NCBI RefSeq assembly: GCF_003019035.1
Contig: NZ_CP027447.1
Strand: one strand, 5' to 3'
DNA: 64,000 nt
Source: Escherichia coli
GTDB taxonomy: Bacteria; Pseudomonadota; Gammaproteobacteria; Enterobacterales; Enterobacteriaceae
Shown here: positions 1 to 64,000 of the stretch, in pieces
Numbering within the stretch: position 1 is the first letter of the stretch
How the letters are laid out: each line of letters begins with the position of its first letter
Made by a program: the position numbers and the translations under genes
Notes under the pieces: model-generated
What the model saw: the letters and a program-made list of their open reading frames with translations, nothing else
What the model was told of the DNA's origin: nothing
Database searches by the model: none

Positions 1-1
1 A

Positions 2-250
2 CTGTACTTTTACCCCGGCCCGGAATCCGAACCTATTCTGGCCGCGGCTGAATCGTCGTTCAGGAAGTGGCTGGCTGAGCAGGGGCTTATCGGTCAGGAC
101 GTGGCGTTGTCCGCCATTGCTGCCGCACTGCATGTGCACGGTGTGCAACGCGTGGAGATAATCGAACCCACACAGAATATGGCCATCAGCGACATACAGG
201 CGGCGCGCTGTGAGTCATTCACCATCAGCGAAGGTGGGCGCAATGAGTAA
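2..250 (+). CDS. P2-like baseplate assembly protein J, C-terminal fragment (truncated by window start)
   Basis: Open frame from window edge to TAA at 248-250, overlapping the start of the downstream gpI-like gene; position immediately upstream of I-H as in P2 V-W-J-I-H order. Confidence 0.5.
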   Translation: MYFYPGPESEPILAAAESSFRKWLAEQGLIGQDVALSAIAAALHVHGVQRVEIIEPTQNMAISDIQAARCESFTISEGGRNE

Positions 251-851
251 TTCGTTGTTACCACCATCAGCCAGCAATTTCATGCGTTGTGCCGAAGCCG
301 TCGGAACACGCATTACAGACATTCCGGTAGACCTCAACACGCTGTGGTCGCCGGACACCTGCCCGGTGCATCTGCTGCCTTATCTCGCCTGGGCGTTTTC
401 CGTTGACCGCTGGGATCGCAACTGGCCGGAAGAGACAAAGCGACAGGTGATTCGTGATGCATGGCTGATACACCGACACAAAGGGACCATCAGCGCACTG
501 CGAAGAGCCGTGGAGCCTCTCGGCTACCTGATTGAAGTAAAGGAGTGGTGGCAACTCAACGAGGAGCCGGGAACATTTCGCATTGTTGTCGGAGTACTTG
601 ATCAGGGCATCACCGATGAAATGTATCAGGAACTTGAGCGCCTTATTGCGGATGCAAAACCAGTAAGTCGCCATCTGACAGGGCTGGCGATCAGCCTGAG
701 TGTGAACGGAAAGATTTTCGTTGGTACGGGATGCTATCACGGCGATGCCCTGACGGTTTATCCCTACACCCCGGAGTCCATTATTGTCGAAGGGGATTAT
801 TTCCCTGCCCCGGCCATTCATTTAATTGATAATCTGAGAGTAAACGCATGA
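243..851 (+). CDS. P2-like baseplate/tail protein I
   Basis: ORF track 210..851 (GTG); more likely ATG at 243 (MSNSLLPP...). Lies between J and tail fibre H; stop overlaps H start (ATGA). Confidence 0.6.
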   Translation: MSNSLLPPSASNFMRCAEAVGTRITDIPVDLNTLWSPDTCPVHLLPYLAWAFSVDRWDRNWPEETKRQVIRDAWLIHRHKGTISALRRAVEPLGYLIEVKEWWQLNEEPGTFRIVVGVLDQGITDEMYQELERLIADAKPVSRHLTGLAISLSVNGKIFVGTGCYHGDALTVYPYTPESIIVEGDYFPAPAIHLIDNLRVNA

Positions 852-2353
852 CAGTGAAATACTACGCCATTCTGACTAATCAGGGCGCGGCACGACTGGC
901 TAACGCGACGATGCTCGGCAGTAAGCTGAATCTGACGCAAATGGCCGTTGGTGATGCAAATGGTGTGTTACCAACACCAGACCCTGCACAAACAAAACTG
1001 ATTAACCAGAAACGCATTGCACCGCTGAATCTTCTGAGTGTTGACCCTAACAATCAGAGCCAGATTATTGCGGAACAAATCATCCCTGAAAACGAGGGAG
1101 GATTCTGGATCCGTGAGATTGGTCTTTATGATGATGAAGGCGTACTTATTGCGGTGGCAAACTGCCCGGAAACGTACAAACCGCAGTTGCAGGAAGGCAG
1201 TGGACGCACCCAGACTATCCGCATGATTCTGGTTGTCACGAACACCGAAGCCATCACGCTGAAAATCGACCCGTCAGTGGTTCTGGCAACCCGCAAATAT
1301 GTGGATGATAAAATCTCAGAGCACGAACAGTCACGACGTCACCCGGACGCCTCGCTGACCGTAAAAGGTTTTACTCAGTTAAGCAGTGCAATTAACAGTG
1401 AATCAGAAACACTGGCCGCAACACCGAAAGCGGTTAAGGCTGCATATGACCTGGCTAACAGGAAATATACCGCCCAGAACGCCACCACTACACAAAAAGG
1501 GATTGTTCAGCTCAGTAGCGCCACGAACAGCACGTCTGAAACGCTGGCAGCGACACCAAAAGCTGTTAAGGCGGTAATGGATGAAACGAACAAGAAAGCA
1601 CCATTAAACAGCCCGGCACTGACCGGAACGCCAACAACACCAACAGCGCCACAGGGGACTAATAATACCCAGATCGCAAGCACGGCTTTCGTTATGGCTG
1701 CGATTGCCGCACTTGTAGATTCGTCCCCTGATGCACTGAACACGCTGAACGAACTGGCTGCGGCGCTGGGCAATGACCCGAACTTTGCGACTACCATGAC
1801 TAACGCGCTTGCGGGTAAGCAATCGAAGGATGCCACCCTGACGGCGCTGGCGGAGCTTGCTACATCAGCAGATAAACTCCCATATTTTACAGGGGCAGAT
1901 CGTGCCGCGTTAACCGCGTTGACAAGTGTTGGACGTGCCATTCTTGGTAAAACCAGCACTCAGGGAGTTCTTGATTACCTTGGTTTGGGGGAAGGCTCTG
2001 CGCTGCCCGTTGGTGTACCTGTTCCATGGCCCTCAGCCACACCGCCAACGGGGTGGCTAAAATGTAACGGAGCAGCATTTTCTTCTGAAAAATACCCCAA
2101 ACTGGCAAAGGCTTACCCAACGTTAAAATTACCGGATTTACGGGGTGAGTTTATCCGTGGCTGGGATGATGGGCGCGGGATTGATGCGGGACGTACCCTG
2201 CTTTCTGGGCAGGATGGTACAAGTTTTTCTCATTACGGAGGTAATTTCGACATTGGGTCTGGTCATTCAATCAATAACTATGACCAAATTGTTTCTAACC
2301 AACCAGGCTTTTCCCGTTTTTCATTTGCGGGCCTTCACGAGGTGATGGGTTAA
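848..2353 (+). CDS. Phage tail fibre protein (P2 gpH-like), constant N-terminal part fused to currently attached variable C-terminal cassette A
   Basis: 501-aa ORF with Ala/Thr-rich repeats typical of tail fibres; C-terminal region begins with the block LGLGEGSALPVGVPVPWPSATPPTGWLKCNGAAFSSEKYPKLAKAYPTLKLPDLRGEFIRGWDDGRG that recurs in five other cassettes. Confidence 0.8.
   Translation: MTVKYYAILTNQGAARLANATMLGSKLNLTQMAVGDANGVLPTPDPAQTKLINQKRIAPLNLLSVDPNNQSQIIAEQIIPENEGGFWIREIGLYDDEGVLIAVANCPETYKPQLQEGSGRTQTIRMILVVTNTEAITLKIDPSVVLATRKYVDDKISEHEQSRRHPDASLTVKGFTQLSSAINSESETLAATPKAVKAAYDLANRKYTAQNATTTQKGIVQLSSATNSTSETLAATPKAVKAVMDETNKKAPLNSPALTGTPTTPTAPQGTNNTQIASTAFVMAAIAALVDSSPDALNTLNELAAALGNDPNFATTMTNALAGKQSKDATLTALAELATSADKLPYFTGADRAALTALTSVGRAILGKTSTQGVLDYLGLGEGSALPVGVPVPWPSATPPTGWLKCNGAAFSSEKYPKLAKAYPTLKLPDLRGEFIRGWDDGRGIDAGRTLLSGQDGTSFSHYGGNFDIGSGHSINNYDQIVSNQPGFSRFSFAGLHEVMG
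1376..1573 (+). repeat. In-frame tandem 44-codon repeat inside the tail fibre gene (QLSSA-NS-SETLAATPKAVKA motif twice)
   Basis: Motif at 1376.. and again at 1508.. (132 nt apart) in the H reading frame. Confidence 0.6.
1968..1993. other. Invertase crossover site 1 (hix/gix/cix-like), + orientation, inside H at constant/variable junction
   Basis: Sequence ...ACC TT GGTTTGGGGGAAGG... (core TT ~1980-1981) repeated at five other places; resembles the AAACC-NN-GGTTT architecture of Hin/Gin/Cin/Pin sites. Confidence 0.6.
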
Positions 2354-2404
2354 TTATGTAACCATTCGTCCTCGTAATATTGCGTTTAATTACATCGTAA
2401 GGGC

Positions 2405-2430
2405 AGCATAAAAACGTTGGTTTGGGGAAG
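2405..2430. other. Invertase crossover site 2, + orientation (variant with GGGG instead of GGGGG)
   Basis: CATAAAAACG TT GGTTTGGGGAAGG at 2408-2430, immediately after the conserved cassette end RPRNIAFNYIVRAA-stop. Confidence 0.55.
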
Positions 2431-2897
2431 GCTCTGCGCTGCCCGTTGGTGTACCTGTTCCATGGCCCTTAGAAACACCGCCAACGGGGTGGCTAAAATG
2501 TAACGGAGCAGCATTTTCTTCTGAAAAGTACCCCAAGCTGGCAAAAGCCTACCCCACCAATAAATTACCGGATTTACGGGGTGAATTTATTCGTGGCTGG
2601 GATGATGGGCGAGGAATTGATGCAGCACGCGCTTTATTGAGCATTCAAACCGGGATGTTGGAAAAACACCGCCATATTGTTGTAGCTAACGATGGATATG
2701 ACACAAAGGATGAATGGGAGTTGGCCACGATTTTCAAAAAAACATATACACAAGGCAGGGGGCTTGATGCCACAAATACAGGAGGGAGTTTGATTCCATC
2801 ACCAACGCTTCATTCACGAGGAAGTATTGGTAACACAGGTGGTAGTGAAACCCGCCCCCGCAATATTGCATTTAACTATATCGTGAGGGCGGCTTAG
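2421..2897 (+). other. Promoterless tail-fibre C-terminal cassette B (silent, + orientation)
   Basis: Frame beginning FGEGSALPVGVPVPWPLETPPTGWLKCNGAAFSSEKYPKLAKAYPTNKLPDLRGEFIRGWDDGRG... ending ...ETRPRNIAFNYIVRAA-stop at 2897; no start codon at its 5' end (ORF track only picks internal Met at 2637). Confidence 0.6.
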
Positions 2898-2903
2898 TTA
2901 TAT

Positions 2904-3515
2904 TCAACTGGCTGCTGCCAGTGGTATTTCCGGCCAGTTGATATCTGATGCCATGTTTATATCCATTGCGTTCAGTGCGTCTATATAATCCAGCACGGCG
3001 TTAAGCCGGGTGGTTTCTGCCTGCGTCAACTTCCGCCCGGCCCGCAACTTCAACTGAATCAGACTAATGGAAGCCATTGCAGTATCAATCAGCGACTGGC
3101 GCTGTGTTTCTGCCGCTTCTACTGCGGCGCTATGCTGTGCCTCGGTATCCGTCACCCATTTTTCACCATCCCATTTATCGTATGGTGTTAACGGGGCGAT
3201 AGTGGTTGTATTTTTCGGGTAGTCACCCAGCGTCGTGATTTCTTCGGTGTTTCCCGTATCAGTGCTATAGACGGTTTCACCACGATGATCTGGCGTATAC
3301 TCCCATGAATTTAAATTCTCCGAACGGCGGATAGCATAGCCCGCTTTATGTGCGCCCGGGGCATCTAAACAGGAATTTGCCGGAATACCGACACCCGCAG
3401 CAAGATATTCAGTTGATTCGGAAATATATTCCCGTGTCTCACCATCATAGTTATAAACGACGATGTTTCCTGCCTGTACGGCAATAAGGTCATCATTTAA
3501 TATCGCGTTATTCAT
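2904..3515 (-). CDS. Tail fibre assembly protein (Tfa / P2 gpG-like chaperone)
   Basis: 203-aa ORF immediately downstream (minus strand) of cassette C with ATGA overlap; position and size as for tfa genes following tail fibre variable segments. Confidence 0.6.
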   Translation of the reverse strand: MNNAILNDDLIAVQAGNIVVYNYDGETREYISESTEYLAAGVGIPANSCLDAPGAHKAGYAIRRSENLNSWEYTPDHRGETVYSTDTGNTEEITTLGDYPKNTTTIAPLTPYDKWDGEKWVTDTEAQHSAAVEAAETQRQSLIDTAMASISLIQLKLRAGRKLTQAETTRLNAVLDYIDALNAMDINMASDINWPEIPLAAAS

Positions 3516-3973
3516 TATGCGGTTCTCACAATATAATTGAAGGCAATATTGCGTGGGCGGGTTTCATTCCCCTCTGAGGATTCCGTTCTGTATTGACTGG
3601 TAAATCTACCGTTAATTGCACCTTGCCGGACGGCGTTATCTGTCGACAACAGACTATCCCCTCCTTTGTCATTTGGCACCAGTACCGTGTTATCCCACGC
3701 ATCCCATGACCGAATATTATGATAATGACTTCCTGTTAACCACCCCTGCATGCTTAAGATGCCCCTTCCGGCATCCACCCCGCGCCCATCATCCCAGCCA
3801 CGAATAAATTCACCCCGTAAATCCGGTAATTTTAACGTTGGGTAAGCCTTTGCCAGTTTTGGATACTTTTCAGAAGAAAATGCTGCTCCGTTACATTTTA
3901 GCCACCCAGTTGGCGGCGTGGCTGAGGGCCATGGAACGGGCACACCAACGGGCAGCGCAGAGCCTTCCCCCAA
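3515..3973 (-). other. Tail-fibre C-terminal cassette C (silent, inverted), followed by tfa
   Basis: Begins with conserved GEGSALPVGVPVPWPSATPPTGWLKCNGAAF... block, ends ...ETRPRNIAFNYIVRTA; starts at crossover site, no ATG. Confidence 0.6.
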
Positions 3974-3990
3974 ACCAACGTTTTCATGCT
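3965..3990. other. Invertase crossover site 3, inverted orientation
   Basis: CCTTCCCCCAAACC AA CGTTTTCATG on + strand (reverse complement of site consensus). Confidence 0.55.
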
Positions 3991-4451
3991 GCCCTTACGA
4001 TGTAATTAAACGCAATGTTATGGGGGCGTGTTTCAGATGCTGTGCGAACTGAGCGAGAGGCGTCGAATGTCCATACAGAAGCACCATATCCTTCAATGAT
4101 CTCAGTTGGTTGTAAGCCTACTGATAATATAGAGTCAGTTTGACTAAATGGTCCTGAATTAAACGCATCTTTAAAAAGCTGAGTACGCCCAAAAGTGCCA
4201 ACTATATTCTGAATAGCGTCAGACTGTGCAGACAGTAGGTTGCGCCCATTATCAACGCCCCGTCCGTCATCCCAGCCGCGAATAAATTCGCCCCGTAAAT
4301 CCGGTAATTTATTGGTGGAGTAGGCCTTTGCCAGATTGGGGTACATTTCAGAAGAAAATGCTGCGCCGTTACATTTCAGCCACCCCGTTGGCGGCGTGGC
4401 TGAGGGCCATGGAACGGGCACACCAACGGGCAGCGCAGAGCCTTCCCCCAA
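3984..4451 (-). other. Tail-fibre C-terminal cassette D (silent, inverted)
   Basis: Same conserved N-terminal block and C-terminal ...ETRPHNIAFNYIVRAA; distinct variable middle. Confidence 0.6.
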
Positions 4452-4468
4452 ACCAACGTTTTTATGCC
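4443..4468. other. Invertase crossover site 4, inverted orientation
   Basis: CCTTCCCCCAAACC AA CGTTTTTATG on + strand. Confidence 0.55.
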
Positions 4469-4890
4469 GCCCTTACGATGTAATTAAATGCGATATTTCG
4501 CGGCCTGACAGCAACAAAATTTATACCATCACCTACAGAGTTACTGGTGAAATTAAATCGTGAAAATCCTGGCTGATTTCCGACGATGCCATCATGAAAA
4601 TTAATTGCGTGCCCCGCACCATCACCTATATTTCCGGCACGCTGAGAAAAATTTGTAGCCTCTTGGCTGCTTAATAATGCTCGCCCATTGTCCACACCTC
4701 GTCCATCATCCCAACCTCGAATAAATTCGCCCCGTAGATCCGGCAATTTATTGGTGGGGTAAACCTTTGCCAGATTTGGGTACTTTTCAGAAGAAAATGC
4801 TGCTCCGTTACATTTCAGCCACCCCGTTGGCGGTGTGGCTGAGGGCCATGGAACAGGTACACCAACGGGCAGCGCAGAGCCTTCCCCCAA
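4462..4890 (-). other. Tail-fibre C-terminal cassette E (silent, inverted)
   Basis: Conserved N block; variable part ...GHAINFHDGIVGNQPGFSRFNF... is paralogous to attached cassette A; ends ...RPRNIAFNYIVRAA. Confidence 0.6.
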
Positions 4891-4907
4891 ACCAACGTTT
4901 TCATGCG
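4882..4907. other. Invertase crossover site 5, inverted orientation
   Basis: CTTCCCCCAAACC AA CGTTTTCATG on + strand. Confidence 0.55.
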
Positions 4908-5410
4908 GCTCTTACGATGTAATTAAACGCAATGTTACGAGGACGGTTTTCGTTTGCAGTTGGAACAATTCTTGAAGCATCAAGGCCAATCACTTTTGGG
5001 TAAACAGCGCCATCTGTTCTTTCTGTCACCATACTTCTGACTAAGGAGAAATAACTATTGTTCGTTGAGGGGCTCAAAGGCACTACTGCCCCCTTAAACG
5101 AACCTACTGATTCCCATATTGAATAATTTTCGGTGTTTACAGTCTTGAACTCACCATAGATATTACGTATGGCATCGCCCTGAGCGGATAATATTGCCCT
5201 CCCCGTATCCATACCACGTCCGTCATCCCAGCCACGAATAAATTCACCCCGTAAATCCGGTAATTTTAACGTTGGGTAAGCCTTTGCCAGTTTTGGATAC
5301 TTTTCAGAAGAAAATGCTGCTCCGTTACATTTTAGCCACCCAGTTGGCGGCGTGGCTGAGGGCCACGGAACGGGCACACCAACGGGCAGTGCAGAGCCTT
5401 CCCCCAAACC
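4901..5410 (-). other. Tail-fibre C-terminal cassette F (silent, inverted)
   Basis: Conserved N block and ...NRPRNIAFNYIVRAA end; ORF track extends it to 5464 by 17 fortuitous codons outside the crossover site. Confidence 0.55.
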
Positions 5411-5424
5411 AACGTTTTCGTTTT
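5399..5424. other. Invertase crossover site 6, inverted orientation (right boundary of invertible region)
   Basis: CCTTCCCCCAAACC AA CGTTTTCG on + strand, ~55 bp upstream of the invertase start. Confidence 0.55.
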
Positions 5425-5478
5425 TATCCCTACCTATACCAACTATGTATTTTTCACGAAACAAAGAGGATGTTTTTT

Positions 5479-6078
5479 ATGCAAATTGGCTATATTCGTG
5501 TGTCAACAAATGACCAGAACACGGATTTACAACGCAATGCACTGAACTGCGCAGGATGTGAACTGATTTTTGAAGATAAAATCAGCGGAACGAAATCAGC
5601 CAGACCGGGATTGAAAAAACTGCTCAGAACGCTATCAGAAGGAGATACGCTGGTTGTCTGGAAGCTGGACAGACTGGGCAGAAGTATGAAACACCTGATT
5701 ACGCTTATTGAGGAATTGCGGGAAAAAGGTGTTAATTTCCGTAGTCTGACGGACAGCATTGACACATCAACACCCATGGGGCGTTTCTTTTTTCACGTCA
5801 TGGGGGCTTTAGCCGAAATGGAACGTGAATTAATTGTAGAGCGTACACTGGCCGGACTGGCAGCAGCACGCGCACAAGGACGCATTGGCGGACGTCGCCC
5901 GAAGTTGACAAAAGAACAACACGAGCAAATAGCGAGGCTGATTAAAAACGGTCATGACAGGAAACAACTGGCGATCATTTACGACATCGGCATATCGACG
6001 ATTTATCGTTATCACCCTGTAGGCGATATACAGGCTGAAGAAACAACCAGGCAGACTCAGGAAAATGAAAACCGCTAA
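5479..6078 (+). CDS. Serine DNA invertase (Hin/Gin/Cin/Pin family site-specific recombinase)
   Basis: MQIGYIRVSTNDQNTDLQRNAL... with catalytic-serine resolvase/invertase N-terminal domain and C-terminal HTH (GISTIYRY); SD AAGAGGA before ATG 5479. ORF-track N-terminal extension from 5272 is the reverse complement of cassette F. Confidence 0.9.
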   Translation: MQIGYIRVSTNDQNTDLQRNALNCAGCELIFEDKISGTKSARPGLKKLLRTLSEGDTLVVWKLDRLGRSMKHLITLIEELREKGVNFRSLTDSIDTSTPMGRFFFHVMGALAEMERELIVERTLAGLAAARAQGRIGGRRPKLTKEQHEQIARLIKNGHDRKQLAIIYDIGISTIYRYHPVGDIQAEETTRQTQENENR

Positions 6079-6104
6079 TCTGACCATTAGCGGTTTTGCG
6101 TTAA

Positions 6105-6599
6105 TCAAAACAGCCCTTTAACGGAGCTGGCCGCGCTGTTAAGGGATGATGTGACCTTATCTTTGAAGCCGGACAGCATATCACTGAACGATGAGGATTG
6201 CAGGCGCTCCCGCAAATCCTCATCACAGCGTTCAAGAGTCAGTGAAAATTCTATCTTTTTCGCCTTACCGTAGCGATCAAACTCGGAGCGGGTCGTATTC
6301 GTTTCAGTCAGTACATACATGCCGTAAATCTGCCCGACACCATCAATCAGAGGCCAGGGGCGTCCTGTATATGCCTGCGTGGTCAGCAGCGAAAGCGACA
6401 CTTCGCCACCTGTAATTTCAGGATAAAGCACGCCAGAAAGCACGATGCGATCATCACCTGCACCGATATACTGCCAGCTTGCTGAGCGGTTTACGCGCTC
6501 ATTTTTCACATGCCGCCAGCTTTTGTTTTGCTGTAACTGCTGATGCGGCAGTGTGCGCAGCTCAAAAACAAACATGCCGTAGATCATCATCATGACCAT
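6105..6599 (-). CDS. P2-like tail protein U
   Basis: ~160-aa ORF directly downstream of the tape-measure gene on the minus strand; N-terminal region resembles P2 gpU. Confidence 0.6.
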   Translation of the reverse strand: MVMMMIYGMFVFELRTLPHQQLQQNKSWRHVKNERVNRSASWQYIGAGDDRIVLSGVLYPEITGGEVSLSLLTTQAYTGRPWPLIDGVGQIYGMYVLTETNTTRSEFDRYGKAKKIEFSLTLERCDEDLRERLQSSSFSDMLSGFKDKVTSSLNSAASSVKGLF

Positions 6600-6605
6600 G
6601 ACTCC

Positions 6606-17441: not shown

Positions 17442-18662
17442 TTAATCTTTCAGCTTACGCATTACCAGCGTGGCGTTGGTGCCGCCGAAGCCGAAGCTGT
17501 TAGACATAACGGTAGTCAGTTCGCGATCGGTCGTTTCGGTCACAATGTTCAGACCCGCAGCCTGCTCGTCCAGCTCTTCAATGTTGATGCTCGGTGCGAT
17601 AAAGCCGTGTTCCAGCATCAGCAGAGAGTAGATAGCTTCCTGTACGCCAGCAGCGCCCAGAGAGTGACCGGTCATTGCTTTGGTTGCAGAAATCGCCGGG
17701 CTCTTATCGCCGAACACTTCACGGATAGCCGCCAGCTCTTTCACGTCGCCAACCGGAGTCGAAGTACCGTGGGAGTTCAGGTAGTCGATTGGGGTATCAA
17801 CACCGTGCATCGCCATCTTCATGCAGCGCACTGCACCTTCGCCAGACGGAGCAACCATGTCTGCGCCATCAGAGGTTGCGCCGTAGCCAACGATTTCAGC
17901 ATAGATGTGAGCACCACGCGCCAGCGCGTGTTCCAGCTCTTCAACCACTACCATACCGCCACCGCCAGCGATAACGAAACCGTCACGGTGAGCGTCGTAA
18001 GTACGGGAGGCTTTTTCCGGGGTGTCGTTGTATTTAGTAGACAGCGCACCCATCGCGTCGAATTCACAAGCCATTTCCCAGCACAATTCTTCGCCGCCAC
18101 CAGCAAACACGATGTCCTGTTTGCCCAGTTGGATCTGCTCTACTGCGTTACCGATACAGTGTGCGGAAGTCGCACACGCGGAGCTGATGGAGTAGTTAAC
18201 GCCGTGAATTTTAAACGGCGTGGCGAGGCAGGCAGAAACGCCGGATGCCATCGCTTTGGTGACCACATACGGGCCAACCGCTTTCAGGCCGCGCGGGCCG
18301 CGCATTGCGTCAGCGCCGAAAACCTGGAAACGCGGGGAGCCGCCGCCGGAACCTGCAATCAGGCCAACGCGCGGGTTATTCTGGTAAGCTTCCGGGGAGA
18401 GGCCAGCATCTGCAATTGCCTGCTCCATAGAAAGGAATGCATAAATGGATGCGTCGCTCATAAAGCGCACAACTTTGCGGTCAATGAGGCCAGTGGTATC
18501 CAGTTTTACGTTGCCCCAGACGTGGCTACGCATGCCGGAATCCTTCAGCTCCTGAGAGAAAGTGATCCCTGAACGTCCTTCACGCAGAGATGCCAGGACT
18601 TCCTGCTGGTTATTACCGATGCTGGAAACAATGCCCAGGCCAGTAATCACTGCACGTTTCAT
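17442..18662 (-). CDS. fabB: 3-oxoacyl-ACP synthase I (KAS I)
   Basis: 406-aa translation [22 protein letters not shown]... recognised as FabB; active-site Cys/His/His context present. Confidence 0.95.
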
Positions 18663-18754
18663 TCAATACCTCTGTAAGTCGCACATAGAGTAAGTTTCGC
18701 ATGCACAATAGCGTACACTTGTACGCCGAACAAGTCCGATCAGCCAATTAATAG

Positions 18755-20827
<2,073 letters not shown>

Positions 20828-20845
20828 TCTGCTCTGGCATTGCTT

Positions 20846-20880
20846 GCCGGATATGGCGTGAACGCCGCATCCGGCACATT
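20846..20880. repeat. REP-like palindrome between mnmC and yfcL
   Basis: CCGGATATGGCGTGAACGCCGCATCCGG imperfect palindrome. Confidence 0.45.
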
Positions 20881-20882
20881 AC

Positions 20883-21161
20883 TTACTGCTGTGACGCCTG
20901 CTGAAACAGGTGTTCCCACATATCGGTCACCAGCGCCTGGTCACGCGGCGACAATTCACCGGCACCAATGGCTTTTTCCAGACTCTGGCTAACGGTTGTA
21001 TGTACCGCCTGAGCGGAGTGGTCGTCACCACTTTCCAGTTCTGCGATGGCTAATGTCAGGTGGCCACGCAAATACCCACTGGCAAACAACTCATCATCAC
21101 TGGCATGGTCAACCATACCGTCGATTAATGCCAGAATGCGTGATTCAAACTCCGCGATCAT
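20883..21161 (-). CDS. yfcL: Uncharacterised protein YfcL
   Basis: 92-aa ORF in conserved position. Confidence 0.7.
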
Positions 21162-21194
21162 CTTCTTTCCTCATTGTAAAACGTGGCGCTGGCT

Positions 21195-21743
21195 TCAGTT
21201 GAGCGCTTCCGGCCACGGGAACTGTTCCGCCGTAAGTTCCGGCGTGTGATAATAATTTTGTAGTGCTTTAATGAAGCGTGCCGGACGTTCGGGAATGCCG
21301 TTTGCCAGATAATCCATCACCTGCGCATGTACCCGCCGTTGAAATACCACGCGGTCCGGTTCGAAATCCCCTTCCAGATTGTCGCAGCTAACATTAAACG
21401 GATATCCCGCCGCCACGCAGAACAACCAGTCCAGCGCCTGCGGCTTCACTTCAACATCTTCAAACTGGCTTTGCGTTTGGGCATCGCGTCCGTCGGGACA
21501 ATACCAGTAGCCGAAATCAACCAGCTCACGGCGCGCTTTCCCGGCAATACACCAGTGCGAAATCTCATGAATTGCGCTGGCATAAAAGCCATGAGCAAAG
21601 ACGATTCGGTTATACGGTACTTCCGCATCAGCAGGAAGATAGATCGGTTCGTCGTCGCCTTTAATCAGACGGGTATTAAAATCATCGGCAAAGCAGCTAT
21701 TAAAAATTTCAATCAACTGCTCATAGTGGTGTGTACTGTTCAT
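21195..21743 (-). CDS. epmC: EF-P hydroxylase EpmC (YfcM)
   Basis: 182-aa ORF MNSTHHYEQLIEIFNSCFADDF...; synteny. Confidence 0.8.
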   Translation of the reverse strand: MNSTHHYEQLIEIFNSCFADDFNTRLIKGDDEPIYLPADAEVPYNRIVFAHGFYASAIHEISHWCIAGKARRELVDFGYWYCPDGRDAQTQSQFEDVEVKPQALDWLFCVAAGYPFNVSCDNLEGDFEPDRVVFQRRVHAQVMDYLANGIPERPARFIKALQNYYHTPELTAEQFPWPEALN

Positions 21744-22552
21744 TAGTTCATCCCCAACCAGTGGAGGATCTCCTGTCCATGGCTATCGTAAAGTAATTTG
21801 GCACTCATCACCGCCGAGACGATAACGATCATCGGGCGGATCAGCTTTTGTCCTTTGCTCAACACCAGTCTTGACCCCATGCGCGCGCCGAGGAACTGCC
21901 CCACCAGCATCACAAATCCTGTCGCCCAAATCACTTTGCCGCCGAGAATAAACAGCAGCAAACCACCGATGTTTGACGTTGCGTTGAGTAATTTGGCGTG
22001 GGCCGTGGCTTTGGCGAGGTTGAATCCGCACAGCGTAACAAAGGCCAGCGCGTAAAACGACCCAGCAGCCGGGCCAAAGAATCCATCGTAAAAACCGACG
22101 CAGCCCCCCGCCACCAGCGCAAATGGCAGTCCATACATCCGGCGCTGGCGATCTTCTTCTCCCAGTTTTGGCATCAGCAAAAAATAGAGGCCGATACAAA
22201 TCACCAGGATCGGTAAAATCTGCCGTAAGACATCGGCCTGAACATACTGCACCAACAGCGCGCCGCTCATTGAGCCGACAAAGGTCATGGCGATATTGAG
22301 TTTCTGATCGCTTAAGCTAACCACTTTGCGCCGAATAAAGTAGATAGTGGCGGAAATAGAGCCGCCGCAGGCTTGCAGTTTATTAGTTGCCAGCGCGTTA
22401 GCCGGAGACATCCCCGCCGCCATCAATGCCGGAATGGTGAGTAACCCACCGCCACCGGCAATCGAGTCGATAAATCCCGCCAGCATGGCGACAAAAAAGA
22501 GAACTCCCAGCAACAGCGGGGAAACCATAAACAGGCTATTAAACGTTTCCAT
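21743..22552 (-). CDS. yfcA: TauE/SafE-family membrane protein YfcA
   Basis: 269-aa hydrophobic ORF, overlapping stops/starts with neighbours. Confidence 0.8.
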   Translation of the reverse strand: METFNSLFMVSPLLLGVLFFVAMLAGFIDSIAGGGGLLTIPALMAAGMSPANALATNKLQACGGSISATIYFIRRKVVSLSDQKLNIAMTFVGSMSGALLVQYVQADVLRQILPILVICIGLYFLLMPKLGEEDRQRRMYGLPFALVAGGCVGFYDGFFGPAAGSFYALAFVTLCGFNLAKATAHAKLLNATSNIGGLLLFILGGKVIWATGFVMLVGQFLGARMGSRLVLSKGQKLIRPMIVIVSAVMSAKLLYDSHGQEILHWLGMN

Positions 22553-23376
22553 TAGATCACGTGCTCATCCAGTAGCGCCTGGCAGGAAGGCGGCAACGGA
22601 GGCGGTGTCTTCTTCTCAGGCTTTGTTGTTCCCGGTTTTGGTGGTTCAAACCAGCTTTGCAGTTCTGCCCCGCAACCATCGCCTGGTGGTGGTAAAGGTT
22701 GATCTTCACACTCCAGACTATCGGCAGGACAACGTAATCGTACATGCATATGCGCGCGATGCTGGAACCAGGGTCGCACTTTACGTAACCAGTCGCGATC
22801 GGTGCCCGCATCAAGGCAAAGTTGTTGTTTAATCGCCGGATTAACAAAAATGCGCGTGACGTCTTTGTCCTGGGCGGCGAGTTTGATCAAGCTGAAAATT
22901 TCTGGCTTCCACAGCGCGGGGACAACGTGTTTACCGTCGCGGGATACTAAGTCCAGTGCTTGCGGGCGCAAGAGTTGCGCGGAGGTCCAGCGTGTTTTCG
23001 GCAGTTGCAGGAAGATATCGACATCCAGCCCGGTCTGGTGGCTGGCGTGACCGCCGTTGAAACGACCACCAGCGGGCATCCCCATATCGCCAATCAGCAC
23101 CGTACCCATGCCCAGATTGCCCACCTGGCGACTCAGACGCTGGATAAACATCACCAGATCCGGGTGCCCGAAATAGCGACGCTGATCGGTACGCATGACC
23201 TGATAATGCTCGGACTGTATCGGCAGCGTGTCAGCGCCGACGATACAACCATTGGAAAAGCTGCCTATCGATTGTGCGCTACCCGGCACAGGTTGGGTTA
23301 TTTTTTGCCACGGCGTCGCTGCCAGGCTGGCACTACTGGCAAGCAGGGCCAGCAGCGCAATCGCGGTTTTGTTCAT
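22552..23376 (-). CDS. mepA: Murein DD-endopeptidase MepA (penicillin-insensitive)
   Basis: 274 aa with signal peptide [20 protein letters not shown] and Pro-rich C-terminus. Confidence 0.85.
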
Positions 23377-23379
23377 TTT

Positions 23380-24465
23380 TTACCAGCGTGGAATATCAGT
23401 CTTCACATCGGCATTTTGCGCCCGTTGCCGTAACAGGTGATCCATTAAAACGATCGCTAGCATCGCTTCCGCGATCGGCACCGCGCGGATCCCAACACAA
23501 GGATCGTGACGACCTTTGGTGATCATCTCAACTTCTTCGCCAAAGCGGTTAATGGTGCGCCCCGGCACGGTAATACTGGAGGTTGGCTTCAGCGCCATAT
23601 GGGCAATGATTTGCTGCCCGCTGCTGATACCGCCAAGAATGCCGCCCGCATGGTTGCTCTGGAATCCGTCTTTGGTGATTTCGTCGCGGTTCTGGCTGCC
23701 ACGCAGCGCTACCACGTCAAAACCATCACCAATTTCTACGCCTTTCACCGCGTTGATGCTCATCAGCGCATGGGCGATGTCGGCATCCAGGCGATCAAAG
23801 ACCGGCTCGCCAAGTCCGGCGGGGACGCCACTGGCAACAACGGTGACTTTCGCGCCGATGGAGTCGCCCTCTTTTTTCAGCGCGCGCATCAGTTCATCTA
23901 ACGCGTCGATTTTGTCCGGGTCCGGGCAGAAAAACGGATTTTGCTCGACCTGCGACCAGTCTTTGATTTCCAGCGGAATGTCACCCATCTGGGTCAGGCA
24001 GCCGCGGATTTCAATACCAAATTTCTCGGCGAGATATTTTTTGGCAATCGCCCCTGCCGCCACGCGCATGGCGGTTTCTCGGGCGGAAGAGCGCCCGCCG
24101 CCGCGATAATCGCGCAGGCCGTATTTTTGTTCGTAAGTGTAATCGGCATGACCTGGACGGAAAACGTCCTTAATCGCACTATAATCCTGAGAACGCTGGT
24201 CGGTATTTTCGATCAACAAACCGATGCTGGTGCCGGTAGTAACACCTTCAAAAACACCGGAGAGAATTTTGACCTGATCCGGCTCACGGCGCTGGGTGGT
24301 ATAGCGCGATGTCCCAGGGCGACGACGATCAAGGTCATGTTGCAGGTCCGCTTCCGTCAGCGGAATGCCTGGCGGAACACCATCGACGATGCAGCCGAGC
24401 GCCAGCCCGTGCGATTCGCCGAAGGTGGTTACGCGAAAGAGTTGTCCAATTGTGTTTCCAGCCAT
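23380..24465 (-). CDS. aroC: Chorismate synthase
   Basis: [20 protein letters not shown]... 361 aa; recognised AroC. Confidence 0.95.
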
Positions 24466-24499
24466 CACGGCTCCGTTATTGTTGTGTTTGCGTGTTTAC

Positions 24500-25432
24500 T
24501 TAATCTTTATAAATCGCGAAATGTTCACGGGCCGCCAGCAGCTGCTCTTTGGTGAGCATAAACACACCATCGCCGCCGTTATCAAACTCCAGCCAGGTGA
24601 ACGGAACATTCGGATATTGTTCCATAAGATGTACCATGCTGTTGCCCACTTCACAAATCAGTACGCCGTCATCCGCAAGGTAATCAGCCGCATTACCGAG
24701 AATGCGACGCGTCAGTTTCAGGCCGTCGGTGCCAGACGCCAGACCCAGTTCCGGCTCGTGGCGGTATTCGTTTGGCAGGTCGGACATATCTTCCGCATCG
24801 ACATACGGCGGGTTAGTGACAATCAGGTCGTACTGCACTTTCGGCAAGTCGCGGAACAGATCGGACCGAATAGGAATGACGTTGTGGATCAGACCGTGTT
24901 CTTCGATATTCTGTTCGGCAACCGCCAGCGCGTCGGGAGAGATATCTACCGCGTCGACTTCTGCATCCGGGAAGGCATAAGCACAGGCAATCGCAATGCA
25001 GCCGCTACCGGTACACATATCTAAAATATGCTGCGGTTGCTTGCTGATGAGTCCGGCAAATTTATTGTTGATCAGTTCACCAATCGGCGAGCGCGGCACC
25101 AGCACGCGTTCATCGACGTAAAATTCATGGCCGCAGAACCAGGCTTTGTTGGTCAGGTAAGCCACCGGAATGCGTTCGTTGACGCGGCGGATCACGCGCT
25201 CAACAATACGGTGTTTTTCGCTGGAGGTCAGACGCGCGGTGCGCATGTCTTCTGGGATATCCAGCGGCAGGTAGAGCGAAGGCAACACCAGTTGCACGGC
25301 TTCATCCCACGGATTATCGGTGCCGTGACCATACCAGATATTTGCCGCGCTGAAGCGGCTCACCGACCAGCGCAACATGTCCTGAATGGTTTGCAGCTCA
25401 TTTACTGCTTCATCAACGAAAATTTTATCCAC
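24500..25432 (-). CDS. prmB: Ribosomal protein L3 N5-glutamine methyltransferase
   Basis: GTG start with SD GGAGG ([13 protein letters not shown]...), 310 aa, NPPY motif; ORF-track 428-aa version overextended. Confidence 0.85.
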
Positions 25433-25597
25433 GTATTCCTCCAGGGCATGATCGCAATAATTTCGGCGGCTAGTTTGCCATGAAGATGACGATAAATCAG
25501 CATTCACACGCGGTGAGTGAGGAAAAATACGTTTTAAGCGATCGATTGTACGGTGAGTCGGGTAAACTGTAGGAAAATTAGAAATAGAGACAGTTAA

Positions 25598-26149
25598 ATG
25601 AAAAAGAAAACAACACTTAGCGAGGAGGACCAGGCGCTGTTTCGCCAGTTGATGGCGGGGACTCGCAAGATTAAGCAGGACACGATTGTCCACCGACCGC
25701 AGCGTAAAAAAATCAGCGAAGTGCCGGTCAAGCGGTTGATTCAGGAGCAGGCCGATGCCAGCCATTATTTCTCTGACGAGTTTCAACCATTATTAAATAC
25801 CGAAGGTCCGGTGAAATATGTTCGCCCGGATGTCAGCCATTTTGAAGCGAAGAAACTGCGGCGCGGTGATTATTCACCGGAGCTGTTTTTGGATTTGCAC
25901 GGTTTGACGCAGCTGCAAGCCAAGCAGGAGTTAGGCGCATTGATTGCCGCCTGCCGCCGCGAACATGTGTTTTGCGCCTGTGTGATGCATGGTCATGGTA
26001 AGCATATTTTGAAGCAGCAAACGCCGCTGTGGCTGGCGCAACATCCCCATGTAATGGCATTTCATCAGGCACCGAAAGAGTACGGTGGTGATGCGGCATT
26101 GCTGGTGTTGATTGAAGTGGATGAATGGCTGCCGCCGGAATTGCCCTGA
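25598..26149 (+). CDS. smrB: Smr-domain ribosome rescue endonuclease SmrB (YfcN)
   Basis: 183 aa, Smr domain signature ([15 protein letters not shown]); divergent from prmB. Confidence 0.85.
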
Positions 26150-26234
26150 CATCATGACGGGCATACGCTTTCACTGACAGACGTCGACGGTTAAGTGTAA
26201 GATTATCCAAACAGAACTCAACGCAGGGCACTCA

Positions 26235-27593
26235 ATGATGAATATCCGCACGCTTAAGCTCACTAATCTGGGGCGGTTTGAAGAACTTGACGTTCATCTG
26301 GCTCCAGTGGAGGAGTTCAAGAGCAATGTGACCGTTTTTATTGGTAATAATGGTGCAGGTAAAACATCAATATTAAAATCGTTGGCAACCAGCCTGAGTT
26401 GGTTCGTTGCCCGAGTTCGTACTGAAAAAGGTAACGGTAGCCCTATTCCTGAAGACGCTATTCTGAACGGTAGGAGTTCGGCGACAATTGAACTTCAGGT
26501 ACTGAATACGCATCCAGCGACGGAGGTCGCTACGCCCTACCGTTGGTTGCTTGCCAGAACGGCCAGTGGGAAAAAATCGACCACCGCCTCCAGCCTGCAA
26601 GAGGCCAGCCAATTGGCTGCGTTTTATCGAGATCAATACACCCAGAATAGCGGGGCATCCTTCCCGCTTATCGCCTTCTATCCCGTAGAACGTGTCGTGC
26701 TGGATGTGCCGTTGAAAATAAAAGAACGTCATAATTTTTTGCAACTGGATGGCTACGATAACGCCCTGAATCAGGGTATTGATTTCCGCCGTTTCTTTGA
26801 GTGGTTTCGCAATCGCGAAGATGCAGAAAATGAATCGGGCTTACCGCAAGACGTTCTGGATAAGCTCAGTACCAGGATAGATCTCGATAACGCCGTCTTA
26901 AATGCATTAACGGCAATCATGGCCTCGTCCCGGGATCGCCAGTTGACCGCCGTCAGAACGGCCATTAGTCGCTTTATGCCAGGGTTCAGCAACTTACGCG
27001 TCAGGCGTAAACCTCGCCTGCATATGTCGATAGATAAAAATGGCCAGACACTGAATGTGCTGCAATTATCGCAGGGTGAAAAATCACTGATGGCGTTAGT
27101 CGGCGATATTGCTCGCCGCCTGGCAATGATGAACCCGATGTTAGAAAACCCGCTAAACGGCGAGGGAATTGTATTAATTGATGAAGTGGACATGCACCTG
27201 CATCCAACATGGCAGCGTACAATCATCCAGCGTCTGACGACAACATTCCCACATTGCCAGTTTGTCTTAACAACCCACTCTCCTTTAGTGATCAGTGATT
27301 GCAAAGATGTGCTGGTTTATTCTCTGGATGATGGCGAATTAACGCAGCTCCCGTCTCTGTATGGGCAAGATGCGAATACTGTGCTTTTGAATGTGATGGA
27401 TACGGATATTCGCAATGCGACAGTGGCAGAAAAACTTAACGATCTTTTGGATCTGATTCAGAAAAACGACTTTATCAACGCTAACGCTCTTCTGAATACG
27501 CTAAGCCTGGAACTTCCTGAAAACCATCTTGAACTGGTGAAAGCCAGAATGCTTCTGCGCAAACAGGAAATTAAACATGCGCGAAATAACTAA
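26235..27593 (+). CDS. ABC-type (AAA_15/AAA_21-like) ATPase, Septu PtuA-like candidate
   Basis: Walker A GNNGAGKTS, signature-like LSQGEKS, Walker B VLIDEVDMHLHP, H-loop TTHSP; RecF/SMC-type N-terminal beta-strand (IRTLKLTNLGRFEEL). Confidence 0.75.
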   Translation: MMNIRTLKLTNLGRFEELDVHLAPVEEFKSNVTVFIGNNGAGKTSILKSLATSLSWFVARVRTEKGNGSPIPEDAILNGRSSATIELQVLNTHPATEVATPYRWLLARTASGKKSTTASSLQEASQLAAFYRDQYTQNSGASFPLIAFYPVERVVLDVPLKIKERHNFLQLDGYDNALNQGIDFRRFFEWFRNREDAENESGLPQDVLDKLSTRIDLDNAVLNALTAIMASSRDRQLTAVRTAISRFMPGFSNLRVRRKPRLHMSIDKNGQTLNVLQLSQGEKSLMALVGDIARRLAMMNPMLENPLNGEGIVLIDEVDMHLHPTWQRTIIQRLTTTFPHCQFVLTTHSPLVISDCKDVLVYSLDDGELTQLPSLYGQDANTVLLNVMDTDIRNATVAEKLNDLLDLIQKNDFINANALLNTLSLELPENHLELVKARMLLRKQEIKHARNN

Positions 27594-28236
27594 AGGGCAA
27601 CCGCCGGCCAGTTTGCAACAGTGGGTGAGAGCAAAACCACGGGATAAAAATGCCAATCAGTGGTTTCAGGAACTTTATGCGCAAAAAAAATGGGATATCG
27701 TTGGCGATCTCAGCCAGCAGTGCGCTCAGGAGCAATTTTATCTCTGTGCTTATTGCTGCGATCGCGTGACAGGTACAAACCGCGATACCGTTAATGAACA
27801 TGTCGAAGCCAGGGATTTAGCCCCTGCTCGCAGTCTGGAATTCACCAATATCGTTGCAAGCTGCAAAACAAAAGGCCAGTGTGACGACTCGCATAAGAAC
27901 CAGCCATTGCTGTTAACGCCGCTTATGCCGGAATGTGAAACCGAGTTTATCTTCAAGATCAGTGGTCGAATTGAAGGGACGACGCCGAAAGCTATCGATG
28001 CGATTAAGGTACTCAACCTTGGCGATAGTGAACGTAATAATCGGGCATTGATTGAAAAACGTAAGCAGCTTTCCGACAGCCTTCTGTGGGCTAATGGCAT
28101 TGACCCTTCAGAGGGGCTTGAGGATGACGACCTGCTGCAAGCGGTTATCGACGAATTACTCACCCCCGTCGACGGTTATCTGGCACCTTTCGCTCCCGTG
28201 GTGGCGAATATTCTAAAAAACTGGATGACCGCATGA
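27577..28236 (+). CDS. HNH-family nuclease, Septu PtuB-like candidate
   Basis: ATG overlaps the ATPase 3' end by 17 nt; CAYCC...NEHVEAR...N...C-x5-C..H arrangement consistent with HNH zinc-ribbon nuclease. Confidence 0.65.
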   Translation: MREITKGQPPASLQQWVRAKPRDKNANQWFQELYAQKKWDIVGDLSQQCAQEQFYLCAYCCDRVTGTNRDTVNEHVEARDLAPARSLEFTNIVASCKTKGQCDDSHKNQPLLLTPLMPECETEFIFKISGRIEGTTPKAIDAIKVLNLGDSERNNRALIEKRKQLSDSLLWANGIDPSEGLEDDDLLQAVIDELLTPVDGYLAPFAPVVANILKNWMTA

Positions 28237-28249
28237 CATAACGGACAAC

Positions 28250-28265
28250 GGGGCCAGATGGCCCC
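28250..28265. terminator. GC-rich hairpin between convergent HNH gene and yfcO
   Basis: GGGGCC-agat-GGCCCC perfect inverted repeat; no clear T-run. Confidence 0.35.
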
Positions 28266-28284
28266 GCGTCGTGTGGTGTATGCG

Positions 28285-29130
28285 CTACAGTTCGTTGAGC
28301 GTGTACTGGAAGCGGCAAGTAGAATCAATCGGCTGCCTGCTGCTGGTATCCACCTGCACCACCATGTCGTGCAGTTGTTTGTCCGTAATGGGGTGCCGGT
28401 TGGGCGTAACCGTAACGCTTGAACTGTCGCAGCCGGAGGTGGAGAACGTGATCATCTCTGCCACAAAGCGGCAGTACGCACCGCGTTCATCCATCTGGCT
28501 GCCGTCGCAAAGCCTGCCGTTTTCCATCAGGAAGGTCGGGAGCGTTTTCTCAATTATGCCGCCCGTCGACTGTAATGACAGCACCTTCGTATACGAAATG
28601 TAATCCTCACTCCACGAAATATCATAGGTGGCCACTGAGACCGGGCAGGTCGAGTTACGCGCCTGCGGGCCGATATAGGGGCCCATTGTTTTTTCTAACG
28701 GCGCAGAACTCTCATTATACGTTGTGACCAGCCATGGGCAGCCATGCACGTCGGCATCATAATAAACGTCGATAGGCATATCGTAACAATCCCACTTGGT
28801 TTTATCCGATTGTTGATCATACTCAGCAAGCCCAGGACAGTTTGACAACGATGTTAAAACAAAATAATTCGAATATAAACTGGGCGGGGTATCACTCCCT
28901 GTCCAGCTAATATTTTCCAGATAACCCACTTGCAACGTGGTGGTGGAGTTCTTATACACACCATGCATAACACCGTCGGGGGTAAGAATATCAAGGTGGT
29001 ATCTGATTTGCGTATTGTAACTGGAAATGCCCGAAATCGTATGCAACGTGGCAATCTTTTTCGCCGCCTGCGCGCCCTCCCCCGCAAACATCAGCAGTAA
29101 CAAACAGGTTATCAAACGGAATATTTTCAT
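28285..29130 (-). CDS. yfcO: Fimbrial-operon protein YfcO (putative adhesin/tip protein)
   Basis: Signal-peptide start MKIFRLITCLLLLMFAGEGAQA (ORF track begins 5 codons earlier at 29145); last gene of yfc operon. Confidence 0.7.
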   Translation of the reverse strand: MKIFRLITCLLLLMFAGEGAQAAKKIATLHTISGISSYNTQIRYHLDILTPDGVMHGVYKNSTTTLQVGYLENISWTGSDTPPSLYSNYFVLTSLSNCPGLAEYDQQSDKTKWDCYDMPIDVYYDADVHGCPWLVTTYNESSAPLEKTMGPYIGPQARNSTCPVSVATYDISWSEDYISYTKVLSLQSTGGIIEKTLPTFLMENGRLCDGSQMDERGAYCRFVAEMITFSTSGCDSSSVTVTPNRHPITDKQLHDMVVQVDTSSRQPIDSTCRFQYTLNEL

Positions 29131-29131
29131 A

Positions 29132-29662
29132 TCAAAGGTACTCAAACGTTGCGGTTAAAGAAGCGGTAAACTCACCCATCGTCACTTCCCGGCCGCTTTT
29201 CGCCTGGAGCCAGGCATTAAAATTCAGATTGTTATCACCGTTACTCAGCACAAAGGTCGCGCCGCTGGTGTTGTTAATCGGCACCGCCGTTCCGTCGGTT
29301 TTTTCCATCCCAATCCCCACGCCCTGCGCCCCAGAGGAGGCATCCAGCGCCAGAAAACCGGGCTGCTCGCTGTCTTCCGTACCGGTCAGCGTCACCCGGA
29401 CCTGATACTCGGCTGGCCCTTTACAATCTTTCAGCTGAAACACCACCGGCACCCGCGCCGACTGCCCGGTCACCATCAGGTCTTTACGGCTGATGGTGGG
29501 GAAATGCACCTCCGCCAGCGTTTCGCCCTGAATCACCAGCGTGCAGGACTTACTGAGTAAATTGCCGTAGAAATGCAGGTTGTCAGCCGCCTGTGTCGTG
29601 CCGCCGTACGCCAGCAGCGCCGCCAGCGCCGCGTAGCGGTAATGTGTGCGAGTCAGATTCAT
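29132..29662 (-). CDS. yfcP: Fimbrial minor subunit YfcP
   Basis: 176 aa with signal peptide and C-terminal beta-strand typical of chaperone-usher pilins. Confidence 0.75.
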   Translation of the reverse strand: MNLTRTHYRYAALAALLAYGGTTQAADNLHFYGNLLSKSCTLVIQGETLAEVHFPTISRKDLMVTGQSARVPVVFQLKDCKGPAEYQVRVTLTGTEDSEQPGFLALDASSGAQGVGIGMEKTDGTAVPINNTSGATFVLSNGDNNLNFNAWLQAKSGREVTMGEFTASLTATFEYL

Positions 29663-30138
29663 TGGTAATCCACCGTTAAGGTTGCCCAGGCAGAGAAGTT
29701 CCCTTCACTGAGCGCCGCGTCGCTGGCTTTTACCGGCACCGCGGTCAGCGTCGGCGGGCTCGCCGGGTCTATTTTCAACTGTTCGCCCACTTTAAACGGC
29801 TGGCCGTTTTGCTGAAGCTCAATCCCCAGGCCAGCGACGTCGGTTTCAATGGCGGCGTCATCGTAACTGGTCTGGTGACCCGTCCAGGTCAGGCTCATCT
29901 CCCAGGCGTCGTCGCGCACATCAGGATCGCAGGTGATGGTGTAAGGCACGTCCTGGCGGAAGTTGTCGCCGTTGATGTTGTCGATGATCACGTTGCTGAA
30001 CGCCACTTCAATGCTCTTACCGTCGCTGATGGTACAGGCGGGCGGCGAAACCAGCGTGCCGTGAAAAGTAACGTCGTTAACCGCGGCCTGCGACAGGCCA
30101 GCAAAACCGTAAAGTAAGCACCACGCGAGTCGTTTCAT
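29659..30138 (-). CDS. yfcQ: Fimbrial minor subunit YfcQ
   Basis: 159 aa, signal peptide, pilin-like. Confidence 0.75.
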   Translation of the reverse strand: MKRLAWCLLYGFAGLSQAAVNDVTFHGTLVSPPACTISDGKSIEVAFSNVIIDNINGDNFRQDVPYTITCDPDVRDDAWEMSLTWTGHQTSYDDAAIETDVAGLGIELQQNGQPFKVGEQLKIDPASPPTLTAVPVKASDAALSEGNFSAWATLTVDYQ

Positions 30139-30638
30139 TGGTAGTCCACCACCATGGTCATGGTCGCGTTAAACTCCGATGCCATCAGTTCCACACCGCT
30201 CTGCTTCACCGGAACAGCTTCGAAGTCTGGCTGAGTACTGGTTTTGAACGGCAGCCAGCTGCTGTTGCCCACGGCCACCAGCGAATGGTCGGTGGCATTC
30301 TGAATGCGAATGCCGAAGCCATCGATCCCGGTACTCAGTACCGTTTCACCATTAATTGTGGTGGTGGTGGCCTGAAGCTGCATTCGCAGGTCGTCGCTGA
30401 CGCTGTTTGAACAGTTCATGGTGTAGCCCACCGGCTGACGGTAGTTAGTGCCATTAATGCCTTTAATGACCACACTGCCGAACTCCACCGCGCTTCCCTG
30501 TATCGAGCAGGGCGGTGGCCCATCCACCAGCACGCGCAGCGTCAGGTTGACGATTTTGCCGCCCGCCATTGCCGGGGAAACGGTCGCGCCACAGGCCAGC
30601 AGTAGCGCGGCAGACCCGGCCAGAAAGAACGCTTTCAT
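30135..30638 (-). CDS. yfcR: Fimbrial minor subunit YfcR
   Basis: Start at internal Met (MKAFFLAGSAALLLACGATVSPAMA signal peptide); pilin-like. Confidence 0.7.
   Translation of the reverse strand: MKAFFLAGSAALLLACGATVSPAMAGGKIVNLTLRVLVDGPPPCSIQGSAVEFGSVVIKGINGTNYRQPVGYTMNCSNSVSDDLRMQLQATTTTINGETVLSTGIDGFGIRIQNATDHSLVAVGNSSWLPFKTSTQPDFEAVPVKQSGVELMASEFNATMTMVVDYQ

Positions 30639-64000: not shown

Follow-up and report, generated by a model that had tools for sequence, protein, structure and literature searches.

Does the tail-fibre gene of the P2-family prophage in this stretch of Escherichia coli DNA (64 kb in total, hereafter the window) exchange its receptor-binding tip by DNA inversion, and how many tips could it use? 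The original prediction was that multiple inversions by one Hin/Gin/Pin-family invertase swap the C-termini of the fibre. We consider it very probable that the tail-fibre gene contains a multiple-inversion DNA switch belonging to the Gin/Cin/Pin/Min (Din) family, a reading supported by the enzyme and inversions of EPEC E2348/69 and by shuffled relatives.

Crossover sites and invertase gene

A pattern search of the window for AAAACG-TT-GGTTTGGGGGAAGG found exactly six matches, at 1976-1995 and 2413-2432 on the plus strand and at 3963-3982, 4441-4460, 4880-4899 and 5397-5416 on the minus strand. These are the six motif copies originally predicted, at the same positions and in the same orientations. 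Shuffled sequence gave a mean of 0.01 matches and never six. The central TT dinucleotide (at 1980, 2417, 3977, 4455, 4894 and 5411) is identical in all copies, and five of the six sites are perfect. Their sequence is similar to that of crossover sites published for this family, such as GAGAGATAAACG TT GGTTTGGGGGAA of EC958 Phi2.

Site S1, located by pattern search (1968..1993, plus strand, 26 bp, core TT at 1980-1981), combines a left half of fixed fibre DNA, CTTGATTACC, with the right half GGTTTGGGGGAA; this fixed flank was found on the fibre side of all related loci. In S2 (2405..2429, plus strand, core TT at 2417-2418) the right half reads GGTTTGGGGAA, with a 1-nt deletion in the G run. The minus strand carries S3 (3965..3990, core 3977-3978), S4 (4443..4468, core 4455-4456), S5 (4882..4907, core 4894-4895) and S6 (5399..5424, core 5411-5412). 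The outer half of S6 is fixed non-coding DNA beside the invertase gene, and this flank, GATAAAAACGAAAACG, adjoins the invertase in all related loci. The left half-site AAAACG is retained in non-coding positions too, even at S6, which has no cassette before it. Every site heads a block of 207-239 nt, the copies of which are 83-93% identical and form both direct and inverted pairs in a repeat search.

The gene at 5479..6078 (plus strand, 199 aa) encodes a serine DNA invertase of the Gin/Cin/Pin/Min/Hin group, as had been proposed for this position. The ORF is intact, the protein has the Pfam domains Resolvase and HTH_7 and matches PHROG 125 'DNA invertase', and its ~75% identity to Mu Gin (PDB 4M6F/3UJ3, E = 3e-91) extends over a region that includes the catalytic Ser9. 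In the alignment with Gin, the protein has the residues listed as specific to Fis/enhancer-dependent invertases (McLean 2013), namely basic side chains at Hin positions 47, 48 and 51 together with Gln151, Arg154 and Leu155. By analogy with Gin and Hin, the enzyme probably requires Fis and an enhancer in its own 5' coding region. A hairpin with a 12-bp stem (6068..6097), a match to the consensus only, lies between the convergent invertase and gpU genes; it is likely a terminator that would insulate the switch from the tail operon.

Tail fibre, tip cassettes and assembly gene

Upstream of the fibre gene, an ORF at 243..851 (plus strand) encodes a P2 gpI-like tail/baseplate protein; its homologues in E2348/69 and other loci are annotated as 'phage tail protein I', and homologues carry Pfam Tail_P2_I. 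The constant N-terminal part of the fibre gene (848..1979, plus strand, ~377 aa) is common to every arrangement. Database homologues of this part carry PF12571, PF03406 and PF07484, and they share the same fibre N-terminus to residue 378, followed by many different C-termini. The ORF list agrees with the prediction that only the first cassette is fused to the constant part, in ORF 848-2353. The remaining copies had been described as lacking start codons. None has an N-terminal fibre part of its own, but in-frame TTG codons are present in these silent cassettes.

The cassette translations consist of a 66-aa conserved block (GEGSALPVGVPVPWP...GWDDGRG), one of six different variable segments, and the end RPRNIAFNYIVRAA. 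This is the organization first suggested for every copy, except that the end of cassette a is out of frame. Cassette a (1982..2416, plus strand; conserved end to 2410) is the one currently fused and expressed. Cassette b (2419..2897, plus strand) is silent, forms the first half of a central head-to-head segment and, as sequenced, does not share the frame of the fusion junction. Silent and intact on the minus strand are c (3515..3976), which forms the second half of that segment, d (3984..4454), e (4462..4893) and f (4901..5410). Cassette f encodes a tail-collar domain (PHROG 523; PDB 9CUY, 2XGF and 1OCY).

Within the central segment is the sole tail-fibre assembly (chaperone) gene of the locus, tfa (2904..3515, minus strand; PHROG 105 'tail fiber assembly', E = 2e-93). 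Its homologues are annotated as tail fiber assembly proteins and have Caudo_TAP Pfam matches. The gene lies directly 3' of cassette c, its cognate upstream partner, with overlapping stop and start codons (TAATG). A promoter scan of the region found no promoter for tfa, which runs antisense to the fibre gene in the present arrangement, as in half of those possible; some arrangements may thus not yield a functional fibre.

Inversion in a near-identical locus

Inversion has been observed directly in the three-site tail-fibre module of the E2348/69 P2-like prophage, which its authors called a shufflon. It was shown by paired-end sequencing and confirmed by PCR, with inversions measured at NC_011601.1 1891695-1893703 and 1892127-1893703, four arrangements, and switching at 10-50% of cells within one colony (Goldberg 2014, Genome Med 6:112). 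These coordinates coincide with the three sites that we located in that locus (L001). Two E2348/69 assemblies differ by this inversion, with the flanks swapped exactly at the TT core; the crossover is confined to 37 nt that start with TT, inside a repeat of roughly 220 nt.

Prophage type, gene order, crossover sequence and fixed flanks of the E2348/69 locus are all as in the window, cassettes a, b, c and tfa are common to both, and the alignment reaches 96% over 86% of the query. The invertases are identical at 198 of 199 residues (99.5%), and the single difference is C-terminal. Other Din-family invertases are present in E2348/69, so that experiment does not prove which enzyme acted. The window differs in having three extra single cassettes (d, e and f) and three extra sites, six tips rather than three and 240 arrangements rather than 4, and 1-nt deletions in its copy of a and in S2. 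The window's own strain probably inverts this region as well.

Permitted arrangements and related loci

The following mechanism is proposed. The fixed 5' part of the fibre gene (848-1979) ends in a 26-bp site, the right half of which already encodes the start of a tail-collar receptor-binding domain (GLGEG...). Five further sites each head a promoterless cassette, with a, d, e and f single and with b and c facing each other around tfa. The invertase at the right edge would pair any two oppositely oriented sites, cut at the central TT and invert the intervening DNA. Each junction must pair a 'cassette-end' half-site with a 'cassette-start' half-site. This rule thus permits the order: fixed part, k single plus-strand cassettes, b-tfa-c either way round, the remaining single cassettes on the minus strand, and invertase. 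By breadth-first enumeration, 240 arrangements (2 x 5!) are reachable, each in at most 6 inversions; for three sites the formula gives 4 states, matching Goldberg 2014. All six cassettes could be joined in frame to the fixed part: starting from the arrangement in the window, a single inversion suffices for c, d, e or f, and two are needed for b.

In about twenty related loci these cassettes recur in permuted order, and every order obeys the inversion-only rule. The order was read in 19 loci with at least three sites (window included), and in 19 of 19 every plus-strand cassette is to the left of the tfa segment and every minus-strand cassette to its right. Cassette types a-f, h and i occupy differing positions in different loci. 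All six tips occur joined to a fibre N-terminus in some genome. On the constant part we identified intact b (loci L020 and L023), c (the second E2348/69 assembly), d (L015, L017 and L019) and e (L008), and tip f is on it in 40 of the 120 database fibre clusters listed. Fused tip e was seen in loci only, with none among the 120 database proteins listed, and for tips a, d and most b matches the junction in the listed database proteins is at residue 422 of a longer N-terminus. Chromosomal P2-like prophages carry 3 to 8 sites, and P1/p15B-like plasmids 9 to 13. The locus had been thought unusually complex for a chromosomal P2-like element, but 5, 6 and 8 sites occur in other P2-like prophages of E. 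coli chromosomes.

Integrity of the switch and alternative explanations

A blastn alignment of cassette a with the intact E2348/69 copy has gaps at about window positions 2329 and 2347. Because of these two 1-nt deletions, the fibre ORF stops at 2353 (...FAGLHEVMG-stop) and the conserved end is lost. The same alignment places a third deletion at about 2431, where S2 reads GGGG rather than GGGGG. Frame analysis puts S2 in frame 0 and all other sites in frame 2; being 1 nt short, S2 leaves cassette b out of frame after fusion. The sequence as it stands does not support the expectation of up to six alternative tips: cassette a is truncated and b lacks the right frame, which leaves only four intact tips, provided that the deletions are not assembly errors.

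If the deletions were real, the switch would be partly decayed, a possibility that we regard as appreciable and somewhat doubtful. S2 would be inert or give a frameshifted product, the cassette a fibre would lack its last conserved strand, leaving the expressed fibre defective, and five sites would still work. Cassettes a, b and c with tfa would then act as one head-to-head block (a-b-tfa-c), leaving 48 possible arrangements, and only the four tips c, d, e and f would be intact. The deletions interrupt a stretch otherwise nearly 100% identical to E2348/69, the frame of S2 departs from that of every other site, and unselected prophage genes often degenerate. However, two of the three deletions fall within runs of G, none is more than about 100 nt from an inversion breakpoint, and near breakpoints the consensus is degraded by mixed-orientation reads. 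The GGGGG-to-GGGG loss also occurs in assemblies L006, L012 and L021, with many annotated frameshifts. A general look at the rest of the window, not gene by gene, noticed no broken ORFs, and an 11-kb alignment to an E. coli genome has a length difference of only 2 nt.

Alternatively, the array could be static, a series of fibre-tip pseudogenes that remains from earlier duplications. The invertase would then be silent or inactive in the window's strain, and no switching would now occur. The window shows a single arrangement, its expressed cassette carries damage, and a search of the spacer 5' of the invertase gene yielded no recognisable sigma-70 promoter (promoter-like matches in the region are at chance level). 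We nevertheless consider this improbable: the invertase ORF is intact, at least 1000 contigs encode exactly this protein, among them loci in many different arrangements, one C-terminal residue separates it from the enzyme of a proven switching locus, and five sites are perfect.

Very improbable is that RecA-dependent homologous recombination between the 210-240-nt inverted repeats, and not the invertase, reshuffles these genomes, with the motif kept only as a coding repeat. The repeats are long, and between the window and E2348/69 cassette a has a nearly identical variable part and a conserved block that is only ~90% identical, a pattern that points to evolutionary gene conversion among blocks. 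Against this, the E2348/69 crossover falls within the first 37 nt of the repeat, from the core onward, the non-coding left half-site is conserved also beside the invertase, an intact invertase gene always adjoins related loci, and EC958 PacBio data place 26-bp sites at inversion breakpoints of the same family. The RecA rate expected on diverged 200-nt repeats is, moreover, far below the switching seen within a single E2348/69 colony.

Relation to known systems

The multiple-inversion switch proposed here can be compared with p15B Min, reportedly worked out by Sandmeier, Iida and Arber in 1990-1992 and said to have six sites and 240 isomers. That comparison, drawn in the original prediction, is apt given the 240 arrangements enumerated and an invertase 97% identical to those of the min-like plasmid pMCR_SCKP-LL83 and a 92-kb E. 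coli plasmid. The pMCR_SCKP-LL83 segment is reported to be 99% identical to p15B min over 92% coverage. Like the window, Min and its P1/P7-like plasmid relatives have one Din-family invertase and many crossover sites of either orientation, tail-collar cassettes that lack promoters and are joined to a constant 5' portion of the fibre gene, and just one tfa, which lies within a head-to-head segment. Both plasmids contain cassette types a, b, c, d and e, and L010 contains f, with DNA identities of about 88-92%. Unlike the chromosomal P2-family prophage of the window, the plasmid hosts are P1-related, their fibre N-terminal part is unlike the window's, and the arrays examined are larger (9 and 13 sites).

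The Mu G segment (Gin), P1 C segment (Cin), e14 P segment (Pin) and EC958 Phi1, Phi2 and Phi4 have a homologous enzyme, homologous 26-bp sites with a 2-bp core, an invertase gene that abuts one site, and exchange of the receptor-binding C-terminus of the fibre. They differ in having two sites, two states and two fibre-tip/chaperone pairs (Mu S-U and S'-U'), whereas the window has six sites, six tips and one chaperone gene. In the R64/IncI shufflon (Rci, sfx, pilV), multiple sites likewise reassort alternative C-terminal parts of a single adhesin-like gene. The recombinase, Rci, is of the tyrosine type, acts on asymmetric sfx sites and targets the tip of a conjugative pilus. The window enzyme is a serine invertase, so the term 'shufflon-like' first applied to this locus holds by analogy only.

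The feature is real, and host-range switches of this kind are already well described. The tips probably differ in receptor specificity. Since any cassette can join the fixed part, the phage (or tail-like particles) from a lysogen population should be mixed in receptor specificity.

Crossover sites and cassettes

The tail-fibre locus lies in a P2-family prophage. Upstream of it is gpI, and on the downstream side are genes for gpU, the tape measure, tube, sheath and gpD. The prophage occupies an E. coli-type chromosome, adjoining flk, fabB and mnmC. We conclude that the feature is real and represents another case of the Min-type multiple-inversion systems already known. The original prediction of a six-site tail-fibre switch run by one serine invertase is correct in outline as to mechanism. 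Larger chromosomal examples exist, and the locus is not the first of them.

A pattern search of the 64-kb window with AACGTTGGTTTGGGGGAAGG, allowing up to three mismatches, identified six crossover sites, S1 and S2 on the + strand (1976-1995 and 2413-2432) and S3 to S6 on the - strand (3963-3982, 4441-4460, 4880-4899 and 5397-5416). The same search of shuffled sequence gave a mean of 0.01 matches, confirming the predicted six copies, two on + and four on -. As is expected for the Din family, these are 26-bp imperfectly symmetric sites with an identical 2-bp core, present in inverted orientation, and they nearly match published sites of that family. In the six-site alignment the right half (GGTTTGGGGGAAGG...) and the central TT are invariant, and the left half AAAACG is common to S2-S6. 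Every site is at the head of a block of 207-239 nt, the copies of which are 83-93% identical to one another. The motif could in principle be mere coding-sequence conservation. However, the left halves of S2-S5 come after the stop at which the cassette before them ends, and that of S6 is in non-coding DNA adjoining the invertase gene, so their conservation does not derive from coding constraint.

Translation shows that each of the six cassettes (a-f, the alternative fibre tips) comprises a 66-aa conserved block, its own variable segment (~50-95 aa, different in all six) and the end RPRNIAFNYIVRAA. As predicted, the fibre N-terminus runs on into the first cassette, a, and into no other (ORF 848-2353). 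The cassettes encode tail-collar domains (PHROG 523) that match in sequence the short tail fibre 9CUY, the structure of which is solved, and T4 gp37 and gp12. Thus, the fold of the variable domains is already placed. NCBIfam models gave no match to the fibre, one cassette or the tail-fibre assembly gene (tfa).

The account of the cassettes in the original prediction stands for the layout, but overlooked deletions in cassette a and in S2. Relative to the intact copy in enteropathogenic strain E2348/69, cassette a lacks single nucleotides near 2329 and near 2347, due to which the expressed ORF ends at 2353 (...FAGLHEVMG, then stop) and the conserved end is in another frame. S2 has GGGG rather than GGGGG near 2431 (again compared to the E2348/69 copy), so a fusion to cassette b would be frameshifted. 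One reading frame is common to S1 and S3-S6. Thus, as in Min, alternative 3' segments are in frame with one constant 5' segment, the exception being cassette b in its sequenced form. Every tip from a to f occurs fused to a fibre N-terminus somewhere in the databases or related loci.

All three deletions (window 2325-2435) are within ~100 nt of S2. We saw no disrupted ORFs elsewhere in the window, which was surveyed less closely than gene by gene. They could be consensus errors that arose from mixed-orientation reads at a heterogeneous inversion breakpoint, or they could represent real decay. The same loss in the G run, along with many annotated frameshifts, is seen in the assemblies of three related loci (L006, L012 and L021), and this recurrence is compatible with either explanation. 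If they are consensus errors, they would suggest that the locus was switching in the culture that was sequenced.

The conserved block of cassette a (1982-2190) is only ~90% identical to its counterpart in the E2348/69 locus (L001, 4182-4390), and identity rises to nearly 100% in the adjoining variable part. Such a mosaic points to gene conversion, with different cassettes exchanging sequence in their conserved blocks.

The invertase

The serine DNA invertase (5479-6078) has an N-terminal catalytic Resolvase domain (PF00239, E = 2.7e-51) and a C-terminal helix-turn-helix domain (HTH_7; PF02796, E = 3.4e-12), and is placed in PHROG 125, 'DNA invertase'. NCBIfam provided only sub-threshold matches to other serine recombinases. 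The protein is ~75% identical over 185 residues (E = 3e-91) to Mu Gin, the structure of which is solved. An invertase inactivated at the catalytic Ser would count against switching, but the residue is in place, with RVSTNDQ of the query aligned to RVSTNDQ of Gin (3UJ3 carries a mutation to Ala at this position). Residues characteristic of Fis/enhancer-dependent invertases (Lys47, Arg48 and Lys51, and Gln151, Arg154 and Leu155, in Hin; McLean et al. 2013) are also retained, as KK..R (LKKLLR) and Q..RL (EQIARL), with positions matched by eye in the Gin alignment. In the search for an enhancer, the first 240 nt of the gene were found to be 71% identical to gin and to include one loose Fis-consensus 15-mer (nt 71-85, the same position as in gin), and no convincing pair of Fis sites was identified. 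A scan of 1-6700 for sigma-70 promoters and terminators gave counts at chance level and no nameable promoter for tfa or the invertase; the sole meaningful-looking result is a 12-bp hairpin at 6068-6097.

The exact invertase protein occurs on at least 1000 contigs. An identical enzyme is encoded at two-site loci (L018 and L024) where the fibre has a Gp53-like C-terminal domain and there are two Caudo_TAP chaperone genes. As the fibre type is different, one enzyme works with unrelated cassette families.

Inversion at related loci

Among complete E. coli genomes, none matches the full region at >96% identity, so no alternative arrangements from the same strain were found. In their place we used two assemblies of E2348/69, the closest complete genome (96% identity over 86% of the query). 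The E2348/69 locus has the same layout with three sites, in the order a+ b+ tfa- c-, and its invertase differs from that of the window by one residue in 199.

Paired-end sequencing revealed two overlapping inversions in a P2-like prophage of E2348/69, and PCR bore them out, with ends at 1891695-1893703 and 1892127-1893703 of NC_011601.1, and four variants occurred side by side in single-colony cultures (Goldberg et al. 2014). These coordinates match the sites that we located at 1891692, 1892131 and 1893699. The second E2348/69 assembly, CP059840.2, represents the large inversion, with cassette c fused to the constant part (the fixed fibre N-terminus, which starts at 848 in the window) and cassette a beside the invertase. 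Comparing the two assemblies base by base, we map the exchange to the interval between the base before the TT core and the first polymorphism between a and c, 37 nt downstream. The same kind of switching is apparent in PacBio reads of strain EC958, for which the tabulated 26-bp sites are very similar to those of the window (Forde et al. 2014). Judged by sequence, the window's locus is closely related to a three-site locus with experimental proof of inversion and, by analogy with this E2348/69 ortholog, it probably inverts likewise.

Permitted arrangements

If recombination is by inversion only, between sites in opposite orientation, every junction would combine a cassette-end half-site with a cassette-start half-site. 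Only one class of layout would then be permitted: the fixed part, single cassettes on +, the head-to-head segment containing tfa (either way), single cassettes on - and the invertase. All 19 loci with at least three sites for which the order was read, the window included, obey this rule.

The same cassette types occur at differing positions and on different strands among loci. Cassette a is fused in L001, L005 and L007, and is on the - strand beside the invertase in L006, L013, L017 and L019. Joined to the constant part are cassette d in L015, L017 and L019, cassette b in L020 and L023, and cassette h (a type additional to the window's six) in L022; h is on the - strand in L007 and L021. In a protein search, a fibre N-terminus was found to carry tips a, b, c, d, f, g, h and i, and 15 or more others. 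The join is at residue 378, as in the window, for c, f, h and i, and at residue 422 of a longer N-terminus for a, d, g and most matches to b.

Breadth-first enumeration indicates that 240 arrangements are reachable from the present state in at most six inversions. Over these states, tips a, d, e and f are each expressed in 48, and either of b and c in 24. A single inversion of the arrangement as sequenced would bring c, d, e or f into use, and two would bring b. In general, n sites allow 2 x (n-1)! arrangements, i.e., 240 for six and four for three, the latter being the number of variants observed in E2348/69. The Min system of p15B, with six mix sites, likewise has 240 isomers.

A single chaperone gene for six tips

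The locus has one tail-fibre assembly gene for its six tips, unlike Mu, in which there is a chaperone for each tip (U and U'). The tfa gene (ORF 2904-3515, - strand) is between head-to-head cassettes b and c. In this region (2904-3517) its ATG overlaps the stop codon of cassette c (TAATG), and 6 nt separate its 3' end from the stop of cassette b, which is on the opposite strand. This head-to-head core with a single tfa is present in all collar-type multi-site loci examined. A sequence search of the PDB with Tfa gave no match.

Because tfa is part of the central segment, which can face either way, only half of the arrangements (exactly half of the 240 states) have it in the same direction as the fibre gene, and it is antisense in the present one. 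It is conceivable, though we think it unlikely, that the switch governs the choice of tip and, at the same time, co-expression of the chaperone. Under such coupling, only tip c might need Tfa, with most collar-type tips folding without it, or half of the arrangements might be assembly-incompetent 'off' states. We found no description of tip choice coupled to chaperone supply for Min-type systems.

Relationship to known systems

The locus is not an R64-type shufflon, as that system involves the Rci tyrosine recombinase, sfx sites and pilV, whereas the window has a serine recombinase and a phage tail fibre. More than two sites in both orientations (six here) and one invertase gene are as in Min. 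Homology to Min was established by proxy, through the plasmid pMCR_SCKP-LL83, a segment of which is reported to be 99% identical to p15B min. This plasmid has five of the six cassette types of the window (a-e), an invertase 97% identical to the window's and a Tfa identical at 171 of 204 positions. Thus, the comparison with p15B Min holds for invertase, tfa and cassettes, and the window's module is a chromosomal relative of Min. It is the carrier that differs, not the mechanism: a P1-related plasmid prophage for p15B Min and a chromosomal P2-family prophage here.

Chromosomal P2-like prophages with an identical or near-identical invertase have three to eight sites: five in L002 and L007, six in L012, L013, L020 and L022, and eight in L021. 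Given these loci, we rejected the notion that six sites are exceptional for a chromosomal array, and the 'unusual complexity' originally claimed for such an element is not supported. P1/p15B-like plasmids have nine sites (pMCR_SCKP-LL83) or 13 (a 92-kb E. coli plasmid). The 13-site array, at 155-7058 of the P1-like plasmid NZ_CP196102.1 (L010), is the largest among the loci examined. It includes cassette types a, e and i twice each, and the formula gives ~2 x 12! arrangements. Of 5426 complete E. coli genomes, 607 contain the conserved block, and a single genome can have as many as 12 copies. Systematic catalogues of programmed inversion in tail-fibre genes also exist in the literature.

Genomic surroundings

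From 6105 to 12957, the genes for gpU, the tape measure, gpE, tube and sheath run counter to those for the baseplate and fibre, with a return to the + strand at gpD; the invertase gene is located where the opposed gene sets converge. In phage P2, all of these tail, baseplate and fibre genes are in one direction. The only tRNA of the window, tRNA-Arg(CCT) at 45459-45533, lies well away from the prophage, and we saw nothing to connect the two.

The L021 prophage is at the same chromosomal position as that of the window. P2-family prophages at this flk/fabB attachment region (L003, L004 and L021) have very different fibre modules. FDAARGOS_1303 and TUM10008 have a long non-invertible fibre gene, tfa and an acetyltransferase-like gene at this site, and strain 23AR0998 has an invertible array with eight sites. 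The fibre module is swapped as one unit at the flk/fabB site.

Implications

The window's locus adds one more example and no new principle. Silent cassettes are routinely annotated as independent 'phage tail protein' genes, the region is error-prone in consensus sequences, and one reference represents one state of up to 240. Large cassette arrays constitute a library of receptor-binding domains, ready for phage engineering. The comparison of loci shows that P2-like prophages and P1/p15B-like plasmids share a common cassette pool, along with a near-identical invertase. With invertible tips, a temperate phage or a domesticated tail can hedge across host receptors.

Follow-up and report, generated by a model that had tools for sequence, protein, structure and literature searches.

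Does a tail-fibre locus that exchanges its receptor-binding ends by DNA inversion also carry a second switch, written into short runs of G, or do the frame losses found in it have a more ordinary origin? The question is raised by a P2-like prophage at one end of the 64,000-nt stretch of Escherichia coli DNA analysed here (the window), in which the cassette attached to the tail-fibre gene is frameshifted near its C-terminus and a neighbouring silent cassette has a crossover junction that is one G short. In a preliminary description, both features were read as cassette decay or as phase variation through homopolymer slippage, adding a further layer of switching on top of inversion. Real, programmed deletions would indeed give host-range switching of the tail fibre a slippage-based second layer; the evidence collected below argues against this. 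From comparison with other copies of the locus, we consider it probable (at about 80%) that the frame losses stem from three consensus under-calls in a population-heterogeneous, repeat-rich inversion locus of the Gin/Min type. On this reading there is no second switching layer, and both cassettes are intact in the real phage.

A six-cassette inversion locus

The locus is of a type already known: a multiple-inversion switch of the Gin/Cin/Min class residing in a P2-like prophage (Table 1). Its invertase combines an N-terminal catalytic domain with a C-terminal HTH (Pfam Resolvase, 1.5e-51; HTH_7, 1.4e-12), and the nearest solved structures are those of Mu Gin (3uj3 and 4m6f; E ~1e-91 over residues 1-185). 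The frames of all six cassettes, A to F, start GEGSALPVGVPVPWP... and belong to the Pfam Collar domain, and the cassette 3′ ends read RPRNIAFNYIVRAA save for single substitutions in C (RTA) and D (RPH).

Table 1 Features of the inversion locus and positions of the three shortened G-runs (window coordinates)
Feature	Position	Strand	Remarks
P2-like prophage late region	1 to ~14,880		Insertion adjoins flk/yfcJ/fabB
Hc, constant N-terminal part of P2 gpH-type tail-fibre gene	848..1979	+	Pfam Phage_tail_fib, Phage_fiber_2
H ORF as deposited	848..2353	+	From ORF list; ends ...NQPGFSRFSFAGLHEVMG-TAA, stop 2351-2353
Crossover site 1	1968..1993	+	TTCTTGATTACC-TT-GGTTTGGGGGAA; five G's; putative 2-bp core 1980-1981
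Cassette A, fused to Hc at present	1982..2411	+	Pfam Collar domain
Deletion 1	run now 2329-2331	+	GC[G/A]GGG to GCGGG; GGGG or AGGG in all orthologues
Deletion 2	run now 2347-2349	+	GATGGGG to GATGGG; GGGG in 14/14 orthologues examined and in L063-L069
Crossover site 2, direct repeat of site 1	2405..2430	+	Core TT 2417-2418; four G's at 2424-2427
Cassette B, silent	2419..2897	+	156-codon frame intact from GAA at 2427
Deletion 3	run now 2424-2427, in site 2	+	G5 to G4; G5 in all other copies
Tail-fibre assembly gene tfa (Caudo_TAP)	2904..3515	-	Sole copy, downstream of cassette C
Cassette C	3515-3976; 3515..3990 with crossover site 3	-	152 aa, intact; site 3 with five G's
Cassette D	3984-4454; 3984..4468 with crossover site 4	-	155 aa, intact; site 4 with five G's
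Cassette E, paralogue of A	4462-4893; ORF 4462..4890; 4462..4907 with crossover site 5	-	142 aa, intact; site 5 with five G's
Cassette F	4901-5410; 4901..5424 with crossover site 6	-	~168 aa, intact; site 6 with five G's
Gin/Hin-family serine DNA invertase	5479..6078	+	199 aa; adjoins site 6

In the window, TTGGTTTGGGG(G)AAGGCTCTGC occurs six times, twice on the plus strand and four times on the minus strand. After site 1, the core sequence recurs once in the same orientation, at 2417, and four times in the opposite orientation (ends at 3978, 4456, 4895 and 5412), so arranged that short conserved sites in both orientations flank invertible segments, as in the Gin/Hin/Cin/Min (Din) systems. We assigned the 12+2+12 dyad and the position of its 2-bp core on the assumption that these sites share the architecture of the Hin/Gin family. 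Because cleavage falls at the central 2 bp of the 12+2+12 site under the family rule, the G tract would be expected to move with cassette B and not with Hc; the natural isomers do not fix the crossover point relative to the tract, since all sites share the same 22 bp about the core.

A single serine invertase would act on the six crossover sites, and any of six C-terminal receptor-binding cassettes (A-F) could be fused to one Hc. The identical prophage is found in eight assemblies, the window and seven others (L063-L069), in eight different cassette orders, all of them legal inversion products: A+ B+ tfa- C- D- E- F- in the window, A+ D+ C+ tfa+ B- E- F- in L063, A+ F+ B+ tfa- C- D- E- in L064, and five more, each different, in L065-L069. 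Exchange of the tail-fibre C-terminus is thus seen in the orders of these eight assemblies and in the experiment on the orthologous locus of strain E2348/69 (see below). With eight natural isomers documented, the locus is a clear six-cassette example of the known Gin/Min-type tail-fibre shufflon.

Three single-G losses private to one assembly

In the deposited sequence the frame losses are as the preliminary description had them. H runs in frame 2 to its premature stop, while the conserved end RPRNIAFNYIVRAA-TAA is still encoded at 2367..2411 in frame 0, and the paralogous cassette E reads NQPGFSRFNF...RPRNIAFNYIVRAA in a single frame. Five of the six crossover sites read GGTTTGGGGGAAGG; site 2 (2419-2431) reads GGTTTGGGGAAGG, with four G's, and the frame of cassette B is shifted relative to Hc by this one-G-shorter junction.

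Alignment of the window with its orthologues resolves these changes into three G-runs within 100 bp, each one G short (Table 1). The defect in cassette A is therein not one lesion but two separate 1-nt losses, 18 nt apart, and deletions 1 and 2 truncate the H-cassette A product after ...FSFAGLHEVMG. Deletion 3 breaks the frame between Hc and cassette B: when the two were joined in silico at the TT core, the product ran ...LGLGKALRCPLVYLFHGP-stop, ending after 18 codons, and the addition of one G at the join brought back the full 156-aa cassette B. The shortened forms are GCGGGCC for deletion 1, GATGGGTT for deletion 2 and TTTGGGGAAGG for deletion 3, and the two states of each can be told apart by k-mer pairs (TTTGCGGGCCTTC vs TTTGCGGGGCCTTC for deletion 1, GTGATGGGTTAAT vs GTGATGGGGTTAAT for deletion 2, and GGTTTGGGGAAGGC vs GGTTTGGGGGAAGGC for deletion 3, where the tract occurs at six sites and the cassette A end, ...GGCAGCATAAAAACG, marks site 2).

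Comparison with related prophages, which the preliminary description had proposed as a check, gave a uniform result. In the seven other assemblies, the same prophage shows 0-1 substitutions per segment over ~5.4 kb, and all seven carry the longer G-runs and intact cassettes A and B. Hc (1,981 nt) is 100% identical to its counterparts in L063-L067 and L069, one locus having 1 SNP; nearly all seven match tfa and cassette E at 100% identity; and cassettes C, D and F differ by 0-1 SNP. Against L063-L068, cassette A (437 nt) aligns with 0 mismatches and 2 gaps, and cassette B (485 nt) with 0 mismatches and 1 gap. When the two missing G's are put back, H becomes a 521-aa protein with an exact match on record in at least 10 contigs; for the 501-aa truncated product, no exact-protein record was found.

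Wider searches likewise place the deletions in this assembly only. Among 5,426 complete E. coli genomes (short megablast), the A-tail stretch had no gap-free match (0/5,426; best identity 97.6%), and the site-2 stretch likewise had none, nor any at ≥99% identity (best 97.0%). The full-length A-tail matches at the top of the listing were each 2 nt longer than the query, and the full-length matches listed for cassette B plus its site were nearly all 1 nt longer, the exceptions being three error-laden loci (L004-L006). Tracts of three or four G's are few in complete E. coli genomes and lie in error-laden loci. The deletion-2 sequence was absent from GTDB representative genomes in a sequence scan, and none of the three deletions was found in any relative. 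Decay would be expected to leave linked substitutions and/or to be inherited by related genomes, and neither is present: relative to the other prophage copies, A and B show G losses but not one substitution, a pattern that speaks against gradual decay.

The losses are also tightly clustered. Within 2146-2485, every G/C run of at least 4 is shortened (3/3, consecutive), as against 0 of ~234 other such runs in the 57.5 kb covered by a reference at ≥99.9% identity; by our own estimate, three random events would fall on consecutive runs with P ~1e-4. On the host side of the prophage (14,884-64,000; 49,117 bp), comparison of the window with E. coli SCU-301 yields 2 SNPs and one A8/A7 indel. SCU-301 is 99.994% identical over this host part but carries no such prophage, and is therefore not comparable at the locus itself. 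Since the assembly is otherwise clean against SCU-301, the problem appears to be local, in the invertible repeat region.

Origin of the deletions

How could consensus building or polishing have produced single-G under-calls in three neighbouring G-runs? Because eight assemblies show eight orders of the identical prophage, a culture of such a lysogen would be expected to be a mixture of inversion isomers, and the cassette ends are near-identical. Isomer mixture and near-identical cassette-end repeats together would defeat consensus polishing: reads at the junction of the A end, site 2 and the B start would disagree or map ambiguously, and homopolymer deletions of the long-read type could be left uncorrected there. 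The form of the changes is consistent with this origin. They are G-run deletions only, with no linked substitutions, all three are private to one assembly, and they lie in an invertible region with six repeats. The same class of error is present in a second assembly, the complete genome of 14EC047 (L004), where 17 single-base deletions, all in G/C runs, all fall inside the invertible region (3057-4877), two of them constituting 4-G crossover sites; its flanks (3 kb and 2 kb) contain no such deletions. More generally, the short tracts in public 'complete' genomes (L004-L006) are accompanied by nearby one-base deletions, the best references for the indel scan of L005 and L006 being diverged paralogues. 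Residual errors after hybrid assembly and polishing are acknowledged by the authors of the SCU genomes, a sister strain collection (PMC7407071).

Some features of the locus sit against an artefact. Deletions 1 and 2 lie in a genome-unique part of cassette A, where short-read polishing normally corrects; the other four cassettes, five sites and tfa are error-free, confining the putative bad patch to just ~100-330 bp; and frameshifted cassettes are annotated in other genomes too, real null cassettes being possible in general.

It is unlikely, in our judgement, that the three deletions are instead real, very recent and private to this lysogen. The phage would then make an A fibre that has lost its last ~20 residues and gained a 7-residue out-of-frame tail, would never have B in frame and would rely on C-F; A and B would be null cassettes. 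The deposited sequence encodes exactly these products, a silent or lysogen-dispensable prophage cassette would be under weak selection, and pseudogenised cassettes have been annotated elsewhere. Yet such a history demands three independent -1 events in adjacent short G-runs, in a prophage free of substitutions over ~5.4 kb and beside 49 kb of host sequence that has only 2 SNPs relative to SCU-301. Nor do the host differences bear a mutator signature (both SNPs are transversions, and the sole indel lies in a long run), none of the deletions is common to any relative, and, because one frameshift already inactivates A, the second cannot be explained by selection.

Two further causes were considered and rejected. 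A mutator background would be at odds with so few changes in the host DNA (2 transversions and one indel over 49 kb), and gene conversion from paralogue E is contradicted by the many substitutions that separate A from E, whereas against orthologous A it shows only gaps.

A scar from a single event, in which error-prone repair synthesis followed aborted invertase cleavage at site 2 (for instance with -1 frameshifts of the Pol IV type), seems very improbable. The idea would account for the clustering without substitutions in one step: all lesions lie within ~90 bp either side of the site 2 core, and each is a -1 change in a G-run, the known frameshift signature of Pol IV. It is purely speculative, however, and serine invertases recombine conservatively, with no DNA synthesis; three frameshifts per 100 nt would demand extraordinarily low fidelity; other copies of the locus in short-read data carry no such scars; and the 14EC047 pattern, which spans 1.8 kb and 17 runs, looks technical. 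Were it true, serine-invertase sites would be local frameshift hotspots able to silence cassettes permanently.

The proposal of slippage was addressed by a survey of tract length, as the preliminary description had itself suggested. The junction tract consists of five purines in 196/196 metagenome sites (on contigs that are presumably mostly short-read-derived), and 215 of the 216 sites counted in viral contigs and in reference loci not picked for shortness likewise have length 5. A +1 variant was seen at none of the surveyed sites. Among viral contigs, four G's occur at one site only (L007); the cassette that follows it is interrupted by internal stops, and the case holds no general lesson. 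The natural tract variants GGGGG, AGGGG, AGGAG and GGGAG are synonymous, encoding Leu-Gly (TTR-GGR); they keep the length of 5, and the run is often broken. Both A-tail runs are invariant in 14/14 orthologues. Homopolymer tracts that mediate phase variation are typically ≥7 nt, and G3-G5 fall well under useful slippage lengths; the tracts here are G3, G3 and G4, and those of relatives G4, G4 and G5. Length polymorphism in both directions, as expected of a slippage locus, was not found among the surveyed metagenome, viral and reference sites.

We therefore give next to no credence to the suggestion that the G-tracts are contingency loci at which slipped-strand mispairing toggles single cassettes atop inversion: it is true that each of the changes alters the length of a homopolymer and toggles a frame, but the tracts fall short of the typical length, that length is invariant across the sites counted above, the changes are all -1 and never +1, synonymous variants interrupt the run at constant length (the opposite of selection for slippage), and the A-tail runs are just ordinary codons (GCG GGG CCT and GAT GGG GTT).

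Thus, of the earlier interpretation, the loss of frame in the deposited sequence stands, and neither gradual decay nor slippage switching is supported; a second switch layer atop inversion is left without support, and cassettes A and B are probably intact in the real phage. A sequencing artefact, the outcome that the preliminary description had named as its own refutation, is what the comparative evidence favours. For data quality, consensus error at this locus would carry a general lesson: invertible, repeat-rich phage loci in 'complete' assemblies can gather homopolymer under-calls that resemble pseudogenes or contingency loci, and frameshifts at such loci call for read support before they are interpreted.

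Comparison with known systems

As in slipped-strand (simple-sequence-repeat) phase variation, a change in homopolymer length shifts the frame at this locus; unlike in such systems, the tracts in the window are far too short, and hundreds of sites show no length polymorphism. Like the changes in the window, long-read and hybrid homopolymer consensus errors are single-base deletions in G/C runs, found in one assembly only and clustered where reads are heterogeneous or repeats hinder polishing, although only three runs are affected in the window.

As an inversion system, the locus is orthologous to the three-site 'shufflon' in a P2-like prophage of EPEC E2348/69 (L002), for which sequencing and PCR revealed co-existing isomers (Goldberg et al. 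2014, PMC4272514). The two share orthologous Hc-A, B, tfa(-), C(-) and invertase as well as the same crossover sequence, and the E2348/69 cassette A, 97.5% identical to that of the window, is intact. They differ in that E2348/69 has three sites, against six sites and six cassettes in the window, and in that the three G deletions of the window are missing from it.

The Min system of p15B (with Cin of P1, Gin of Mu and Pin of e14 in the Din family) offers the other close parallel: a Gin-like serine invertase of ~200 aa adjoins invertible DNA, with six crossover sites and alternative tail-fibre C-termini on one constant gene. The cassettes themselves are shared with P1/p15B-like phage-plasmids, 227 of 811 matching places being on plasmids (L005 and L006 are examples). 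Unlike p15B Min, the system in the window resides in a P2-like prophage and is fused to a gpH-type fibre, its cassettes, each a Collar-domain module, are short (142-168 aa), and one assembly-chaperone gene, co-oriented with H in some isomers only, serves all of them.

Cassette orders and the assembly gene

The identical prophage in eight assemblies (window 1968-5424 and the seven other assemblies, L063-L069) carries its tail-fibre cassettes in eight distinct orders, all of which (8/8) follow a common rule: a run of plus-strand cassettes, then a unit composed of B on the plus strand followed by tfa and C on the minus strand, or the inverse of this unit, and finally a run of minus-strand cassettes. 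Together, these naturally occurring orders capture a six-site shufflon in action. A single tail-fibre assembly (chaperone) gene is present for all six cassettes. For the A-H fusion, this gene lies on the same strand as H in only three of the eight isomers, and in the window isomer it occupies the opposite strand. Chaperone supply to the remaining cassettes may come from a promoter of its own, or none may be required.

Coordinates and strands of the features discussed in this part
Feature	Sequence	Position	Strand	Remarks
Tail-fibre assembly (chaperone) gene	window	2904-3515	-	downstream of C
Prophage/host junction	window	~14,884		
Two-gene Septu anti-phage system	window	26235-28236	+	between smrB and yfc fimbrial operon
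Sole 4-G site among viral contigs	L007 (IMGVR_UViG_2897358383_000001)	950-1445	-	

Purine tracts and deletions at other loci

Across the crossover sites of loci L001, L003 and L006 and of metagenome loci, the purine tract reads GGGGG, AGGGG, AGGAG or GGGAG, and rarely other variants, each of them 5 nt long and synonymous, with Leu-Gly coding kept. Since the tract varies in this way among loci, the invertase must tolerate such substitutions in one half-site. The four-G site of the viral contig heads a cassette with internal stop codons, reflecting either genuine degradation or one more poor assembly. In the public complete genome of E. coli 14EC047 (L004, NZ_CP024155.1), 17 one-base deletions fall within 3057-4877, each in a G/C run and each within the invertible tail-fibre region, where most cassettes carry frameshifted annotation; these deletions are likely a consensus artefact.

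Host background

The host DNA of the window is 99.994% identical to that of E. coli SCU-301 (NZ_CP051751.1; phylogroup F, ST967), which is without the prophage and in which flk directly adjoins pdxB. The existence of so near-identical a genome lacking the prophage means that its gain or loss in the window's lineage was very recent. Across 49 kb, the sole indel relative to SCU-301 is A8 versus A7 at window 35056; this position is intergenic, between sixA and the fimbrial operon. The Septu genes match PtuA (3.6e-168) and PtuB (2.2e-94) in PADLOC.

Related cassettes on P1-like phage-plasmids

The same Collar-domain cassette family, together with its crossover sites, is found on the P1-like phage-plasmids pB19429_2 (L005) and p19AR0253C (L006). 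P1/p15B-like plasmids with these cassettes carry up to 9 crossover sites each and also encode a Cin/Min-type recombinase, and this joint occurrence of family and sites indicates that P2-like prophages have cassettes in common with P1-like phage-plasmids.

Follow-up and report, generated by a model that had tools for sequence, protein, structure and literature searches.

Are two similar motifs in the shaft of a prophage tail fibre a recombination substrate that lengthens and shortens the fibre, or are they copies of a protein repeat whose DNA has drifted too far apart for that? The question is raised by a fibre gene near the beginning of a 64,000-nt stretch of Escherichia coli DNA (hereafter the window). 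A preliminary description of the window had picked out two motifs 132 nt apart in this gene and had taken them for a 44-codon, in-frame tandem repeat in the tail-fibre shaft, of a kind that can mediate variation in fibre length by recombination. The answer depends on what the motifs are, on how much DNA identity they still share, and on what has happened to the corresponding units in related phages and prophages.

The fibre gene belongs to a P2-like E. coli prophage. A gpI-like gene lies directly upstream and overlaps the start of H (Table 1), while a gene for tail-fibre assembly (PF02413) is found near the fibre gene, at 2904-3515. This order at the locus, namely baseplate I, fibre H and fibre assembly, is that of a fibre of the P2 gpH type. 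The Pfam content of the 501-aa protein comprises PF12571, two stretches of PF03406 and PF07484, and the last of these, the collar domain, marks the beginning of the fibre's exchangeable distal portion; each of the alternative cassettes described further below carries a PF07484-type domain as well. Within E. coli, the gene is best matched by the fibre gene of a prophage in strain E2348/69, which is 97.5% identical over the full length. In that homologous prophage, the counterpart of the gpI-like gene is annotated as "phage tail protein I," and the region as a whole is annotated as P2-type, with a terminase small subunit gpM, tail protein X, equivalents of baseplate V/W/J, a tape measure and GpE.

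Table 1. Positions of the fibre gene, its domains and its repeat units in the window
Feature	Position	Strand	Remarks
gpI-like baseplate protein gene	210..851	+	ORF; Pfam PF09684 Tail_P2_I, E 4.2e-53
P2 gpH-type tail-fibre gene	848..2353	+	501 aa ORF; houses the repeat
Fibre N-terminal domain, aa 1-150	848..1297	+	Pfam PF12571 "phage tail-collar fibre protein, N-terminal", E 1.9e-62
Repeat unit 1, aa 169-212, SLTVKGFTQLSSAINSESETLAATPKAVKAAYDLANRKYTAQNA	1352..1483	+	repeat HMM; one of two PF03406 stretches
Core of unit 1, 22 residues, QLSSAINSESETLAATPKAVKA	1376..1441	+	first motif of the preliminary description
CTGGC in core 1, unit positions 61-65	1412..1416	+	partner 1544-1548 in core 2; interval of the putative L083 exchange
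Repeat unit 2, aa 213-256, TTTQKGIVQLSSATNSTSETLAATPKAVKAVMDETNKKAPLNSP	1484..1615	+	best PF03406 stretch, aa 213-253; repeat HMM
Core of unit 2, 22 residues, QLSSATNSTSETLAATPKAVKA	1508..1573	+	second motif of the preliminary description
Phage tail collar domain, aa 389-436	2012..2155	+	Pfam PF07484, E 5.1e-15

The two motifs had been located accurately. Each begins with a CAG (Q) codon in the frame of the fibre ORF, the two codons are spaced by 132 nt and hence by 44 codons, the second motif ends exactly where it had been said to end, and both fall within the shaft, between the PF12571 domain and the collar domain. At the level of protein, the two 22-residue motifs are identical at 20 of 22 positions. 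Similarity also reaches well beyond these cores, running from KG(F/I) to N(R/K)K (KGFTQLSS...AVKAAYDLANRK against KGIVQLSS...AVKAVMDETNKK, with 25/34 residues identical), and the true repeat units are 44 residues each and directly adjoin one another. Together, the two units score 143.1 bits against PF03406, where the cut-off is 22 (E 1.7e-42, in two stretches). Both align with the model from one end to the other, and the best stretch covers positions 1-41 of the 42 in the model. Each motif very probably forms the core of one PF03406 "phage tail fibre repeat" unit, the two units being neighbours in the proximal part of the shaft of a P2 gpH-type fibre. Considering that Ala, Ser and Thr abound in the shaft and that the DNA similarity between the copies is modest, one might also think of a chance or low-complexity match without biological meaning, but such a reading is so improbable that it was rejected. 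The PF03406 score speaks against it, as does the near-identity of the cores at an exact 44-codon spacing. Moreover, when the ORF is compared with itself, an offset of 132 gives the best agreement (49/66 nt, the next best having 36/66; z = 7.4), standing about 7-8 standard deviations above all of the others, and the units are conserved in P2, in phage P88 and in dozens of prophages, with one copy in protein S of Mu.

The repeat itself is already known. The family PF03406 (Phage_fiber_2) has long been catalogued, and its domain was first recognised in Stf, the side tail fibre of lambda (PMC3368898). Mu protein S contains its one copy at residues 97-150, and the fibre of P2 itself, gpH (AAD03286.1), has two. 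The P2 units occupy almost the same positions as those of the window and are near-identical to them in sequence. The two proteins also have a common proximal order, in which an N-terminal domain is followed by two 44-residue units and then by the shaft segment from NSPALTGTPTTPT, and in P2, as in the window, H is preceded by a gpI-like gene. The N-terminal domain of the window fibre (ORF nt 1-465), on the other hand, belongs to a lineage other than that of P2. Because the PF03406 repeat is of such long standing and is carried by P2's own fibre, the finding is an ordinary one; the preliminary description had not recognised the motifs as this repeat. The window instance shows no feature that would distinguish it within the family, and its importance goes little beyond correct annotation.

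It is in the DNA that the description as a tandem repeat breaks down, although the 44-codon period and the two PF03406 stretches uphold it for the protein. Tandem Repeats Finder, when run on 848-2353, reported no repeat with a period of 132, only one with a 9-nt period at 1627-1645, and the reading as a DNA-level tandem repeat was dropped on that account. In self-BLAST of the ORF, the sole off-diagonal match was 38 nt long at 84% identity (1403-1440 against 1535-1572). When the whole 132-nt units are compared, 78 of 132 positions are identical (59%), and the longest in-register exact run is 8 nt. The extended nucleotide identity that would be looked for between recombining copies is, by core identity, self-BLAST and longest run, essentially absent here, which is the outcome that the preliminary description had named as one that would refute it. 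Nor does the identity between these adjacent copies go beyond the level imposed by the protein. The cores are identical at 48/66 nt (73%), while 44.5 ± 3.1 would be expected from the amino acids alone when codons are drawn independently from the gene's own usage for both amino-acid sequences; there is no excess (p = 0.18), and only 8 of the 20 identical core residues use the same codon.

Since the residues are near-identical and yet the synonymous sites differ as much as they would between codons drawn independently, the duplication is old, and it is selection on the protein that keeps the copies alike. For RecA-dependent exchange in E. coli, a perfectly identical stretch of ~20-30 bp is required, and divergence lowers the rate strongly. 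The copies in 848-2353 being so diverged, with a longest exact run of only 8 nt, they would make a poor substrate for recombination. Because they share too little DNA for homologous exchange to occur often, the window gene would effectively be stable at two copies, as in P2, where the longest exact DNA run shared by the copies is 20 nt, against 8 nt in the window pair.

The family as a whole tells of more movement. To compare copy number across related prophages, as the preliminary description had proposed, 80 related loci were taken from IMG/VR, and units were counted with an HMM for which the two copies of the window had served as the basis. The resulting survey covers 60 H genes, with those of the window, P2 and P88 included, and several of the genes are cut by contig ends, so that their counts are lower bounds. 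Copy number was found to vary from 1 to 5: a single copy was counted in 6 genes, two copies in 35, three in 13, four in 5 and five in 1. The differences among the 60 genes are always in frame and always amount to whole multiples of 44 codons (or of 56 codons, in a subtype taken up below).

The arrays also follow a regular layout. The head SLT.KGF is always found on the first unit and the tail VMDETNKKAPLNSP on the last one, and the internal junctions are all formed by the linker AAYDLANGKYTAQDA-TTARKG. Expressed in layout codes, 30 genes have S:y44 followed by T:M; one further T:y44 unit is present in 5 genes and two further ones in 1, and 5 one-copy genes have the layout S:M. In the one-copy genes (L052 and others), a P2-type copy-1 head is joined straight to a copy-2 tail, while in genes with three or four copies the middle ones consist of a copy-2 head joined to a copy-1 tail. 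P2-like prophage fibres thus vary by whole units with clean in-frame junctions, and these junctions are the ones that unequal exchange within the conserved core should produce. Units would be gained and lost by such exchange.

Some duplications within arrays are recent. In L019, copies 2 and 3 are identical at 132/132 nt, the same is true of copies 2 and 4 in L064, and in L017 an exact run of 105 nt is common to copies 1 and 2. The fibre of phage P88 (Xuanwuvirus; AIZ95147.1, with three copies) and the alleles L016 and L017 resemble the window gene in the repeat, in its 44-codon period and in the flanking shaft, but they have one or two extra internal units, each made up of a copy-2 head and a copy-1 tail. 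Neighbouring copies in these three fibres have exact DNA runs of 45-105 nt, and they would therefore be better recombination substrates than the window pair. Among the closest relatives of the window gene, the count is constant: the 13 closest IMG/VR alleles, at 98-99% identity, have two copies in 13/13 cases. When the segment 1290-1720 was used as a query, 383 complete genomes matched it with at least 80% query coverage, and five near-identical matches, among those listed, were collinear with it and so have two copies each.

A three-copy array was encountered in a gene otherwise very similar to that of the window. The protein P0001 is encoded on L083, an 824-nt contig (ABKEKD010000263.1) from the draft assembly GCA_027991525.1, and its DNA is 97.5% identical to the window on either side of the array. 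The three-copy junction reads GAAACGCTGGCCGCAACACCG. Through unit position 65, the middle copy equals the allele's own copy 3, which is of the window copy-2 type; from position 61 to the end, with the whole 66-nt second half included, it equals its own copy 1, which is of the window copy-1 type. The informative sites that flank the exchange are unit positions 60 and 66. Because the middle copy switches between its copy-3 and copy-1 matches across positions 61-65, the exchange can be placed in the CTGGC of the core, and the middle copy is an exact chimera, probably produced by unequal exchange inside the array. The 25 best complete-genome matches to L083 all align as two pieces over a span of 692 nt (824 - 132), so that each of those 25 genomes has two copies, and the three-copy form was not found among the best matches listed when 5,426 complete E. 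coli genomes were searched. The three-copy allele is either rare or an assembly artefact; an artefact is conceivable because the contig is a short draft one and has no complete-genome counterpart among the listed best matches.

Another source of change can be seen in the H gene of the window, which, to judge from its closest matches, is a three-part mosaic. The first part, ORF nt 1-465, is 98% identical to phage 500465-2 and 95.5% identical to pro483. The second, nt 451-1048, contains the shaft with both repeats and has 87.8% DNA identity to gene H of P2, and the third, nt 1012-1506, shows 89% identity to vB_EcoM-673R5, a phage with a genome of 95 kb. The first of the mosaic junctions is situated just upstream of the repeats, inside the conserved YVDDKI.EHEQSRRHPDASLT segment. 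In P0014, the N-terminal domain of the window (identical to about residue 170) is combined with a three-copy array of the P88/L017 type. Many E. coli matches to 1290-1720, furthermore, start or stop at the repeat core, at query positions 114-117, 205-206 and 283-285. From this hybrid and from these match ends, it would seem that whole arrays are also exchanged between phages, by way of conserved flanks.

By which of these routes, then, might the number of units change? It could be supposed that the copies in 848-2353 are themselves an active recombination substrate, yielding longer or shorter fibres at appreciable frequency in the lysogen or phage population. The span of 1-5 copies in the family, with junctions of the unequal-exchange type, agrees with such activity, and so does the three-copy L083, a close allele whose exchange maps inside the core. 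The window pair, however, has an 8-nt exact run at best and a core identity no greater than its amino acids impose, and Tandem Repeats Finder sees no period-132 repeat in it; two copies are the rule in all 13 of the closest alleles and in the 25 best complete-genome matches to L083, which is itself a short draft contig. We consider an active substrate at this locus quite improbable. The proposal of recombination-driven length variation thus holds for the family over evolutionary time, with its range of copy numbers and its junctions, but not for this pair.

A stronger contender, although still a doubtful one, is that copy-number differences come mainly from the swapping of whole shaft segments via conserved flanks, with unequal crossing-over playing a minor part and the cores acting as mosaic joints. 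The three-part composition of the H gene (500465-2, P2 and vB_EcoM-673R5) is in keeping with this, as are the pairing of domain and array in P0014 and the many matches that begin or end at the repeat core. It accounts less well for the fully identical copies within L019 and L064 and for the L083 chimera, which are signs of exchange within the array and not of import, or for the one-copy genes, which are precisely a P2-type copy-1 head with a copy-2 tail. Of course, segment swapping and intra-array exchange are compatible with each other, and both probably operate. The reading preferred here remains that of two PF03406 units, old as a pair in the window gene, in a family in which units would come and go through unequal exchange within the core.

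As for what a unit does, each one could be a structural module of the trimeric shaft, in which case copy number would set the length of the proximal fibre. That one unit adds a fixed length is something we infer: a monomer model made with AlphaFold2 for residues 1-345, on the basis of a 44-sequence alignment, was confident for the N-terminal domain alone, with pLDDT <50 over residues 141-311, the repeats included. The PDB was searched by sequence, once for the full-length protein and once for the repeat region by itself, and the repeat matched entries of Mu protein S only (5YVQ, 9KI1 and 8JU3). In 9KI1, an in-situ structure of Mu, gp49 is modelled at its N-terminus only, and the authors cite a crystal structure of the gp49 C-terminus; in a listing of 2021, PF03406 stood among the repeat families without known structure. 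The EPcl proteins, fibres of other E. coli prophages, offer another instance of shaft repeats, in this case collagen-like and coiled-coil ones, with lengths that vary among relatives by multiples of 3 residues in the former and of 7 in the latter, and some EPcl proteins include a PF03406 (Pf2) unit (PMC3368898). The periods of 3 or 7 residues differ from the 44 residues of the window repeat, and the fold classes differ too.

It is conceivable that the PF03406 core works more generally as a frame-preserving joint, at which P2-, Mu-, P1- and lambda-like fibres gain or lose 44-residue modules, even via a microhomology of 5 nt such as the CTGGC of L083, and that fibre length is adaptively tuned in this way to the thickness of the O-antigen or capsule. 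This larger idea is speculative and, on balance, rather unlikely. If it were true, copy number would be under selection as a trait of host range and not a matter of neutral drift. In practical terms, the addition or removal of 44-residue units by engineers of P2 or tailocin fibres would probably be feasible.

A subtype of the repeat with a period of 56 residues was observed in L021, L022, L048 and L057-L066, where up to 5 copies were seen. Its linker is longer and has an added segment, ...AAGKAP(V/S)SHTHPWNQITGVPxASLT.KG..., and in L021 and L022 units of 44 and 56 residues are mixed within one array. Among the best 120 homologues of window 1240-1790, most are annotated as "partial," and about half of these are on contigs of less than 1 kb. 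It seems that assemblies from short reads are interrupted within the repeat region or next to it, which makes copy numbers from draft genomes unreliable; such numbers, together with entries for a "partial tail fiber protein," call for caution.

Further along the window, the fadJ-fadI-sixA stretch (35000-39500) is 100% identical to E. coli SCU-301. Window 1-30000 was compared with the 16 kb that, under a collinear arrangement, would lie next to this stretch in SCU-301, and there was no match and no corresponding prophage DNA in those 16 kb; gene order or insertion here seems to differ from that in SCU-301. At its 3′ end, the expressed H frame is cut short by two single-base deletions, at ~2328 and at 2346-2349, relative to the E2348/69 gene (521 aa). 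The protein ends in ...FSFAGLHEVMG at the stop codon, without the conserved end ...RPRNIxFNYIVRAA that is present in every alternative cassette, and the truncation reflects either a genuine mutation that inactivates the gene or an error in sequencing.

The distal, receptor-binding part of the window fibre is not P2-like. It consists of a collar-domain cassette, of which several alternative copies lie beside a gene for a serine recombinase (5479-6078, with the resolvase/invertase domains PF00239 and PF02796). Repeats of ~210-240 nt (GLGEGSALPVGVPVPWP...) occur on the plus strand at 1972-2212 and 2410-2648 and in inverted orientation at 3747-3986, 4224-4462, 4663-4903 and 5190-5418. Four minus-strand cassettes, each with a tail-collar domain, are found at 3515-3973, 3984-4451, 4462-4890 and 4901-5464, and the tail-fibre assembly gene mentioned above is the only one beside them. 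In the P2 record, by comparison, G is annotated straight after H without such cassettes, while the homologous prophage of E2348/69 has fewer of them than the window. The region 1972-6078 holds several alternative distal fibre ends, and its arrangement suggests a multiple-inversion host-range switch, which would be of the kind represented by the Min system of plasmid p15B.

Follow-up and report, generated by a model that had tools for sequence, protein, structure and literature searches.

The 64,000-nucleotide stretch of Escherichia coli DNA analyzed here, referred to as the window, carries in its left 13 kb the tail module of a P2-like prophage. Judged from its sequence, the tail-fibre locus of that module is a Min-type (p15B-like) multiple-inversion region, in which six alternative fibre tips are accompanied by a single gene, tfa, for a tail-fibre assembly chaperone. 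The best explanation for this arrangement, and one we consider reasonably probable, is that the locus is a shuffling array in which one Tfa serves all six tips, a single chaperone being enough because the six cassettes share a single collar scaffold. Favoring this explanation are the common scaffold itself, the natural pairing of Tfa with several classes of tip insert, and the finding that arrays with two tfa genes pair tips of different folds.

Under this explanation, a serine invertase would recombine six crossover sites and so could join any of six C-terminal receptor-binding cassettes to Hc, the constant part of the tail-fibre gene H. Each cassette is a version of one module of the T4 gp37 or lambda Stf collar type, and Tfa would act on the invariant collar and C-terminus, starting trimer assembly whichever cassette is in use. 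Lying in the pivot segment of the array, tfa would be co-transcribed downstream of H in half of the isomers.

Architecture of the inversion region

Gene gpI (210-851, plus strand) lies upstream of gpH, whose present reading frame (848-2353, plus strand) consists of Hc and cassette A. Hc (848..1981, plus strand) matches the Pfam families Phage_tail_fib and Phage_fiber_2 and terminates with ...GVLDYL at the first crossover site. Cassette A, now fused to Hc (1982..2353, plus strand), is followed by an out-of-frame remnant, RPRNIAFNYIVRAA, that extends to 2409. Cassette B (2419..2897, plus strand), which has an HRH motif, is convergent on tfa (2904..3515, minus strand), the lone chaperone gene of 203 codons. 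The other four cassettes are all on the minus strand: C, with an HYH motif (3515..3976); D, of the DAIQNI class (3984..4454); E, related to A (4462..4893); and F, of the DAIRNI class (4901..5410). A fixed flank of 54 nt (5425..5478) separates the last crossover site from the ATG of the invertase and holds a conserved dyad, TGTATTTTTCACGAAACA, at 5446-5463. The reading frame listed for F continues to a TTG at 5464 within this flank. A leader reading frame that would enter the last cassette from the right-hand flank is probably spurious; it is open in P2-like loci and closed by a TAA in P1-like ones.

The serine DNA invertase (5479..6078, plus strand) is of the Hin/Gin/Cin/Min (Din) family and, as expected of such an enzyme, matches Pfam Resolvase (E = 3.4e-51) and HTH_7 (E = 2.4e-12). 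A sequence resembling a bidirectional terminator hairpin (6068..6097) is found where the invertase and gpU stop. Beyond the invertase, genes gpU, T, E', E, FII and FI are on the minus strand, convergent with it, and gpD is on the plus strand. The position of the FI-U block on the opposite strand was considered as a possible rearrangement and rejected, as this is the normal layout in the prophage subgroup. The chromosomal part of the window is 100% identical to E. coli SCU-301, and the prophage is absent from that SCU-301 record.

Each of the six cassettes opens at a crossover site placed right after the stop codon of the previous cassette. Pfam Collar was found with E = 1e-15 in C, D, E and F and in the H protein, which carries cassette A. 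A Pfam scan of the 86-aa B fragment returned no match, and B was assigned to the family from its tblastn match to the conserved segment of the collar and from the alignment of the cassettes. The six sites have a TT core preceded by AC(G/C) and followed by GGTTTGGGGGAAGG. Two are on the plus strand, x1 (1968..1993; GATTACC-TT-GGTTTGGGGGAAGG, core at 1980-1981) and x2 (2405..2430; core at 2417-2418), the latter with a run of four G residues instead of five. The remaining four, recognized by the site sequence, are on the minus strand: x3 (3965..3990; core at 3978-3977), x4 (4443..4468), x5 (4882..4907) and x6 (5399..5424), which forms the right-hand boundary of the invertible region. The conserved 2-bp core, the presence of inverted orientations and the re-assortment of left and right site halves among relatives are all as in sites of Din-family enzymes, while the presence of more than two sites, with several 3' cassettes available for joining to a single constant 5' fibre reading frame, places the locus with the Min type.

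The consequences of shuffling were followed in an in-silico model that allowed recombination between any pair of oppositely oriented sites. The number of isomers reachable in the model is 240, or 5! x 2. This matches the number reportedly given by Sandmeier in 1991 for the six sites of the p15B Min region. The array has one double-ended segment, the pivot, in the order B> <tfa <C; cassettes to its left face in the direction of H and all those to its right face back. In the modelled isomers, tfa is downstream of H and co-oriented with it in 120 of the 240. When sorted by the cassette joined to H, tfa is in the sense orientation in all 24 isomers with C, in 24 of 48 for each of A, D, E and F, and in none of the 24 with B, since B is always convergent on tfa within the pivot segment. 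The present state is Hc-A with tfa antisense, and one inversion between x2 and x3 would give Hc-A-x-C-tfa. An earlier note on this DNA had called for such modelling, having proposed that tfa might lie where certain inversions bring it behind whichever cassette is expressed. That proposal survives for C and, in half of their states, for A, D, E and F; it does not for B.

Residues 78-198 of Tfa match Caudo_TAP (PF02413; E = 1.1e-33, 116.6 bits against a cutoff of 22.1), so that the protein has an N-terminal region of 77 aa ahead of the Caudo_TAP domain, and it is 78% identical to HK97 Tfa. No second homologue was found by tblastn over the 64 kb window (next best E = 1.4), or by hmmsearch with --max over all six-frame open reading frames of the window (next best E = 3.7) using a custom profile of 89 Tfa and Tfa' sequences with filters off. 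The closer profile search for additional tfa-like genes, which the earlier note had itself named, thus leaves its count of one tfa for six cassettes standing, and its observation that only C is followed by tfa is also borne out. It had described the junction as an ATGA overlap, which has to be corrected: the stop codon of C (3517-3515) and the ATG of tfa (3515-3513) share one base, in TAATG.

The same one-base overlap of tip and tfa occurs in HK97 and in the related locus L042, and in placing tfa immediately downstream of a fibre-tip coding sequence the C-tfa junction follows the pattern of the family. Among the six cassettes, tfa is directly downstream of C only, and its own Shine-Dalgarno sequence is weak. 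The TAATG overlap suggests that translation of tfa is coupled to C alone. Because the gene overlaps only the C stop codon and has a weak Shine-Dalgarno sequence, its translation may be poor in sense isomers other than Hc-C-tfa.

Cassettes, scaffold and chaperone among relatives

The six cassettes appear as variants of one module. In an alignment covering 15 cassette types, two of whose 15 rows are copies of A, the first 75 residues include 57 that are invariant, the final 13, RPRNIAFNYIVRA, are near-invariant, and the 60-100 residues in the middle are hypervariable and cannot be aligned. When cassette C was compared by phmmer with the tip of T4 gp37 (2XGF), query residues 5-69 and 131-152 aligned, which are the conserved segments; C also aligns to T4 gp12 and to the short tail fibre 9cuy. 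The cassettes thus have the Collar segment and the C-terminal ..NIAFNYIVR.. strand of a collar tip around a variable insert. The window's copy of A lacks the C-terminal strand through its frameshifts. Collar and distal tip were assigned with the gp37 domain boundaries of the 2XGF paper, which we take to apply here. By homology, the two constant segments would together form the collar and the insert the distal receptor-binding tip. In published work, this receptor-binding family is described as having a conserved scaffold that surrounds a specific insert of 30-70 aa (PMC9659904). In the folding of gp37, T4 gp38 can be replaced by lambda Tfa (PMC9659904).

Given this scaffold, we infer that Tfa binds the constant collar and C-terminus. 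In Mu, Tfa is reported to bind the C-terminal region of the fibre, where assembly would start (North 2019, as cited in PMC9608196); in the window's array, this end is common to the cassettes. Against binding to the collar, it is the variable N-terminal domain of Tfa by which the fibre is bound in Mu.

The window itself contains damaged cassettes, and it might be supposed that most of the array is decaying or non-functional, with infective phage coming from Hc-C-tfa only. Relative to intact A cassettes, the window's A has 1-nt deletions between 2328 and 2329 and between 2346 and 2347, because of which the H reading frame stops early, at 2353, and ends in ..SFAGLHEVMG. The G run of x2 (2424-2427) is G4 instead of G5, so B, though open internally, is in the -1 frame relative to Hc. 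The antisense orientation of tfa to H in half of the isomers would also fit a decaying array. However, an intact NYIVR ending is present in 110 of 111 typed cassette copies across relatives, the exception being the window's A, of which nine intact 141-aa copies are present in other loci. Some untyped fragments in locus L019 are also disrupted. The shortened G run occurs at only 4 of the 122 sites of all loci, two of those four being in a poor-quality assembly. What is broken in the window is therefore to be put down to local mutation or faulty polishing and not to the system itself. The three single-base deletions, which fall within about 100 nt, may be real decay or equally errors made in polishing a region whose arrangement is heterogeneous in any culture.

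Selection points in the same direction. In the variable parts of every cassette type with enough divergence to measure, pN/pS is 0.11-0.26, and for tfa it is 0.26. For B the value is 0.11 over all copies and 0.19 over the convergent copies only; the latter have pS of 0.108 and pN of 0.020, their 16 distinct DNA sequences encoding 6 proteins. From these ratios, all cassette types and tfa are under purifying selection, and the cassettes are not junk. The view that most cassettes are non-functional, which the earlier note had allowed for, is thus not supported, the intact endings and the pN/pS values both speaking against it, and we consider it very improbable.

To avoid bias, loci of relatives were gathered two ways, by Tfa and by invertase. 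They sort into two architectures, a Min type and a Mu/P1 type. P2-like prophages and P1-like phage-plasmids carry the Min type, and a third kind of myophage (L112-L114) has it in a minimal two-cassette form. In Min-type loci the collar-type cassettes number from 2 to at least 9 and belong to at least 15 types; there is exactly one tfa per locus, and the order is always cassette> tfa> <cassette. In the sample drawn by invertase, every complete array with at least two collar cassettes flanking tfa has one tfa; tfa is missing from one array only, that of L091, which is what remains of a prophage after deletion. Genomes of plaque-propagated phages, considered as a guide to which isomers are infective, proved uninformative, since the Min-type records among them are all P1-like assemblies of poor quality.

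In loci of the Mu/P1 type, a collar tip with a 200-aa Tfa faces a non-collar tip (Pfam Gp53-like_C) with its own Tfa' of 146 aa, which lacks the N-terminal region. The number of chaperones therefore appears to follow the number of tip folds and not the number of tips. The expectation of the earlier note that each alternative tip has its own cognate chaperone is correct for Mu and P1; as a comparison for the window it fails, since the Min type has one tfa per complete array.

The relatives also record natural shuffling. The set B, C, D and F occurs in four arrangements (L008, L014, L009 and L015), the end of Hc is joined to 8 cassette types, and 10 loci have tfa in the sense orientation against 14 with it antisense. 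In the prophage of strain E2348/69 (L001), four isomers coexist and the inversions were confirmed by PCR (PMC4272514). A C-type cassette is upstream of tfa in nearly all Min-type loci, and the types near tfa nevertheless vary: an O type is upstream in L018 and a K-like type in L112, where an O-like type is convergent, while the B and H types are convergent on tfa in some elements and single-ended in others.

These positions bear on whether tfa might be the private chaperone of its ancestral partner C, the other tips folding without Tfa, as T4 gp12 does with a general chaperone. The TAATG overlap with C and the near-constant place of the C type upstream of tfa are what such a history would leave, and B is conserved though it is never co-oriented with tfa. 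Cassettes D and F match the short tail fibre 9cuy along their full length, and to our knowledge gp38 is not needed for the short fibres of T4. However, cassette types are not bound to position, as the O type of L018, the K type of L112 and the varying places of B and H show. HK97 joins a tip with an insert of the DAIRNI class, that of D and F, directly to a downstream Tfa 78% identical to that of the window. In addition, the B, G, H, L and N types share the HxH needle motif with C, and no differing need for a chaperone is obvious among them. A private chaperone for C is for these reasons unlikely in our estimation.

More generally, Tfa proteins 61-80% identical to that of the window pair natively with tips bearing different inserts: the DAIRNI class in HK97, a GSHVH type in L042, a K-like type in L112 (whose Tfa is the 61% identical one) and the O type in L018. 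Because cassettes shift relative to tfa and close Tfa proteins pair with several insert classes, chaperone independence of the cassettes is disfavoured by the sequences. The change of cassette types in position relative to tfa between elements also argues that all cassettes bear the same relation to Tfa and that C is not special. If one Tfa folds every collar-type tip, new inserts could be used in engineering the host range of phages or tailocins without co-engineering a chaperone, and the growth of arrays by simple addition of cassettes would be explained.

Supply of Tfa in antisense isomers

Position of tfa together with a shared chaperone cannot be the whole story, because neither the B cassette nor, in P1-like elements, the H type can share the orientation of tfa, and yet B is conserved. 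Candidate sources of tfa expression in the antisense isomers were therefore sought in the DNA around the gene. No conserved sigma-70-like promoter was found upstream of tfa inside C in the 23 loci scanned; the best candidate, rejected, was a 9/12 match present in 5 of the 23 loci and dependent on coding variants. The dyad of P2-type late promoters, TGT-N12-ACA, was not found inside the array. Read-through into tfa from the convergent FI-U tail operon is unlikely, because the terminator-like hairpin, conserved and bidirectional, lies between gpU and the invertase; it occurs at 41 places among the fetched loci, including P2-like relatives that reach that far.

A single TGT-N12-ACA dyad is present in the 54-nt fixed flank, where its arms are kept and its spacer varies in both P2-like and P1-like loci. 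This conservation raises the question of whether tfa is expressed both ways, with a leftward promoter at the invertase-proximal boundary or in the cassettes adding to the effect of the shared scaffold, and the pivot position letting one tfa serve every isomer. The geometry of the array suits such a promoter: in every isomer, an antisense tfa and all cassettes on the right side of the pivot have one orientation, and a promoter at the boundary would always reach tfa. The conservation of B, moreover, calls for some such supply of Tfa.

The dyad is, however, a poor candidate for the purpose. It was rejected as a P2 late promoter, being wrongly spaced and kept in P1-like elements as well. In P2 late promoters the spacing is typically roughly 55 nt, whereas this dyad is only about 30-38 nt from the best -10-like hexamer. 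P1-like elements use no Ogr-type late activator that we know of, and the dyad is absent from the flank of the L019 type. Chance alone would produce about three dyads of this kind on each strand of 13.5 kb. The flank doubles as the promoter region of the invertase, which is enough to explain its conservation, and no sigma-70-like promoter was found on the strand in question. Expression of tfa in both directions, together with service to every isomer from the pivot, accordingly seems to us improbable.

A further reading takes the orientation of the pivot as a second layer of variation, such that tips of the B and H types, and half of the A, D, E and F states, are built with tfa antisense. Tfa remains on the mature fibre in Mu and Ur-lambda. 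Fibres may work without Tfa, in which case capped and uncapped forms with different receptor behaviour would arise; alternatively, an undescribed promoter at the invertase boundary may feed tfa from the other side. We hold this second layer of variation to be a speculative and doubtful proposition. If it is true, a conserved cassette that is never co-transcribed with the only chaperone would indicate that the supply of Tfa, or the dependence of tips on it, follows a rule not yet recognised. With the single Tfa shared through the common scaffold still the preferred explanation, the antisense isomers, all B states included, may build their tips free of Tfa, with Tfa from a further promoter or with Tfa supplied in trans, a small problem of Tfa dependence and late-gene expression that lends itself to a clean test.

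Comparison with known systems

Several known systems resemble the window locus in part. The Mu G (Gin) and P1 C (Cin) segments likewise have an adjacent Din-family invertase, a swapped C-terminal part of the fibre and Caudo_TAP chaperones. Mu and P1 have one invertible segment with two tips, and behind each tip lies a separate chaperone gene, U or U' (PMC13172314). The window has six tips and one tfa, and so lacks the own chaperone per tip that marks the Mu G and P1 C class. In the two-tfa relatives examined, the two tips are of different folds, Collar and Gp53-like_C.

T4 gp37/gp38 and the Stf/Tfa pairs of lambda and HK97 share the tip module itself. The collar segments of gp37 (2XGF) can be aligned with the cassettes of the window, and the Stf of HK97 ends in the same module, followed by a Tfa with the 78% identity noted above. 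These phages differ in having a single fixed tip and no inversion. The tip of gp37 is a long iron-binding needle, while the window's cassettes have at most one HxH motif each. The R64 shufflon is similar in logic, multiple inversions deciding which of several C-terminal ends the adhesin PilV carries. It differs in its tyrosine recombinase (Rci), its asymmetric sfx sites and its place in a conjugative pilus; the window encodes a serine resolvase/invertase and no R64-type assignment follows.

The Min region of p15B, a multiple DNA inversion region reportedly described by Sandmeier, Iida and Arber in 1991/1992, and its P1-like kin (such as pJMK02, locus L003) have the same organization as the window: a serine invertase, several sites in both orientations, and a constant 5' fibre reading frame joined to alternative collar-type 3' cassettes. 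In the P1-like loci L003, L020, L023, L024 and L108, a single tfa is likewise found in the double-ended segment. The p15B-type kin are on P1-like plasmids, whereas the window's locus is in a P2-like prophage, with gpI-gpH upstream and gpU-gpFI convergent downstream. The cassette convergent on tfa is of the H type in those kin and of the B type in the window, and the window has no truncated second invertase gene beside the first.

The closest relative is the shufflon of enteropathogenic E. coli (EPEC) E2348/69, with a backbone about 95% identical to that of the window (Goldberg et al. 2014, PMC4272514). Both have the A, B and C cassettes, tfa, the invertase and the terminator-like hairpin. With three sites and three cassettes, E2348/69 has 4 isomers, while the six sites and six cassettes of the window, through the additional D, E and F, give 240. 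With the Min-type comparison and the scaffold shared by the cassettes, the puzzle of one chaperone for six tips largely dissolves, and the locus is an otherwise ordinary example of the system described for p15B around 1991 and for the EPEC prophage in 2014.

Frame defects in cassettes A and B

Compared with intact relatives, the window carries three single-base deletions within about 100 nt, at 2328-2347 and 2424-2427. Two of the three lie in the 3' end of fibre-tip cassette A (2328-2347), and H as currently expressed is therefore truncated and lacks RPRNIAFNYIVRAA. The third (2424-2427) shortens the G run of x2, the crossover site preceding cassette B (2405-2430), from G5 to G4, placing B out of frame with Hc, the constant part of the tail-fibre gene (848-1981, plus strand). 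These deletions are located in a region that is variable within a culture; they could reflect real decay, or they could be errors of assembly and polishing.

Sequence elements and genes flanking the invertible region

The fixed flank that separates the ATG of the invertase from the last crossover site contains a perfect TGT-N12-ACA dyad (5446-5463; TGTATTTTTCACGAAACA). P2-like and P1-like loci alike keep its TGT and ACA arms but differ in the spacer. The dyad may be a promoter or operator of the invertase, or it may be a chance occurrence. The invertase and gpU genes converge, and a bidirectional terminator-like hairpin (6068-6097; AAAACCGCTAAT-CTGACC-ATTAGCGGTTTT) separates them. Copies of this hairpin were found at 41 places in the fetched loci, differing mainly in the loop.

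The tail genes FI-FII-E-E'-T-U (6105-12957) are on the minus strand, convergent with the V..H operon, and gpD is on the plus strand, divergent from FI. Gene order in P2 differs from this layout, which is however normal in the subgroup to which this prophage belongs, along with that of the EPEC strain E2348/69 and others. Past gpD and ahead of the first chromosomal genes (13984-16000) the window encodes a DNA methylase (N6_N4_Mtase), and a further ORF there has a weak GemA-like match. No tRNA gene was found in the first 20 kb of the window.

Related arrays and known systems

Two relatives have irregular arrays. In locus L012 (1260-4784) the double-ended pivot segment, which holds the chaperone gene tfa, is present in two copies placed head to head; this may be an assembly error that joined two isomers. 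Locus L091 (6506-7986) retains four reversed cassettes and the invertase, while H and tfa are gone and the array adjoins the genes for terminase and portal; this locus has the look of a deleted prophage remnant.

A different myophage (L112, 4826-8573; also L113 and L114) has the system in minimal form. Its single invertible unit carries two collar-type tips, one K-like and one O-like, and since the only tfa sits between them, it is always antisense in one of the two states. In HK97, Stf (L163, 515-2088) has the same C-terminal module as the window's cassettes (GLGEGSALP...NIAFNYIVRAV), and the Tfa proteins of HK97 and the window share 78% identity. HK97 is without an invertase, even though its Stf contains LGLGEG, the amino-acid motif encoded by the window's crossover site.

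What the first reader, a model, noticed from the sequence alone, without database searches (positions are those of the whole stretch)
26150..28284. Two-gene ABC-ATPase + HNH nuclease island between smrB and yfcO: Septu (PtuA/PtuB)-like candidate anti-phage system
Seen in sequence: 26235..27593 encodes a 452-aa protein with Walker A (GNNGAGKTS), ABC signature-like LSQGEKS, Walker B (VLIDEVDMHLHP) and H-loop (TTHSP). 27577..28236 encodes a 219-aa protein with a CxxC...NEH...N...C-x5-C..H HNH-type arrangement. The second ATG lies 17 nt inside the first gene, so they form a single translationally coupled operon. Established knowledge: an ABC/AAA_15-type ATPase followed by a ~220-aa HNH nuclease is the architecture of Septu (PtuA/PtuB) and of retron-associated PtuAB effectors. 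Inference: the pair sits between core genes that I recall as adjacent in K-12 and looks AT-richer than its flanks by eye, so it is a strain-specific defence insertion at a chromosomal hotspot. It could equally be an undescribed ATPase-HNH variant rather than canonical Septu, since the ATPase is shorter than typical PtuA.
Basis: partly seen in the sequence, partly recalled or inferred. Interest (0 to 1): 0.8.

Follow-up and report, generated by a model that had tools for sequence, protein, structure and literature searches.

The report
Known Septu anti-phage operon (EcB88 type)
This is a two-gene anti-phage system (Septu: PtuA ATPase plus PtuB HNH nuclease) inserted between smrB and the yfc fimbrial operon, and it is about 99% identical to the "Septu EcB88" system cloned from the same locus and characterised in 2026, so it is real but already known.

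Summary
Two intact, 17-nt-overlapping ORFs (452 aa ABC-type ATPase; 219 aa HNH protein) lie at 26235..27593 and 27577..28236, between smrB and a yfcO-type fimbrial adhesin gene. These two genes are 70 bp apart in K-12.

The Septu call is also correct. PADLOC gives full-length matches to PtuA (E=3.6e-168) and PtuB (E=2.2e-94). There is no reverse transcriptase or retron ncRNA.

The system is not novel. It is an allele of Septu EcB88 of E. coli JBBDAGI-19-0041 (Nat Commun 2026, PMC13096335). PtuA differs at 3 of the 399 residues available and PtuB at 2 of 219. The published clone starts inside smrB at window 25939, so it comes from the same locus. That paper showed defence against T5-like and some T-even phages, loss of defence in K43A, D316A, H75A and N91A mutants (all four residues are present here), and infection-dependent cleavage of the tRNA-Tyr variable loop.

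New details found here:
- The intact operon is in about 2.5% of 5,426 complete E. coli genomes.
- About 0.9% carry an internal-deletion allele.
- About 8.8% keep only a 270-bp remnant of the ptuB 3' end.
- There are no mobility genes or target-site repeats.

Interest is low.

The parts
25598..26149 (+). smrB (context; left border of the insertion). A divergent allele, 92% nt identical to K-12 smrB.
   Evidence: ORF; annotated smrB in the 100%-identical SCU-301 record; identity classes.
26150..26234 (+). 85-bp leader between the smrB stop and the ptuA ATG. It is absent from K-12 and contains one sigma-70-like site, CTGACA-18 nt-TAAGAT, at 26174..26203. A weak SD-like CAGGG lies 8-12 nt before the ATG.
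   Evidence: The promoter match is a consensus hit only, and the number of hits in the region is not above the shuffled expectation. The published clone, driven by its native promoter, began 296 nt upstream of the ATG (PMC13096335).
26235..27593 (+). ptuA: 452-aa ABC/SMC-type ATPase. Walker A G37-S45 (K43 codon 26361..26363); signature LSQGEKS 278-284; Walker B VLIDE (D316 codon 27180..27182); H-loop TTHSP 346-350; C-terminal helical extension about 400-452.
   Evidence: PADLOC PDLC00271 PtuA E=3.6e-168, residues 2-450 on model 1-420/421. Pfam AAA_21, AAA_23, SMC_N, AAA_15. PDB relatives: retron Ec83/Ec78 PtuA and Septu PtuA 8EE4. 396 of 399 residues identical to PtuA EcB88 WP_000981116.1.
27577..27593 (+). 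17-nt overlap of the ptuA 3' end and the ptuB 5' end. AGGAA lies about 8-12 nt upstream of the ptuB ATG, which suggests translational coupling.
   Evidence: The overlap is read directly from the sequence; the coupling is inferred.
27577..28236 (+). ptuB: 219-aa HNH (beta-beta-alpha-Me) nuclease. Zinc-type cysteines C57/C60 and C96/C102. Catalytic H75 (codon 27799..27801), N91 (codon 27847..27849) and H106. C-terminal helical domain.
   Evidence: PADLOC PDLC00344 PtuB E=2.2e-94, residues 1-218 on model 1-212/213. NCBIfam retron-Ec78 PtuB 1.3e-26, below cut-off. No Pfam hit. 217 of 219 residues identical to PtuB EcB88 WP_016243072.1.
28237..28284 (.). 48-bp spacer between the convergent ptuB and yfcO-type genes, with a G+C-rich hairpin GGGGCC-AGAT-GGCCCC at 28250..28265. 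This is possibly a shared terminator. Homology to the K-12 empty site resumes at about 28250, and K-12 has an analogous hairpin, CAGGGGC-GAAT-GCCCCTG.
   Evidence: The terminator scan did not detect it because there is no T-run, so the terminator function is inferred only.
28012..28284 (+). The part of the island (last 225 nt of ptuB plus the spacer) that survives as an unannotated remnant in about 475 other complete E. coli genomes, for example UTI89, clone D i2 and JCM 5491.
28285..29130 (-). StfH/YfcO-family fimbrial adhesin gene (context; right border). It is the first gene of a yfc-type chaperone-usher operon that is only about 70-77% nt identical to the K-12 operon.
   Evidence: Annotation of the identical SCU-301 record.

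Best explanation
The region is a stand-alone type I Septu anti-phage operon (ptuA-ptuB). It is an allele of the experimentally characterised Septu EcB88 and sits at the same smrB-yfc locus.

Proposed mechanism:
- The two genes are co-transcribed from a promoter in or just upstream of the 85-bp leader. This is inferred; the published clone worked from its native upstream 296 nt.
- They are translationally coupled through the 17-nt overlap. This is also inferred.
- PtuA is an ABC/SMC-type ATPase that oligomerises and holds the HNH nuclease PtuB through its C-terminal helical extension. This is inferred from solved Septu and retron-Ec78 PtuAB structures.
- On infection by susceptible phages (T5-like Demerecviridae, T4, partly T6), the complex becomes active and PtuB cleaves tRNA-Tyr in the variable loop (C48/A49). 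Translation stops, and phage production and growth of the infected cell are curtailed, as in abortive infection. This was shown for the 99%-identical EcB88 allele, as was the requirement for PtuA K43 and D316 and PtuB H75 and N91.
- The phage signal that triggers the system is not known.

The island has no mobility genes. It most likely spreads and is lost by homologous recombination and deletion within a divergent smrB-yfc haplotype.
For: Intact overlapping ORFs with all catalytic motifs.

Full-length PADLOC PtuA (E=3.6e-168) and PtuB (E=2.2e-94) matches.

PtuA is 396/399 identical and PtuB 217/219 identical to Septu EcB88. The 5' 399 nt of the published 2,598-bp clone align collinearly from window 25939 (inside smrB) with 392/399 identity. 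The clone length equals 296 + 2002 + 300 nt, which fits an operon of the same length as here.

Functional data for EcB88 come from PMC13096335: defence profile, K43A/D316A/H75A/N91A loss of function, tRNA-Tyr cleavage only on infection, and rescue by phage tRNA-Tyr.

No retron components are present: no Rfam hit in 25000..29500 and no RT-sized ORF between smrB and yfcO.

Structural relatives of PtuA are in the PDB. The role of the PtuA C-terminal extension in docking PtuB is described in PMC12819146.

The island is accessory and chromosomal only: 183 of 5,426 genomes, none on plasmids. The K-12 site is empty. The smrB allele is divergent.
Against: Nothing here tests function of this particular allele. 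It differs from the tested one by 5 known amino-acid substitutions (PtuA D19E, V98A, I228L; PtuB K138R, V198I) and by one base just after the putative -10 element (26206).

The last 53 PtuA residues of EcB88 were available only as a noisy OCR of a figure.

The substrate of PtuAB is contested in the literature. Septu of E. coli ATCC 25922 was reported to nick or degrade DNA under ATP inhibition. Purified retron-Ec78 PtuAB nicked plasmid DNA but did not cut tRNA-Tyr in vitro (PMC11555353, PMC12819146).

PtuB has no Pfam hit and no significant single-sequence PDB hit.
Confidence: 0.93

Rival explanations
1. The family is the same (Septu PtuAB), but the physiologically relevant activity is DNA nicking or degradation of phage (or host) DNA by PtuB, released when cellular ATP falls, as proposed for Septu of E. 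coli ATCC 25922. On this reading tRNA-Tyr loss is secondary.
For: Literature only. ATCC 25922 PtuAB is reported to target nicked or phage DNA, with ATP inhibiting the nuclease. Released retron-Ec78 PtuAB nicks supercoiled plasmid and fails to cut tRNA-Tyr in vitro (PMC11555353, PMC12819146). PtuB has an HNH motif of the kind found in DNA nickases.
Against: For the 99%-identical EcB88 allele, tRNA-Tyr cleavage at C48/A49 was mapped in vivo and occurred only on infection. Extra phage tRNA-Tyr restored phage growth, and escape phages amplified tRNA-Tyr (PMC13096335). This PtuA is closer to retron Ec83/Ec78 PtuA, which belongs to a tRNA-Tyr-targeting system (216 bits), than to ATCC 25922 PtuA (116 bits).
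Confidence: 0.12
2. It is the effector module of a type I-A retron (Ec78/Eco7- or Ec83-like), regulated by a reverse transcriptase and msDNA.
For: The best NCBIfam names are retron Ec78 PtuA and PtuB, and the best PDB relatives of PtuA are retron Ec83/Ec78 ATPases.
Against: Both NCBIfam scores are below the curated cut-offs (351 vs 500; 94 vs 150). There is no RT ORF and no room for one between smrB and yfcO. There is no Rfam or retron ncRNA hit. PtuA lacks the ~56-60-aa N-terminal extension that retron PtuA uses to bind RT-ncRNA: query residue 4-9 aligns to chain residue 67-68, and EcB88 residue 47 aligns to Eco7 residue 103.
Confidence: 0.01
3. It is a decaying, non-functional copy in this strain, like the deletion and remnant forms found in other strains.
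For: The locus is clearly prone to decay. About 47 genomes carry a 187-198-bp internal deletion and about 475 retain only a 270-bp remnant.
Against: Both ORFs are full length, every tested catalytic residue is present, and there are only 5 conservative substitutions relative to the functional allele. The leader differs at one base from the functional clone.
Confidence: 0.04

Closest known systems
Septu EcB88 of E. coli JBBDAGI-19-0041 (PtuA WP_000981116.1, PtuB WP_016243072.1; Nat Commun 2026, PMC13096335)
   Same: Same locus: the published clone starts in smrB at window 25939. Same gene lengths (452 and 219 aa) and same operon length. PtuA is 396/399 identical over the part available and PtuB is 217/219 identical. 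The same K43, D316, H75 and N91 residues are present.
   Different: Five amino-acid substitutions (PtuA D19E, V98A, I228L; PtuB K138R, V198I) and 7 nt differences in the first 399 nt of the clone, including one at 26206 next to the putative -10 element. The last 53 PtuA residues could not be compared exactly.
Septu of E. coli ATCC 25922 (PtuA 465 aa, PtuB 243 aa; PDB 8EE4/8EE7/8EEA)
   Same: Same stand-alone two-gene architecture of an ABC ATPase plus an HNH nuclease. PtuA aligns end to end (query 3-445 on chain 2-458, E=2.2e-32). The HNH core of PtuB aligns weakly (8ee7_C, E=0.22).
   Different: It is a distant lineage at the sequence level. It is reported to act on DNA under ATP inhibition and to form a PtuA hexamer (PMC12819146, PMC11555353), whereas the EcB88 type cleaves tRNA-Tyr.
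Type I-A retron effectors PtuA/PtuB (retron Ec78/Eco7, Ec83; e.g. PDB 9E8Z, 9KJX, 9VH1)
   Same: These are the closest solved PtuA relatives (216 bits to Ec83 PtuA). Retron-Eco7 cleaves the same target, the tRNA-Tyr variable loop (PMC13096335, PMC11555353). The PtuB HNH core is similar (NCBIfam NF041761, 1.3e-26).
   Different: There is no RT, ncRNA or msDNA. PtuA lacks the N-terminal extension and is about 90-100 aa shorter. NCBIfam equivalog cut-offs are not reached.
Other ABC-ATPase + nuclease defence pairs (PARIS AriA/AriB, OLD/Gabija family)
   Same: An ABC/SMC-type ATPase is paired with a nuclease effector. There are weak AriA hits (E about 1e-6).
   Different: The nuclease partner here is HNH, not TOPRIM. 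The PADLOC best hits are all PtuA/PtuB.

Membership tests
Septu (type I, PtuA/PtuB) | Two adjacent co-oriented genes, ptuA followed by ptuB | tested here: met
   26235..27593 and 27577..28236, both on the + strand, with a 17-nt overlap.
Septu (type I, PtuA/PtuB) | PtuA: ABC/SMC-type ATPase matching PtuA profiles, with Walker A, signature, Walker B and H-loop | tested here: met
   PADLOC PDLC00271 E=3.6e-168 over 1-420 of 421 model positions. Pfam AAA_21/AAA_23/SMC_N/AAA_15. Motifs at residues 37-45, 278-284, 313-319 and 346-350.
Septu (type I, PtuA/PtuB) | PtuB: HNH nuclease matching PtuB profiles, with the catalytic H...N...H and Cys pairs | tested here: met
   PADLOC PDLC00344 E=2.2e-94 over 1-212 of 213 model positions. 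H75, N91, H106, C57/C60 and C96/C102 are present. Caveat: no Pfam hit and TIGR02646 is below its cut-off (42.1 vs 52.15).
Septu (type I, PtuA/PtuB) | Stand-alone: no associated reverse transcriptase or ncRNA | tested here: met
   No RT-like ORF between smrB and yfcO. No Rfam match in 25000..29500 at E<=1.
Septu (type I, PtuA/PtuB) | Confers phage resistance that depends on the ATPase and HNH residues | not testable with these tools
   Shown for the ~99%-identical EcB88 allele (K43A, D316A, H75A and N91A abolish defence; PMC13096335). Not tested for this allele.
Septu (type I, PtuA/PtuB) | PtuA oligomer binds PtuB via the PtuA C-terminal extension and the PtuB C-terminal domain | not tested
   The C-terminal ~53 residues of PtuA and the C-terminal helical region of PtuB are present. 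Complex formation is known from 8EE7 and the Ec78 structures (PMC12819146). No structure prediction was run here.
Type I-A retron (Ec78/Eco7, Ec83) | Reverse transcriptase gene and msr-msd ncRNA adjacent to ptuAB | tested here: not met
Type I-A retron (Ec78/Eco7, Ec83) | PtuA and PtuB reach the NCBIfam equivalog cut-offs (NF041760, NF041761) | tested here: not met
   351.3 bits against a cut-off of 500; 93.8 bits against a cut-off of 150.
Type I-A retron (Ec78/Eco7, Ec83) | PtuA N-terminal extension that contacts RT-ncRNA | tested here: not met
   The alignments start at chain residue ~67 of the retron PtuAs. EcB88 residue 47 aligns to Eco7 residue 103.
PARIS / OLD-Gabija type ATPase-nuclease pairs | TOPRIM-domain nuclease partner or domain | tested here: not met
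   The partner is an HNH protein. All top PADLOC hits are PtuB or HNH_I-A. AriA gives only weak similarity to the ATPase (E about 1e-6).

The most novel reading that the evidence does not exclude
The locus records repeated decay of a tRNA-cleaving Septu. It is intact in about 2.5% of complete E. coli genomes, internally deleted in about 0.9%, and reduced to a 270-bp remnant in about 8.8%.

The most novel reading not excluded is that the recurrent internal-deletion allele is not dead. That deletion precisely removes the PtuA C-terminal PtuB-docking extension and creates a new in-frame ATG for a PtuB lacking 12 N-terminal residues. It could be a re-wired, uncoupled ATPase/nuclease pair with altered regulation. 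Alternatively, the five substitutions in the window allele could shift phage specificity relative to EcB88.
Probability: 0.07. Interest if true: 0.35.

Novelty: already known. Interest (0 to 1): 0.13.

Why it matters
This adds little new biology. The system, its locus, its catalytic residues and its cellular target were published in 2026 for an allele about 99% identical.

The practical value is in annotation. RefSeq still labels these genes 'AAA family ATPase' and 'hypothetical protein' in most genomes. They can be safely renamed ptuA/ptuB (Septu, EcB88 type).

The population picture found here may be useful to people studying the cost and turnover of tRNA-targeting defence systems in E. coli. 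That picture is a rare intact operon, a recurrent microhomology deletion, a widespread 3' remnant in B2-type strains, and linkage to a divergent smrB-yfc haplotype without mobility genes.

Tried and rejected
(1) Retron effector module. Rejected: no RT or ncRNA, NCBIfam scores below cut-offs, and no N-terminal extension on PtuA.

(2) Pfam for PtuB. No hit even at E<=10.

(3) Single-sequence PDB search for PtuB. Nothing at E<=0.01. At E<=10 there were only non-significant alignments to the HNH cores of retron Ec83 PtuB and Septu PtuB 8EE7, plus spurious VCP-like ATPase hits.

(4) Signs of site-specific insertion. No target-site duplication or terminal inverted repeats at the borders; the short repeats found are chance-level. 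There is no integrase or transposase in the island.

(5) Promoter and terminator scans. One promoter-like site falls in the leader, but the number of hits in the region is not above the shuffled expectation. The G+C-rich hairpin after ptuB has no T-run and was not called.

(6) Plasmid and phage origin. The closest plasmid-collection PtuA relatives are 57-68% identical (Aeromonas, Enterobacter, Paraburkholderia), and phage hits are <=32%.

(7) A literature search for the smrB-yfcO site as a named defence hotspot found nothing relevant.

(8) I first assumed the window was strain SCU-301 throughout. That is wrong for 1..14883, which is prophage, but correct for 14884..64000.

(9) I did not run the large protein-database searches or structure prediction. 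Near-identity to a published, characterised system made them unnecessary.
Full report
OBSERVATION.

All quoted motifs are present:
- In the first protein: GNNGAGKTS at residues 37-45 (K43), LSQGEKS at 278-284, VLIDEVD at 313-319 (D316) and TTHSP at 346-350.
- In the second protein: C57-x2-C60, N73-E74-H75, N91, C96-x5-C102 and H106.

The pair lies between smrB (25598..26149, +) and a StfH/YfcO-family fimbrial adhesin gene (from 28285, -). The island is 48.4% G+C against 53.6% and 56.0% for the 5 kb on either side.

WHAT IT IS. PADLOC profiles give full-length matches:
- PtuA model PDLC00271: E=3.6e-168, residues 2-450 on positions 1-420 of 421.
- PtuB model PDLC00344: E=2.2e-94, residues 1-218 on positions 1-212 of 213.

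Pfam sees the ABC/SMC-type ATPase (AAA_21, AAA_23, SMC_N, AAA_15) but nothing in PtuB. NCBIfam's retron-Ec78 PtuA and PtuB equivalogs hit both proteins below their curated cut-offs (351 vs 500 bits; 94 vs 150 bits).

There is no reverse transcriptase ORF, and no Rfam or retron ncRNA match in 25000..29500. In the PDB, PtuA is nearest to the retron Ec83 and Ec78 ATPases (E=9e-63 and about 1e-46). Those alignments begin at about residue 67 of the retron proteins, so this PtuA lacks their N-terminal extension. It is more distantly related to the stand-alone Septu PtuA 8EE4 (E=2e-32). The locus is therefore a stand-alone Septu, not a retron effector module.

IT IS ALREADY CHARACTERISED. A full-text search found Nat Commun 2026;17:3468 (PMC13096335), which studies 'Septu EcB88' from E. 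coli JBBDAGI-19-0041. Its mutants (PtuA K43A and D316A; PtuB H75A and N91A) carry the same residue numbers as this window's proteins.

Supplementary Data 8 of that paper gives:
- PtuA, WP_000981116.1, 452 aa. The first 399 residues are stored.
- PtuB, WP_016243072.1, 219 aa.
- The first 399 nt of the 2,598-bp PCR clone.

Compared with those sequences, the window's PtuA differs at 3 of 399 residues (D19E, V98A, I228L) and PtuB at 2 of 219 (K138R, V198I). The clone's 5' end aligns from window 25939, inside smrB, with 392/399 identity. The clone length equals 296 nt upstream + 2,002 nt operon + 300 nt downstream, which is the geometry found here. This is the same system at the same chromosomal locus.

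MECHANISM, shown for the near-identical allele (PMC13096335):
- Expressed from its native promoter in DH10B, the system protects mainly against Demerecviridae (T5-like) phages, strongly reduces T4 plating, and acts partly on T6 and not on T2.
- Walker A, Walker B and HNH mutants lose defence.
- Infected cells stop growing, in the manner of abortive infection.
- E. coli tRNA-Tyr is cleaved in the variable loop (C48/A49) only on infection.
- Extra phage tRNA-Tyr, or its SegB-driven amplification, lets T6 escape.

Steps inferred by me:
- Co-transcription from the 85-bp leader. One sigma-70-like site lies at 26174..26203, but the hit count in the region is not above chance.
- Translational coupling through the overlap.
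- Docking of PtuB on the PtuA C-terminal extension, by analogy with the 8EE7 and Ec78 structures (PMC12819146).

The phage trigger is unknown.

A real uncertainty remains about the substrate. Septu of ATCC 25922 is reported to act on DNA under ATP inhibition. Purified Ec78 PtuAB nicks plasmid DNA but does not cut tRNA-Tyr in vitro (PMC11555353, PMC12819146). I keep this as the main rival for the mechanism, at low probability for this lineage.

The 2,135-bp query matched 658 of 5,426 complete E. coli genomes. Every match was chromosomal and single-copy.
- 183 genomes cover at least 80% of the query.
- 136 genomes contain the ptuA/ptuB junction segment 27420..27620, and so the undeleted operon.
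- About 47 genomes therefore carry an internal deletion (for example CREC-544 and MRY15-131). It arose between two near-repeats, GC[G/A]ACAGTGG. It removes PtuA residues 400-452 and PtuB residues 1-12 and leaves ORFs of 404 and 207 aa. Because the PtuA C-terminal extension is the PtuB docking element, this allele is probably inactive. That is an inference.
- About 475 genomes (for example UTI89, clone D i2 and JCM 5491) retain only window 28012..28284, which is the last 225 nt of ptuB plus the spacer. This remnant is unannotated.
- K-12 has a clean empty site: smrB stop, 70 bp with its own hairpin, then yfcO.

No target-site duplication, terminal repeat or mobility gene is present.

The flanks are unusual. 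smrB is only 92% identical to K-12 at the nucleotide level, and only 234 genomes have an allele at least 95% identical to this one. The adjacent yfc operon is about 70-77% identical to the K-12 operon, while the surrounding core is 94-99% identical. This pattern fits an old insertion that travels with a divergent smrB-yfc haplotype by homologous recombination and is being lost by deletion. That is an inference, and I did not cross-tabulate it genome by genome.

Related PtuAs on plasmids are at most 68% identical (Aeromonas, Enterobacter, Paraburkholderia). Phage hits are at most 32% identical.

The Septu call, the accessory status and the K-12 adjacency are all confirmed.

The hedge that this might be an undescribed variant because PtuA is 'shorter than typical' is not supported. 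452 aa is the length of the published EcB88 PtuA, and the best PADLOC PtuA model has 421 positions. Only retron PtuAs, at about 550 aa, are longer.

'Hotspot' is not supported in the sense of a site that receives varied cargo. I saw only this system, its remnants, or nothing.

VERDICT. This is a real, intact, correctly interpreted Septu operon, but it is already known: an allele of a published, mechanistically characterised system. Interest is low. The residual novelty lies only in the decay series at the locus and in the still-open questions of trigger and substrate.

Noticed in passing
window 1..14883: This stretch is not collinear with K-12 or with strain SCU-301, where pdxB abuts flk. It is a myovirus (P2-like) prophage tail module: tail protein 210..851, tail fibre 848..2353, tail-fibre assembly 2904..3515 (-) followed by four short ORFs at 3515..5464 (-) whose identity I did not check (possibly alternative tail-fibre assembly cassettes), tape measure 6606..9449 (-), sheath 10506..11690 (-), and a tail protein (PHROG phrog_52; gpD-like by position, not checked) at 11716..12957 (+). 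It ends with a type II/orphan DNA methyltransferase at 13984..14775 (+), right next to flk (15005..16000). The best E. coli match covers only 87% at 96% identity. From 14884 onward the window is 100% / 99.99% identical to SCU-301.
   Followed up: partly
window 28285..34760: The yfc-type chaperone-usher fimbrial operon next to the island is a strongly divergent haplotype, about 70-77% nt identical to K-12 yfcOPQRSUV, while the surrounding core genes are 94-99% identical. smrB on the other side is 92% identical to K-12 with an almost unchanged protein. UTI89 carries a third haplotype, 88% identical over 28012..28681.
   Followed up: partly
L005 3086..4889 (CREC-544) and L004 4638..6441 (MRY15-131); corresponds to window 27427..27613 missing: A recurrent internal-deletion allele of the Septu operon is present in about 47 complete genomes. 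The deletion lies between two GC[G/A]ACAGTGG near-repeats. It truncates PtuA to 404 aa, with the C-terminal 53 residues replaced by GESKTTG, and creates a new ATG for a 207-aa PtuB starting MQQWVRAK.
   Followed up: partly
L002 5001..5268 (UTI89); corresponds to window 28012..28284: An unannotated 270-bp remnant of the 3' end of ptuB sits between smrB and the yfcO-type gene in about 475 complete E. coli genomes, including UTI89, clone D i2 and JCM 5491. It is preceded by about 48 bp that is unrelated to the window's leader.
   Followed up: partly
window 45459..45533: tRNA-Arg (CCT), argW, is the only tRNA in the window. In K-12 it is followed by intS and the CPS-53 prophage. Here, as in SCU-301, it is followed directly by dsdC-dsdXA, emrKY and evgAS, so this attachment site is unoccupied.
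   Followed up: no
H85-H87 (Enterobacter sp. MGH plasmids NZ_CP072963.1, NZ_CP072954.1, NZ_CP072962.1): PtuA homologues of about 60% identity lie on large Enterobacter plasmids, next to a restriction endonuclease S subunit gene. This suggests that Septu of this lineage also travels in plasmid defence islands.
   Followed up: no
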